A stretch of 64,000 nt of DNA from Haplodiscus bocki. Its lineage: Eukaryota. The stretch is taken from assembly GCA_965655095.1 (NCBI GenBank), contig OZ296659.1, positions 7,502,001 to 7,566,000 on the forward strand. Reading direction: 5' to 3'. Shown one piece after another: positions 1 through 64,000 of the stretch (within the stretch, counting starts at the first letter, position 1; the number at the start of each line of letters is the position of its first letter). The notes beneath the pieces are model-generated. The model saw only the letters and a list, made by a program, of their open reading frames with translations. It searched no databases and was not told the DNA's origin. The position numbers and the translations under genes were made by a program.

Positions 1-139
1 GAGGAACCGCTGCTTCTGTTTTTCCCAATAATCCAGACATTTACTTTCGTGTTGTGGTTGATTTTTCAGAAAGCAGTACTCGTCGTAAGTTATTAGAATA
101 AGCTCTTTAAGGCTACCGTTTGATGTCATGGTAAGACTT

Positions 140-451
140 TCAATGAGTTAGCACCGACGGAAGAATGAATTTCAATAAACGTAAACCTCTAGTAGCCAGC
201 AGCTGACGCTTACGTTTGAGTGAAAAGTTTTTCTTTGATCAGAGAGTCACTATAAAGCTCTTTTCTCGTGAAAGTGTTGATATTTTTACTTGCATTTTTT
301 TCTCTAGTTTGACATTTCCTTTTATCACGTTAAAGATGCAGTCGCAGAATAGTTTAATTACTTCTTCAGGGCAGTTCAAACTGAAACATCTTTTCAGTGT
401 GAGAGGAAATTTAATGTACAAATCAACTGTATAAAAGTTTCGTACACTCAA
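140..451 (-). pseudogene. Polinton conserved small basic (core-like) protein downstream of the ATPase, frameshifted
   Basis: EVIKLFCDCIFNVIKGNVKL, then after a frameshift ...KRKRQLLATRGLRLLKFILPSVL; resembles the basic gene that follows the ATPase in Polintons. Confidence 0.5.
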
Positions 452-1117
452 TGCCTAAGTTCAGGTATAGTTGATCTGTTGAACAGTAGAACAACGAAGG
501 CTCGTCACCAGAACACTTGGAAGAATACCTCAGTGTTTTACTACTTCTCACGTCTAAATCAATCATCAATAACCGAAGGGTTTGCGAGTAGCTCTTTTAT
601 ATGCTTCCATTGTGAGGTGTCGCTCACCTAATCGAAGTCCCAAAATACCAACCTGTTCTGAATCTCTTGGGCTATTGAAGAGAATAATCTGCGTGACATT
701 CAAGTCGATTGTTTTTGAACTTTTTGTCTGTTGAAATCGATTGTGTCTCAAGTCCACCCAATGGATGTTGCGATGGCAACCGGCAAAAATTAGTGCTAAA
801 AATTCTTTGCTTTTTGCCGCTTCTTCGAAAAAATCATCGAGACCTAACATGATCCGTTTCTTATGCGCTTCAGCTTTTTCCAAACACTTCCATTCTAATC
901 CTTGAATAAATCCAATATCAACATGTGCCGACTCGCAACTCATTAACATAGTTCGATATTGTTCTTGATAATGATTATAGAAATAGATGATTTTGTCAAA
1001 GCTAGGTGAAAAAATTTTGGCTGATTCACAATCATCCGCCCAATCAGTCTAGTTTTCCCCGATGCTGCAGGACCCACAACAGAAACAAACAGTGAGGTTG
1101 AGTAGTTATTCGCTTGT
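423..1117 (-). pseudogene. A32/FtsK-like DNA packaging ATPase (Polinton type), frameshifted
   Basis: Walker A GPAASGKT at 1051-1074 (different frame from ORF 566-949), Walker B MLGLDD, then GCHRNIH, IDLNVTQIILFNSPRD and KPFGY(L)MID. Confidence 0.85.
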
Positions 1118-1573
1118 TCACTTTGGAGTGGGTAAATTATGACCTAAGCAAGCTGAAAAGAGAGCAAGTATCCCTGATGCGAACCTATTGTCCGCCTCGC
1201 TAAATGTGAGTAAAGTTATACAAATAATGACAAGAATCAAAATAACTAAGTGATGAAATATTATGACGAGTAAAAACCGATGGAGCTTTAGATCGTCACC
1301 GCCGCAAAGGTTTACACAAAACGGTGGTCGCTCCTGATTATTTTCATCAAAAACAAGTCGATCGATGTTAAATTGAGAAATGTTTGCGAAATGAGGTTCA
1401 TCCACCACCTGTTGTTCTTGATCTACACAAAGCTTACTGTAATAACCACTGGAACGTTTCGATTCAACGTCTTGCATGGCAAAGAAAATGTTCGCTGGAA
1501 ACCTTGCCTGTGCAGTAGAAACCCAACCGTTTTCCACTTCGAATAAATTGAAATGGTTAGAACGGAAAGTCAT
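1118..1573 (-). CDS. Hypothetical element protein with a C-terminal hydrophobic segment
   Basis: 151-aa ORF with LLVIIFHHLVILILVIICITLL; abuts the ATPase gene and may be a fusion of two decayed ORFs. Confidence 0.35.
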   Translation of the reverse strand: MTFRSNHFNLFEVENGWVSTAQARFPANIFFAMQDVESKRSSGYYSKLCVDQEQQVVDEPHFANISQFNIDRLVFDENNQERPPFCVNLCGGDDLKLHRFLLVIIFHHLVILILVIICITLLTFSEADNRFASGILALFSACLGHNLPTPK

Positions 1574-1611
1574 CGAAATAATCAGGCTTCAAAAATTTCA
1601 TAACGTCCAAA

Positions 1612-1929
1612 TTATAATCCCGAAAACTGACCCAAAATCATGCTGTTTTTGAAATATTTTTCAGTAGTTAAGGTATAAACATAACCAGGTCCCACGTTGT
1701 TGACACTCCTTATAGAACCATAGGCATCATGAAAGATTGCATGCATTCGTAAAATTTTTGAAAACTTCAAGAAGTTGTGTGGAAGGCTGTCGCCTGCTCC
1801 AATATTGCCACCAAAAGATGCCCTTGAATTAAATCCATTCAAATCTATTGTTTTGTCTACATGGAGAGAAACTGCAAGAAAAACGTTTTTAGATATTGTG
1901 TTTTTAGGGAACCAGTATGTTACTTTCAC
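1612..1929 (-). CDS. Putative phospholipase A2-like (HD-x-Y) viral protein
   Basis: GGNIGAGDS...HAIFHDAYG resembles the parvovirus/adintovirus PLA2 pattern (GPG loop ... HDxxY). Confidence 0.45.
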   Translation of the reverse strand: MKVTYWFPKNTISKNVFLAVSLHVDKTIDLNGFNSRASFGGNIGAGDSLPHNFLKFSKILRMHAIFHDAYGSIRSVNNVGPGYVYTLTTEKYFKNSMILGQFSGL

Positions 1930-2008
1930 AAAGTTTTCGCAAATGTCCTTCGAAGAAAACCTTCAAGTAAGCAAGTTTGAGTTAGGAGAGGCGTGTCTCA
2001 GAACAAAA

Positions 2009-2866
2009 CTATTCTAAAAATGATGTATCAATAATTGTGTTCTCATTATAAACAGAAAAAAGCTGCGAAGCGTAGTTGTTGCCTTCTTGAGCCGTCGAAC
2101 CGATGATTTGAAGTGGCTGAGTCATATATTCGAAGCACGTGCATTGAGCATTTGTTACCCCCAAATTAATATCCAGTGTCCGGCTGTGTTCAGTTACGTA
2201 AAATCGCCCAAATCCTTTTTGAAGAAGATCAATGTATGACAATATGCTGTCTTTGAAAGGTGCATCTGAACTTTCAAGCTCGAGCAGACGTTGAAAAAGA
2301 AACAATGCTCTCTGACCCAACCGATTCTCCCAGTGAATTGTGTTTTTCGTACAACCACACACTTTTGAATTTGCAACCAAGTCCTTCTGTGGTATTCTGA
2401 TTGATGAGGGATTTCATCTTCTCGCCTCTTACTGAAATGGAATTGGCGGCTGATTTGTTCTTTGTTTCTGCTCTGAGAAAGTTTTCCGGATACGAGACTG
2501 TCATCAACTTTACATGCGCATTGTTTGTTGTCGACAGAACTTGAAGAGTAGTCTGCTTCCGAACAGTTTCCGCTTCAGCACAATCAGGAAGATAAAACAG
2601 AGTATGATGATGGTTCGAGGGCATCGTTTGGCAAATTTCTTCCAATTGCCCACAGCTGAATTCATTCTGAAGGTGTTCTCGGCTTAAATATTGAGCGAGC
2701 ACATGAGAATTTGTAGAGCATTGCACAGACTGGGAGGTATCGAATCAGGAAACGTATTCCGTGTAGTTTCAGAAAGCTTCTCAATAGTGGTAGTTTCGTC
2801 CGTATGAAACAGGAGCAACCAAAAGTTCGACGGAACTTCTCTCAAAACAGTTGTCATTTGTTTCAA
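2009..2866 (-). pseudogene. Two or three overlapping hypothetical ORFs of the same element
   Basis: ORFs 2009-2380, 2274-2726 and 2684-2866 are co-oriented, abutting and protein-like; no family recognised. Confidence 0.35.
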
Positions 2867-4249
2867 CTAGTGAAAATTTTCAGCAACTGATTGTGGTATT
2901 AAATCTTTTAACAAAGAAGCGTCTCACAGTTGTTATCTCACCCACCTCTTAATAAGGAATTTTCCATTCGGTCTCTAGGAGTTTTCCATCAAAATGGAAG
3001 AAAAGAATACTTGGCACAGTCACGATCTTTGATAAGTCCCTGTTTGCAACTGGTCCACGTGAGTGTGCTAGCAATCTGTAATGTATGAACGCGATACTGC
3101 TGTTACCGTTTTTCCTAGGTTTCCGTTTTGGATTGAATTCAACACTTATCGAATGCTTGAGAAAAAAAAATATTTTTACGAGGTTGGTGCTTCATGCTTT
3201 GGAAATTTAGTTTAGCATCATTTAATCTTTTCTGATGGTGTCGAATCCTTTATTTCCACTCTCTGAATCGACAAAGTCTCCAAAAAAGAATATTTCACTT
3301 TTCGTAGAACCAGTTGTGACAGTTTGACTGATGAACAAATAAGTGTCAAAAGAATCGAAGCGATGTGTCAAAAACGACATTCAGTGTACTCAGTCAACAA
3401 AATTCAGCTTCAGATGGTTTTGTACTTTGAACTTTTTGACTGAGAAAATTTTCGGTTTGGGAGTCAAATGCAGCAACCCCCCTTCTTTTACTACTAGCGG
3501 CCAAGCAATTAAAGTCAAACTAACTTCAACCAAAATCAAACACTATGTATTCAACAAACCTCATATCGCCAAGAACTTTCAATTTTGGCACAACGTATAT
3601 TATTCAAACTAACAAAAACCTTCACTTGGGTAGATTTCGAATCCGCTCAAAATATCTTTATGAAGTAACTAACTCCTGAAGGAAAATCAAGTAGGCGAGA
3701 ACTCCAAAACTCGAATTACTGAGTTACTTCAAGATGGTTTGAAAACAAAAATGAACAAAATTCTAATGAAGACAAAAATAGGCAGAGTGACAAAGAACCT
3801 TTCGGTTTCCCATAATTTGGGTGTGAGGTGTCCGCCCGATCCGACGAATCACGGGACACCTGACCGATAAAAATGGCATCGGTGCCATGATAAAAACGGG
3901 AATCACCTCAAAATGGTTCCAAAAGGGTTTTTTGGTAATTTAAAGACAAGGCAAGATATTTTTCCCGACGAAAATCGGAGTTTTTGTCTGAGAGATGTAA
4001 AATAAGTTCGATATGCGTTCTGAAAATACTAATGGTGGGGTATGAACATGGGCGGTTTTTCGGACTGAAATTAGTAAGCCCGCTTGCACTCAGACAACGA
4101 CGACGACAAAGACGACGACGGACGTGACTTTGGGAACTTTGGCTAGTTCTTTGCTATTCTTAGATGGTCTTCGTATTCCTAGTTACCCTTTCAAAATTTT
4201 TTAAAACAAACACTTAAATCAAATTCTTCGTTATCGTATCTCTCTCTCT

Positions 4250-5500
4250 CTCTCTTTCTGGGTCTATTGGAGCAGCAGAGGGATCTGTCGACGACTCGGT
4301 AGTGCGACTGTATGTAAGTTTGTAACCTTAGTTCACTGAGCTTTTTCTCGTGTGCGCTGTCTAAATGATTTTTCGTGAACAACAAAATTTTTTTGATTCT
4401 ACTCCTGCTAAGCCAGTTTGCATTGGGCTGAAGTTCGAACTTGAAAGTTGAGCTGGATTTCTAGCGGAGTAAAAAACTTTTTTGCGATTAAATAAACCAT
4501 TCACTTGGCTGAAAGAAACAAAAACAGAGCTTTGCTGTGCGCGCCGTCAGTAAAAAGTGAGAAGGTTACACTGACTAAAAGTCTCTCTTGCGTTCTTTGC
4601 CAAAACCTGGAACTGTTTTCCAAAAACACGGTTTTTCTTTGAACTCGCAATTAATTCTACCTTTCATCGGCTAAAATTCAGACGTAAGTGAGTAAAACAT
4701 TGTTGGTTGCAAGTATCCGACCAACGTAAGGTCGACTTTGAGTTATATTTAATAACCAAGAGTTCGTTGCTTTTCCCTCTGCCTTAACAAGTCGAACGGC
4801 AAGACCGGTCTTTAGTTTTTGCTTCAGTAGGAGTCCCGCCCTACTAAGAATTCTATTGAGTTTTTGTGTTCTGGCCCACTGGCAACTGGGTCGTAGCAGA
4901 AGAGCTACTGTAGACAAAACTTTATTCAACCCGTTTGCAAAGGGTTTATTATTACTGAAATTAGGGAGGTGTCTAGGAGTAAGAAGAGGAATTCACTCTA
5001 ACCCGGACGGGTATAAGTTAAGAAAGAGCCCGCTTAGGTCCTGGTCCGCCAGAGGCTGATTGAAAGCCGTGAGCCCAGAGTCGGTAAGGTACAAACGTAG
5101 GATCTCCCTGCCGCGAACCAAGCAGAACTTCCAAGGTCTGCAGTACCGGCTAGTGCATGGTTGTGACCTGGACGTCTCGTTCTTATCCCTAAGGGTGCAG
5201 AATGATTTCCGTTGTACATTTTTTTGATAGTTCTTCGCAACAGTCACTAAAGCTAACTATTAAGTGGGTATAACTGTTTATTTCAGCTAAGGACCAATTA
5301 TTCCCGCTTTCTGGTCTTTCCTTAGAATAACTCCGAGAATTGGTATACCTCGGAGTTCTCTCTTAATTAACAACTTTCCACCAACGGGAATTGTGAGTAT
5401 CCTAAAACTTTCTGGTCTAACCCTGCACCTAAGGACTATACCCCTCCTTAGCTGATAGGTGCCAATTTTACACCCCAACTAAATTTCAATGATCATCCAA
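4250..5500 (-). pseudogene. Decayed long reading frame of unknown family
   Basis: ORFs 5287-5478, 4993-5247 and 4678-4929 share one frame and are separated only by short stop-containing gaps. Confidence 0.35.
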
Positions 5501-8500
5501 GGCCGAACGCCGGCTAACTCTTAGGAGCGCCGAAATAAAGTCAATATGAAAGGTAAAGAACTGGTTGCGAGAGGATTGAACGAGCAAAATTAGTTGCTTT
5601 CGTCTGCAGTGACGTGCTCGCCAAGAGAGTTATCAAAGAAAAAAATAAGTTGGATGGAGTTCCCTAAGAAAAAACTTCACCAAGCTCAAGTAAAGGTTAG
5701 CGGAGTTAGTAATTAGTTCACATGAGTTGAGGTGTTAATTGGCCAGTACCAGAAAGGTAATCTGAGATTGACAAGTAAGATTGAGACAAGGTCATTTGAA
5801 GTGCAAATTGACATAGCGCAGTGAGACGTAGTGATAAGTAGGTATAGGGATTTGACTAAAATAAGTGCAAAGCCTAACAAAACTTACAGGTGAAAAATGG
5901 AGAAATTCCTAACTCTTTGGAAGTACATTCCGCTTTTATCGTTTCTTGAATTATCGGGTGCTAGACTTACTAAATCGGTATGCAGTGCTAGAGGCGTTTC
6001 CTATCATTATATCCGTCTGCGTCTGAAAAATTGTTGTTAGTATTACTAAATTTCATATAACTCAATATGATAATAGACGGAGGGAAGGAAAAAAAAACAA
6101 AAAAGGAACGGTGACAATATAAATACAAATTTATGGCTTCCGCCAAGTAAGACTACCAGTTAGTGAAAAACTTCTCCTCGAGCAGCTGCCGCTACGACAC
6201 GTATGCAACAATACAGGTCCGTTGACAGATGTATTGATCATGGCAGCAGGTTGCATCTTCACTGATATGGCTGACTTTTAAAAGGAAAAACAGTGATTCA
6301 ATTAAATGTAGGGCATCGTGGGATCGGCAATTCTGTATTTTTTTCAACGAAAGTTCCTCTGAGTTGTCTGTTTTTTTGTTCTTACAAATCCTAGAATAGT
6401 CATATTTAAACAAACGTCCATTTACCGCCAAAATGATCAACTTCGGATTTTCCGGCAAGAAAACATCAAGGAAAACGCACAGGGAGGCATGAATTTGTAG
6501 CGGAGCAATTGCTTTTTGTCTATAAACTCTTGAGTAGGGTACAGAAATGCCGTTCTATATCGTTTGACTCTCCAAAGGTCCAGAAAAATTGTTTGAAACT
6601 GATCGTCAATATTACTTTTAAATTTTGAAGTTCCAGACTGTCTGTAGGTTAGTTAAGGTCAGTTGAGATCTCATTGACAGTGAAAAAGCGATCATGCATT
6701 TTAGGGTTCGTTGACAACGAAATGGGATACTCCTTGCGAAACTTTGAAACTCTGATTTTTCAAGAACGCTTGATACAATCAACCTCATCATTTAACAGTG
6801 CTCAACATTACCGCAAATTAGGTGGTTTCATTTCTCACCGTATGCTACAATATCCTACAGAAAATTTCGACTACGAATAATTATCATTAGGTACCGCGAA
6901 GCGGGCGGAACACACCATAACATGTGGAAGAACCGAACACCCAAAGACTTCGGCTGAAATACTGTTCATCTTCCGGCGTTCTGGCAGGAAAATTTATTTT
7001 CGACGTTGCGCATGAGAATCGACAATTGAGAAAATAAACAGAAATAATCAGCTGCATGTTGTTTACCCAAGTAAATTAATTCATAGGGACCGCGTTATTG
7101 CGGGGGATGCTCACTGCCTCGAGATTCATAAATGCACGTCCTTTTTAGCTTTTTACTTGGCGCTTTTCAGAAGAAAAATTACACTGACTTTTGTTTTTTT
7201 TTCAGTGGCTAAAATCGACAAAAACCAACTAAAAATTCTCCGCTTGAAATTGATACTCTAGGAGGCCCCGGTGTCTAAAGGGTAGGACAAAAAGCTCCTC
7301 AAGCTATAGATACGCATTCGAGATTTGGTATTCCCAAAAAAAATTTCGGGAAAACGTCTGTTTTTCGGCATGCTTCAATTTTTGGTTTTTTACTTTTCTA
7401 GTTGTTCTAACACCCCCTTATTTTTCAGCTACCCCGACCCGTTTGTCTAGGGGTTAGAAAAAAGGCTTTCAAGCCATAGATAGGGGGTATATAGGAGGTA
7501 TACATATATAAGTTCCATTTTTTTAAAGAAAAAACGTCCATTTTTAAAGCTAGCAGGTCGCAGACCCTATCTTCTCTCAAAATCGATATGGGTTTTGAAA
7601 AATAACTAATTTGCTGGTTGTGGGCGCCAGACTCACATTCAAGCCTGCTTCAAGTCCAGATGCTACTGAGTTTGGAAAACATTCAGTGTGGCGTGCATTG
7701 AGTACTACACAGACACTTAATTAAAGACAGAGCACTGAAGGTCACTATGCCTAATTGATTGACAATCAGTGTCCTAGTGTTAGGATGCTAACCGGTGGAC
7801 ATAAATTTACACTGCTTCACTCTCAATCTACTATGAAAACAAGCGATTTGCAGTCCAGTGGAAAAGACATTCTTACTAAAAGTAAAGATCAAAACGAACA
7901 GACAGTAGTGATTTTAATTAATGCGACTGAGCAATTTTTATACGCTTTACAAAATCTTAAGTGGAGAAATAAATAATAGGACATCAGAGTAAAACAAAGC
8001 ATGGCGAATATTGACTAATTTTGGCAGTTTTCGTAAAAAAATCTTGGCAATGAAGCAAAATAGCGAGAAACAAATTACATAATTTGTTAGTTTTGATTAT
8101 TCCCCAGAGCTTTTATCTTTATCACCTTTTTTCACAACTTTGAATTTTCAGAAGAAATAGCAAAAAGTAAAAGTATAATTTTAACATCCTATTTCAATAC
8201 ATTGATTTTCAAATTTAGATTCAAGATGAATTTTGGAATAGTTTTTGAAAACTTTTCCAACGACAGATGATATCAGTTGTCGCAAAAATATCAGGGGCAT
8301 CTATTGATGAAGTAAAATTCCATCATTAATTTTTTTTAAGTTACGAAATTCTTAAAAGAATGGAAAATTTGGCCAAAAACGTATTTTCTAGTTTTTGCTC
8401 TATTCGTAGCAAACACCATTATAATCTTCTAAAAATTCTAAGAATATTTTGTTTCTGGTACTTTTGTCCAAAATGATTATTACCGAAGTTATTCCTGCTT

Positions 8501-10749
8501 AAAGTTGACTTATGCATTAAAGTTGTCGCATTAATTAAAATCACTACTGTATGTGCAACGTGTGTATAAATCAATCTTCGAATTCCAGTATCATATCACT
8601 CATTTTCCCGAACACTCGACACAAAAAACAACGAAAACGTGAAACTCAAAAATTCCCTTTGAAGAACACTTTGAGCCACTTTGAAGAACACTTACTCACA
8701 CCGGTTTGATAGTAGAGTCTTGTTTTTTTCTGCTATAAACCTTCGAGATAAAAGTCAAAACTTGAAAAATACAAATGATACAACTTGCGTCCAACTTTTT
8801 CACCAATAGTTTTTGTTTAGTCATAGAATTGGACCAATAAATTTCGGTAAGTTCTTGTAATTCTGAAACAGAACAGACAACGTCGGCATCGACAATCATC
8901 AGAAAACCAAAAAAAATCGGCTTTCGACCGGGTCGAAAATATACGAAAAGTCACAGCAATCGTCGAGCTTTGTTGACACCAAAAATATTAGTTTGATGAA
9001 GGAAAATGCTCATTCTCAAGATAATACTTCCTTCATATTGGAACTAGTTATGGGAGAGAATGGCGAGTGAAACAAGTCAATGTCACACAGTCTTCTAATT
9101 GGTTTTGAAGTCTGAAACAGACACCCAGCTACAAATTGTGAACTTGGCTGACCCGCAGAAGCCCAATGGCATCGTATTTAAAAAATTCACGATTATCAAT
9201 AAAAGTCTGCTACCGCTAAAATTGTGAGAATTTTTATATTTTCCGCTTCGCATCTGTCGTGGTTTTTCTGAGACCGTTACTGAGTTTTTTACGAGTTAAA
9301 TATATTACGAATAGCAAATAAATAGACTTTCAAGAAAATTAGTTTCTTTGCAGTGTGCGGTATAGGTGCTTTCAAAGTCGATCAATGATCGAACAATGCA
9401 AGACCTTCCATCGGATCTCGATGAATCTACAAATCCATGGAAGTCACCAAAATCTTTTGAAATTCAAGGAAAATTTGGAGAATTACATCCAACCTTATCT
9501 ACAAACTTACAACAATTTCATTTCAATAACAGAGTTTTGAGGTACTTTTGTTCTAGTGGCGTCCAATTATAGAATCGGAGCAACGTCTACATCCGAAATC
9601 TTAGAAACAGCTAAATACTAAATATAAGTGCGTTCAAAAGGACATGGTCTCAATCAACGTCCAAAAAACCAACAACTCGGCAAGCTGTTAATTGGGATTC
9701 TTTTACGCATTACACTAGAACAGCTACACATTGTCCATTCAACTGCAAGGGAAAACTAACTGCAAGGGCGATAAGTCAATCATAAGTAAATGTGACATAG
9801 ATTTTCATCTGACTTGAACATCTGTTCTGTCTGTCAAACATATTTTAATCAACATGCACCACATCCGACCGGGCTTGAAAGAACTGCCATGGGTTCTCGA
9901 TTAGTTGTGGAACTTTGGATCGAAGTTTCAATAGTTTTCAAGAGTGGTTTTAGGTTTTAAAATAGGTTTGGGTTGGATTTATTTTTTGAGGTTGTGGTTA
10001 AAACATATTTTTTCAAACAATTTTCAAAAATTTAAGATTCGTAAATAGTCTTTCTGAAGAGTGAGATCGAGACTATTCATAAAAAGAACTTTCCAACCAA
10101 GCAGGAATTTTTGTATTAGCGTCTACTTAGTTAGCATCATCGTTTCCGGATCTGCTTCTTTTAACCTCTCAAAGACTTGAATTGACCTTGATGGAACTTA
10201 AATTCAGCGTTCATAAGAATTAAACTTGATAACTCCATCTGAGAATACGTTTGAAGTCAAAGTGGTTGAAGGTCATTGCTGATTCTCAGTTAGGTTCCAG
10301 TTCCACTTCAGTGCTTCGATGGAGCGCAAAAACTATTTGGATGCCATTGATATTGGGCAAGCTGGCGTGAACAAAACTTGAATTTTTGGGTTGTCGGCAA
10401 ACATTGCGGGAAGGCTGGCAAATGATCGTTAATATAATCGTTTTCTATAATCGTTAATAACTCGCATTTGGTGCCAATTGCGGTGCTGCTTGCAACACTT
10501 GCAGGTTGGTAGCAGGATCAGGTTTTTCCAGTTCATAAAGTAGGCCAAACATGCCTAATAACGCAATTTTCCAGTTTTCTTCATTCTGCCTTCCATACAA
10601 CTCAAAGTAATACGACACAGAACCAAAAACGTACCTCTACACAGCAAGACCTTCCAAAATTGTTCATTGAGCATTTAGGGGATTCAAAGTCAATGACAAG
10701 TAGCTACTTTTTTGATTTTTACAGAAATTCCGCCTTCTTGCTGACTATC

Positions 10750-11700
10750 TCTGCTACATAGGCACAAGTGGATTAAAAACAACTTTGAGAGGACATATTT
10801 TGCAATTACTCATGAATGCTACATTTTCTACAAATACTTCGTTGGACCGCTTTCCATTTTGCCAGAACAGCGAAACTTGGGTTTTAAACTGTTCTCTTTC
10901 ATAACCAACTACACGGCTATCTACACAAGAGGAAAGTGTTAACGTTGAGAAATATCTCAGACTTTTGAGAAATTCTAAAATCGTACTCTTGCTGTTCCGT
11001 CGAAAATTGCTAAATTTACTTTTCAGGCTTATTGAACGTTTGCCCTCCAAAACAATCTTTTGGCTACAATTGTATCAGAGAGGACAACAACAAAAGAGGA
11101 CGTGTTGTTGTTCTAAACAAGTGTTAAAAGTTTCATTCTGGTGCAAGTATGTTCTTTCTGAGCAGAACTCGAGCACTCTCGTGCCCCAGGGCGCCATCAT
11201 TTGGTATAGTTTTCCAAGATGAGCTCAAAACTTCACATACAAAAGTCGCATAATTCCAGACTTCCGACAATGTTTATCGACACACTCGTATAAAAGAACT
11301 CTGGTTGTTAGCCAAAAAAGACTTCTGGACAACCTGGCAAACTTCAATTTCAATTAGCTTTACAATAACTCGGAAAACTGACAAATTTCCGACAAGACTT
11401 TCTCCGGCATTAATGGGTCGTCCTGCATTCTGGATTTTCGGAAAACCAGAGGAACTTGATCAGCCGTCTTGGCAGAGCTCTGATTAACCTCTGTTTGCAA
11501 TCGAGCTGGCAAACGGCTGCTTATTAAGGTCGACATATTTTTCTTTTCGAATCGTTCTTAGCTCTCACAAGATGAACAAGGGGATGAATTTCGCTTGTAA
11601 CTCGACCAGCAGGTACCGTTTGGCACAGCGTTTAGTGACGACGGCCATCTACGATCAGTTACAACAACCATCGGGGTTCAAATGCCATCGCCTCAAGATA
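10750..11700 (+). mobile_element. Highly degraded non-LTR retrotransposon RT remnants
   Basis: Fragments VPQGAII (cf. GVPQGS), CILDFRK (cf. FLDFxKAFD) and KRLLIKV. Confidence 0.35.
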
Positions 11701-12773
11701 TTTCTAGCGTTCGATGATTCCCTTTCCATCAATTTTCTCATCTTTATATGAGAAGCGACAACTGGGAGAACTTTTCTATTATCATAATGTTTTTTGCAAG
11801 TTTACTTCAAATTGAATTTCTAATCTCAGAATATTTTCGCCAGTAGTTCAAAATTTGGTGGCAAAAATACATTCTTTTAAAAAAAATGAGCCACATTTTC
11901 GACCGTTAATTATACAATTTCTTATATTTTCACCCGAACATTAGCTTATTTCTCAACTATGCCATTTTTTTTGGCGGAAACTGACGAGATTATTGCCACC
12001 GCAAAGTTTTGAAATTTTTCGCGATTTTTCGGAACAGTGAAAATTTTGCATTTTTGGGGTATTAAAAAATCTGAATTTTCGCGGTTTCTTTCACCGCGCT
12101 TCCCTTACGCTCAATTTTTTTATTTGCTGATCCGGCATAAATCGATATGAAATGCTCAGCTTTCAAGAATCCTCCCACGTTCTGAAAACTCCCGTCAAAA
12201 ACTGGGGGTTTTTAGTGTAAAAAGATTGGGCAAAGAAACTCTAATTTCCCCTAACTTTTGAATTTTGATTTTAATATCAATTTCATCGCTGCTTTTCCAA
12301 AGTAATACAACACAGTCGCATCAACCTAGACAAATACAGATTTGTTCAACATTATTGTCTGAAGTTTTTTTAGTGGCTTGGCCTAAATGGAGTTTTTAAT
12401 GCTTGAATGTTTGCCAAAATAGCTAAAATCGCGATTTCCCCGGGACTTTCGCATCTTTGCCATCCATAACGACTTGCCAGATGCTAGGCCAAACTAATAC
12501 AATATAGAAGCATAAATATGGTTAAATGTAGCAGGAAGTTCCCAAATTGCTGTCAATTGTAGTTTCTGAGTTGTTGTTTCGACAGGACCACAAATAAGGT
12601 TGGATTGGCAAAATTTGGTTATTTGGTTTCAGCAGCGCACTAGAGCTGTTTTATGGTAAAAATCGTCCCAATAGTTACTTTTCTCCCGCTTTTTTGTGTT
12701 TTTAACTAATTTTCTGTACAGGAAAAAGACCCTACACAGCATTAGGAAGAAACCTAAATTCGTAGATTCTAAC

Positions 12774-15700
12774 CTGCACTCGACTCCTTGATGACAGAGA
12801 AGGACTATCTGAGGAGGGAATTCCGAAATCAAGAGTAATGTTGCCAATTTCTTCATCAGTCTGTCGATTTGAGATCTTCAGTTCCAATGTTTTGTCATGA
12901 AAGTGGCAAGAGTTGCCGCCACTGCTCGAAATTAATGAAGAAGGAAGATTGAACCTCAGGGAGAATGTGATCATATTGGTATCTGCAATTTATATTTAAC
13001 CTCTCTAGTTTCATTTGACTTCTGGCTAGTTAGCCGAAATCATATTCACTCCATCTACAGAAAAGAATGACAACTAGCTATAAACTAAGTTTTACAAGTA
13101 TCCGATAAAAATCGGCTTTTGACCTTGCTAATTTTATTGCTGAATTCTAATGAGCAAAATTTTCAAGCTCCAAATTGCTCTAAAAATATTTCAAGTTTTA
13201 ATCCAATTTCCTGAACTGACATTTTTTATTGAGACAGAATTATAGTTATGCAAAGAGCCCACATTCCTTACACTTGCAACTACCGTGTCAACGAACATAT
13301 TCCTTAAAAAGGCATTCGCCATACACACACCCATCTTGTACCCGTTGCTTAAACCAATTGTTTTCAGAAAAAAGTGTTTTCCATGATACTCGCTTGGGAG
13401 GAATCAAAATTTTCGGAAAGTTTGCCAATTCCAGGAACTTTTGTTGCAATTTTTGCTTCTACCGCTTTTCTTTCAAAACTGATTTTCCAAAATGTCACCC
13501 AAAAATTTGAAAATCCTCTTCAAGCCTTGCGGGTAGTGTTACGGGTTTGCTTAAGCTCATTATTCTTTACGGATTACAACTAAACATAAATTACAAACGG
13601 ATGATCGATTGTGCAGACTCAGTCAGATTTAAAAGTGCTGATTCAAAGTTCACTCCGCAAAATAAAAGAACACAAAGTTCAAACGAATCTGATGAAATTA
13701 ACTTTAATATGAACTAAACTGCCACAGGGTTACGTGTCAAAAGGAAAATGGTCCTAAAGAAGGCAGCGAAGTTTGACTGGTTTCCCGAAATTCCTTTGGA
13801 GTCGGCAGAGTGTTAATTAATGATCAAAAACTAGCAATCAAAAGTAGCTTCTTCAAAATGAGAATGAAAAAAAAGCTTTTTTTCGACTTCACTGAAGTGT
13901 ATTTCTGATGATAGGACTAAAATTTGATTAAAATGGTATTTGAATGGTACCTTTGCTTGAAACGTGTAGTTTTTCCAAGTAAAATGCTCGACTACGCTGC
14001 ACTTGATAACAAAAAAGTGCTTTGTTGAATTATATGAACCTTTGTCTTTTGGCACGATTATACTAATAAGATTCCCCGCTAACTTCGGGATATTCTCCGC
14101 CTCCTAAATTTGATGCAAAAAATATGATAGCTATTTTCGGCAAAAAATTAATCAAAAACCAGCTAAATTAAAAGGAACCAAGAAACAGGCCTTTATGTAA
14201 AGAACAGGCAAACATTAGGCCCATGCAAAGCCCAGCTAGGACGATACAAAAATTGAACGAACAAGCTGACTAAAAACGATCTTTAAAACCCAACAAACGG
14301 AAAAAAGCTCAAGAGAACTCAGCTTAAGCTTGAAACTCCTGGCGCTCCGGCAACATTCACATCGATTGCAGGCTACCAAGCAAAATCACACATTTTTGAG
14401 CACCTCTAAATTGAACCAAATTCTGGAAACGCCAACTTTCTGACATTTCCAGCAACGAAAACCCAATCAAAAACGAATAAAACCCGCATGCAAGTTTCAT
14501 GTACCAAGTTTCATGTCAAATTCAAGATTAATTGCACGTTTAAGCATCAGTTCATAGCTTTGTGAATTTCGGAAAGATCCGTAAAAAGCTAACGCCCACC
14601 CTGTACTGAAAAAAAAACGCGCAAACCATGACCAAAATCAGAAGACAAAGAAATAAACGGTTCGAAAAATGCAGGGCGATGTACTTCAAAACTCGAAGGC
14701 AATTGAAAACTGGGCTGCCAAGTTGCAAGATATTAGACACTTCTCCAGTGCGGAGGATTCCTCGCCATCAAACCAATTTAATAGACACGCGCAGCTGCGC
14801 CTCGCAAACACTTGCCAAACCTATGAGAAAAAATCAGTAACAAAAAAAAACAAATTCAGATTGGAATTCAATCTTCACTGCAGTTGTCACTTCATTCGAC
14901 TCAAATTCCTCAAAGCTACTCAACAAAAAAAATAGGCCATAAATGGTTGAATCAGCGATGAATGGAGCTATTCCGACTAGCCATTAAGAAAAACATTTTT
15001 GACCAATGAAAAAAAAACTATTTTCATTTTGATCTACACGTCAAAGTGTTTCGCAGTAAAACCTGAAAAATCTCCGATTTTTATATTACAAGTCAAAATA
15101 TTTCCCAACAAAAAATGAAACACACATCCAACTACATCTCCAGGCTACAGGAAGTTGATTCAGCGCGACAACTATTTCTGGAAGCAATTTTATCGAACAA
15201 CAAGTAAAATAAAAGCTGCGACCTGCCTTGATTTTAGGTCGTTTTCGCAAGAAAAACCAGATTCGGCATTCCAAGCGACCTTATAAAGCTTGTAAGGGGA
15301 AAATGATAGATACAGCGTTGGGTAGAGTCAATACGAGCACTGCTCACCCACGAAAACGTTTCTAAACTTCTCGGATTTGGAACCAAAATTGAAAAACGGC
15401 TTTCCCAGCAACTCCGCAGACACTCTACACCAGAAATAGTTCAAACAACGCAGGTAGTCAATCCTATAACTAGGCATTGAAAATGACATTTTTGAAGAAC
15501 AAAGAAGGTAGAAGAGTAAAAAAAATCTTCGGCTGTTCAAATACAATCAAAAAACTTTTTGCGAAAAAAGTCAAAATGAAGCATTGATGTTACCCAGCAG
15601 ATCCTTTAGGCCATGAAAAATTGAGTAAGCGCGAGAGGGAACTAATTGACCACTAATTACTGAAAAAAATGACTAACAACGAGAAAAAGACGTCTTCGCA

Positions 15701-17847
15701 TTTTGTATTTGAATTGTATTTGAAAATCGAATTTTTGAACAAAAATGCATTTAAAAGAACGTATAAAAAATCTAATTTTCAAATTCTATTTACTGCAAAA
15801 AGCATCAAAAAACTTGATGAGCGATCAAAAAGGCGATTTTTTCTCTCTCAAGTTGATAAAATTACCATTCAAAACGTAATGTCAGAAAAATGGATTTCAG
15901 TTTTTCAGATTCTGAAACTGCGCCTAGGCCCAGGAATCAACAATTACCAAGGTAATTTCCTGCCCTTTCCAGACAAGCAAGCGAGTGAACTGACGAACAG
16001 TTTATGTGACTTTGTACCGGACGGGAAAAAGGAAAGTAGGCTTAAGAACAACGGCTTCGCTTGATTGGCTCATCACAGATGCGAAGCTGCGCTTCACAAC
16101 ACTTGCGAAACTGTTGAACTGATTTAAATCGCAACTTGAGAGAACAAATCTTGGGGTCTACTGGTTACATCAAGATTTTTCGGGGGTAAAAAGACAAAAT
16201 AGACCATATCTGCTCCTTGGCAGGATTTCCGTGTACTGGGTACTTGAATTACCTTTAGATGGACGTAATCTGACCGTTTAATAAAACAGTTGCAACTACA
16301 GGTGAAGATAAAAGTTTTTATTTTTCAATTGAAAACGAGATTATGCGGACTAAAAGTACGAAATTCACCATCATTGCTACTTCATGCAAACTCAAAGCTG
16401 CTAGTAGTCGAATCGGTGCTGGAAGAACACAATCGGACCAACAGCTTTGGAGAAGATCATTTCAATCAAACAATTCATGAAAATTCAATTGACATTCCAA
16501 TTACAAGTTATATTTTTTTCGCATGAATTCAGATAAACAGGCTCTCTCTGCCAACCCAGAGTGCACCGTGTTAACAATATTTAATACCATCCCAATTAGT
16601 CTCGGCTTGGCGCTATCTGATCAATTTTTTTGATCAAAAACGCGTGGAAACAAACTCATAGAAAAAATTGAAATTTATAATTGTTATTACAAAAAGCATA
16701 AAGAAACTTCATGAGCGATAAAAAATGCGGTTTTGATCATTTCAAGTTAATTCAATTTAGTTTGAAAATTTCATATGAGAAAAAAATGAATATCAATTTC
16801 AGGCATTTAAAGAACAGGGCTGAACATTTACTATGCTAATCGCTATCCATTTCAGCGGTCCCATGAGATTCGTGCCAATTTAGTAATATAATTGTAACAA
16901 TTCATATTTATAACCATCTGGCTCACTGCAACAATTACTTACATTAGTAATTTTCCGCACTTTTCAGAAAAGATTGCTCGACATTGTACCAGACTAGAAA
17001 AAAAAACAAAAAGTCGACCTTAAAACACTTGCTTCACTCACTCGACTCGCAAGTGTAATGAATGCATACGACCGCGCAACATTTATGGAGTGATTCTATC
17101 AAAAAGTTTGAAAATGGCTAGGGTAGACAATGGATTCCAGCATTTTAGTAGTAACAAGATCATCGAAGGCTGATTACCCACAGACTTCTACTATGATTTC
17201 AATCGTCCATCGGCATTGGCCAATTTAGTGTCTCAACTTTTAATTTTCGAAAACGATATTCACAGTACGACACAATCACAAGCCCTACATCGACCAATCT
17301 AATAAAAAAATCAAGCGTGAATTTGAGTTAGCAATGAGAAAAGACTCCACTAAAAATTTATGGCTTAAGGATGCTAGGCATTAAGCTCTACGAAATCAGC
17401 AATTAAAAAAATCAATTCCTAAAAAGCAAACACAAAACTGTATGGGAAGTAAACAGACTAATTTCAGAGGAAAGTTGACTTGGCAGTCAATCGACGGCGA
17501 AGTGAATGATTTTTCAGCAGCACTTGAGAGAGAATTGAAATACTCAATAGACACTTCACTAGCATACAAAAAACAGAAAAAGATATGAACGACAATTACA
17601 TAAGTGGGGGTCCCAAAAAGTAAGCATAGACAAACTATTCTACACTCGCTAGAATTTTGATATTCTACTCACCGTAGCTTTGTAACTCTGCCCGTCATTC
17701 ACTGCTGTTACCGACCGGTTGAGATAAACCGTAGACAAGAAGTAGATGCATTAGGCTTTAAGCTATCACTTAATGCCATATGAGCGCAACTCAAGAACTT
17801 CAAACTTTTCGATACTGCTTTTTTGAATCAGATTCGAGAATCATTGT
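12774..17847 (-). CDS. Partial host gene (candidate exons 17847-17673 and 12982-12774), unknown product
   Basis: Clean tttttgcag...gtgagt and ttgcag...gttaga boundaries; second exon encodes TNMITFSLRFNLPSS...TLELKISNRQTDEEIGNITLDFG. The exon phases do not join directly, so the model is incomplete. Confidence 0.4.
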
Positions 17848-18235
17848 CTGCAAAAAGCATCGAATGTGGTCGGAAGTTAATACAGAAGCAATAACTTGGA
17901 GGATTCCTCTTTAATTAAGGTTTACGCTTCTAAGATGAAATCATCACAAAAAAATTCTTCGACGTCCAATTTCAACGAGAGTTTCAGCTTCGACAAAAAA
18001 TTATATCAAAAAATTCTGCTTGTGATGAAATTGATAAAGTAGTTCAACAAATATTAAATTTATTGGCCGGTGATAGATTTATACATCTTCTAACATTTCA
18101 TATAAAAGTTTATTAAAGTTAGATCAAACGCATTCAATTTCAGCTACTTGGGTTGAGTACACACACCTTTTCCATATTTCCATAAGAAGGGATTTTTCAC
18201 CAACGACTTCCCATTACGTCATTCCTCTCGGCCAA

Positions 18236-21200
18236 TCAAATCGAGTCTCCGGCCAGCAAGTCATTGGAATAAACAATCGTCCTGAAAAAATCGTCTATAA
18301 CCGCTAGATTTCAAATTCTATTTTATAACGAAACCCCACAAAAATCTTCTACTTTTAAATCATTAAGAACGTTATAACAGCACTTTTCTTCATGTGTTGG
18401 GGAAACGATGATCTGTCTCACAATTACATCATTATATTCGACAATAAAAACTGAGGATCTTTGATGTACACGCCTGTCACTCTTCGCAAAACTGGTGTCC
18501 AAAAAACCTATCAATAAGTTGGCTTTCTTTTTTCTGAACTTTGCATACTTTACGGTAACTCTCTACGTGAGCTTTTCTTCATCCACTTCGGCCCCATGTG
18601 CATAATTGTAATGCAGTCTCATTCGTTTCACAGAAGTTGTCTTGTAATCGCAAATTTCGCAACTCAGCGTCTTCGTATTGCCTCCGCTGTTGTTGTTTGA
18701 ACTTTGTTGAGATGATGATGATGACAATGGATTTGTGTTCGAATTGCGTGTTGCTTCAGAAGTGTTTATTACGTCACAACTTGAGCTCGACGGTGGTATG
18801 ACGTCAGTGATTTCAGGGTCTTCCGACTCGACGTCTTCGATTGGCAAAGTCGTGTGTCCCCCGGACTGAAAATGAATATCATTTTTTGTGTTTAAATGAC
18901 AAGGATGTCTTTGAAAGATGCAACCACTTTAAGCCAATTGCATTCAAACTGTAAATAAGAAATAGACTTTACGTGAAAACTTCCAATTTAATTATGATTC
19001 AACTTAGAAAATTATTATGGCGGCGTCAATCTCCGTCCAAACCAAAATTATCTTCAGCCTATAATATGGATGGAAAATCATCCACTCAACAAGGTGCGTT
19101 TTTTAAAGTTTACTTGCAAATTCCCCAAGGCAGAATGTCCGAACCAGACGATTCTGAATTTGACAAATTTTTATCACCAAATTATAGCAAAACTTGCCAT
19201 AGAATGTGACTGAAATAGTACGATTTCTCAAATAAGTACAAAACATGGTACATATGTTTTCGAAAAAAACTTGATTTTTTTTGAACATCAGTTAAGAAGG
19301 CAAATTTGCTGTAGAATGGGTATCAAATGATAATATTTCTTAAAAATGCCTTTTCCACAATATTTGTGGAGATTTTTTGCCAAAAGAATGGAAAAATTCT
19401 GAAATTGGAAAAATAAAATTTGATGAAAATATTTTTACTAAACAAAAAAAGTTTTCATCTTTTTAAAGGCATCCTTAATGAAATTGAAGGGCGGAAAATA
19501 TGCAGGTGGTAGCCGGCTGTCTTGTTACTCAGCGCCATATTCTTATGAATATGAAAGCAAAATCTTCCACTCCAATGGGCCATTTCCGACGTTTTTTTAA
19601 CCGATGTTTGCCAATTGCGTTCACGCCACATCGGCACGTATGTTCACGCTACTGAACGTGAAATTATTTTTCGACCAAACTGTAGCAAATTTGCCGTAAA
19701 ATGCGCCTGAAATAGTAAGATTCCTAAAAACGTTCGAAATTTGGGTCTTTTTTGAAAAAACAGATGGTTTCCCTGAAGGTGGCCAATTTGCTGTAGAATG
19801 CGTATCAAATGGTATTATTTCTTGAAAACATCATTTCCGCCCCAATCATGAGGTTTTTTAGCAAAAAGTCAGAAAACTTTGAACGTGGGAAAAATTAGAA
19901 AAATTGATGAGAAAAGAGTGTTTTTTCCGAAAAAAAACATGTTTTCACCTTTTTAAAAGCTTTCTTTACAAAAATGGGAGGCGCAAAATATGCCGCTGGT
20001 AGCCGGCCGTCTTGTTAGAAAAGACGTCAAATGCATTTTTTCTACGTTGACTGAAAAACGTCTTTCTTCATCGCAGCAAGTAGTCTCTTAAAATGAAAGA
20101 TATTTGAACCGGGTCCACAATTCCAGCCCAATCAAGGCTGGTCACCTAACCGAAATTTCCCCAGTGTTACTTAAAAACAGCCTACCGTTTCCTCAATTTC
20201 CAAATCAGTATTCCACAAACCGAGATTCATTAGCATGCTACATTTTTCACTACAGCAAACACTTCTGCCGCATCGGCAGGAAAAAATCTAAATCTTTCTC
20301 AAGTCTTTCTAAAGATCCGTTCATGTCTGTTAACTTCTAGAGTCACTGCTATTACGCTGAATGAATAAAGCAAGTGAGTGAACGAAGCGGATTCACTCGT
20401 TTTCTTAATTCGGAATGATCATCATGACGCCATTGCCAAAACAATAACATTCTCCCTTTTTATAGGCTCCTTTTTTCACTTATTTGCTTCGTTCTTTCGC
20501 CATTGACGTCAGAAAAATCTTGATAGTTTTGAATAAACCAGACACCCTTTATTAAATCTCCGTTATATTCAGGATTCTGCCATTTTGTCTTACTCGAGCA
20601 GCGTTAATGTTTGGGGCTGCAATTCTTTGTCCGCCTCTCAGAAGTGCCAGTTTCTACATAACTGCTTGTCACATGGCAGAGGGCTACACTAAATCATCAT
20701 ACACCGTTGCCTTGTGCGCAAAAAAACAATAGTACACTACTGTTACTACAAGCCCCGCGCAGCTTTCAAACGCACTATTATTCATATCCCAGATTTGACC
20801 TTTAGTGGATCAATCTGACGATGTTTGCACTAGTGACTTATCGTAGTTTGTCAAAAATATCCGTCTCGACAGATTACGAATCAGTGTTGGTAAACTTTAG
20901 TCAGCGGAAGCTAAAAACATTTTCAGTTGCAACTGTGTGCGGATATACGTACATAAAAAACTGAGTAAAACATTGCGTCTAGAAAGTTTTCTCCCAAAAA
21001 ACATTTTAAGTTCGACATACTTGCTAGTTTTGCCGCCCTTTGTATTTGATGTAACTTTAGGGCCGCATTTCATGACCTTGCAGCAGTAATTGTTCTAAAT
21101 TCATTAAATGACTGCTTTTGGTAGAATCTCGCTAATGCAGTGAGTCTCGTGCTCGAGCGCTTAACCGCAGTTCTTTAATGGTTCGATGCTAGGAAAAGTA

Positions 21201-24200
21201 GTTATTTTGCGCCATATTTTTCAGAGTATGACAGCAAAATCTTCCTCTCAAATAGATCCGTTTCGTTTTTACCCCGATGTTTGCCAATTGAGCTCGCGTA
21301 ATCGAGCCAACATCGGTTATTCAACTGTCTGAATTTTTTTTCATCAAATTATAGCAAATTTGCCGTAGAATGCGACTGAAAAAGTAAGATTTCTCAAAAC
21401 GTTCAAAATGTGGGGTTTTTTGATAAAAATAGACGGGTTTTTCGAAGAAAATTGAATTTTTTTTAGAAATCACTAAAGGTACAAATTTGCCGTAGAATGT
21501 GACTGAAATAGTAGAAAATTCTAGAAACGTTCAAAATTTGGTTTTTTTTTCAAAAAAATAGATAGGTTTTTCGAAAAAAATCTGGAATTCTTGTAAAATC
21601 ACTAAAGGTAGCAAATTTGCTGTAGAATGCGATTAAAATAGTAAGATTTCTCAAAACATTCAAAATTTTGGGTTTTTTGTTAAAAAATAAATGGGTTTTT
21701 TGAAAAAAGTTCTGATTTTTTTCAAAATCGCTAAAGTTAGCAAATTTGCTTTAGAATGCGTATCGAATGGTATGATTTAAAAATGTATTCTCCGCCCTAA
21801 TTATGAGGTTTTTGACAAAATATCAGAAAATTTTGAACGTTGGAAAAATTAGAAAATATGATGCAGAAAGAGTGTTTTTTCGAGAAAAAAAATCGTTTTC
21901 ATCTTATTAAAAGCCTTGCCTACAAAAATTGGAAGGCGCAAAATATGCCGCTAGTGGCCGGCCGTCTTCTCAAACATTCAACTCGGATTTTTTAAACTTT
22001 TTCCGAATTTGGCAAAATTAAAATTGGTTAGGTTAATTGGGTGAAATTGTATCACCGAAAACTAACAGCTAAAAAATTGAAACGTAACGTCACCACACCA
22101 ATGTTCTTTAAAATTTTTCACTGTTTCAGAACGCGCTCTCGGTACACAAACAATTTTAAAGTGTCCTAAATTATGCTTTGATAAAAGAAGACCCCACCTA
22201 ACAAATTACGAGACCAAATTTTACAGTCGCTCGCTTTCCACTCGATTTTTTTGTCGACTGTGAAAAAAGCACTTTGTCATGAAGGACCGGTATTAATTGA
22301 AGATGGAATGAACGAATTCCCACATTTGCTGTCAAGTACCTTTCGTCTAAATCTCAAGTTCAAGCTGTTTCAATCACAGATTGTTCGAACGAAATACGAA
22401 AACAAATCTGGAAAGGCGATGAATCCCTGTTGCATGCAGTTCTGACGAATATTGCTTACTTTCTCGAAATTAATTTTTTGAAAAAAATTCCCCTACTTGA
22501 AAGCTACGGAGGTTTTACGGAATTGGGTAATTTTAGCTTCGGCCACAACAATTGACCTCTAAGTTAAAACTTGCTATTAATACAAACAAGCCGAGAACAG
22601 CCACCCACATGCCACGAAAAAGAATTTTGGAAAAATGCCATAGGGAGACTACCATCATGAAAATTTTAATTGTTGCCGTTTCGAATTTTCAAAAACGCGA
22701 AAAAAAAGAAAAAACCTGACAGCATCCATCTATCTGTCATTTGGGGCTTAGATACTAAGAGTGTCCCACTTTTTGGTGAGCTCCGAATAAAATTCACCTC
22801 ATTAACAACCCCCTCAAAATTTCACAAAATTTGGGGAGGTCGCTGAATTACTTTGGTATAGAATAGTAGCAAAAAAATATTTGAAGGTCAAAGAGCTACA
22901 TTACCCAAAAATTGACATTTTAGTTAGTAACAAAATTTGCTATTACGAAAGGCAAAAGAGGGAAAAGTTCGAAAAATGGAAAATAAAAAGTTTTCCGTAA
23001 CTGCAACCAAAAGGTAGTCGTCCACAAGAGCACCTGATGGTAACTGCTGGCTTATCTAGCGTCATCTTACAGTGTCACAATACAGTTTACACTTAGCTAC
23101 CTTTGGCTATATCGCATGTCTGAAAGAACCCTTTAGGGGCTCGAATATCTAAACGAATGAATGAATGAATCATTAAAAAAGTTGTTCTACAGAAGAGGCA
23201 ACGAAATTGCGTCCAATGAAAAATATTTTACACAAATTAGACAGACAAGCATTTTATTGCCATGTTGGTGAACTAATCGTGTCATTCTAGCACTGAAGTA
23301 TCGAGTTTGAACATTTTCGAAACGCAAATTTTGTCGAAAATAGCCCACTTTTGGAGTTTTTAGCTTAAATTGAATGAAAACAATTTGGATCTCATCCAAA
23401 GAAGCGAATGATTGATCGGACTGTCGACGATATGATTATGCAGAAAATAAATGGCTTTAAAACACGGGTGGAATACACAGTACTTCGAACAAGGACAAAA
23501 GTATTCTCAGAGGTATTCGATTTTCAAATATCTTTGGCAAAAAACCATCAAACAAACATACCGACCGGAGCCAAAATTTGATATATGGCACATTGGTGTC
23601 TCTGTTTGCCGTTTATTTTAAATTCAGACAAAAGTCTCCACAAAATCAGTACAAATAGCTGATTTTCAAACTGCTTTCGTAAAAAACTCATCCGAAAACA
23701 TTCGGGCCGAAATCCAAAACTATCATGTGGATAAGAGTATTCTCATTACTTCCATGCAAAATTTCGGTGCTTTTAGGGCCTATATGCCAAAATGAAGGAA
23801 AGCGAAAATGAGAAAGTTACTCAGAAAAGCTAAAAAAAACTCATTCTATTGCAAAACAACTGATCGCAAAGTTTTCGGAACGCAACTAAATTAATATGTG
23901 ATAGATAGGTGGCTCTTCGTTATTCCAATTCAAAATCTGGATCAACTGCAGAATTGTGAACCAATAAATAGTGAGAACATCGGCACAAAGCCGATACTAG
24001 CTCGACTCTTCGCAGAAAACCCATGAGAAGTTTTAATGGCAAACAATTTTTAGTAAGCGGTAGATTGGAGTAGTTTTTGAAGACCAACGTTTCAATATAA
24101 GGGACTTCAATTTTACGAAGTATCTTCAGTATAACTCAAGTAGCTCAATTTTCAAAAGTCATTCAAGGAAAAGCTATTGAAAAACTGCCCGACCGCAACC

Positions 24201-27200
24201 AAAATTCAATATGCTCAGACGTAGGACCTTTAGCGCCGCAGTCGCGTGCTTTTCTGATTCTTAAATGGCAATGGCACATTCAGTAGACCATGTGACTGCT
24301 GCGCTAAAGTCCTAGGTTCGAGCCAAGGACACTCCCTTCTTTCCGATAAAATCTAGGAACAAATGCGAGTTGTGAATGGATAGGAAAAAAGTCAGCAGAA
24401 GATTGTGATACAACAATTGCTTGCGCAAGTTTACTCAAATTTACCGGGAAGGGTATTTGCCTCTGAACTTTCCATTTTTAGCATTATTGAAAACAGTTTC
24501 CGTCAACAAAGTGACGTAGAAATAAGTGGTGCAGTATCCTACGTAATAGTAGCACATGCAATGTGCTGACGGACCTCGCAGAGAGACACAAGAGTCCGCC
24601 ACATACTTTCAGGTCTGGAAAAAGTCAACGACGTACCGATAAAATCCTTCCTCTTCGATATTTCGAAAAATGAAAGAGGTATCACTATAATATCGAAAAC
24701 TTTCGGCTTCGATATTAATAATAGGTTTTCATTAAAATGTGTTTTCGAATGCATCATATCAGGATATCTTCACTGCTAAGTGGAAAATTACAAAAGCCGA
24801 GAAACGTTCAGATTCAGACAACTATTAGCTTTTCTTTGGAGAAAGCAAGTGTTGGATTACAATACAATCGAGTTATCAAAAAAACTCAATCATTAAAATT
24901 TATCCACCAATTATCCACAGCAAAAATCTGTAAAAAAATTGTAAAAATTTCGACTTCAAAAACAGACCCACCCGACAGTAGAAGTCAACAGCTAGACGAG
25001 AAATACGTAACCAACTTTTGGGCGTTTTACATGAAGTGTGGATAGAAGATGTTCAAATAATTCATTGCTGAATTACCGAATTATCATTGTTGCGAGTTTT
25101 TTCATCAAATTTCGCTGATTATTTTCTCTGAGCCGCGCTTAACCGATCAGATGTCATCTTTACGAAGAATAAGCGCTAATAGCTGCCGTATTTCCCCGAT
25201 TACAAGTCTCACAATGAAATATAGGATTCCCTGATTTTTTTCACCAGACAATGTCCCTCAATATAGCTTACTTGGAAGTATAAGACCCAAACACCCTCAA
25301 CTTTTCTCAAGTGAAATCAACAACGAAAAGATCGAACGTTGAACATTTTCATTGAATTAACCTCTTTGCAAGACAAATCGTGAAAATTATTGAACATATA
25401 ATTGTTCAAATTTCTCTCGTCACAAACTTTTTTTGACAAATAGTAGTGTCAATTTGAGAAATAGAGCTGTGAATGACCGAATTCTGCAAATCAAAATAAA
25501 TAACAGGCACCAGAATTGTGCTTTTCCACTAATTTTTCGCCTCGAAGTCAGCCACCGAAGAGCGAAAATGACGCGTTTGATGAACAACTACAAGATACCG
25601 TCAAGAAGTATAACGACAATGATTTTACGAAAACGATGATGGGCTATTCAAATGCAGTTGGTAACACCACCGGTGCAGTTACAGAGAAGTTTGGTCTGTG
25701 ACATAGAAACGAAATAAGACAAAGACTTGTCGACTGGTGTCTGGAAAAAAAATATTTGTATCATCAACACATTCTTCCAAAAGAAAACTGAAATTGGATA
25801 ATTGGACCAGCCGAGATGACATACAAAGAAATGAATAGATTACACGATAGTTCCAACAAAAGAAAGGAAACCCATTCTGAACGTTGACGCGTGTCCAGCA
25901 GCCGGCTATTAGTTAGATCATGCACCGGTCATAGCCCGTTTCAGGTTTCGACTAAAACTTGAAAAATTTAAGGAACCATGAAGCAGATTTGTTTGGGACA
26001 CCTGCAACTATACACAATACACTGTCTAAAGAAATCGAAGAGGTTTTCTTCCTGGAACCATTTTGACCAAAATGAAACAATTAGTGAGAACGCGTTTCAG
26101 TCGTCAAAGCAACAAAAACACTGGATGAAAAGGAACAGTAGTAGAAACTTAAGAACCAACCGCAGCAGTGCCACAGTCTCAGTAAAGTCGTTAAACGTTC
26201 ATGCAACGAAGCAGAAGAGAACTTTCTTGCTGAATAACGCCGTATAATACAAGCTTGGTAGACATTAACACCCAAAGTCCACTGAGATTCTTTGGGTGTT
26301 AATTTCTACCAAGCTTGTATTATACGGCATTATTCAGCAAGAAAGTTCTCTTCTGTTTCGTTTTTGTTGCTTTGACGACTGAAACGCGTTCTCACAAATC
26401 GTTTCATTCTGGTCAAAATGGTTCCATGAAGAAAGCCTCTTCGAAACCGTTAGACAGTGTGTATAGTTGCAGGTCTCCCAAACAAAAGAACTCACTGGAT
26501 GCTGCAAGGAATGGAAGTCCTTCGGAGATCTAAAGTCAAAAGAGTAATAACTTTGCGTCAATGAAACAGAAATCAATGAAAGATGGGAAGGATATATCAC
26601 TGAGTTATATGACGACCCTGCAGAGTAAATCAGCCGATAATCTTTCGAAAATCTGACATTGTATTCTTCGAACGAAAAAACGACGCAATCAGAAAGACAA
26701 AGTTGAATAAAGAAGCCGAACCTGATAATAACTACTCTGAAATGCGCCGTCCAATGGAAGATGATAGGGAGTTTTTACATAAAACCTTTAACCAAACTTA
26801 TGAAAGCAGCACAATCTTTTCCTAGTGGAAAGAATCGAAGTTTGTAAAACTGCCCAAAAAAAGTTCATCAAATCACTACGAAGATCATAGAACAATCAAT
26901 CTGTTTTGGAACGGCCCTACATTACTGACCAGAATCTACCTGAGAAGGCCCAAAGAAGAAATGGGAAGCAGTTTTGCCACTGCAAAATTCAGTTTCATGC
27001 CTGACAGCGGCAATAGATATGCAGTCTTCACAGTCAACAACATTATCTGAAGTCCAGTCGGATCTATAAATATGCTTCAATGATTACAAGAAGACTCTGA
27101 ATAAAGTCCAACACAACAACGAACTAATCCGCATTCTGAAAAATATAGGTCTAGACACCAAGAGACCTGAGACTACTCCAAAACACATATTATGACCAAG

Positions 27201-30200
27201 GAGCCAAACCCAGCATCAATGATCTTCAAACAAGCACTGAAAAAAAATGAAAAAGGAATTAGGAAAGGCTGTATGTCGCCAGACATCCTCAATCTACACA
27301 GCGAAAAAAATGGTTAAATCGAGGGCGTGGGAGGAATAGAACTGGGCGTAACAACCATCAATAACATCTGCGATGCTGATGACAGTCATTGACTGCCAGA
27401 AGCGAAGAACTGGAGCACTTGATTGATCAGACTGTTAACCAGAGCAAAAAGTTTTGCAGAGAATTGAACATGAAGAAAACCTAATTCATGGTAGGAATCT
27501 GGACTAATTCTGAAGAAACAGCTCACACGCAAAGCTATGTATACTACAAATGCCTTGAAGAAGTAATCAGATTCCAGTATTTGGGATGGCATTACCAGAG
27601 AACGGACGTCATGAAATCGAGATAGCCATCCGTTTGGCACAAGCAAAGAAAACGTTTAACGACATAGAAAGAGGCATCCTGAGAAACAAACACCATCAAA
27701 TCCAGTAAAAGCGTCCTGATGACATAAATGATTCCAATCGCAATCCACAACTGAGAGGTATCGACTCTCGGTAAACTACTTGCTTGTAAAAATGCCTTCA
27801 GAACGAGGGGTTACGTCATCAGATGGGATGCTGGATGCAGAGAAAATCAAATCACGATGCATGAGAGATTGGTAGCACGGCCTAATTATTATAGATGCCT
27901 CTAATCACTGGTGAAGTGTCAATTCACGTTGAATGAAAGGCATTACAACGCGAATTTTGAAAAAAACCTTTTGCTTCAAAATCACCATAAGCTTTAAAAA
28001 ACGCGCAAAATTGAGGATTGTCGAAATTGCAGCGATACTTTCGTACGCATTTTCAGCGTTGTGAAAATCAAAAACGTGAGCGCTGCGGGTTGGTTGCCAG
28101 AACAGTGTATATTAAAAAACGAGTTGAAAATACATTACTCACAGGCGAATCGGAACTTCGCACCACATCATGACTTGTGAATTGAGATCAAAGATCTTCA
28201 GCAACTTAAAGACCCTGAGAGATATTTGAACCCTGATCGGATAAACGATTAAAACTTTTAGATATTCTACACCAGATGTCTGTCAAAAAGTTGTTCGAAA
28301 AAGTCGAAATGAAACAAGAACCTGTAACACTATCTGAAATTCGAAAAGTTGATGCACCAATTATAGCTTTTTAGGGTCTCTATTTTGCGACGCAGCATTT
28401 CAAGGATTTACAAAAAAATACCGCCAAGAAAAAAAATATTATATGTCCTAACAAAACGTTTCGTGGAAAATTTCCCAGCTCTCAAAATCGCTCAAAATTT
28501 GTCAATACTGACAAGAAGTAAAACAACAAGTTTTTTATCTCCGATGTATGGCTCACTAATATTAACTATTTTCAGAGCTCAAAAAATTACATGTAACGTT
28601 TTTGGCAAACACGTAATACACTGGCCACACTGTCTCATATTCAAAACAATGTTATGTGAATGACCATTAAGAACTCTGATATTTATTTTTTACACCAATG
28701 TTCAGAACTTCACTCTTTTTAGAACGCGAAAATAAACAAGTACCTGCCAAGATGTTGCAAAACGAGCCCTTTTTGACTGTTGATGCTAAAGTCTCTAAGG
28801 ATGTTACAAAATGCAAGTTTTGGACAGCATAAAAAACTATGCATAAGCCAGTTTCTAATACCCATTCTTACTTTCAGTCAGAATGTGTAAAAATGAGATA
28901 CGTAGTCTAGAAAACACGAATATGCAATACATGGTGAAACTTATACGAGTCAACTCAGTGAATTACATGTATAAAGATGAAGTTTCATTCTTTATCAAAA
29001 ACTTACATTCAGCTGAGAATACATCACACAGAGGCGAAGCGGAACTTCGTAACACATTCTGACTTGTCAATTGAGATCAGTGATCTTCAACAAATTAAAG
29101 GCCCTGAGAGATATTTGAACCCTGATCGGATACATGATTAACTTTCAGAAATTCTACACCAGATGTTGTTCAAACGGTTGTTCGGAAAAGTCGAAATGAA
29201 ACAAGAACCTGTGTTTTACTCGAAAAGTTGATCTGTCAATGAGTACGATTGTGCTGATAACAACTATAAAGGAAATTGCAATACTATCAGCATTGAAACC
29301 AACACCTTTGACATCTCGATATCGTCCGTTCCGACCGTTCGGCAGCCGGTATGTGGCCCCTTGCTACGCTCGCGGAGATACGTTCCTGCCGCCATTAGTA
29401 ACAATTTGTTCCCCGTAAAAACATCTGCTGACTTTATTATAACAAAGTTAACGGATAATACGTATGTGCATTTCAGCCAATTAGAACATTTTGTCTACAC
29501 GAGATTCAATTTTTATGTTTAGTGAAACTCTTCAATTTTATGTTTACAGGTCTTATGTGGTTTGGGAATCCACGATGACAAACCATACTCGCAAATTTTC
29601 CGCTTCCACTAACATTTCTTTGCTCAGCATCATCAAAAACTGGCAAAACATTCTCAACTGAAGGTGAAACCAAATTGGCTGCTGTTACTGCACTCTGCGG
29701 GTCACGTTTCTGAGTGACCTGACAGGAACCTGCCGCTTCATTGCACTCAGTTTTGACCTCATTTGGCCTATCTTGGAACAGTGTGGATAATCCCTGAATA
29801 CTGCTAATGCTGTTGCTACTCCTGCTGGTTGCTAAGGAAGATGACTCGACGAGGAAACTAGTTTGAGAGGAGTTAGAGATGTCCCGCTTCGTGTCATTGC
29901 TATAAAAAACCGCAGGGATGGCTAATGTAACCATAACTTTGCCGCAAAAAAGTGTTGCAGGAAGAAGAGATAAAACAACCGATGATTTTTAGATGATCTT
30001 TAAGCGTTCGATTGTCAAACTTTAGTTTTTACGAGAAAAAATATCATGGCCATCATATCGTTTAAATCTATAAACCATTACACTGCCTTGTATAAACCCA
30101 AAATGATGCATTTATTTTTCACATAGAGTCCAAATTCAGTATCTTTTGGTGATCAAAAAGGTCAAACTTGGGGAAAGGGAGAGGGGTTGTAAATTGAGCA

Positions 30201-30644
30201 ACAAGTCGTTGTTGGAAAAGTAGCATTATAAAATTTCAATCTAATTGTCAGTTAAATTTAGCGAATAATAGGACATAAATCGATTGGTGTCTACAATACA
30301 AGACTTCGCGAAAATACATCTTCTTATAGTTTCGTCTCAGTGCGATTCGAAACATTCGAGTAAGCCACATTTCCCACGGAAAATAACTTTGTTCACGGCT
30401 TTCCAACTTTAGATCACATATTGCATAAATGACGTAGTAAGCCATCCCTGCCAAGTTGTGATTCATTGATGTTACTGAGAGACGAATGATTGAGTAAACT
30501 CTGTAGAGGTCGGACAGGAGAGATTCCGTTGAGACTCACAACCCGATCAGGAACGAACTCGTCTTCCGGCTGAGTCTTGATGAAGAAACTCGACAAGTCG
30601 TGAGTGCCCTGAACTGCGTCTAGAATTTGCCCAACCGTTGTCAT
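18236..30644 (-). CDS. Host gene: Ser-rich protein with a single C-terminal C2H2 zinc finger (exons 30644-30418, 29899-29614, 18865-18567, 18281-18236)
   Basis: GT-AG boundaries with compatible phases; CEICDYKTTSVKRMRLHYNYAH finger; AATAAA on the minus strand at 18109-18114. Confidence 0.65.
19150..21970. mobile_element. Three copies of a non-autonomous Helentron/DINE-like element with an internal ~125-130 bp tandem repeat
   Basis: Repeated unit agcaaatttgc(c/t)gtagaatgcgactgaaatagtaagatttctc; each copy ends in a gccgctggtagccggccgtcttgtt-like palindromic terminus (~19510, ~20000, ~21955). Confidence 0.6.
24222..24315. repeat. Short inverted repeat / MITE-like hairpin
   Basis: taggacctttagcgccgcagtcgc ... 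gtgactgctgcgctaaagtccta. Confidence 0.4.
25400..27800 (+). mobile_element. Degenerate RTE-clade LINE (APE endonuclease + RT), antisense within the zinc-finger gene intron
   Basis: Endonuclease-like QLQDTV...MGYSNAVG...KFGL, INTFFQKK and DHAPVIARFR; RT-like LPKKSS..YEDHRTINL, GCMSP and INNICDADD (cf. YADD); many stops and frameshifts. Confidence 0.8.
28143..29240 (+). repeat. Dispersed repeat family with terminal hairpin GCGAAG-n5-CTTCGC (copies ~28143, ~29031, ~36197, ~51721)
   Basis: ~200-bp homologous segments ggcgaagcggaacttcgcaacacattctgacttgtcaattgagatc...gaaaaagtcgaaatgaaacaagaacctgt; a subterminal hairpin is typical of Helitron/Helentron derivatives. Confidence 0.65.
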
Positions 30645-31850
30645 CGTCTCTACGTCTTACAATTGAGTGATGTCAACTTTTGGTTTAAATTCAAAAGATG
30701 AGATGATTTTCGAACATCGAAGTCCTATTTTCGATGAAAAATTTCGGAGCCCATCTTTTTTTCCCTAAAAATTAAAAAGTCAGGGCATCATTGGAGCATC
30801 GTGACAATAGAGAAAATAGGAATCTATGCGTTGGGCAACCACAAAATACACATATAACACATTGCTTCTCGTATAACATACTTTTCAAAGGCCGAAAATA
30901 ATTTTGACGGGAAAAAAAGTATACCGCATTTCATGCTATAAGCCGCGGCTTATTAAAACCGGAACTTTGCTTCAATTATTGCTTTGAGGTTAATAGACGG
31001 GGGCAGTTTTTAATTTTGAATTTCGGAAAACTAGCTCTGGAAAATAAAACGGTGACTTGGACAATATCATTGAAGTTGACCGGTTTATGAGGGACATATA
31101 GGTCTACCTAATAGTCCATGATATGATAGCTCATGCCCGTATCACAGTTCGTTCGCCTCTGAGGTCATAATGCCAAAACATCATTTCGGAATATCGAGAA
31201 CGTAACGCGGCTGATGTTCGAGAGATATGGCACTTCAAAGTGTGGGCGCTGCATCTCGAACTGATATGCTCAACAATTAAAAATCACTTGTATTAGTATT
31301 TAAACAAAAAAAAACGAGAAAAAACGGGGAAAAAAGAAGTCGACATCATCAGTGCCTGGATCATTATCGGCAAGGTTCTCATCCAAGGACGCCCTGATAC
31401 CCTGGATCCCAACTGTGCTACTTTGACAACTGGTTGCATCCTGGTGACTTCGCACTCTGAGGTCAAGTCTGGGCATCTTCGACTCACAGTGACCTTAGAG
31501 AGGATCATTTTCCAGTGTATTGTAATACAACATGTTTCTCTAACGGGTTATAATACAAAGGTTAATCGCAGTTCTTGAATTTAATGTATATCCTATCTTC
31601 TTCAACTCAATTTTATGTTTTAACAATTAGAAAAAATGCTAAATGATTTTCAAATTTGAAGGCTAAATGACTCCTCCTGGAAGCAAATCAAAGCCGAAAA
31701 CAAACGCAAAAAACCTTCGGAACCAGAAATTTTCCCAAATAAAATGCGAAAATTTATCCTTTTTCAATGGAAACTTTCTGACCAAGTATACTGCTCACAT
31801 AGATCGCATTCTAGTATAACTTCACATCAAATTTCTCATATCGTATATCG

Positions 31851-34800
31851 TTACAATACACTATTATTACTGGATGAAGTTTTAGATAGGTCTGTGGTTT
31901 TATATGAAGTAGCAGACGATTGCTGTTGTGGTTTGACTTTGGGACTTTCCTTGGAATTGATCTCTTGGATCTCGAAGTCATCGTCGTCACTGATGATGTT
32001 CACAAGGCCGCGGTGTGATTGCGAGAGAATTGATGATACCTGCAAGCGAAAGAGAAGAGATCGATAACATCGAGTGGCTTGAACTGTTATGATAGCGAAA
32101 TGAATAAGAGAGACTGATTCAGGACTTTAAGCTTTGCAAAAGCTCGTACTATGGCGCAATGGTAAATGGCGCCACTCCTGTCAAGGTTCGAACTTCGCTA
32201 CGGACAGCAATTTTTTCGGAACTGTAACCAATACCAACCGCCGCTTTCATTTTGCTAGTTACGATGCAATAACTCCAATTTAAAACGTTCATTTAGCCTC
32301 TTCAGCGTCGGCAGACTTGTATTCTCATTTATCATTCTATGCAAAAAAATTAACACATTAAATTTCGGATCCGAGATTTATGCCGAACTATGTTATCAAT
32401 GAGCCGTCCTTTGTAAAAAGTTGATCGGTCAAAAAATTTTAACCGGTTACCAAATTTGTAACCGATGAAATGAAACATGCTATTCCGATGCTGTTATTTC
32501 ATTTGATGTTTTCAAGGTTTCCGTGGCAATCCTTGTACAGACTCTTGCAGCTTCGGAAAACTTAATTAGCTATTTTGGAAATGTATGTCCGGCAAAAAGA
32601 ATGTATCTATCTAGAGAACTTGTAGAGGCGATTTCGTCTTTATATTTGAACAAATTGTGATATCTCGGATTTTCAAGAAATGGAAAAATTATGATCTTCA
32701 AATTAGTGCTTTTCCTCTTTTTCGATTAACCGGTTATTTTTACCAAGGTTAACCGGTCGAGAAAAAATTAACCACTGACGGCTCTAATTAGTACACTTTG
32801 CCACAACTCAACTGGTGTTAAGAAGCGAATTGATAAAACCTTAAACTCAGGCAATCTCTAGCCGCATATAATAAAACCAAACCGAATTGCATTGCACAAG
32901 CATGTTTTCAACGCCTTAATTCTTAGTCCATCTATGGAATCAGGAACAGGAAATGCAGTGGTAGTACAAATTTGACCACTTCGTGAGTTGAATACAAGTC
33001 AGTACTACATTGAATTGGGATTACTTCCTGGAAGACTCCCCAATTTATCACCCATTCGCCTACTGCCCGTAAATTACAATGGTGTTAGAAAGAAATCGTC
33101 GTCCTGAGCATTCTAAAATTTTAATTAGCCAACAGCAAAACGTTACTTGCTCTCCATCTGAAATTTAATTGGTTGACAACTATAAACTTTGCGTATTTTT
33201 CGAAATATTTCGCGAACCTTGACCCGGTTCAGGAAAGTTTTCGGCAAAATTTATAGCCAAAAAAATCCCCTGAATCTCCTGATTTCGCTGATAAATTTTG
33301 AGTGAAAATATTTGCGAATTACAAAAGTATCAGCATTTTAAAACTTGAAAATGAGTAAACCATCTCACCCACTTGCATGCAGATACCCACTTGTCTCTAC
33401 TAATAAAATATCGATCGTTTTCCACTTTCAACATTTTATTGAAATCAAACTACATCATTAGCTTCAAGAGATCCTGGAAACCGTTTGAATAAAATTCAAA
33501 TTCTAATTATTCCTGTATGTTTTGCCTTTCGAATAATGATTTTTAACAAGCAGTTTTCAAACAATAATTGCTAAACAAATTAGCGATTAATTCACTCCCA
33601 TTACTAACATGAAACGGAGCCCTACCTGATTATTGTCACTGTTTGATGCTGTCGAATATTGAGATGGGTTAAAGTCAGATGGGGTAACTTGAGAGTTCGT
33701 TATACCCACACCTATCCCTGATTGGGGGCGTTGCTGTTCCACCGAGGGTGGCGGTTTCTGTCTCTTCAGGGTGATGGTTCGCTTCCGACTACTGTACGTG
33801 TTACGAGGACGCGCCCTTCCTGTCAAAAACAAGATGAATACAATATCATTTGGCAACATCCGATGAATGGTGCAAACACTTATTACATTTTACCCCTAAA
33901 ACAGGCATAGTTGCTCTTATTATAGGTTTTCTTGGCTCGGCAATTTTAGACATATGAAAAGTTTCACTTTGTGGCTCGAAAACTTTTGAACCTAGGGGGT
34001 TCCGCGTTTTGATTCCATTCTGGCTTGGAAAAAAAAGAACTATTTATTCCTCTATATACGACAACAAAAATAACTTTATATACACGGAAACACAATCAAC
34101 ATAGAGTCGGCCAAATACAGGGCGAAACGGACAATACACGGGTCGAAGGTGGCCTTTTTGCCGTGAGCAGTAATAACAAAAATGCATAACATTATAGGAA
34201 ACCTCAACTCAAGCAAACTAAAAAATAAAGACCTGCTGAAAAAATTATGGAAAAATTCTGGGACAAAACTGGTTGACATTATTTGCTTTAAATTCATAAA
34301 GTCAATTACTAACATTTTGAGACTTTTAACAAAGGGAAACTTTTCAATCACATTGACTAATGATATGGTTTTGTGGATAATTTACTTGAAAAACCAATAT
34401 TATTATGGTGAGAAAAAATGCCAGGGAACTAGGTTGAAAAAATTGAAGAGCAGGTAAAAAGGATGCTACGCATTAAGCACTAAGAATTTAGAATAGTGAG
34501 AAAATGGATGTAGCGAGTTTATCAAACCGATTTGCGAAGAAAAAAATATGCACTGGGCAAATTCAGCAAAAATTTCCATTGCGTCGAACATTCAAATGGG
34601 CGAAATTTTCGGAGCGTTTTGAAATTTGAAAAAGTTTGACACTTCGAACAGTCTGCAATTCTTCGACAATCTGAAAATCAATAAGTTAGCGACGCCATGA
34701 ATGGTCTTCATTTTAACAACGCAGAAAATAAGACGTCAATTCAATCGACAGATTTGAGAAAATCAATTAGCACGTAAATAGCGAAGAGTGGCGTCCGCTC

Positions 34801-37800
34801 TAGCTTGGGGAAGCGAAGGAGTAAATAAGCGCGAATAAAAATAAATAAGATTTGCCTTTCACTCTATCGCTCAGCTCGGTGGCAGGACAAGAAAAACAAA
34901 GACCAAAATACCCAAGCCCAAAACACCCAAAGTATCTAAGCCTAAAATACCCAAGGCCAAAATACCCAATGTTACAAAATACCTAAGATTTGAAGAGCCA
35001 TAGTAATTAAATAATTAGCAGCGTCTTGAACTAAAAGTTTCAAGACGCCTTTAATTATTTATGTCTATTGATGTTTTAAACTATTGACGCTGACATAATA
35101 AAATACCACAAGTCAAAATATTCACAGAAAATTACGTTGAACAGAAAACAGCCGCGAAGTTCAAAAACTTGGGTATACACAGGGTGTACCCCACAAAATT
35201 TTCGGCAGAGATAAAATTGTAATTCACTCCACACAATTTTCGGCAGTGTGAGGCAAAATTGTGATTCTTGTCACAAATTTTTCGACACTGTGAGACAAAA
35301 TTGTAATTCACCTCACAAATTTTCGACACTGAGACAAAACTGTACTTCACTTCTCAAAATTTTCAACTCTGTGATACAAAATTCTAATTCATCCCACAAA
35401 ATTTTCGTCATCGTACGGAATTTTGACCTTCGGTATTTTGGGTGTGGGTATTTTGGAGTGGAACCGAATAAAATACCACAAGTCAATATTACCTTGAACG
35501 GAAAAACATTCGTGAAAAATTCAAAACTAGTTTTCTTTTTAAAAAATAAACGGACACTTGCATTTCCAAAATTCAGTATTTTTTCTCCAAAAACATTCAC
35601 ACAATATAATTTTCTAAAAATTGTAATTCACCTGCTTTTCGCCACTGTGATACAAAATTGTAATTCACTTCTCAAATATTTCGACAGTGAGAAAAAATTA
35701 TGACCCCCAACAAAATTTTCGGTTCTCTGGAAAACTTTACATTTCAAAATGGTGAAATTTTGCGAAGTTGATCCTAGATGTGGTTGTAAATTTGTACAGT
35801 GTGTTTATAATGGCGTATAGAAGTTTATTGAAAGAAGCAATAATATTTAGCATCGTAATTATGATATCTATTATGTAATTATGCAACATTCAAGTATTTT
35901 GGGTACTTTTGATGTTAAGACGCTTTTAATTATTTAATTGGTATTGTTGTTTGAATCTTGGGTATTTTGGCCTTGGGTATTTTGGGACATTAGGTATTTT
36001 GACTTTGGTGATTTTGGACTTGGGTATTTTGGGACTTTGGGTATTTTGATTTGGGTATTTCGGGCTTGGGTATTTTGGGTTTGGGTATTTTGGGTTGGAA
36101 CCGCTCAGCTCAGCCTTGCTCAGTCATGCCAGCGAAGAAAGAAGTAACATTTTTAAAATCTAGAGGCATTATGCGAAGGTTAATGCCTAAACACAAAGCG
36201 AAGCCGAACTTCGCAACACATTCTGATTTTTCAGTAGAGACCAAGGGTCCCGAAAGACATTTAAAACCATGATCGGAGATGTGATTGACACTTTAGAAAT
36301 ACCATTCTAGCTGTTAATAAAAAGTTTGTTCGAAAAAGTCAAATTGAGACAAGTACCTGTCACAGGGTCTCACTCAAGTTGATGTCAATCAGGTCTTTTC
36401 GTGTACGACATTTCGCTGCCCAATTTCTAAGAAGTTGGTACAGTAACCAACGCGAAAATGAACAAATTTCTGTCACAGAGTTTCAATAAAAAATGATATT
36501 TGAATCATGTCTTTTCAAACTACCCCATTTTGCCGCCCAATGTTTACGAAGTTTGTACTGTAAGAAAAACGTGAAAATGAACAAGTACCTGCCTAAAGGA
36601 AGACGTTTTCTCCCGTTTGAAATAGATGAATAGACTCTTTGTGGACGTCAGAAAAAGCAGGTTTTGAACATAAAAAAATAGGGCATAAGTTGACTGCAAT
36701 ACATCTCGCAGTCAGAACATGTAAAAGTCGAACTTTTTCGGTTGCAGTTCAAGACTTGCTGCACCCTCCCCTAACTGAGAATATAAGGGGAAATGTACAT
36801 TATTCTCGCTCTAGAGACGACACATGAGAACTTAGAATTCCGTCAATTACAGTGTCTTTAAAGAAGAAAAGTCATCATAAAGCACCGATTAAAAATAGGG
36901 ACTACTTTTCCAAAAATTGTGCAATTAAAAATTCGGATATGACAAATGTACCGGCAGGGTGACCTCGTCGTGGCACCATGTTAACTTGTTGACCCTGCTG
37001 TAACCCAGAAGCAGCAGCGACGGCAGCTGGGTTCGAACCCGCCACTCCGGCGTGACTCAAGAGTCCCATAAGACCACTGGGATGTCCTCCAAAGGAAATT
37101 GGATTGCCCGGAGTGGCCCCACCTGACCATAGATTATCAAAATTGTGTTTCATAAAGATCAGTAACATGTGAGTTTTTGATAAATTGAAGAACAAAGAGC
37201 AATCTTTTAATTAAAGGGTCAATTGAATGTGATCTTTTCACTTTACCAGTTGAACGTTTATCCTTGGAATTTAGAGATTGGACTTGTACACATCATTGAA
37301 TCTTTGACAAAAATGAACACTAATTTTAACTTTTCGTTAAATTTTATGCTTCGGCAATCGTCCAAGAAGTCTAACTTATAAAAATAAGCTTAAAAGGACC
37401 TGCATATTGTAGGCTGACCAAGCCTAAACATTTCAAGTGTAAATGCGCTGCAACGCCTCCAAATATTGAATAGAAAAACTTCGACAGGAGGAAAATCGAG
37501 AAGATTTGGTTTTTAGTATTTTCACCCACTGACAGTTAGTACATGTAGTTCGGATTAACAGTTGTTCAAATTGATGAGTCATAGCGAAACAACTTATAAT
37601 TGGTTGATAATTTTATTTTTGATAATCGGTGCGGGTGATGACCTGACATGACAGGGGGCCCGAGTGTGAAAGTGCCGAGACATTTGGAGAGCAGGGAGTT
37701 GACGAGGTAGAACTGCACATCGCATTGGGCAGTTTCGATTGTGGTGAAAACCGATTTGTCCACACAGATACTCAGACGGTAGCTGTTGTTCGCGTTGAAA

Positions 37801-37814
37801 TCCATCATCGTCAT
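31851..37814 (-). CDS. Host gene of unknown function (exons 37814-37643, 37122-36952, 33819-33626, 32039-31851; possible upstream exons at ~41.8-42.2 kb)
   Basis: Four GT-AG exons join in phase (1,1,0) into one open frame; basic NLS-like RKRTITLKR and SIM-like LVNIISDDDD. Confidence 0.7.
32150..32210 (+). repeat. tRNA-derived SINE-like head (similar relics at ~39470, ~46650 minus, ~47925 minus)
   Basis: A box TGGCGCAATGG and B box GGTTCGAAC without a complete cloverleaf. Confidence 0.45.
34878..36102. mobile_element. Non-autonomous MULE/foldback-type element with 9-bp TSD
   Basis: GCTCAGCTC at 34869-34877 and 36103-36111; element begins GGT and ends ACC; arms made of ccaaaatacccaag / cttgggtattttgg subrepeats; internal ~42-bp tandem repeats. 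Confidence 0.75.
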
Positions 37815-39899
37815 TTTTGCTCATCTGAAACAATCAGGGTTGCATGAAAAGACGATTTGAATTCGAACATCTCGACATTTCTTGAATGTCCTGCAGTGGT
37901 GTACATTTAAAGGATAAATTAAATGATCCTTTAAATTTTTCTAACAAAAATTGAATTATTTTCATATAAATGATTCTAATTAGTTCAAAATTCTAAAGCC
38001 AAAGTATATATCAAATTGACGACAGATAAGCTCTTTCCGATCTAAAACAGTCATTTACACCCCGATTAAAAGCTATCTAGAAAAAAAATCTTGATGAAAA
38101 TTGCTTAGATAATGCTCATCATATGAGATAAAATTTGCAATTTTTAGCCATTTCATGATTCTGGGAAAAAATTCATCTGATCAGATAAATTTTGCAATCT
38201 TTCGCGAACTTCATGATTCTGGGAAAATAAAAAAAGTAATGAAGGATTCCTGTAAATTTCTTACGTTATACGAATACAAGAGTGTATATAATTTTCTGAA
38301 CTTTAGAACGTAAGGAGGGAAGTGAACAATTAGTTATTGAGAACTAACTGCCGTTGGTCAGAAAAATCGTGATTCTACACAACTGTCCTCGAAAAATTTT
38401 CAAAGTAACACCCTTTTCCTAGGCACCAATGACTCTAAAAATTCATTGTTCGAACTGAGAGACTATTTATCCCAGAAAAATTTCAAGTATCCAAGAGATA
38501 GGTTTTTTTTCGATTTTAGAAGAAAAAACACTTCACCACCATTCTCTCATCAGTTTTACTTTGTTAAAATAGGCCCACTGCCCGGCTCGGAGACCGAATT
38601 GCATGAATCAAGAAAGGCATTGATTTAAGTCAGCAATTTAGTATTACTAAAAAGCCCGACTATTACAGTACTTACTTCTTCTTTCTTCAAAATCGAAGAA
38701 CCCACACTGTATTCGACGTACCTATTTTATGAAATTTTACGTCTTTAGTACAGGCGTTCACAAGTCTTTTAGAATGTTCCAAAAACAAGCACATAGGGTA
38801 TACATAGATAAACTATAGGGGCATAAACTTTCCGCATAGCCAAAAACCAACAATTTTCCAAAAAAAAATTGACCAGCACGCCTTAATTTTTTTTCCTAAC
38901 ACCCCCTTGCATGAACCATTGTTTTGATCTGATCAAAAAGTATAACAAACAAAATTTTTCTAGGACAATGAACATGGAATCATATTTTATGAAAAAAAAT
39001 GCAACTACACCAAACTTTTCAGAAAGGCCAAAATCTCCAGAAGAGGGGTCACTCCTGGATATTTTGCTCCCTACAGACGGCACCGATTTGAGCCGATCCC
39101 ACCTTGTTGACCAGGACTACTGTTGTTTTCTGCATGGTTCCAGAACTTCGTAACTTCTCATTAGGGAATTGCTGCCCCGCTATGCTATCGCTTTACAAAA
39201 AGAGAGCTTTTTGAAAGAGATACTTCAATATCAGACGGTAAATTATAAAGATACCAATTTTCAGACGGGATAAGTTGAATTTACAGACAAGTTTAGTTTC
39301 CGTGTGAACTTGGCGCTTTCTAGCTGATTTCAAGGAATTTCTATGCCGATCAATGAGATTCATTTCAAAAAGTATTGATTAAGTGCGTTAATGTTAAGAC
39401 GAAAACAATTGTGAAAATCGAACAACTTGTAGAGGTTTTGAGCGTCACGGAAGTTTCAAAAGTGTCCGCGATCAAGCCTAGTGGTAAGGATTGAAAAGGT
39501 CAACATCGTACCTTTAATATTTTTCCCCTCATTTTTGATAATGATAAAAAAGAAAATTGAAAAGCTGTTTGTTCTGCGATGGAAAAACCCCGAGTTCGAT
39601 CCTCATTACGATCAAATTTTTTTCAACGTAATTTGCTATATTAGCAACTTTTATTAAATTAGTCTGAAAACACCAAAAAAAACATTTTTCTTTTGTTTCC
39701 TGTACAAAAAACCTTCCAAATTTGAATTTGAAACTATTGGGTTAATACAGACTTGAGTTTCAAAAAAATCCATGAGGTTTGAAAAAGTCGAAATTATAAA
39801 AACAAAAAACCCATGATTATAAAAAATGAGCAGTGAATTATTGGAAGACAATTTCAAAAAAAATGACACCTAACCTCTAACAACTATATTGTGGTCTTT

Positions 39900-41600
39900 T
39901 CCGCGTCCCAAAAAAACATTCTTGGCTAGAACATCTTTTTGCCTAATCGTCTTAGTCTAAGAAAGCCAAAAAAGTAGCATCATTTTCCTACAAAACTACC
40001 AACTCGATTTTTTCCTCTAAGACTATGTCGATGGCCTTTACCTTGTAGAAGGACCTTCGACGATTAAAAATTGATAGTCTTTACATGGGAATTCTGATAG
40101 GCCGAAACTGCCAATGGTATTGACTTTTTGAAAACATTCAATCTCACTTTCTAAAACCACTGGTTTGATTTCGTCCAGCAGCTCGTCAATCGAGTGATTT
40201 CATTTGCAAAAAAAAATCACCGCAAAAGCATCAGATTTGATTACTGCATTGGAATCCTGCTAAGCCGAACACGGTAAAATGCCATTTGTAAAGATTGCAA
40301 TCGATTTTGGAACTTATTTCCCTAAAACTACCGGTTTGATGTTTTTCCTTGAAGACCTCAATGGACAGCTGGCAACTTGGAAAAAAAATCAACAAGAACA
40401 TCTAGGACTTTCATAAGTGCATCAGATTTCTCATAGGGCGAAAAAGCCAAAAAAATCCATTGATATCAATTTTCGGTGATAATCAAACTCAATTTCTGCC
40501 AGAACATCCGGTTGGATTACAATCATGTAGGTGCCAATTAATACCTTCCTCCTTGGAGCCATCGCCAATATTATTCCATCTTGCATTGGAAGCCTGATGG
40601 AACGAATATGCCAAAAATCCCTATGGGTATGGATTATTCGCTTCCCTCAAACTCATTTATCGCCATAACTACCAGCTGGAATACTAACACCAAGCTTCCA
40701 ATCAACATTTTTCTACTTTTAGAAGCGTTTTCATTGAACTCATGTCCAATTTTGCCTCTAGTATCGCAATCCTGTTGAACCAAAAATCATTCTGTATTAT
40801 ATTTCCGCAAAATTCTAGCTATTTTTTTCCATAAAAACAAGCTGGATTGAATGCTTCAGGGTCCCAATCGACAGTTTTCTCTTTCAGAAGCCCTTGGAAA
40901 TGACCCATCCACAATATTCCGTCTTCTAAAGGAATCCCGATAGACCGAAAAAGCTGAAATTAGCTATTAGTATTCATTTTCCGCGTTAAACCTATTTTTC
41001 GCTAGGAAACCGACTGGATTACATCCCTTAAAGTCCTAGTCAACAGTCATCTACCTGTACAAGTAATTTCATTTACCTCATCATCGTGTTTGCATCTTTC
41101 GTCGGGATTCTATTGGGTCCAAAATCTGCTATTAGTACTGAGTTTCCGCGTTCACCATATTCAAATTTGGAACCAACTACCGTCTGCACAACATCTATGA
41201 AGGTCCTACCCGTTGTTTCTCTACTTGTTGAAGCATTTCCAATAATGCTATCATCGATTTTAGTCTTCCCTTTGAAACCTAAGAGGACGAGAATCCCAAA
41301 AAATGCTTCGAATGATTTTTGCTGTTATTCAATCTCAACTTTCGCTTTGACTACGGGCTGGATTACATCCATCGCAATCCCAATCAACACTTTCCCACTA
41401 GAATAAGCATTTTCAACCAGGCCACCACGAAGTTTCGAAAACGCCAAAAAGTGAAATTAGTGTATACAAAATCATGTTCACCCGAAACTACCGGCTTGGT
41501 TTTTTCTATCAAGATCTCAATCAACAGCGATCTAATTGTAGAAGATAATTGAACGAAAGTGCCTGCCTCACATCGAACTTCTGATAAGTCCAAAATTCAA
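39900..41600. repeat. Highly diverged ~170-bp tandem repeat (about 10 units)
   Basis: aaactaccggtt(t/g)gatt-like motif recurs near 39991, 40152, 40323, 40502, 40667, 40833, 41006, 41175, 41349 and 41484. Confidence 0.6.
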
Positions 41601-42850
41601 AAAAAATGTATTTAGTCATGATGTTCAGCCATATCCAATTCCATTTATCGCCGGGTTGAGATTCTGCCGTCGAGGTCTTAAATAACAGCTGTTTGTAAAA
41701 AGTACCTAGCTGATTAAAGTTAGGCTGAAACCCTGATAGCTCAAGCGCCAGGATGACGAAGGGGTATCGATCTTACGTAATTGCTTTCGCGAGTGTATGG
41801 CGTACTGATGAACGTTAAATTGAATTGCCAGCCAGTACTGAATATTAGTACCGCAGTAAAGACGTAAGGTCAGAGAATTTTTTTTAGGAATGGAAGAACG
41901 AACGTCGCATAAAGTGAATTCGTCTGTCAAGAAAACTGAAAGTTGGTCTTTTCATTTAAAAAAATAAAGCACCGATAAAAATGTAATTTTCAGTTTTCTG
42001 TTCGTTGTAAAGTCTTATACGTATTGTAATCCATTAAAATTCTGAGACTAGTTTGTTTACAGTGCTTAACTAAACTGCTTCATTTCCAAATTCTCCATTT
42101 TCAGCGTTATTTGCATTTAGTCGAATCACCTCATTTTATGGCCGGAAGCAGAAAATCGAGCCCACACTATATGGGCTTCAAACGCTTTTGAGAAGGAAGA
42201 TACGGAGTTCGAAGGTCTTGAATATTTCACGGTAAAGAATATAGTTACTGAATTTTTGAAAAATTTCGTGAAATAAAATGACATCCGAACCATATTAAGT
42301 TTTGCTACATCTTTGAATGTCTTATCACACTTTACATTTGACAGTTTCAAGGTATTCGGTACCGAAGATTTTTCGCTGAGAATGCTTGGAGACTTATCAT
42401 GGTTCACGTAAAAACCGAACTTTTGGAGAAAATGCTTTTGCTGCGTGTGAGGATATTAAACTATTTACGGAAATCAAATCTATTAACCATACAAATAAAA
42501 AATTTGCTAATTTTTGTTTTCAAGCAATTATTGTTTGAAAATAATCTTTGATTAAATTCAAAAACTACACATGAACTAGCACTACAAATTATTTACCAAT
42601 AAAAAAATTCAAATAAATTATACTGCAAAAAAATTGGTCTGTGAATAGAATATAATTTATACAATTTATAATATAAGAAAATTGATATAAAATATAATTT
42701 AAATCATAACAAAACATAAGTGTATTTTTACTGCCTCTCTAAGTAAAGTTCTATATCTTTTTAAGCGAAGGAATTCCGCGTTCTTTGTACAAATTAGATT
42801 AAATTATTCCCCACCTTAACCGTACTCCTCTCAATATAACTAAGTAATAA

Positions 42851-45800
42851 CTAAGCCACCAACTGAATATGGTACAATATAACTCCATTGGGCTGATGAT
42901 TACCAAAATAAATAACTAAACACTTTACAACTAGAGGCCCATACTGGCTGAAATATAAACTTCCATTACTAAATGAGCCCAACCTCCTTGTTTTACTGCA
43001 CATAACTTGGCCACTCTTCGAATTCACAGATCCCAGGTTCGATACTGAGACGTGGCCACTTTTTATTTTCTTATCCGGTTGATTCGGAGATCCTGAAATG
43101 ACTGACAGGTGAGATACTCTGTGCGCTGTGCTGAACAGAATTGTAAAAGTGTCGCGAGGGTAAACTTCCTTGGTCTGAAAATAGCCCCTGGGTTGAAATA
43201 TAAAACTGCTTGCGTATTCCCCATCTTGTGAAACCTTAAAATTGAAACAATTTTATCCTCAGAGTTCAGTTGCATTTTAGTGGAAACCAATTATTTTAAT
43301 GAATTTCGTCCGACTCCCTACTGCCACATTGCAGAAAAACCAAGCAAAACGTGTTCTAGTGGCCTAAGGGACAGACAACAGTTTTATGTACAGTTTTGGG
43401 TTTTCACTTTCCACATAATTTATCGGACACTCAAAAAAACGTTCATGATCCTGCTTGGAACCCATCATTTTTTTCCAAAAAGCGAGTTCCAATTTTTTGT
43501 GATTCCCCCTCGCATATACTGTGCTGCTTGGGCGTCACCGACAAGAGATTTCTGCGTTTGTTAAAACTAACCCCACCCCGGGATGGGCAGTGGAATAGAT
43601 GCTGAAGAGGGGGAAATGACACACACAGAAGGATGTCACAGAAAATTCATAAAATTAGATTTAATTCCAAGCGAGATCCGTTGTTATTACCATTCGGATC
43701 TCTTTTCGACTTTTGCAGTATCAATTCATTGTTTCTGAACGTCTAAACATTTTGACCAGAGCAATAAATCATGAGAAAAATTAAAAGTCCGAATTTAAAG
43801 ATGGGATTCTTTTAAAAAGCGATCAATAAATTCACTTGCAATACACCTGTGTATAAGTTGCTTTGATAGTCACATTCAATGCAGTCGGTGAAACTGATTT
43901 CTCCAATTCTATGTCAGGATGAAGATCAAGATCAGCTGAGTTACCGAGGTCCCGCTTTAGGTCAACCGAAGGGGTCACCAGAGAAGGTAGAATGAACATT
44001 GGCACAGTCGCTGACTGAAGATGAGCAAACAATTGAAAAAATTCGGCAGTGGTTAAATTTGTGGTTGAGTGAAACTTCGAAGCTGTTTGCGCGAATTTAG
44101 AGACGTAGTTTCTGCGCTCGTCCAGATTTAGCATCAAAAGATGACTCCCAGTTATTCGAGATAGTCTTGAAACAGCAATAAAATGATTCGAAAAATTTAT
44201 TTGAAGGCCAAAATGAAAATGGTGCACTTTTGATTGAACCTAATGTGAAGCGAATTAGGGTCCAACTAACAAACCTTTCTGCCAGATCGGCAGCTTAAAT
44301 TTTCAATCCATTCAATACATTTTAAACATCTGTTTCTCAGCTTCGGAGTCACTATTATCGCGCTGAATGAAAAAAGGATGCGAGTGAATGCAGCGGACGA
44401 CTTGATGAACTCCTTCACTCGCTTTTTTCATTCGGTAGATCATCATGACGCATAACCGAAATACAATCACTGAGTTTTATTTACTCGTTTTCCATTGGCT
44501 CGTTATTTTCACTTGCTTGTGAAAGAAAAACAGCGCGACACCATTCAAGCAAAAAACACAAAAGCTGTGATGAAATCGTTCGAAAATACTAGCCTGTAAA
44601 CTGGTAATAAAACCTTCAATTCATCCCTGCTTGCCCAAGAAGACTGTTGTAAATGCGCGGCTAGGTTAGTTCTGCCTTCATGAGTTAACGACCTCATTTT
44701 ATTCGAAAGCGCTTGCGATGCTACCATGCCTGTCTCAATTGCAAAGAAACTGGAACATTTCAAGTTGTAGCTGGCGTAGCTCGAAAGCAAGGCTAGATTG
44801 CTCAGTTGAAGATTCCGCGATGTAAAGTTTGAAGACTGTAGTTCGGCCAGTTCGTTGGTTAAGTCGAAAAGTTCAAGATGGCAGAATGAGTCAGTGGAAA
44901 TGTCACTAATAGCAAAAATTTTAGGATTTATAAAACTTGAAATTAGCAGAAAATTCACCTAAACTTAGATAGAGCACGAAAATTTCGTTCAAAGTAATCC
45001 CTAGTTATAGAGACTTTGGCATTGAGATTTTCGATTAAGTTAATCGTTTAAACTCGTCCCAGTTAATCATGTCATATCTTAGATTATTCTGTATCTTTTA
45101 GTAAGCATCCCTTTCTAGTTTCCATACTGAAAAAATCAAAGCCAGCAGGATCGCGCCTATCGCTGGCCAGTTTCGTTGCATCCTTTAAAATTACCCTTTG
45201 TTTTGTAATAATTAATTTTACTAGAAATTGTTTTTAGAGCAGCGGCTTCCTTTCGATTGAAATTCGTACAAACATGTAAATTCTTTTTCTCAAGTCAATT
45301 TCCAAAAAGTCGCCTATCTCGTTACATTATGCTTGAAAAACCAATTAGGGAAGGTGATAATAAATAAACGTGATGAAAAAGTTTTTTTGACTGAGAGATA
45401 AATAACAATTAGGCAAGCTGCGCTGTCAGCCGCTACGTCTGAACTGAAAGGTCATAGCATTAATTTCTTCCACGGAAAAGTCTTTTTTAAAAGTCGAACT
45501 CCAAGCGAAGCTTTCATTTGATTGGTCGAATGTATTATAAGTGTTACGCAATATTGTTGAAAAGGAATAGAATCAGCGCAAGGAGTGCAATTCGATACCT
45601 AGCTGGCATAGTTTAAAATCCAATTTCGCAATATTTGAGGTCAGAATGAAAAAACATAGGCATCAAGGAGCTTACGCTAAGAACTTCGATTGATCAAAAA
45701 ACTTGGGATAAAGCGAATTTAGCAAAAATTCCAATCATTTCGATGAAATGCAGACTATTCATAGAGTCGACACTTTACCTTTCAAGGGTCTACTGGTCAG

Positions 45801-48800
45801 TTTTTGCTGCTTTCAATAGATTGCAATTTTTCGACGCTTTGACAATCAACATTTTGATGCGATAAAGTCACCATTTTGAAAAAGCGGAAAATAAGATGCA
45901 AATTGACGAATCTGAAAATATTTGAATTTAAGTTCTTGAATATTTGAATCTACGCTCCGAGTACCACGAGTACTTGAGATTCAAGAGTGAGCAGTGACAA
46001 TCGCTCTATCTTGGGGGAAGCGTAGAAAGTAATACAAAAGAAAAGTAAAAATAATAGGTCGTGACCATTCTGGTTCACTTTAGCGATGAGCTCCCCGCAG
46101 TCGGTCAATAACGAAGACGTTTGCAAAGTGCGAAGAAATTCTTATCCATAGGACAAAAACGAGAAAAAAAAATTAAAATTCCTCAGAAATTAAGGTTTCG
46201 TATTGATTTATGCTGTATGCGTCGCTAGAAAGATTAGCAAGGAAAAAAACGAAAATTGCAAAAATTACAGCAAAATTCAACCATTTTTGTACACTATAAA
46301 AACACAAAAATTCCCGATTTTGGCCAAAACAATTGACTTGGTAGGGAAAACGGAAAAATTTATGAAAATGACAAAAGTTTTTAGAAATACGTTTCGCCAT
46401 TTTCATAAAATTTCCGGTAGTCGAATTTTTGTTCAATTTCGCTGATGATACAAACTTACAATTTGGTACCAATTTGTAATACCGACAAAAATAGTCGACA
46501 AATCTTAAAATTGCAATTTGAAGTGAACTTGCAAAAAAAATGCTCACAGCAGAAAACATCTCTCCCAATTAGGAATTTAGATCGTTTTCCAAAAAAATGA
46601 TGCCCAAATTGAGAGAAAGGAAACTATACAAAGCAAAAATTGTCCAGATGGGATTCGAACCTGTATTCTCCTATAACCGAGTGCACATGGCCCTCGTCAT
46701 TAACGACAACGCGAAAAGTAGCTAGTCTAATTACAAGCGAAGTTCGTCTCACTGCTCATCTTCTGTGAGTTGTGAACGATAACGACAAAAAAACGCGCGT
46801 AGACCTTAATAAGCTGGCGTTGCTGCTTTAATAACGAAGGGAGGCTGGCTTAATACCGAAGGGAGGCTGGCTTCACTAACACGTAAAACGTTTTCACTTT
46901 TTTCCACAAAAAAGCAATCAGTCAAATGTTGTATAGATTTAAAGTGCATATTTTTCGTAACAATTCAAGAATTCAAAAAATGGAGCGAGCACATAATTTA
47001 GTAATGCCAACTCTTCCATGCCAATGCCCTCGGTTTTTGACTGTTTCCAACTTGAACAACCTTCACTGGGTTGTAAACAACTTTTACTCTTTGAAGACAC
47101 AGTTGTTGAGTTTAGATTCTGCCAGCTACTCTCGTAAGGATTCACGAGTAAATGTGTTCTGTCCAATCCTTTGTATTGAGGAGCCCTGAAAATCTGCTGC
47201 ACAGGAGTGAACCTATTTTGTGCTGACGTCATCAACTGAGACAATAGCACGATCGTGATCAACTGTTGCGGGTACAGACTATCCAGGGTTGTGTGGTATG
47301 AATGTTGCAGTACATCCAGGGGTGCATTTAGGGTGGGGTACACGCCCACACACGGCTGGTCTAAAAAATAGAAAAAAAGAAGCATGTTTGAGAACAGTAA
47401 GCTGTGGATTATAAGGCAGCTTCGGGAGGGGAACTGTTCGGATAGTAAGAATTCGGCTTCCCTGTCAAAAAGGTAAACGCCTCACCTATGAAACCGGTCG
47501 CCTTCACCTTCGTCTTTAATGAGCCGCTGACAAAAAACACTACAAGTGTGAAGATTAAAACCACTCACCAAACAAAAGAGCGACAGAATTGAGATGTACG
47601 TTTGTAAAACGCCCGCAGCTATATAAAGGTTTTTAGTTTACAGTGAATATGATCTAATCGACCATTTCAAAAATAAAATAACACACTTTCGACACGACCT
47701 CTTGTTTATGAACAGGCGCGTTAACACTATGCTACAAAGCTAGAGACCGCATTTTTTTCTAGAGAGCTAGAGACCGAAAGATAAAGACGTTTCTAATAAC
47801 GTCACCAAAATTCTGAAACGAGTATTACTTTCAAGCAAATTTCAGTTATATATGGATTACGCTTGATGTTTTCTATGAAAAGGCGGTTTGCTCAGATACT
47901 TTACAAAAGTTTTCAATTTTAAGAAGGCCGTGGCCGGATTCGAACCACCGATCTACTAACCACTATGCTACTGAGCAACAACTTGCTCAGCCTTACCTCA
48001 TGCATCTGCAACAATCCGTTTTCAAATTTGAGAAAGAAGCAAAGTGACTCCATTTTTTTTCACTGAAGCTTTTTCTCAGCGATTCAAGATTTTACCTCCG
48101 AATGAAGCGTTTTTCACACTTCTCAAATTGATGCAGTGTCAATTTCTTGTAATGGAACCGTGTTCAGCGACAAAAAGAGCCATGGAACGAATTCACGAAC
48201 ACATGAAGACAGTCGTACACAAGGCTTGCCGGGGTACAGAAATGATCAAAAAATATATTTCAACACTATTTCCGTACAAAATCAATAACTTTTATTGTTG
48301 CCATGAAAAATAACTTAACATTTTTTATAGTGGAATTTAAGAGAAAAAACGATTGTTCAAACATTCGACATCGATCTTGGCTCGTAAGTACGTTGTTGAT
48401 AATCGTTATAAAGATAAGGTCTTAACGGAAAATATGTAGGCAGATAAATCTGGTTTTCGAGACTAGCTGGATAATTTTAGTCGGCGCTAAAGTTATAACC
48501 AAAAAGCCCGACTCTAGTACTTAGTTTTTTAAGATGACAGCTCTCTGTAATCGAAATTTTTACTAACCGACGCGATTTACTAACCCACACAAAACAAACT
48601 ATACATACCTAGAACGCAGCAAAGACATTCCCGAACATAAAACACCAGAGATCCGGAAAACTTCGGAGAGCAGAAGCTGAAATTTTTCAACATTTAGCAG
48701 ATACCAAAAAGAAATTTTGCACTGTTCATTTTTTTCCAATCATAAAAAAAGACGAAAACAAACTCTTTTAAATCCCGAAGATTTTGAGCAGGCAAATACC

Positions 48801-49218
48801 AAAAAAAATTGTGATACCCATTTACTTTTCTTTGAGAAGAAATGGAACTTGTATTGTATTCTCTATTCTTTCCACCAGAAAGTTTTCAAAATTTTTCGTG
48901 ATACCCCGCCTGCCACACACGCGCGTTTTTTGCTCACCCCACTTTTTGCCAGTGAGATTCCCATGGATTTAATGACGTTTCCTGAGTGTACACTACAGAA
49001 AATTTTTCGTGCCCCGAGAAAAAGTTTTCCGGCAAAATTACGAAAAAGAATAGAAATTTTCCAACAAAAATTTTTCTGAACATCAAAGGTTCCTCCCTAC
49101 GATTATTTTGAGCCTTACGGTCGGCACCAACTTCGGCGTTCTCGACTTGTTTTCTTGTAATTCTTAACGACGTTGTTGACTCTGCTAAAATGTCGCTAAA
49201 TTTCACAAACGTTGAAGT
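42851..49218 (-). CDS. MGAT4/GnT-IV-like (GT54 family) protein with C-terminal lectin domain; 5' end not found (exons ~49218-49119, 47360-~47088, ~44905-44594, ~44165-43847, 43234-42851)
   Basis: Last exon GYFQTKEVYPRDTFTILFSTAHRVSHLSVISGS...C...RLGSFSNG...VKCLVIYFGNHQPNGVILYHIQL aligns by eye with the MGAT4C C-terminal domain; upstream exons follow the GT54 pattern (CVGV, NLALL, FFAIETG, ILPSL). One junction (47.1/44.9 kb) is unresolved. Confidence 0.7.
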
Positions 49219-50779
49219 CTGAAAACAAAATTATTATCCACTGAAAAAATATAAGTTATATTGGCGAAGCTCATAAAAATAAATAATTCGAGTTAACATC
49301 TTGCTGCGGTCTTGCTTCCTGGCCGACAATAATGGAAAATTTTTCGTTGACTAAATCAAGTCTCTGGTTTTGATTGCCAGCCAGCCAAAATTGCTTTCCA
49401 CAATGAGCAACACAGATAAAAATTCTAACCAATGTCCATTCATTTTTTTACTATTGGAGCATAAAATGTTTCTCCAGGTTGCTGGCGTTTCAAGACTGGC
49501 TCTAAAGCATTGAAAAACTCGACTCAATACTCAGCTTAAGTAGACGGAGAAGCTGGTTAATACGTAGATCACAGAATAAATTCGGGACAAAATTGTTAGG
49601 AAATGAATTGAATTCTACACCAGAAAACAGAAAATTTGAAAAATTGAATTAACATGGGAAGAAGGACAATCAATTGATTGGGCAGGAATAAATTGCTGGG
49701 AATTCATTTTTTCAAAAGCCAGAAAAATTATGTTACAAATGACGTGAGACGGAAGTCGAAATAGTCGAGGAGTGTCTATTTCTGCTAACACAATCCCTTC
49801 ATTTTTTCACAACATTAGCCATTTTCTAGGAATTCAATGCCGTATTCCTCTACAGTCTATAGGATTAAATCGTTTTCTAAACCAATCATTTTGGAACAAT
49901 TGCGAATTTTGAAAAAAAAAGCGGAACAAATTGACCTACCAATGTCTTGAAAATGAACTATTATGCCTTCGAAAGGTCTAATGACCTTTCAATTTTGTCT
50001 GATAAGTTTTTAGAAACCATTTGTTAGGCATCTTCCAATGACTAGCCAGTACAGTACTGTTTTGAAAGAAAGGAGCCTAAGAGCGTTCACTGAGGCTAAT
50101 TAGCCAATAGGATATCGTTATTTGGCCTCAATTCGCAATCTCATTGGTTAATAATTGCTAGTTTTGGTAATCTCTGCCGTTACTTAGAAGTTTGACCAAG
50201 TTAGAAAAAACTTTTTCAAGGAGTTATGTACCACGAAAATTCCCCAGAATTTTTTGAACCTTTTGATCAATTTTGATTGGAATATTTTGAATCAACAAAG
50301 ATATCGCAACAAATTTTCAAACTACAATTCTCAAAACATGTAACTTCAAAGTTCATTGTACAAAAACAGTAATACGAAATGTTTTCGACGACTACGTATA
50401 TTAATTATTTCAAGACATTTAGGGAACCATTGCGTACAAATTGTGTCCGAAAAAATTCTCATTGAGGCCTTAAATATCAAAAATACACCAAATTCATTTA
50501 AATTTGTCCAAAAATCACCATTTCTAACTCTTGCAGCATTGGTTGCAAAATTTTGAACCAAAAACGATTGTGAACTAGATTCAAATTTGAGAAAGTTATC
50601 TTTCTACCAAAAGTAAACATTTCCAATAGTTTCAGAGATATTGATGTCTAAAATTGGTCAATTTATGCACAGAAGCTCCATTTTTTTGAAACTCGTAGAA
50701 GAGCCAGCTCCTTAGTGCGACACAAAACATTGCATTTTGCACATGACAAACACGTCGCACGAAATGGTGACGTATCAAG

Positions 50780-51170
50780 TGGCCGATCGCTCAGTTAATC
50801 GATTGTTCAACGAGCTGATTTTAGCGCACTTCTGAAAAACTATTGGCTGAAGTAGTATGACTTGGTTACGAAACAAATACGAAATATGAGCAATGCAAAT
50901 TTGTTCAATAGCACAGTCGGTTAATTGAGCGGTCGGCTATTTATACGGTACCCGCTTAAAACTGTATGATAATTAAATGGGGTGCCGTTTAATTAGCCGA
51001 CCACTCAATCAACCGAATGTGCTATTGAACGAATTTGCATTCCGCGTATGTAACTTCCCTTCCGTTCATCGCTCGGAAATTTTACGAAACCGAACCTCGC
51101 TCGCTCAGCCAATAATATTCAAGAAACATGCTAAACTCGGCTCATAGAACAATCGGTTGAAAAAGCAGTC
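50780..51170. repeat. Foldback/MITE-like inverted repeat
   Basis: Inner arms ~50894-50939 and ~50993-51040 (gcaaatttgttcaatagcaca... / ...tgtgctattgaacgaatttgc) with weaker outer arms. Confidence 0.6.
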
Positions 51171-52088
51171 GTTTAGGTGATGAGTCACCAATTAAATAAC
51201 CGAAGATTTGACGACGAACAACTAACCCCTCATCTTCGGAACAAAAAAGGCCACAACTTCCGTTTTTGGATGCTACTGTCAAAATAATTTTTGAACGCAT
51301 AGTTATGCAAGCTCGGAACACACAACGCAAGGTATAATTTGATGATTCAAAACCTACAGCAACCATGGTCTACAGCAACCACATGCTTTGAAAATTGTTC
51401 AACTTAATAGTATTCGATAGCTTAGTTCACGCTTGTTTATTTTATTTGATCGTTAAAGGGTAGATGCCATTTGAAATAACTTTTATCAAGAACTTTGAAG
51501 AAGAAAAACACAAAACTCAGTAACGGGTGAAAGAAAGCTGAAACTGATCTATCTCAAACATATGCACTTGACTTGATTGACAGACAGTCCATTTAGAACC
51601 CGAAAGAAAAACGATATTAAAGGCACAAGACACTAGTGCAGCATAGGTACCGATGGGGCACAAAAATTTTTGTGGAAATGAACTGAGTACTTTCAGTCGG
51701 CGATTCAGTGATTTTACTACAGAGGCGAAGCAGAACTTCGCAACACATTCTGACTTGTCAGTTGAGATCAAAAATCACAATTATGCAGCAAAAGACATTT
51801 GAAACCATGATCAGAGATGTCACTGACACTTTCAAAAATATTAAAGCAGATGTCAATCAAGAGCTTGTTCGAAAAACTAAAATAAGACAAGTACTTGTCA
51901 CAGAATCCCACACTCAACAAGTTGATCTGTGAATCATGTCTTTTCAGGTTAAGCCACTTTGCGGACCATTTTTCAAGAGACGTGAACAGTAAACACTGCA
52001 AAAATGAGCATTATACAGCCCGTATTGATTTATTTTTAGAATACCACCAATATCACACTACTTAGTGTTGTCTGGATGGAAGCCAATC

Positions 52089-52213
52089 ATATAGGTGCGG
52101 ATTATACCAGTCAAATAATACCAGTAAAAAACTATGGTAGCCAAACCCGATACCGACTTTGACTACCATAACTTTTAATGGTATTATTTGACTGGTATAA
52201 TCCGCACCTATAT
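52089..52213. repeat. Near-perfect 125-bp palindrome (about 56-bp arms, 12-nt loop)
   Basis: atataggtgcggattataccagtcaaataatacca...tggtattatttgactggtataatccgcacctatat. Confidence 0.9.
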
Positions 52214-52719
52214 CACGTACCAGAAGAATTATAAATTTTTTTTACCATACCTGTTTTTCTCCACCATATAATTTAAGAAAGCGGCTATATATAATTCCAC
52301 ATTTACGTAAACATAAAATTGTGAAGCAATGGTAAAATGAACTCGCACGTGTATTTTTACGTTTAAAAACATGTATACAAAAACAAGCATTTCCTTTTAT
52401 TCATGGCCTCCTAATAGCCTAGTGGTATTTGTTCCATTGACTAAAGTTAAGGCTGTGCTTGCATAGTCATCGTGTTTGTGGTTCACGATTATCCAACGTC
52501 CCACTGTCTCTGTAACATCACGCGCAAAAGCTATATGGAGGAACTGTCCACGTTATGGAGCTTGAAAAAGTAGAATTGATCGACGGGGATATCCACCAGG
52601 AATGCTCCCTCGCTAGACAGCTGAAAAACTCGACACGAAAGTTGGCCAGTGGATATTTTTGTCTTAATATGAAAACACGATTTCTGAGAAATACACACAT
52701 TATGACAACATACCTTAAA

Positions 52720-52985
52720 AATGTACAGATTATAAAATTTTAAGCTACAACAAAGTGTGATATGTCATTGGATAGCCCGTTAAAAGTTTAGTTAACCCTG
52801 AAAATTTCAGCCTTGTAACTATTACCATCTTCGAGAAAAGTGATCGTTAACACTTTGCTTAAACATGTAGAGATTATAAAATTTTAAGCTACATCAAAGT
52901 GCGATATATCATTCGATAGCTCGTTAAAATATTAGTGTACGTTCAAAATTTCAACCCCGTATCTATTATCATTTTCGAGAAATCG
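52720..52985. repeat. Two-copy ~145-bp tandem duplication at the edge of the viral region
   Basis: atgta(c/g)agattataaaattttaagctaca..aaagtg.gatat.tcatt.gatagc.cgttaaaa at ~52721 and ~52865. Confidence 0.7.
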
Positions 52986-53222
52986 ACAAAATAGTATTTG
53001 TAAAATTAAACTTATTGATACAAGTATACGAATAAAAATACTAGTATTTGTATGCATGTAATTATACCTATCAACATTGTGGATTATTATATAAATACCA
53101 TTGGCGACATGCAAAATGAAATGAATTTCTTCGGTCATTGCAATATGTTTGAATATAATCACAATTTTGAAAAAGTGACGACAACAATAACGTCAACAAT
53201 GTAAAGTTTTAATATTATAAAA

Positions 53223-53681
53223 ATGGAGTATCTTTGTCAAAGATGTGATGAATTTATTTATGATGAATACTCCATTAACAATCCAAATCTCAATGACAAT
53301 GATAAAATAATCAATAATTATGTCACCATTTATAATAAGAAGTTCGATATATATTACATCAAATGTGATTTCTATTTAGTATCTAACAATGATTTTGGAA
53401 TACATATAAAAACTCATTATGTTCATAACAAAGACGACTTGACCAAAATAAAGACAGAATTATTATTCAAGCTCGAACTTCTCAAATATGAAGGATATAG
53501 TTTTTGTTTCATTAATGAAATGATCATCAAAACCATTACTGATACACACTGGATGACATATACAACTTACATGCAAAAACCTATGCCTATGGTGGAAAGA
53601 AGATTCAACTATGTTTTTCAAAAATGTCCATTTTTAATCAGAGCATTAGATCATAACAAAAATTCTCATATAGAATTATAA
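53223..53681 (+). CDS. Hypothetical element protein, N-terminal CxxC, motif MTYxxYxxxPxxMxE
   Basis: 152-aa ORF; paralogous to 53836-54405. Confidence 0.6.
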   Translation: MEYLCQRCDEFIYDEYSINNPNLNDNDKIINNYVTIYNKKFDIYYIKCDFYLVSNNDFGIHIKTHYVHNKDDLTKIKTELLFKLELLKYEGYSFCFINEMIIKTITDTHWMTYTTYMQKPMPMVERRFNYVFQKCPFLIRALDHNKNSHIEL

Positions 53682-53835
53682 GATATTATTTGTATACCAT
53701 ATTACATTGTGGATTATTATATGAATACCATTGGCGACATGCAAAATGAAAAGTATTTCTTCGGTCGTTGCAAGGAGTTTGTATATCATCACGATTTTGA
53801 AAAAATTGACGATGTATTATTGGGATATGTATACA

Positions 53836-54405
53836 TTATCTATTTCTTAAAATCTGTTTAAAATCGTTGTTGGGTTCAGTTGGAGTGTTATTTAACCAAT
53901 CACCTCTGACACAAACTAAACGATTATTGGGGTCTATTATACCGAATCCATAGTATTTAAGTATTAGATATTCATAATAAGGAGCTTTACTGTATTCAAG
54001 TATTCTTAATTTTTCTGGATATTTATCAAGATTTTTGATCAACAAGGTTTCTAACATAGCTTTGGGTTGTGATATATAGTAATTAAAAGACATATCTTTT
54101 CTATTTGAATAAAAATTAAACTCAACATTTATCTTTTCATCTTTATCGTAAAATTTTAATGAAACGCGTTTGGGGTAACCCATGATTTTTTTGTTATTAA
54201 TTTTACATACAATTAAAAAAGAATGAAATTTCCGTTTATGTTTTTTAAATATATTAGAAAGAGTGTTATCAATTTCATTAACAAGTATGATTTCTTTTTT
54301 GTATATATATTTAACTCCAAACGCTTTTTCTAAATGAAAATTACGACGATGTTTTCTGAAATAATTGTCCGAATAATCTCTGTTACAACTTTGACAATGT
54401 CTCAT
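53836..54405 (-). CDS. Hypothetical element protein with N-terminal C2H2-like finger; paralog of 53223-53681
   Basis: CQSCNRDYSDNYFRKHRRNFH; MSFNYYISQPKAMLETLLIKNLDKYP. Confidence 0.6.
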   Translation of the reverse strand: MRHCQSCNRDYSDNYFRKHRRNFHLEKAFGVKYIYKKEIILVNEIDNTLSNIFKKHKRKFHSFLIVCKINNKKIMGYPKRVSLKFYDKDEKINVEFNFYSNRKDMSFNYYISQPKAMLETLLIKNLDKYPEKLRILEYSKAPYYEYLILKYYGFGIIDPNNRLVCVRGDWLNNTPTEPNNDFKQILRNR

Positions 54406-54684
54406 TTGAAAGAAAGAAATAGTCGATGTCTTTAACGACGATTTTGAAGTTCAATTTTAAAAAATGCATATAAAATGAACATTAAAACGAATTTACTTGA
54501 AGAATACATCAACTTTGTCGATAACACAAAGAAACAAAATAGATACTTTAAATTAAGTATATTCTTAATTGTTATAATTTTTTTTCTGTTTTTGTTTCTT
54601 GTTTTATTTAAACATCTTACAAAGTAATATTCGTACAAGTATAAGAATACAAGTAAAAGAATACATGTTATTATACAATATTAA

Positions 54685-55132
54685 ATGAATAACAGTTTTT
54701 CTCTGCAACAAATACCAAAAGCAAGCAATCTCGATGCTAATCTAATATCTCGACAATACAAATTAAATCTTATGGCTGATTTTATGAAGGTCAAATATGA
54801 AAACCCGAAAATGAAACAATCTGAGATTGCAAATCAATTAGGTATCTCTTCTAGCACCATACAAAGATACAGAAACGATATAAATATGCTTTCACCATAC
54901 AGGATTAGCGCAAATAACACCAAAAAACGATCAAAAAAGGCTAAAAATACTGATTTTGAGAACGATTCACACCACGAAGCTGATGTTAAAAGACCTCAAA
55001 TGACCTCAAAAGACCCCAATCGGCATCAAATGAAAATAGCAAGAAAACAAAAACAATTTACAAGGTGGATCTGTACAAGAGAAAATTGACGAACACTATT
55101 TAGATAAAGTTCTTAAGAATAATGATAGATGA
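54685..55132 (+). CDS. Helix-turn-helix DNA-binding protein (C-terminus frameshifted)
   Basis: MKQSEIANQLGISSSTIQRYRND is a canonical HTH; the shifted tail reads NLQGGSVQEKIDEHYLDKVL. Confidence 0.75.
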
Positions 55133-55407
55133 ACTCTTACACGTGTAATTATATCTTTATATTCATACTCATAAAACATGAATACATATAATTATAAGAG
55201 TATTTATGCCAAAGATATACTTACAAATATACGAGTAGTTATACAATCATACCAATTATGTGATATGTATAAATATATGAGTACTTATACTTGGGTATAC
55301 TTACAATTATACGAATAGATATAACAAGTATGATGAATATAATATTAATAATTATATCATTATTCATATTTGAATAATTGTAATTATACTAAAATATGTC
55401 TTCTTAA

Positions 55408-55641
55408 ATGGAATTAGCTATGCAAATTATTTCTAGTGATAAAACAGTAAGAATTGATACAGTGAAAGATTTAAAAGAATTTAACTCTCAATCTTTAGCA
55501 ACACAGGCAAAGAAAGGCGAGCAATTAGTTAGTATGATGCCTGCTATTAAAGAAGCTTTTGATTTGTTGGGTGATGATATAGTTGATCTATCTACAGAAA
55601 ATGATGCTTTAAAAAGTGAAAAATGGCTTGAAGAATCTTAA
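55408..55641 (+). CDS. Small coiled-coil hypothetical protein (probably continues to ~55724 after a frameshift)
   Basis: ORF with TAAATG start and heptad-like VDLSTENDALKSE. Confidence 0.5.
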   Translation: MELAMQIISSDKTVRIDTVKDLKEFNSQSLATQAKKGEQLVSMMPAIKEAFDLLGDDIVDLSTENDALKSEKWLEES

Positions 55642-55758
55642 AACAAAATGTCAAAACAGATTGATGATGAAAAAAGAGCAAAGTTAATCATGTCTAGAAT
55701 GAAAAAACAAATGCAAAAACATTAATTTTCTTATACTTGTACAAATAATATTGTATAA

Positions 55759-56172
55759 ATGGCTTATATTAGTTATACCAAATTATGGGAAAGTGAATTT
55801 GATGGCATCGTTTCGAAAAGAGATAAATTACAAGATTTGAATATTAATCAATTAAAACTCGAAGTACACGATAGTTATAAAAAAGATGAAAAAATAACAA
55901 CAAATTTTGAACCTATCGATAACTCAGATGTTATAAACAAAGGTTACCTAGACGATAAATTATTAAAAATAAACAGTCACTTATCAAAATTAGTAAAAGA
56001 TTTCAACGAATTTAAATTACAATACAACAAACAAAGTGTAGAAGATATTCTAATTCAAAGAGCTGTGAAAACAACGATACAAATACTTCATGATAAAGGT
56101 TTATTTGATAATTATGCTAATGCTGATAAAGTTTTAGAAGATTTTTTTGTTTACAACAAGGAGAAGAGGTGA
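55759..56172 (+). CDS. Fibre-like/coiled-coil protein; 5'-truncated copies at ~57771-58156 and ~63174-63556
   Basis: EPIDNSDVINKGYLD resembles the P..xxDAxNKxYVD neck motif of viral fibres and is followed by a coiled coil. Confidence 0.5.
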   Translation: MAYISYTKLWESEFDGIVSKRDKLQDLNINQLKLEVHDSYKKDEKITTNFEPIDNSDVINKGYLDDKLLKINSHLSKLVKDFNEFKLQYNKQSVEDILIQRAVKTTIQILHDKGLFDNYANADKVLEDFFVYNKEKR

Positions 56173-56189
56173 TCTATCCGACCAAGTAA

Positions 56190-56602
56190 ATGATGGTGTT
56201 CAATGAATTTATTAAAGAATACAAATTAAAAAATAAAGCAACATCAAATATAAAAATTCAATAAGTCCTGACTTCTATAGGATTAGACAATGTTACATCT
56301 ATCCAAGGGACGGATCGTTCTCCAGTGATATCGGAATAGTCAATTTGCATCCATCTCTAGGGACACATTGGGTTGTGTACATAGACGAAAATTATTTTGA
56401 TAGTTACGGTTGTGTTCCTCCTAAAAAGCTATCTAAATTTATCATAAAACGAAAAGGATATTGTTTATATTCAGAATACCAGATTCAAAAAAATGATAGT
56501 TTTTGCGCAAGTTTTTGTTTATATATACTTTACCTGACAGAAGTGTTAGGTATTGATTTTAAATCTGCTGTTTTGAATTTGTATTATCAGAGATTTTCAT
56601 AA
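56190..56602 (+). pseudogene. Adenain-like cysteine protease, copy 1 (premature stop and frameshift)
   Basis: MMVFNEFIKEYKLKNKATSNIKIQ* then GTHWV, YFDSYG, QIQ, FCASFCL. Confidence 0.85.
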
Positions 56603-56762
56603 AAATTGTTTTTGTACAATTATACTATTATCCTTATAAGAATAGATGTAATTTTACTAAATTGACCAATCACAAATAAGTTAAATTATTCATACAAGTA
56701 TAATAATAATTATAAAATTATTCGTATTTGAATAAGTGTAATTATACAATTAAATATTATAA

Positions 56763-57202
56763 ATGACATTGAGAAAAATAACTATTGATAATAGTGTTAG
56801 ATATATTCCAAAAATCCAAAAAAAACCATAATTCCAAAAAGAAATATAAAAATTACAAAACTCTAAACAATATTAGAATCAGTAGACAGTATCGTTATCA
56901 TTGCAACTACGTCAACTTCGGTAACTCTATCGATTACTGGTATAGGTTTGATTATTTTACCAATATCGGCTGGAATTGCTTGTACTCTATCATTAGGTAA
57001 CAAAATATTACATAAATTAATCAAAAACAAATATAATAAATATAAAAAACAATATGAACGAGATCAACAAACTATTAAATCTTTCGACAAATTATACAGA
57101 AAACCATTACAAGATAATGTAATCGATAAAACTGAATATGAAAGTCTTTGTAATATTTTTACTAAATATGTTGACGAAAATAAAGATGAATCTTTTTTAT
57201 AA
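56763..57202 (+). pseudogene. Chimeric relic: start of the basic protein fused to the body of the membrane protein
   Basis: MTLRKITIDNSVRYIPK (cf. 58678) joins at ~56810 to sequence nearly identical to 62218-62607. Confidence 0.75.
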
Positions 57203-57371
57203 ATATGAACATAAAAATAAAATTAAACTTTTTTAGTCAAAATAAATTAAAATTTCATCCTAGAACTTAAAAAAACGTTTATGTTTAATATTAACTGTTC
57301 TATTCAATGATATTGCGAACAGTTCTGTTCTGTTCAATGATAATATGATTATGAACTGTTTTGTATTTTAA

Positions 57372-57772
57372 ATGGAGAAGAATAAAAATTGTTCTGTACG
57401 TAACATAAAATTAGATATAAATAATTAAAAGAAAGATAGAACTGTTTGTAAGGATTGTTATAATAAAAAGAAAAGAAAAAACAAAATCACTATTTCTCAT
57501 CAACAACCGATAATTGAAAACGGTAATAATAATAATACCAATCGAACATTTTTGGTTGGACCAACTTTTTCAGGTAAAACATATTTGATGTTAAAAATTC
57601 TTTCGCGAATGATAGATCGAGATATTTATATAATTACTAAATCACCTCCAGAACAGTATACCAATTCCAAAATCAAAATCAAAGAAATAAGCGATGAAAT
57701 TAAACCTCTAAACGAATATGAAAACGGTATCATAGTTTTTGATGATATTTTAGGCTCATCAAATAGCAGATC
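57372..57772 (+). pseudogene. Zn-finger + A32-like packaging ATPase, truncated after Walker B (second copy 62778-63175)
   Basis: In-frame MEKNKNCSV(R/C)...CKDC (one TAA), then LVGPTFSGKT (Walker A) and IIVFDD (Walker B); the sequence then jumps into the fibre-like gene. Confidence 0.85.
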
Positions 57773-58257
57773 GTTTCTAAAAGACATAAACTACAAGATG
57801 CTAATATTAGTCAATTAAAACTCGAAGTACATGATACTTATAAAAAAGATGAAAAAATAACAACAAATTTTGAACCTATCGATAACTCAGATGTTATAAG
57901 CAAAGGTTACCTAGATGAAAAATTGTTAAAAATAAACGGTCACTTATCAAGAATAGAAAAAGATTGCAACGAATTTAAATTACGATATAACAAACAATCT
58001 GTAGAAGATAATTTAATTCAAAGAGCTGTGAAAACAACGGTACAAATACTTTATGATAAGGGATTATTTGATAATTTCCAAAATGCTGATAAAGTTTTAG
58101 AAGATTTTTTGTTTACAACAAGACGTAGAGGTGATTTATCAGAAGATAATACATAATTAGATTTATAACACACGGATAAATACAATTATTGTTTGTATTT
58201 ATATGAGTAATACATAACTATATGTATATTTATACATACAATTATATGAGTGTTTAA

Positions 58258-58671
58258 ATGATAACATTCAATGATTTTATTGAAAATTATAAATTAAAAA
58301 ATAAAGCAACGTCAAATATAAAAATTCAACAAATCCTTTCGTCTTTGTCTTTGAATAATGTAGGGATCTATTTAAGAGACGGACCTTTTGAATCTGATAT
58401 AGGGATTGTAATTTTACATCCATCAAAAGGTACTCATTGGGTTTGTTATATAAATGAAAATTATTTTGATAGTTATGGTTGTGTCTGTCCAAAGAAACTA
58501 TCTAAATTTATTATAAAAGGAAACGGATATTGTTTATATTCTGAATATCAAATTCAAAAAAATAGTAGTTTTTGCGCTGGTTATTGTTTATATATAATTT
58601 ATTTGACAAAAGTTGAAGGTATTGATTTTAAATCTGCTGTTTTGAATTTGTATTATCAGAGATTTTCGTAA
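58258..58671 (+). CDS. Adenain-like (clan CE) maturation protease, intact; third copy from 63660 to the window end
   Basis: Catalytic H (GTHW), D (YFDSYG), oxyanion Q (QIQ) and C (FCAGYCL). Confidence 0.9.
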   Translation: MITFNDFIENYKLKNKATSNIKIQQILSSLSLNNVGIYLRDGPFESDIGIVILHPSKGTHWVCYINENYFDSYGCVCPKKLSKFIIKGNGYCLYSEYQIQKNSSFCAGYCLYIIYLTKVEGIDFKSAVLNLYYQRFS

Positions 58672-58677
58672 TATTAA

Positions 58678-58875
58678 ATGGTATTAAGAAAAATAACTAT
58701 TGATAACAGTATTAGATATATTCCTAAAACTGAAAAAACAAAAGAAAAAGAGATTAAACCAAAAACAATAAAAGCTGGTTCACATCCTCGTAAACAGAAC
58801 AAAAAAATTTCACGAAATAGTAAAAAATTCCTTCAAAATGTAGCAGCAAGTGGATTTGGAGTACTTACAAAATAG
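58678..58875 (+). CDS. Small Lys/Arg-rich core-like protein
   Basis: 65 aa, very basic, C-terminal AASGF possible cleavage site. Confidence 0.55.
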   Translation: MVLRKITIDNSIRYIPKTEKTKEKEIKPKTIKAGSHPRKQNKKISRNSKKFLQNVAASGFGVLTK

Positions 58876-59022
58876 TATGTACATGTATAAGAATATCCGT
58901 ATCTGAATACGTGTAAATACACTTTATCAATCAATCGCAATTACAAATAAGATAACTTATTCATACAAGTATAAGAATGTTTTTAGTTGAATACGTGTAA
59001 TTATGCAATATTGATATTATAA

Positions 59023-60093
59023 ATGAATAATGAATTGTTACTTTTAATTAAAAAACATACTGATACATTAATAGAACAAACGAAAACAAAACCCCAAGAG
59101 ACTCTTGAATTCAAAATGAATAAACAAATGCAAACTTTTTCGTTTAATCCTCCAATAAATTTAGTTGAAGAAGGTAAATGGTTATTAGGAGTGTCCTTGT
59201 TTGATTGTACAAATTCTGTTTTCAATATAACTAACGAGATCAATTCGTTTTCAATCATTATACCAGGTCATTACCAAAACAAATCTGATGAAAAAACTAT
59301 TGACGATCTAAATAAATTATTACAGCTCAAATCTCTTGAATTACATGTAGACGAAGTTGGAGAAAGAGGGAATAAAATAAAAATAGGAGATGTTGAATAT
59401 CAGTTATCAGATTTTGATACTCAAAAAAAAATGAGATACTTGAAGAATTTAAAAATGTTAAATACAACGATCTTGAAGATTTAGTTCACAGAATGCGATT
59501 AAGTTATGATGAAATTATGGATATATTAGACTTGAAATATATTTCTACAAAAAGAACAGGATATTCGGTAAATCCGGGTATTTATGAAGTAGTTGATTTA
59601 AACAACACTTTAAAAAATATTTTACCCGATAATGTGAAAGTAAGTGTTACAATAGATGATGTTAGATTAAAATCAAATTTAAAAACTAATCAAACATTAA
59701 TTTTCACTGAAAAGTCTTTCTTTTATACAATTTTAGGTTTTACTCAATCACGATCGTATCCGTTAGATGATATAGATGGATTTTATCAATTGATTGCAGG
59801 ATCATACAGAAGCGATAGACCTATTAATATTACAGGACTTGATAAAATTCATTTAAAATGTGATTGTTCACAAGGATCGATCGTAAACGGTGTTCGAGAA
59901 CCTATTTTATACTCTTTTGCTTTGTCTTCACCCCCTGGTCATAAAATATACAAAGAACCAAGAGTCAAACTTTTTAAAAAAATAAAAAAATCTGTTCTAT
60001 CTTATATTAATTTTTAATTTGAAGATGACGATCACAAACCTGTTGATTTTAATGGAGAAACGATATCGTTTACATGTCAACTAATTAAAATTT
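59023..60093 (+). pseudogene. Minor capsid (penton-like) protein 1, frameshift and stop
   Basis: FNPPINL..GKWLLGV, PGIYE, IHLKCDC..GSIVNG...ILYSF....PPG.KI..EP, then EDDDHKPVDFNGETISFTCQL; Polinton mCP pattern. Confidence 0.8.
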
Positions 60094-60498
60094 ACAATTC
60101 ATATTTTTTTACATAAAAGGATACTTGTAATTATATGAGTTTTAAATGAAAACACAAAGACAAATAAGTTAAATTATTCATACAGGTATAATAATAATTA
60201 TGTTAAATATTCGTATTTGAACAGGTGTAATTATACAATATTAAATATTTACGCATAATTATGTTCAGACGAACAAGTTAAATTATTCAAACAAGTATAA
60301 TAATAAGTATACTATTATTCGTATTTGAATATCATTTGTAACACATACAATTATATGAGTAATTATACTAGGATATACTTACAATTATATGAGTAGTTGT
60401 ACATATGTTGCCTATTTGTTATACATACATTTTTATGAGTATTCATACTAGGGTATACTTACAAATATATGAGTACGTATTATAATTATACAATAAAA

Positions 60499-61613
60499 AT
60501 GAATTTAAATATGATCAGACCTAAAAACGAAACAGAAGATTCATTACTTTCAATAACCAAAAATTGTGAAACGCTAATTGAACAAACCCATAGAAAAGCT
60601 GAAGAAACGTTGAAATTCAAAATGATTAAACCAAGAGAAACATTTCATTTCAAACCACCAATTCACGTCAAAGGCGATTGGATGATTGGATTAACGGATT
60701 TAGAAGTTTATAATTCTATTTTTAATATAACAGAAAAAAATAATAAATTCGAACTATACAGAAATAGTTCAAACAAGTTTGGATTTTTAGAATTAAAAGA
60801 TGAGCTTGAAGAGATCTTTAATATTTCACATATTTCACAAGAACATCTCCTAGATGATGAAATAGGACCGCGTATTATTGATGAATTTCATAAATTATCG
60901 CATGAAAAGCAAAATAATGATGGTTATATGATATTATTACTGGGTTATAGCAGATGACTATTTCGAGATTTCGAAAGTTATTTGAGAATTGTAGTTGGTT
61001 TAGATGAAGAAGATATTCAGTTAATTTTAAAACAATATAATTCACATTTTACCACTTATGAACTAACTCTGGGGATTTATACAATTCAAGATATTTCAGA
61101 CACTATTCATACTTTCAGTGGTCATAGTGAGATCATAGAAATTGGATATGATGATATTGCCATGAAAACCAAAATTATTTTAAAATACAAAGGTGGACAG
61201 GATAAATTCGATTCAGGAACGTTGCGATTTGATGAAAGATCTTTTTTCATACATTGTTAGGTTTTGAACCATATTGGGATTATAAACCTACAAATTCTAA
61301 TCACGTTGCTATTCCGGGTGTTTATACTAGTGATAAAATGTTAAATTTAAGTACCACAAATAAGATTCACTTAAAATGTGATGTTATCGATGGTTCGGTA
61401 GTCGATGGTGTTAGACAACCGATTTTATATAGTTTTGTATTAGATAAATTACCCGAATACAAAGTGTTTTGTGAGCCCGAAACAGTTCATTATAAAAAAA
61501 TAAATAAAAGTATTTTGAATACTATAACGTTTTATTTCGAAGACGATAATAACACCGAAGTCCATTTTAATCAAGAGGTGTTAACTTTTACACTACAAAT
61601 GATTAAAATTTGA
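60499..61613 (+). pseudogene. Minor capsid (penton-like) protein 2, stop and frameshift
   Basis: FKPPIHVKGDWMIGL..LEVYNSIFNIT, GIYTI, IHLKCDVIDGSVVDGVRQPILYSF, FNQEVLTFTLQMIKI. Confidence 0.8.
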
Positions 61614-61648
61614 ACAAACATGTTTACACATAATTATTTGTATAATAA

Positions 61649-62061
61649 ATGAACTCTCAAAAATTCAAAACTAATAGTTATTGTGTTGGTGGTAAACACT
61701 ACAGTGGGACAAAAAATATCACTGGTGAGATAACATTTAATAAAAAAACCGGTAAAGAGATTAAGTTATTAGTTGGAAAATGTGTTATTTGTGATTAAAA
61801 AAATCTATGATTGTGAGTGATAATACGATACAAGCAGAAGGATTAGGTGATTTCTTCACAAAATTGGGGAGGATCTCCGGTAAAGCAGCTAAAAAATTAG
61901 CAACTAATGCTCTCAAGAATCCATCTAGATTCCTTGAAATCGGTGCGAATGTTGCTGCTGTGACCGCAAGTAGAAATCCTAAAGCAGCTTTATCAGCATT
62001 ACCTGAAGTAATTAATTTCTATCACACAGGCAAAGGCCTCTATCTTGGAAAATTTGTTTAA
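61649..62061 (+). pseudogene. Zn-ribbon-like N-terminus plus amphipathic membrane-lytic-like protein (break at ~61795; C-terminal ORF 61807-62061 open)
   Basis: YCVGGKH...GKCVICD, then AEGLGDFFTKLGRISGKAAKKLA and C-terminal TGKGLYL. Confidence 0.55.
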
Positions 62062-62076
62062 GTTTTTATATAATAA

Positions 62077-62607
62077 ATGGACCAAAAAACAGATAAATTA
62101 TACCCATCAGCACCATTATTGGAAAATATTGATTTAGAAAAACGATTAGAAAAGAAAATTAATGATGTTAACAGTTTTAATAACCATGTTAATGATATTA
62201 AAGAAATGATTACATATTTCAAAAAAAACCATAAATCCAAAAAGAAATATAAAAATTATAAAACTCTAAACACAATATTAGAATCAGTAGACAGTATCGT
62301 TATCATTGCAACTACGTCAACTTCGGTAACTCTATCGATTACTGGTATAGGTTTGATTATTTTACCAATATCGGCTGGAATTGCTTGTACTCTATCTTTA
62401 GGTAACAAAATATTACATAAATTAATCATAAACAAATATAATAAATATAAAAAACAATATGAACGAGATCAACAAACTATTAAATCTTTCGACAAATTAT
62501 ACAGAAAACCACTACAAGATAATGTAATCGATAAAACTGAATATGAAAGTCTTTGTAATATTTTTACTAAATATGTTGACGAAAATAAAGATGAATCTTT
62601 TTTATAA
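62077..62607 (+). CDS. Polinton-type membrane protein with hydrophobic hairpin and N-terminal LYPSAP motif
   Basis: 176 aa; coiled coil, IVIIATTSTSVTLSITGIGLIILPISAGIACTLSLG, C-terminal LQDNVIDKTEY. Confidence 0.7.
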   Translation: MDQKTDKLYPSAPLLENIDLEKRLEKKINDVNSFNNHVNDIKEMITYFKKNHKSKKKYKNYKTLNTILESVDSIVIIATTSTSVTLSITGIGLIILPISAGIACTLSLGNKILHKLIINKYNKYKKQYERDQQTIKSFDKLYRKPLQDNVIDKTEYESLCNIFTKYVDENKDESFL

Positions 62608-64000
62608 ATATGAACATAAAAATAAAATTAAACTTTTTTAGTCATAATAAATTAAAATTTCATCCTAGAACTTAAAAAAAACGTTTATGTTTAATATTAA
62701 CTGTTCTATTCAATGATATTGTGAACAGTTCTGTTCTGTTCAATGATAATATGATTATGAACTGTTTTGTATTTTAAATGGAGAAGAATAAAAATTGTTC
62801 TGTATGTAACATAAAATTAGATATAAATAATTAAAAGAAAGATAGAACTGTTTGTAAGGATTGTTATAATAAAAAAAGAAAAAACAAAATCACTGTTTCT
62901 CATCAACAACCGATAATTGAAAACGGTAATAAAATAAATAACAATCGAACACTTTTGGTTGGACCATCTTTTTCAGGTAAAACATATTTGATGTTAAAAA
63001 TTCTTTCGCGAATGATAGATCGAGATATTTATATAATTACTAAATCACCTCCAGAACAGTATACCATTTCTAAAAACAAAATCAACGAAATAAGCGATGA
63101 AATTAAACCTCTAAACGAATATGAAAACGGTATCATAGTTTTTGATGATATTTTAGGCTCATCAAATAGCAGATCGTTTCTAAAAGACATAAACTACAAG
63201 ATGCTAATATTAGTCAATTAAAACTCGAAGTACATGATACTTATAAAAAAGATGAAAAAATAACAACAAATTTTGAACCTATCGATAACTCAGATGTTAT
63301 AAGCAAAGGTTACCTAGATGAAAAATTGTTAAAAATAAACGGTCACTTATCAAGAATAGAAAAAGATTGCAACGAATTTAAATTACGATATAACAAACAA
63401 TCTGTAGAAGATAATTTAATTCAAAGAGCTGTGAAAACAACGGTACAAATACTTTATGATAAGGGATTATTTGATAATTTCCAAAATGCTGATAAAGTTT
63501 TAGATTTTTTGTTTACAACAAGACGTAGAGGTGATTTATCAGAAGATAATACATAATTAGATTTATAACACACGGATACATACAATTATTGTTTGTATTT
63601 ATATGAGTAATACATACAACTATATGTATATTTATACATACAATTATATGAGTGTTTAAATGATAACATTCAATGATTTTATTAAAAATTATAAATTAAA
63701 AAATAAAGCAACGTCAATTATAAAAATTCAACAAATCCTTTCGTCTTTGTCTTTGATTAATGTAGGGATCTATTTAAGAGACGGACCTTTTGAATCTGAT
63801 ATAGGGATTGTAATTTTACATCCATCAAAAGGTACTCATTGGGTTTGTTATATAAATGAAAATTATTTTGATAGTTATGGTTGTGTCTGTCCAAAGAAAC
63901 TATCTAAATTTATTATAAAAGGAAACGGATATTGTTTATATTCTGAATATCAAATTCAAAAAAATAGTAGTTTTTGCGCTAGTTATTGTTTATATATAAT

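Follow-up and report, generated by a model that had tools for sequence, protein, structure and literature searches.

A decayed Maverick/Polinton in the Haplodiscus bocki genome with predicted poxvirus-type late promoters, from a likely virophage lineage

The window analysed here is the whole 64,000-nucleotide stretch at positions 7,502,001 to 7,566,000 of Haplodiscus bocki contig OZ296659.1 (GCA_965655095.1). Its right part belongs to a Maverick/Polinton copy of 36.5 kb in total, which runs from 52,085 to 24.6 kb beyond the window edge; a first-pass annotation of the same DNA had placed the start at 53000. The element is bounded by TIRs of 754 bp (96% identical), with an additional TIR match of 312 bp lying inward of this block (52858-53169, 94%), and is flanked by a 6-bp target duplication in which 5/6 bases match. 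The sharp composition shift noted earlier was recovered at the left boundary, where GC drops from 37% in the host to 26% in the element. The host genes said to adjoin it were only partly found: none of the 67 frames searched in the left flank (30-52 kb; 75 frames listed) matched Pfam and no host gene was identified there, while an RBX1-type exon is located ~10 kb past the right end. The features within the window are as follows.

52079..52084 (+): left target-site duplication, GAAGCC; the right copy, GAAGTC, is 24.6 kb beyond the window edge
52085..52838 (+): left TIR, 754 bp, 96% identical to the right end; opens with a 125-bp hairpin
53223..53681 (+): CxxC-family accessory ORF, 152 aa; without a TAAATG start in the window copy
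53836..54405 (-): second CxxC-family accessory ORF, 189 aa; 20% identical to the first and convergent with it
54685..55089 (+): helix-turn-helix protein, HTH_24 above cut-off; TAAATG start, T at -10
55408..55641 (+): conserved ORF, 77 aa (112 aa in sisters); TAAATG start
55759..56172 (+): conserved ORF of 137 aa (sisters: 144 aa) with weak likeness to fibres; TAAATG start
56190..56602 (+): first copy of the protease, disrupted close to its start; only 80% identity to those in the array
56817..57769 (+): partial array unit, with the 3' part of the hydrophobic-hairpin ORF and the ATPase N-terminal half (Walker A, B); left side fused with the beginning of the basic ORF
57770..63172 (+): tandem unit 1 of 4, 5.4 kb; at its left junction the ATPase half is fused to the fibre-like ORF
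58258..58671 (+): adenain-like cysteine protease, 137 aa, open frame with catalytic His/Asp/Gln/Cys; TAAATG start
58678..58875 (+): basic 65-aa ORF, 18 K+R, core-protein-like by composition only; TAAATG start
59023..60017 (+): penton-1 (356 aa in sisters), broken; single jelly roll with a helical insertion; TAAATG start
60499..61613 (+): penton-2 paralogue (~370 aa in sisters), broken near residue 250 in 4/4 units
61649..62061 (+): Cys-rich and amphipathic-helix ORF (a single ORF of 132-139 aa in sisters), disrupted around residue 50 in 4/4 units
62077..62607 (+): 176-aa ORF with a hydrophobic hairpin (Kyte-Doolittle 19-mer 2.08); TAAATG start
62778..63172 (+): N-terminal half of the unit 1 ATPase, disrupted close to its start and truncated by the unit junction
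63173..64000 (+): beginning of tandem unit 2, with a fibre-like fragment and the second array protease

Most of the proteins named in the first-pass annotation could be confirmed. The unusually compact protease of 137 aa has its catalytic residues (His60, Asp71, Gln100, and Cys106) invariant in 8/8 aligned proteins, and its profile matches adenain (E 4.8e-5); the window protease alone matched no Pfam family. The two pentons are paralogues with ~34% identity. A fold model of a sister penton-1, built with an alignment (pLDDT 75, against 37 for a single-sequence fold), matches the Mavirus penton (E 6.7e-9, TM 0.33), and penton-2 is assigned by its identity to penton-1 only. Programmed frameshifting in penton-2 was ruled out, the sisters having one open frame of 349-372 aa. 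The HTH accessory gene and the ORFs read as the basic core-like protein and the two membrane-active proteins were likewise found, the latter being the amphipathic-helix and hydrophobic-hairpin ORFs. Neither of these two had a Pfam or PDB match, and they are candidates at most for the GasderminX and Cupiennin homologues of the beta-type adintovirus virion module. Other claims held in part. The ATPase is A32-type, but only its N-terminal half is present, joined to the fibre-like ORF; the fibre-like ORF is conserved, but its likeness to fibres is weak (hhalign probability 8%); and the co-orientation of the genes is interrupted by the CxxC pair, a family with no Pfam or PDB assignment.

The module is not an intact gene set. 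Most ORFs are broken, and 62,220-64,000 is a 98% duplicate of 56,817-58,598 within a four-unit array of a 5.4-kb, locus-specific unit that was broken before it was duplicated. The junction of the ATPase half with the fibre-like ORF occurs four times in the genome, always at this locus, and penton-2, the amphipathic ORF, and the ATPase have breaks common to all four units. The 24.6 kb beyond the window hold units 2-4, the remaining ATPase, MCP, integrase (minus strand), pPolB pieces, and the right TIR. Divergence is 1.3-1.95% between units and 4% between the TIRs. The genes would thus have been broken first, and the 5.4-kb segment then duplicated in the chromosome, probably by unequal crossing-over, to give four units. 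That the locus or its array is an assembly artefact is very improbable, given the matching target duplication at both ends, the 72-105 mostly private substitutions in each unit, and contigs from two samples that continue out of unique flanking sequence into the TIR and show 0 differences. What speaks for an artefact is that no public contig bridges the two internal junctions (the contigs are too short, so this gap proves nothing) and that the contigs crossing the host junction extend just 30 bases into the element, one fewer than our criterion requires. The window copy is dead, decayed and internally amplified, and in itself an ordinary dead insertion.

Seven sister copies reveal the intact form of the element. 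They are 18.4-19.2 kb long, the window copy being longer because of its tandem array, and all have the same gene order, two pentons, and a ~137-aa adenain-like protease. Their TIRs are 861-1,374 bp at 93-99.7% identity (7/7), and the 6-bp target duplication is perfect in 6/6 scored and visible in the seventh. In sisters, pPolB was detected with DNA_pol_B_2 (E 3.9e-15 and 7.9e-22), the integrase with rve (E 7.5e-12), the packaging ATPase with Pox_A32 (E 1.3e-7), and MCP with PF21738 (above cut-off); MCP matched nothing in PDB by sequence. The counterparts in the window element are homologous broken pieces of pPolB beyond 64 kb, a truncated integrase ORF (85% identical), an ATPase gene split by the array, and two MCP pieces beyond the window (82% identical). 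The family therefore has the TIRs, 6-bp target duplication, pPolB, RVE integrase, A32-like ATPase, adenain-like protease, MCP, single jelly-roll penton, and, in the sisters, the length (~15-20 kb) of Mavericks/Polintons. The earlier observation that the window lacks MCP, pPolB, and integrase was correct, and since all three, and the right TIR, are found just beyond its edge, the element cut by the window edge is a full Maverick/Polinton rather than a reduced Polinton-like virus; the proposal of a divergent integrated virus with a morphogenesis module stands as to integration, module, and Polinton class.

The family is very common in this genome and includes a young subfamily with copies 96-100% identical (40/40 scored); in an acoel genome, Mavericks make up 4.5% according to the part of PMC6451197 consulted. 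Queries with MCP, integrase, ATPase, and pPolB detected no close outside relatives among the viral contigs scanned, in line with the earlier suggestion of a poorly described lineage. The metagenome scan returned two short contigs, both with TAAATG at the MCP start, which at 83-84% identity are too close to be independent. Two coral-metagenome runs contained short pieces only, and no habitat is claimed from them.

The unusual feature of the element, missed in the first-pass annotation, is its poxvirus-type start signals. Across 13 genes in 8 copies, TAAATG is found at the gene start in 80/104 gene-by-copy slots, which are not independent as the copies are related, compared with 204/5,543 (3.7%) of other ATGs. 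A T exactly 10 nt upstream accompanies 59/77 start-like but 57/174 non-start TAAATG, and is present in most copies for 10/13 genes; it is mostly missing in penton-1 (1/6), penton-2 (1/5), and the amphipathic ORF (0/7). The hexamer overall is not over-represented (69 seen vs 66 shuffled), and counts of the early promoter (AAAAnTGAA) and early terminator (TTTTTnT) are near shuffled values. Stop-start coupling was rejected as a source of TAAATG, as in 0/80 cases was the TAA the stop of an in-frame upstream ORF of at least 40 codons. The vaccinia late promoter, as described in the sections of PMC11980589 consulted, consists of TAAAT and then a G overlapping the start codon, with a conserved T at -10 in a T-run. 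The element gene starts match this pattern (TAAATG with a T-run centred at -10) and are predicted to be promoters of the late type.

The same genome provides a control in a second Maverick lineage, with a protease of 189-231 aa (~137 aa in the window lineage), in which TAAATG occurs at 1/38 homologous starts and 2/59 long ORFs, although this lineage is GC-richer (41%) than the promoter-bearing ones (both 25-28%; host 37%) and the comparison is thus unmatched in composition. Its start contexts are purine-rich. These data bear on a helper-free alternative, in which an AT-rich nuclear transposon carries the motif as a signal read by the host, either as a TATA-like core promoter directly next to the ATG or as an in-frame stop that guards translation. 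Many starts read TATAAATG, the elements are AT-rich, no helper genes are seen in the genome, and copies are recent and near-identical, all in favour of this alternative; against it, the T at -3 and the T peak fixed at -10 are features of vaccinia late promoters, a Maverick lineage nearer the host in GC uses purine-rich contexts, and a sister lineage with the same motif carries rpo18. Were a TATA box to touch the ATG, the 25-30 nt that usually separate it from the start site could not be accommodated, which counts against the TATA-like version. We consider a host-read signal unlikely.

The rpo18-carrying third lineage has a capsid only 22% identical to that of the window lineage and the same promoter (T at -10 in 60/80 vs 64/225). 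All ten rpo18 loci examined carry this other capsid, and rpo18 is absent from 8/8 window-type copies, so for the window lineage it is evidence of an indirect kind. Matches to PF03293 were detected at at least 150 places in the genome, and the one rpo18 tested matches vaccinia rpo18 (E 7.8e-15). The two lineages are not isolated from each other: 7/10 rpo18-lineage elements share subterminal DNA with the window element (~80%), and the hydrophobic-hairpin ORF has a counterpart in the rpo18 lineage (27-28% identity). Among the families searched, no poxvirus gene other than rpo18, which lies inside Mavericks, was recovered from the genome; searches for D13, VLTF3, poly(A) polymerase, rpo35, and D5 gave 0 matches each, 4/5 of them run without a positive control.

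The shortage of poxvirus hallmarks in the genome would suit a helper of another kind, i.e., a cytoplasmic replicon with a pox-like polymerase (of linear-plasmid type, or a distant poxvirus relative), for which the yeast pGKL elements, with a TAAAN initiator and polymerase slippage, are a precedent in the portion of PMC6211774 consulted. This is rather unlikely, since the subunit that was captured has its match in the poxvirus rpo18 family, and specifically in vaccinia rpo18, and the ATG-overlapping TAAATG with a T at -10 is, in the sources as far as consulted, described for the poxvirus late class. Alternatively, the promoters could be a relic of an ancestral poxvirus association in a family that now spreads by transposition alone, which would agree with the many copies, the young subfamily at 96-100% identity, and the missing trace of a helper. 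Against a relic, which we regard as improbable, gene starts retain the motif in copies that have diverged by 10-30% in their genes, in recently exchanged accessory genes, and in young copies whose TIRs are 99.7% identical; this points to selection that is still acting. The near-identity of the young copies fits within-genome copying as well as repeated infection.

Gene starts at TAAATG with a T-run at -10 suggest that this decayed integrated Maverick/Polinton represents a lineage of virophages whose genes are read by the RNA polymerase that a co-infecting pox-type virus supplies, a reading to which we assign a probability of about 0.62 on sequence grounds. We infer that the helper is likely a pox-type virus not yet seen in this host. 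In a helper-infected cell, the element genome would reach the cytoplasmic factory, where the late transcription machinery of the helper would fire nearly all element genes, pPolB and integrase included. The genome would be copied by pPolB from the terminal repeats, particles would be built by MCP, the two pentons, ATPase, and protease, and the integrase would insert the linear genome with a 6-bp duplication. Co-replicating lineages would swap modules, which would explain the gene-by-gene mosaic. More tentatively, and in our view with odds somewhat against it, two or more unrelated capsid lineages of integrating Mavericks in this host could be endogenous virophages of an undiscovered invertebrate poxvirus, forming a module-swapping guild with common terminal DNA and late promoters, in which the rpo18 of one lineage might bias the helper polymerase and germline copies might serve as an inducible antiviral reserve. 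If so, the promoter signature would make it possible to recognise helper-dependent Mavericks across animals by sequence.

A helper-specific promoter bears on the expression and spread of Mavericks in animals; virions of these elements have not been seen, according to the part of bioRxiv 10.64898/2026.06.19.733378 consulted. Here such a promoter, recognised in the sequence, divides the Mavericks in a single genome into lineages of host type and of poxvirus type, and predicts a poxvirus-like virus in a host where our searches found none. The openly accessible main texts covered describe poxvirus-associated PLVs in moths, but none reports a Maverick with poxvirus late promoters or rpo18.

Among known systems, the closest by gene content are the Mavericks/Polintons (adintoviruses, Polintoviricetes; PMC8097293, PMC8502044, bioRxiv 10.64898/2026.06.19.733378). 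In the sections consulted they are alike in TIRs, 6-bp target duplication, pPolB, RVE integrase, A32 ATPase, adenain-like protease, DJR major capsid, penton, and the length of our 18-19 kb sisters, and likewise swap modules between lineages. The window family differs in its two pentons, ~137-aa protease, HTH gene, TAAATG and -10 T promoters, and termini, which are (AAT)n as opposed to (AGT)2 in the vertebrate Maverick; the word 'promoter' is absent from the main text of PMC8502044 and of the preprint. The entomopoxvirus-associated AHEV_PLV1/2 and CBEV_PLV1, found in occlusion bodies of moth viruses and proposed to be poxvirus parasites with mosaic genomes (Barth et al., PMC11296320, as far as consulted), are likened to the window family by description, having a protease, ATPase, basic core-like protein, and terminal repeats. 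They are ~12 kb with a tyrosine recombinase or none, whereas the window family is 18-19 kb with an RVE integrase, and the main text of that paper contains neither 'promoter' nor 'TAAAT'. Mavirus, Sputnik, and PgVV/Gezel-14T (bioRxiv 10.1101/2022.07.28.501842, in part) use the promoter motif of their helper, Mavirus and Sputnik the late one, and the modelled penton fold of a window-family sister matches that of Mavirus. Their helpers are mimivirus-type giant viruses of protists, whereas the motif of the window family is poxvirus-type and its capsid PF21738. The predicted promoters of the window family sit on an integrating element that encodes no RNA polymerase, unlike those of vaccinia, yet share with the vaccinia late promoter (PMC11980589, in part) both the TAAAT-G overlap with the start codon and the -10 T in a T-run.

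The window occupies C12:7,502,001–7,566,000 of the 1.5-Gb genome. The genes named in the first-pass annotation, a virion-morphogenesis module of a Polinton-like virus at 53–64 kb, were recovered by ORF listing and six-frame translation, and translation of this interval showed that the majority are broken. The reported composition shift was reproduced (26% GC in the element background vs 37% on the host side). The lack of MCP, pPolB and integrase also held within the window, but all three were found, along with the right inverted repeat, in the neighbouring 50 kb, past the 64-kb edge where the annotation had proposed to look (numbering continues past 64,000):

52,085–88,622, whole element, flanked by GAAGCC and GAAGTC
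80,646–81,876, MCP in two pieces, past the window edge
82,101–82,724, minus strand, integrase, past the window edge
about 83,300–87,200, pPolB in several pieces, past the window edge

The terminal inverted repeats (TIRs) of the element are 754 bp long and 96% identical. At the host junction, contigs of two samples reach 30 bases into the repeat from the unique flank with no differences, which is suggestive only because it is one base short of our bridging rule. A 125-bp hairpin (52,089–52,213; 41-nt arms, 98% complementary) lies at the outermost start of both TIRs; it is absent from the sister copies and seems to have arisen when the terminus was duplicated locally.

Used as genome queries, the protease, the TIR and a stretch of the MCP yielded ~5,000 first-look candidates apiece, 40 of which were scored, and these figures are not copy numbers. 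Seven sisters of 18–19 kb were picked by TIR pairs. Their gene order is HTH, unknown, fibre-like, protease, basic, penton-1, penton-2, amphipathic ORF, hydrophobic-hairpin ORF, ATPase, unknown, MCP, integrase (opposite strand) and pPolB, with PF21738, rve, DNA_pol_B_2 and Pox_A32 above the Pfam cut-off. His, Asp, Gln and Cys are retained in the protease, whose profile matches adenain, and a fold model of sister penton-1 (94-row alignment) matches minor capsid proteins, the Mavirus penton among them. Which sister is nearest varies with the gene, and pPolB and ATPase each occur as two types; judged from these gene sequences, the family is thus a mosaic. Every Maverick defining feature that was tested was found, and the element is a dead, locally amplified copy of this known class, whose lineage is a variant with late promoters of the poxvirus type.

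The amplification is evident from 56,817–58,598, which recurs as 62,220–64,000 at 98% identity within an array of one partial and then four 5.4-kb units. The units diverge by 1.3–1.95%, mostly through private changes, vs 4% for the TIRs; all four have the same breaks in penton-2, the amphipathic ORF and the ATPase; and the unit junction has four genome matches, all at this locus. From these observations we infer that the array probably arose by chromosomal amplification after the element's death. The fibre-like and protease copies furthest to the left share only 80–90% identity with the array copies, suggesting that two family members may already have recombined to form the element.

Another copy of the family, older than this one, lies 14 kb downstream (G000:C12, about 7,604,000–7,636,000; loci L014, L015, L068 and L069); it is 66–73% identical and more decayed, with its own tandem arrays (3.55-kb and 1.5-kb periods). 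An RBX1-type RING-H2 exon (L014:4701–4991, minus strand) sits about 10 kb past the element's right end. On the host side, inverted-repeat elements and short tandem repeats (25,988–26,486; 34,900–36,100; 50,884–51,049) are probably non-autonomous transposons.

TAAATG stands at 16 curated starts of the window's element, and 12 of these also have T at −10; the two CxxC genes start without the hexamer. Across 13 genes in eight copies, TAAATG occupies the homologous start in 80 of 104 slots; an automatic nearest-ATG count gave 80/99 (7 further slots without an ATG) vs 204/5,543 for other ATGs. Stop-start coupling as the source was ruled out (0/80 starts), and the hexamer has no overall enrichment. 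The upstream T fraction is highest at −10 (0.75), where a homology-free count found T at 59/77 starts vs 57/174 non-start TAAATG; most copies have it for 10 of 13 genes, the exceptions being penton-1, penton-2 and the amphipathic ORF. In vaccinia late promoters, as described in PMC11980589, TAAAT plus G overlaps the start codon, and the tenth base upstream is a conserved T amid less conserved Ts. Signals of the early class did not show up.

Two repeated intergenic palindromes, TATTC-N6-GAATA (13 vs 0.4 in shuffled sequence, a count inflated by the array) and TACTnA-N8-TGAGTA, occur at 55,361, 56,719, 60,316, 60,376 and 60,456 and, past the window edge, before MCP and integrase. Three sit 18–28 nt ahead of a TAAATG start, and sisters have 0–2 exact copies each; they are possible candidate sites for the HTH protein.

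As a control, a separate Maverick lineage with 41% GC, represented by 8 loci from the same genome, has TAAATG at 1/38 homologous starts. A remnant of that lineage (ATPase, penton, integrase) occupies window positions 1–2,750 and locus L067. The element encodes no RNA polymerase gene, and virophages are described as bearing their helper's promoter, late in Mavirus and Sputnik and early in PgVV (10.1101/2022.07.28.501842). The simplest reading, to which we give a probability of roughly six in ten, is that a co-infecting pox-type virus would supply the late transcription machinery for the element's genes. Alternatively, the motif may be a signal read by the host, the promoter may be a relic, or the helper may be a non-poxvirus whose initiator is similar, such as that described for yeast pGKL (PMC6211774).

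PF03293 (rpo18) matched at least 150 places in the genome (150 scored of 456 candidates), and one tested protein matched vaccinia rpo18 at E 7.8e-15. The ten rpo18 loci examined all fall in a third lineage, which has a single penton and whose MCP is 22–23% identical to that of the window's family; none of eight window-type copies has rpo18. The third lineage has the same promoter pattern, a 57% identical integrase, and accessory genes and a short protease in common with the family; seven of its ten elements also have subterminal DNA in common with the window's element (about 80% identity). Five other poxvirus families had no match in the genome, four of these searches being run without a positive control. 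Five third-lineage elements (among loci L092–L101; contigs C2, C12, C1, C7 and C8) carry rpo18 twice, near each end and in opposite orientation, and three rpo18 matches spaced by about 5 kb (G000:C3:12,680,048–12,690,562) suggest what may be another internally amplified element.

The literature covered (including PMC8502044, PMC8097293, PMC11161782 and PMC11131425) held no report of poxvirus late promoters or TAAATG in Polintons/Mavericks, nor of rpo18 in virophages; notes on promoters, or related sequences, may be present in supplements. Poxvirus-associated PLVs are known from moths (PMC11296320, whose main text leaves promoters unmentioned). These are described as about 12 kb long and without an RVE integrase, whereas the sisters here are longer and encode rve.

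Follow-up and report, generated by a model that had tools for sequence, protein, structure and literature searches.

A poxvirus-late-type start motif and an Rpo18 homologue in AT-rich Maverick-Polintons of Haplodiscus bocki

The element in the window and its relatives

The window, a stretch of 64,000 nucleotides from Haplodiscus bocki contig OZ296659.1, contains the left third of one rearranged, frameshifted and decayed Maverick-Polinton copy (Table 1). This copy measures 36.5 kb from one terminal inverted repeat (TIR) to the other, a length caused by tandem amplification. Its target-site duplication (TSD) is imperfect: the flanks GAAGCC and GAAGTC resemble a 6-bp TSD and would differ by one mismatch. 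The 152-aa accessory ORF is weakly similar to a 181-aa accessory family of the sister copies, and the broken ATPase gene at 57369 is fused to another fragment of the 155-aa family gene, which marks the tandem junction.

Table 1. Features of the Maverick-Polinton copy (window coordinates; gene rows that begin with TAAATG include the motif)
Position	Strand	Feature	Evidence or remark
52085..53169	.	Left TIR, ~1.08 kb	Two blocks matching right TIR at 96% and 94% identity
52089..52213	.	Inverted repeat close to terminus, able to form a hairpin	41-nt arms, 43-nt loop, 98% complementary
53223..53681	+	Accessory ORF, 152 aa, N-terminal CxxC, start TAAAAATG	No Pfam family
53836..54405	-	Accessory ORF, 189 aa, N-terminal CxxC, start CAAATG	ORF list, Pfam search
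54682..55089	+	TAAATG, helix-turn-helix (HTH) protein	Pfam HTH_24, E 5.5e-5; family TAAATG 14/14
55405..55719	+	TAAATG, gene of a 111-aa family, here with a stop at 55641	Family TAAATG 11/11
55756..56172	+	TAAATG, 137-155-aa family gene, earlier labelled fibre-like	Family TAAATG 11/11
56187..56602	+	TAAATG, frameshifted first copy of putative maturation protease gene	
56760..57202	+	TAAATG, 5' part of basic protein gene, deletion-fused to 3' part of membrane-protein gene	
56817..64000	+	5.4-kb tandem unit, ~4.2 copies, continuing to window-equivalent 79396	98% identity
57369..58153	+	TAAATG, 5' half of Zn-finger/A32-type packaging ATPase, broken	Pfam search
58255..58671	+	TAAATG, 137-aa putative maturation protease	Family TAAATG 16/16
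58675..58875	+	TAAATG, 65-aa basic protein	Family TAAATG 9/9
59020..60092	+	TAAATG, frameshifted penton (minor capsid) gene 1	Sister-copy fold; family TAAATG 16/16
60494..61613	+	Penton gene 2, broken, start TAAAAATG	Family TAAATG 14/15 grouped starts
61646..62061	+	TAAATG, 137-aa Zn-ribbon/amphipathic gene, stop inside	Family TAAATG 8/8
62074..62607	+	TAAATG, 176-aa membrane protein	Family TAAATG 15/15
62775..63553	+	TAAATG, broken ATPase/155-aa junction, second tandem copy	
63657..64000	+	TAAATG, putative protease of next tandem copy, leaving the window	
87673-88619 (window-equivalent)		Right TIR, beyond the window	Contig 7589673-7590619

The preliminary description called this element a Polinton-like virus (PLV); Maverick-Polinton is the better fit, given pPolB, the rve integrase and the putative protease. 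The set described for Polintoviricetes comprises pPolB, rve integrase, A32 ATPase, major and minor capsid proteins, an adenain-like maturation protease, a length of 15-20 kb, TIRs and a 6-bp TSD (10.64898/2026.06.19.733378). The AT-rich elements of this genome have pPolB, integrase, ATPase, capsid genes, TIRs and 6-bp TSD in common with animal Maverick-Polintons, along with a candidate protease. Pfam searches find pPolB (PF03175) above the cut-off in three polymerase types on AT-rich elements, along with the double jelly-roll major capsid protein (PF21738) and the A32 ATPase (PF04665). The 1325-aa polymerase of the window element has no Pfam match, and polymerase motifs are visible in its sequence. 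The rve integrase (PF00665, E 1e-10) has a homologue in the same element beyond position 64000. Sister copies span 17.1 to 18.6 kb between TIRs of 0.2 to 1.5 kb, and exact 6-bp TSDs are found at 6 AT-rich loci. The AT-rich copies, members of a high-copy family, fall into two capsid lineages, A and E, with a mutual identity of just 22 to 26%; the capsid tree was built by a quick method from copies of this genome and 7 library proteins. All lineage-A copies encode the HTH protein. The genome also harbors Polintons of 40% GC, without detectable capsid similarity.

The earlier gene labels hold for the HTH protein, the A32-like ATPase (PF04665 above the cut-off in a sister copy) and the penton. The sister-copy penton fold matches the pentons of PBCV-1 (Z 10.6, rmsd 3.0, 120 aligned), mavirus (Z 9.4, rmsd 8.6, 227 aligned) and Sputnik. 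The protease label is based on the invariant residues H60, D71, Q100 and C106 and a weak match to adenain (PF00770, E 0.0085, in one of two lineage-E copies), and a PDB search returned no match for this protein. The Atlas neighbors of the 176-aa membrane protein belong for the most part to Preplasmiviricota, which serves as a lead only.

Start context of the genes

TAA had been reported immediately 5' of 13 start codons in the window, and it is present at every one of them (54685, 55408, 55759, 56190, 56763, 57372, 58258, 58678, 59023, 61649, 62077, 62778 and 63660). Several of these starts are repeats that go back to the 5.4-kb tandem amplification and to another local duplication; collapsing them leaves 9 independent genes, the number originally given. 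The starts at 53223 and 60499 read TAAAAATG and the minus-strand start at 54405 reads CAAATG, also as described before. Because in-frame internal ATGs can never follow TAA, the internal-ATG control suggested earlier was narrowed to out-of-frame ATGs, with intergenic composition as a second null. As the chance level, TAA precedes 5 of the 221 other plus-strand ATGs between 53000 and 64000, 4 of the 161 on the minus strand and 52 of 1651 in the host DNA at 1-52900. In upstream intergenic DNA, the probability of TAA with A as the next base is 0.047, so that its presence in 9 out of 9 genes has p ~1e-12.

The enrichment extends over the genomic copies. TAAATG is found at 296 of 324 homology-grouped starts from 21 AT-rich loci and 46 families, and is the majority form in 40 of these families (binomial p 7.5e-47 at a background of 0.047); TAAAT lies within -10..+2 of the start in 314 of the 324. 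The triplet before the ATG is TAA in 296 cases, TAG in none and TGA in 2, against backgrounds of 4.6%, 1.1% and 2.1%, respectively. Among the 28 exceptions to TAAATG, 22 retain TAAAT moved 2, 3 or 12 nt upstream, which marks the feature as a motif in the DNA, not a stop codon. An independent homology-grouped set of 214 starts contains 137 with TAAATG, 48 with a displaced TAAAT, 24 with TAAAA and 5 others; TAAAT is at or shortly before the start in 185 of 214. Capsid, integrase and pPolB genes all carry the motif alike.

By contrast, TAAATG is found at none of 86 starts (33 families, 8 loci) in the GC-40% Polintons of the same genome, at none of 11 host starts (tubulins and histones) and in 1 of 80 long ORFs with more than 35% GC. 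All 11 host starts have a purine at -3, which disfavors translation bias as the cause, as had been argued before.

Vaccinia late promoters have TAAATG overlapping the start codon, with a T at the 10th base upstream; in intermediate promoters this T is missing and the stretch 15 to 19 nt upstream is A/T-rich (PMC11980589, PMC4542343). The T-10 feature was taken from PMC11980589 before the start profile was computed. It is present at 237 of the 296 TAAATG starts, compared with 1314 of 4018 (33%) non-start TAAAT sites, and in 122 of 155 distinct promoter clusters (0.79 in lineage A, 0.80 in lineage E). This T is flanked by T at -14 and -12, is found at all 29 major-capsid starts and shifts together with the displaced TAAAT in 16 of 22 starts. 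In the independent set, the signal is weaker and has no sharp peak (107 of 185, 58%), since it is missing from two abundant accessory families (8% and 22%); overall, Rpo18 (8% of 49 starts) and a few accessory families are without it. TAAATG and T-10 are common to vaccinia late promoters and the AT-rich Polintons; here, their carrier is an integrating element of 17-18 kb that has no large polymerase subunits in the ORFs scanned, and the motif also precedes replication genes.

The Rpo18 homologue

Sister copies encode a homologue of the poxvirus RNA polymerase subunit Rpo18 (PF03293), a new addition to the earlier promoter observation. In 3 of 7 lineage-E copies, the Pfam match reaches E values from 1e-19 to 7e-16; scores are 58.8 to 79.6 bits against a curated cut-off of 25. 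A PDB search retrieves vaccinia rpo18 at E 1.4e-11, and the matches listed at E<=10 include no chain of Rpb7. The gene has at least 150 genomic matches; all 50 loci examined lie inside Polintons, only 2 of them beside lineage-A structural genes, in neighboring repeats. Its median dN/dS is 0.30 (528 pairs, 33 copies), which shows purifying selection in many sister copies. The gene is absent among the mapped ORFs of the window copy.

In a fold search, the top ranks are held by Rpo18 of squirrelpox, salmon gill pox and vaccinia viruses (20 to 35% identity, E 2.7e-6 to 4.4e-4), whereas entomopox, ASFV and cellular Rpb7 proteins rank lower (E >= 0.029). The best PDB and BFVD matches are poxviral as well. 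Judged by a structure model of modest quality (pLDDT 67, TM ~0.5), the homologue is nearest to chordopoxviruses, nearer than to entomopoxviruses. It matches vaccinia Rpo18 (D7R) in fold and sequence, mainly over residues 5-110, but is shorter, at ~143 versus 161 aa. Its start resembles a vaccinia intermediate promoter, which is only suggestive, as it concerns one gene family.

Candidate transcription machinery

The preliminary description proposed that a pox-like polymerase rather than that of the host transcribes these genes. We still infer this, now from three independent lines: neither host genes nor another Polinton group of this genome carry the motif, TAAAT is preceded by the T typical of vaccinia late promoters, and a poxvirus polymerase subunit gene is present in sister elements. 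The AT-rich Polintons are probably transcribed by the polymerase of a pox-like co-infecting virus, not by host polymerase II, and would be virophage-like: with a poxvirus-type late promoter on nearly all genes and the polymerase subunit in many relatives, they likely parasitize such a virus. A virophage-type combination is found, namely, a helper-type promoter motif on the genes and no own multisubunit polymerase in Pfam scans; the small Rpo18 is the sole RNA polymerase subunit in the element ORFs scanned, with no large one. The suggested search of the host assembly for polymerase and late-factor genes of an NCLDV or pox-like helper revealed no helper gene. VLTF3 had 0 matches there, as did the search control, and searches with Rpb2, Rpb1, PolB and cap-methyltransferase led to host-type loci or a Polinton only.

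Integrated copies would stay silent until a helper infects the cell. Its post-replicative machinery would then start transcription within the AAA of TAAAT, and slippage there would produce 5' poly(A) leaders; the element would bring its own pPolB, integrase and capsid module, like mavirus with CroV. The captured Rpo18, a polymerase stalk subunit, may join the polymerase of the helper and either bias or disable it, and its intermediate-type promoter, seen in that one family, might place its expression ahead of the capsid genes. Points against this scheme include that an integrase implies a nuclear stage, whereas the poxviral-type polymerase is cytoplasmic, and that TAAAT is short and AT-rich, with yeast linear elements running a similar initiator on a polymerase of their own (PMC6211774). 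More tentatively, the elements may be animal provirophages of a chordopox-like virus of one marine invertebrate lineage, with Rpo18 as a polymerase takeover tool; an inducible antiviral defence by their thousands of independently integrated copies is conceivable, though doubtful. If the dependence is real, the TAAAT/T-10 signature could reveal poxvirus-dependent Polintons in any animal genome.

A close parallel is mavirus, in which every gene stands behind the late promoter of CroV (PMC6723459); mavirus/EMALE provirophages of Cafeteria are silent until helper infection (10.1101/068312, PMC6723459, PMC10945749). Both groups integrate, are AT-rich and of similar size, and have pPolB, rve integrase, TIRs and TSD, with one promoter type each on pPolB, integrase and capsid genes. 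However, mavirus/EMALE elements have a protist host, a Mimiviridae-type helper and a different promoter, in contrast to the animal host, poxviral-type promoter, Polinton-type capsid (PF21738) and carried polymerase subunit gene here. Reactivation and protection have been shown for mavirus and are hypothetical for the present elements.

Entomopoxvirus-associated PLVs have been proposed to be poxvirus hyperparasites that exchange genes with their helper (Barth et al. 2024, PMC11296320); the words "promoter," "TAAAT," "motif" and "transcription" occur 0 times in the main text of that paper. Those PLVs come from insect occlusion bodies, and helicases and end modules make up the genes exchanged, with no polymerase subunit among them. 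The present elements differ in their many chromosomal copies, their rve integrase and an Rpo18 apparently nearer to chordopox than to entomopox proteins. For animal Maverick-Polintons, the literature searched reports neither a helper-type promoter nor a polymerase subunit.

An unlikely alternative source of the polymerase is a resident cytoplasmic partner of the pGKL2 type, with its own pox-related polymerase and capping enzyme, on which the Polintons would depend like pGKL1. The yeast virus-like elements (VLEs) pGKL1/pGKL2 are linear, AT-rich and replicated by pPolB; their promoters have a TAAAN initiator, and slippage makes 5' poly(A) leaders. pGKL2 carries genes for a polymerase, a capping enzyme and a helicase of its own and has an ATNTGA motif upstream of its genes (PMC6211774, PMC12722222). 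A cytoplasmic partner could also escape a nuclear assembly. However, ATNTGA at -46..-15 is not enriched here (39 versus 32 and 32 of 324). The sampled elements have no polymerase or capping enzyme genes of VLE type, and genome searches found no second Rpb1, Rpb2 or cap-methyltransferase locus. The Rpo18 homologue and T-10 point to true poxviruses instead. The Polintons encode capsids, while VLEs are not known to integrate or make capsids.

It is likewise improbable that host polymerase II transcribes the elements in the nucleus, redirected by element factors (the HTH protein, or Rpo18 replacing Rpb7), with the pox promoter and gene marking a past association. Integration does take the elements through the nucleus, the HTH protein is a constant of lineage A, and the assembly yielded no helper. 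Against this, 122 element-protein queries gave no Pfam match to the TBP/TFIIB family, although remote homologues are possible, and TATA is not enriched at starts (27 versus 34 and 32 of 324). Transcripts begun within TAAAT would have only 0-3 nt of templated leader, which suits scanning ribosomes badly if slippage does not supply a poly(A) leader. AATAAA is not depleted on coding strands (3.6 to 3.8 per kb), a weak argument because it lies within 400 nt of the stop in just 3 of 12 host tubulin frames.

Least probable by far is that TAAATG is a translation-level feature (host start context, or the coupling of stop and start codons in tightly packed AT-rich DNA) to which the polymerase is irrelevant: in AT-rich DNA no stop is as common as TAA, an in-frame upstream ATG lies within 150 nt of 67 of the 296 TAAATG starts, and 31 of these starts have an upstream frame of at least 30 codons or one open through the scanned region, but this reading is at odds with the host starts and the stop-triplet counts given above, leaves Rpo18 unexplained and is largely refuted by the many starts with a displaced, out-of-frame TAAAT that T-10 mostly follows.

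The window element and the start motif of AT-rich Polintons

The GC content of the window falls from ~37% to 25% near 53 kb. The 36.5-kb span of this copy results from a 5.4-kb block that is present ~4.2 times, and the copy is decayed, with many genes frameshifted or fused. Sister copies are 17.1 to 18.6 kb long and code for the double jelly-roll capsid, rve integrase, A32 ATPase, penton-fold proteins, and pPolB, as well as for a putative protease whose identification is weak. Exact 6-bp target duplications are seen at six AT-rich loci. The window element and its sister copies are Maverick-Polintons. The family is large: in a protease family search of the 1.5-Gb host genome, the best 150 of 16,292 first-look candidates, a figure distinct from copy numbers, were scored and all proved 84 to 100% identical.

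The preliminary description proposed that nine distinct genes at 54682..63662 begin with TAAATG, the poxvirus late initiator, and that the element is virophage-like. Direct reading confirms TAAATG at all 13 named starts, which belong to nine distinct genes, the remaining starts being duplicates; the three variant starts in the table also read as described. TAA precedes 5 of 221 other ATGs on the plus strand and 4 of 161 on the minus strand of 53000-64000, and 52 of 1651 in the host DNA of the window. At an intergenic background of 0.047, its presence at 9/9 genes has p ~1e-12.

A genome search with pPolB, followed by retrieval of the surrounding sequence, yielded 21 loci that are AT-rich and 8 others with ~40% GC. 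The AT-rich loci comprise capsid lineages A (that of the window) and E, which are 22 to 26% identical to each other, with no fewer than three types of polymerase among them; BLAST detected no similarity of the capsids of the GC-40% Polintons to those of either lineage. For start counts, ORFs were clustered across loci by N-terminal homology. Two groups of families were then left out: 17 families (47 ORFs, none with TAAATG) taken to be antisense frames or pieces from within broken genes, and 2 (8 ORFs) whose GC exceeds 30%. In the resulting AT-rich set of 46 families, TAAATG is found at 296/324 starts (296/371 with the 47 removed ORFs put back); capsid, integrase, and polymerase genes all carry it. 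The other stop codons hardly occur before the ATG (TGA, 2/324; TAG, 0/324), and TAAAT lies inside -10..+2 at 314/324 starts. The motif is seen at 0/86 starts of the GC-40% Polintons, at 0/11 host starts (eight tubulin and three histone), and in 1/80 long ORFs above 35% GC. All 11 host starts have a purine at -3. Of 214 starts in an independent set, drawn from another 50 loci, 137 have TAAATG, 48 a displaced TAAAT, and 24 TAAAA, and 5 are of other kinds.

According to a review, the 10th nucleotide before TAAAT in vaccinia late promoters is a conserved T with further Ts around it, a T that intermediate promoters lack (PMC11980589). The upstream T profile of the AT-rich starts, computed after this description was known, peaks exactly at the 10th nucleotide before TAAAT. 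This T (T-10) is present in 237/296 TAAATG starts versus 1314/4018 non-start TAAAT, in 122/155 distinct promoter clusters (lineages A and E being equal), in 16/22 starts with a displaced TAAAT, and in 29/29 capsid gene starts. In the independent set, T-10 is found in only 107/185 starts and the peak is broad, which counts against a sharp late-promoter signal. The baculovirus late motif DTAAG, counted without weighting by family, occurs at 52 of 324 versus 27 and 25, too rarely to account for the pattern.

Within the coding ORFs of AT-rich elements (194 from lineage A and 99 from lineage E), TAAATG is slightly depleted relative to synonymous shuffles (observed/expected, 0.78 to 0.83). AAAAAA is depleted as well (0.65 to 0.67), but this does not discriminate because GC-40% elements also show a ratio of 0.77; nor does the AATAAA test.

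Rpo18 homologue and searches for a helper

Three of the seven lineage-E copies contain, adjoining the terminal repeat, a gene for a protein of 128 to 143 aa that matches PF03293 (E values, 1e-19 to 7e-16), the 18-kDa subunit of poxvirus RNA polymerase. Among PDB sequences, vaccinia rpo18 alone matches it significantly (E = 1.4e-11 for a single sequence and 8.7e-15 for a profile). A structure model of modest confidence (pLDDT 67) first matches Rpo18 of squirrelpox, salmon gill pox, and vaccinia, and far more weakly its entomopox and ASFV counterparts and cellular Rpb7. The lineage-E gene is read as a captured poxvirus polymerase subunit. At least 150 matches to it are found in the genome, and all 50 loci examined lie within Polintons, nearly all of lineage E and two beside lineage-A genes; the mapped ORFs of the window copy include none, and 40 further accessory proteins include no other pox-derived gene. 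The ORFs scanned on the AT-rich elements included no large polymerase subunit. Median pairwise dN/dS is 0.30 at dS ~0.7 (core genes, 0.07 to 0.27). High dS with low dN among the copies suggests that members of a diverse population integrated separately many times, not that one master was copied. T-10 is seen in 8% of 49 Rpo18 starts, and some accessory genes also lack it; in this per-family comparison, whose set was chosen on presence of the motif, Rpo18 starts have the most A-rich 15-19 window. Their resemblance to the intermediate-promoter description, in one family of a motif-selected set, is suggestive only.

Five family searches of the assembly (VLTF3, Rpb2, Rpb1, PolB, and cap methyltransferase) found no helper genes. 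VLTF3 had no match, and its control query likewise matched nowhere. Rpb2 recovered host Pol II and III only and missed Pol I, so its sensitivity is limited; Rpb1 gave three split loci, taken for host genes on their exon pattern; PolB gave one gene of host type split by introns, Pol epsilon, and one Polinton; and cap methyltransferase gave one split locus. The lack of helper genes in the assembly speaks neither for nor against an infecting virus. The second subunit of host RNA polymerase III (locus L031) occupies one open frame of 1139 codons and is apparently intronless. RPC2 shares 62 to 66% identity with named proteins, nearly all of them from animals, and 84% with one unnamed protein, which shows no more than a fast-evolving animal as host; histone H3 gave no information on the taxon.

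No relatives in other hosts were found in the viral contig collection (viral_contigs). A metagenome scan returned a single 1.7-kb contig (L185), whose capsid is 88% identical to that of lineage A and which does not count as independent of this lineage. Library capsid relatives, compared as proteins, are 24 to 52% identical. An Atlas search with the 282-aa protein gave no usable match, and one with the membrane protein gave weak leads.

Probable transcription by a pox-like helper

In poxviruses, the TAAAT element is described as the initiation site, at which slippage adds a leader of poly(A) to the 5' end (PMC4542343, PMC12722222). Virophages are reported to bear the late promoter of their helper and to stay silent until it infects (10.1101/068312, PMC6723459, PMC10945749). 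The AT-rich Polintons probably act in a similar way: they would be transcribed by the post-replicative machinery of a pox-like helper, replicate and be packaged with their own genes, and then reintegrate. Rpo18 might, at a guess, hijack the polymerase or serve as its decoy.

Supply of the polymerase by a resident VLE-type element is unlikely. Redirection of host Pol II to the elements is likewise improbable. A translation-level cause of TAAATG is very unlikely. TAAAT is a DNA motif: 22 of the 28 exceptions retain it, shifted upstream by another 2, 3, or 12 nt and in many cases out of frame, a displacement that neither a stop-codon nor a start-context explanation predicts. The TAA closes an upstream in-frame ATG in at most 67/296 cases.

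For Polintons of animals, the mode of transcription and any need for a helper virus are an open question, and no virions are reported to have been seen (10.64898/2026.06.19.733378). This genome offers a natural comparison, which makes helper dependence directly testable: one group of Polintons resembles the host in GC and starts, and two capsid lineages, deeply split from each other, bear late-promoter sequences of poxvirus type and what appears to be a captured polymerase subunit. Helper transcription of these Polintons would predict that some invertebrate other than an insect hosts a pox-like virus, one whose Rpo18 is nearer to that of vertebrate poxviruses than to that of entomopoxviruses. 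TAAAT/T-10 provides a simple sequence signature to screen other genomes. Virophages with helper promoters are already known in protists (PMC6723459). One paper reports PLVs that occur together with entomopoxviruses, but its main text has no promoter analysis (PMC11296320). A full-text literature search, with subscription journals mostly outside its coverage, found no report of TAAAT promoters or Rpo18 in Polintons.

Repeats and related elements

Coordinates of features in the window, in other loci of the assembly (L201, G000:C4), and in the metagenome contig L185
Feature	Position	Description
Window element	52085 to window-equivalent 88619	36.5 kb
Left inverted repeat	begins 52085	1.08 kb; partner ends window-equivalent 88619
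Variant start	53223	TAAAAATG, as at most starts of the L201 zinc-finger family
Variant start	60499	TAAAAATG
Variant start	54405 (minus)	CAAATG
Repeat families D2, D7, D19	52998-60494	degenerate, 55-73 nt, in intergenic gaps, some inverted
Host DNA repeats	26019-26460	palindromic/inverted
Host DNA repeats	50884-51049	palindromic/inverted
Host DNA repeats	34892-36103	palindromic/inverted
Accessory zinc-finger family	L201:2207-2770	40 starts, mostly TAAAAATG; upstream T kept in 85%
Metagenome capsid start	L185:1-67	T-tract and TAAATG
Palindromic derivative (L163/L143/L144/L164)	G000:C4:88366120-88385434	19.3 kb; two inverted 9-kb arms, 98.8% identical

The D2, D7, and D19 gap repeats may be sites where the HTH protein binds or where recombination occurs, and the three repeats in host DNA are probably small non-autonomous transposons. 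The palindromic derivative has pPolB and HTH genes in each arm and a 6-bp target duplication, with no capsid gene among its ORFs of ≥95 aa. The GC-40% Polintons (L134-L142, L145-L156, L160-L162), used as a control, form several subfamilies without the TAAATG motif; their short TIRs (~50-180 bp) begin with AGTAGT and contain G-runs. Lineages A and E have accessory genes and terminal repeats in common. At L020, L027, L126, and L173, one lineage-A capsid module is combined with at least three kinds of pPolB, of which one has an endonuclease VII domain and another is undetected by Pfam.
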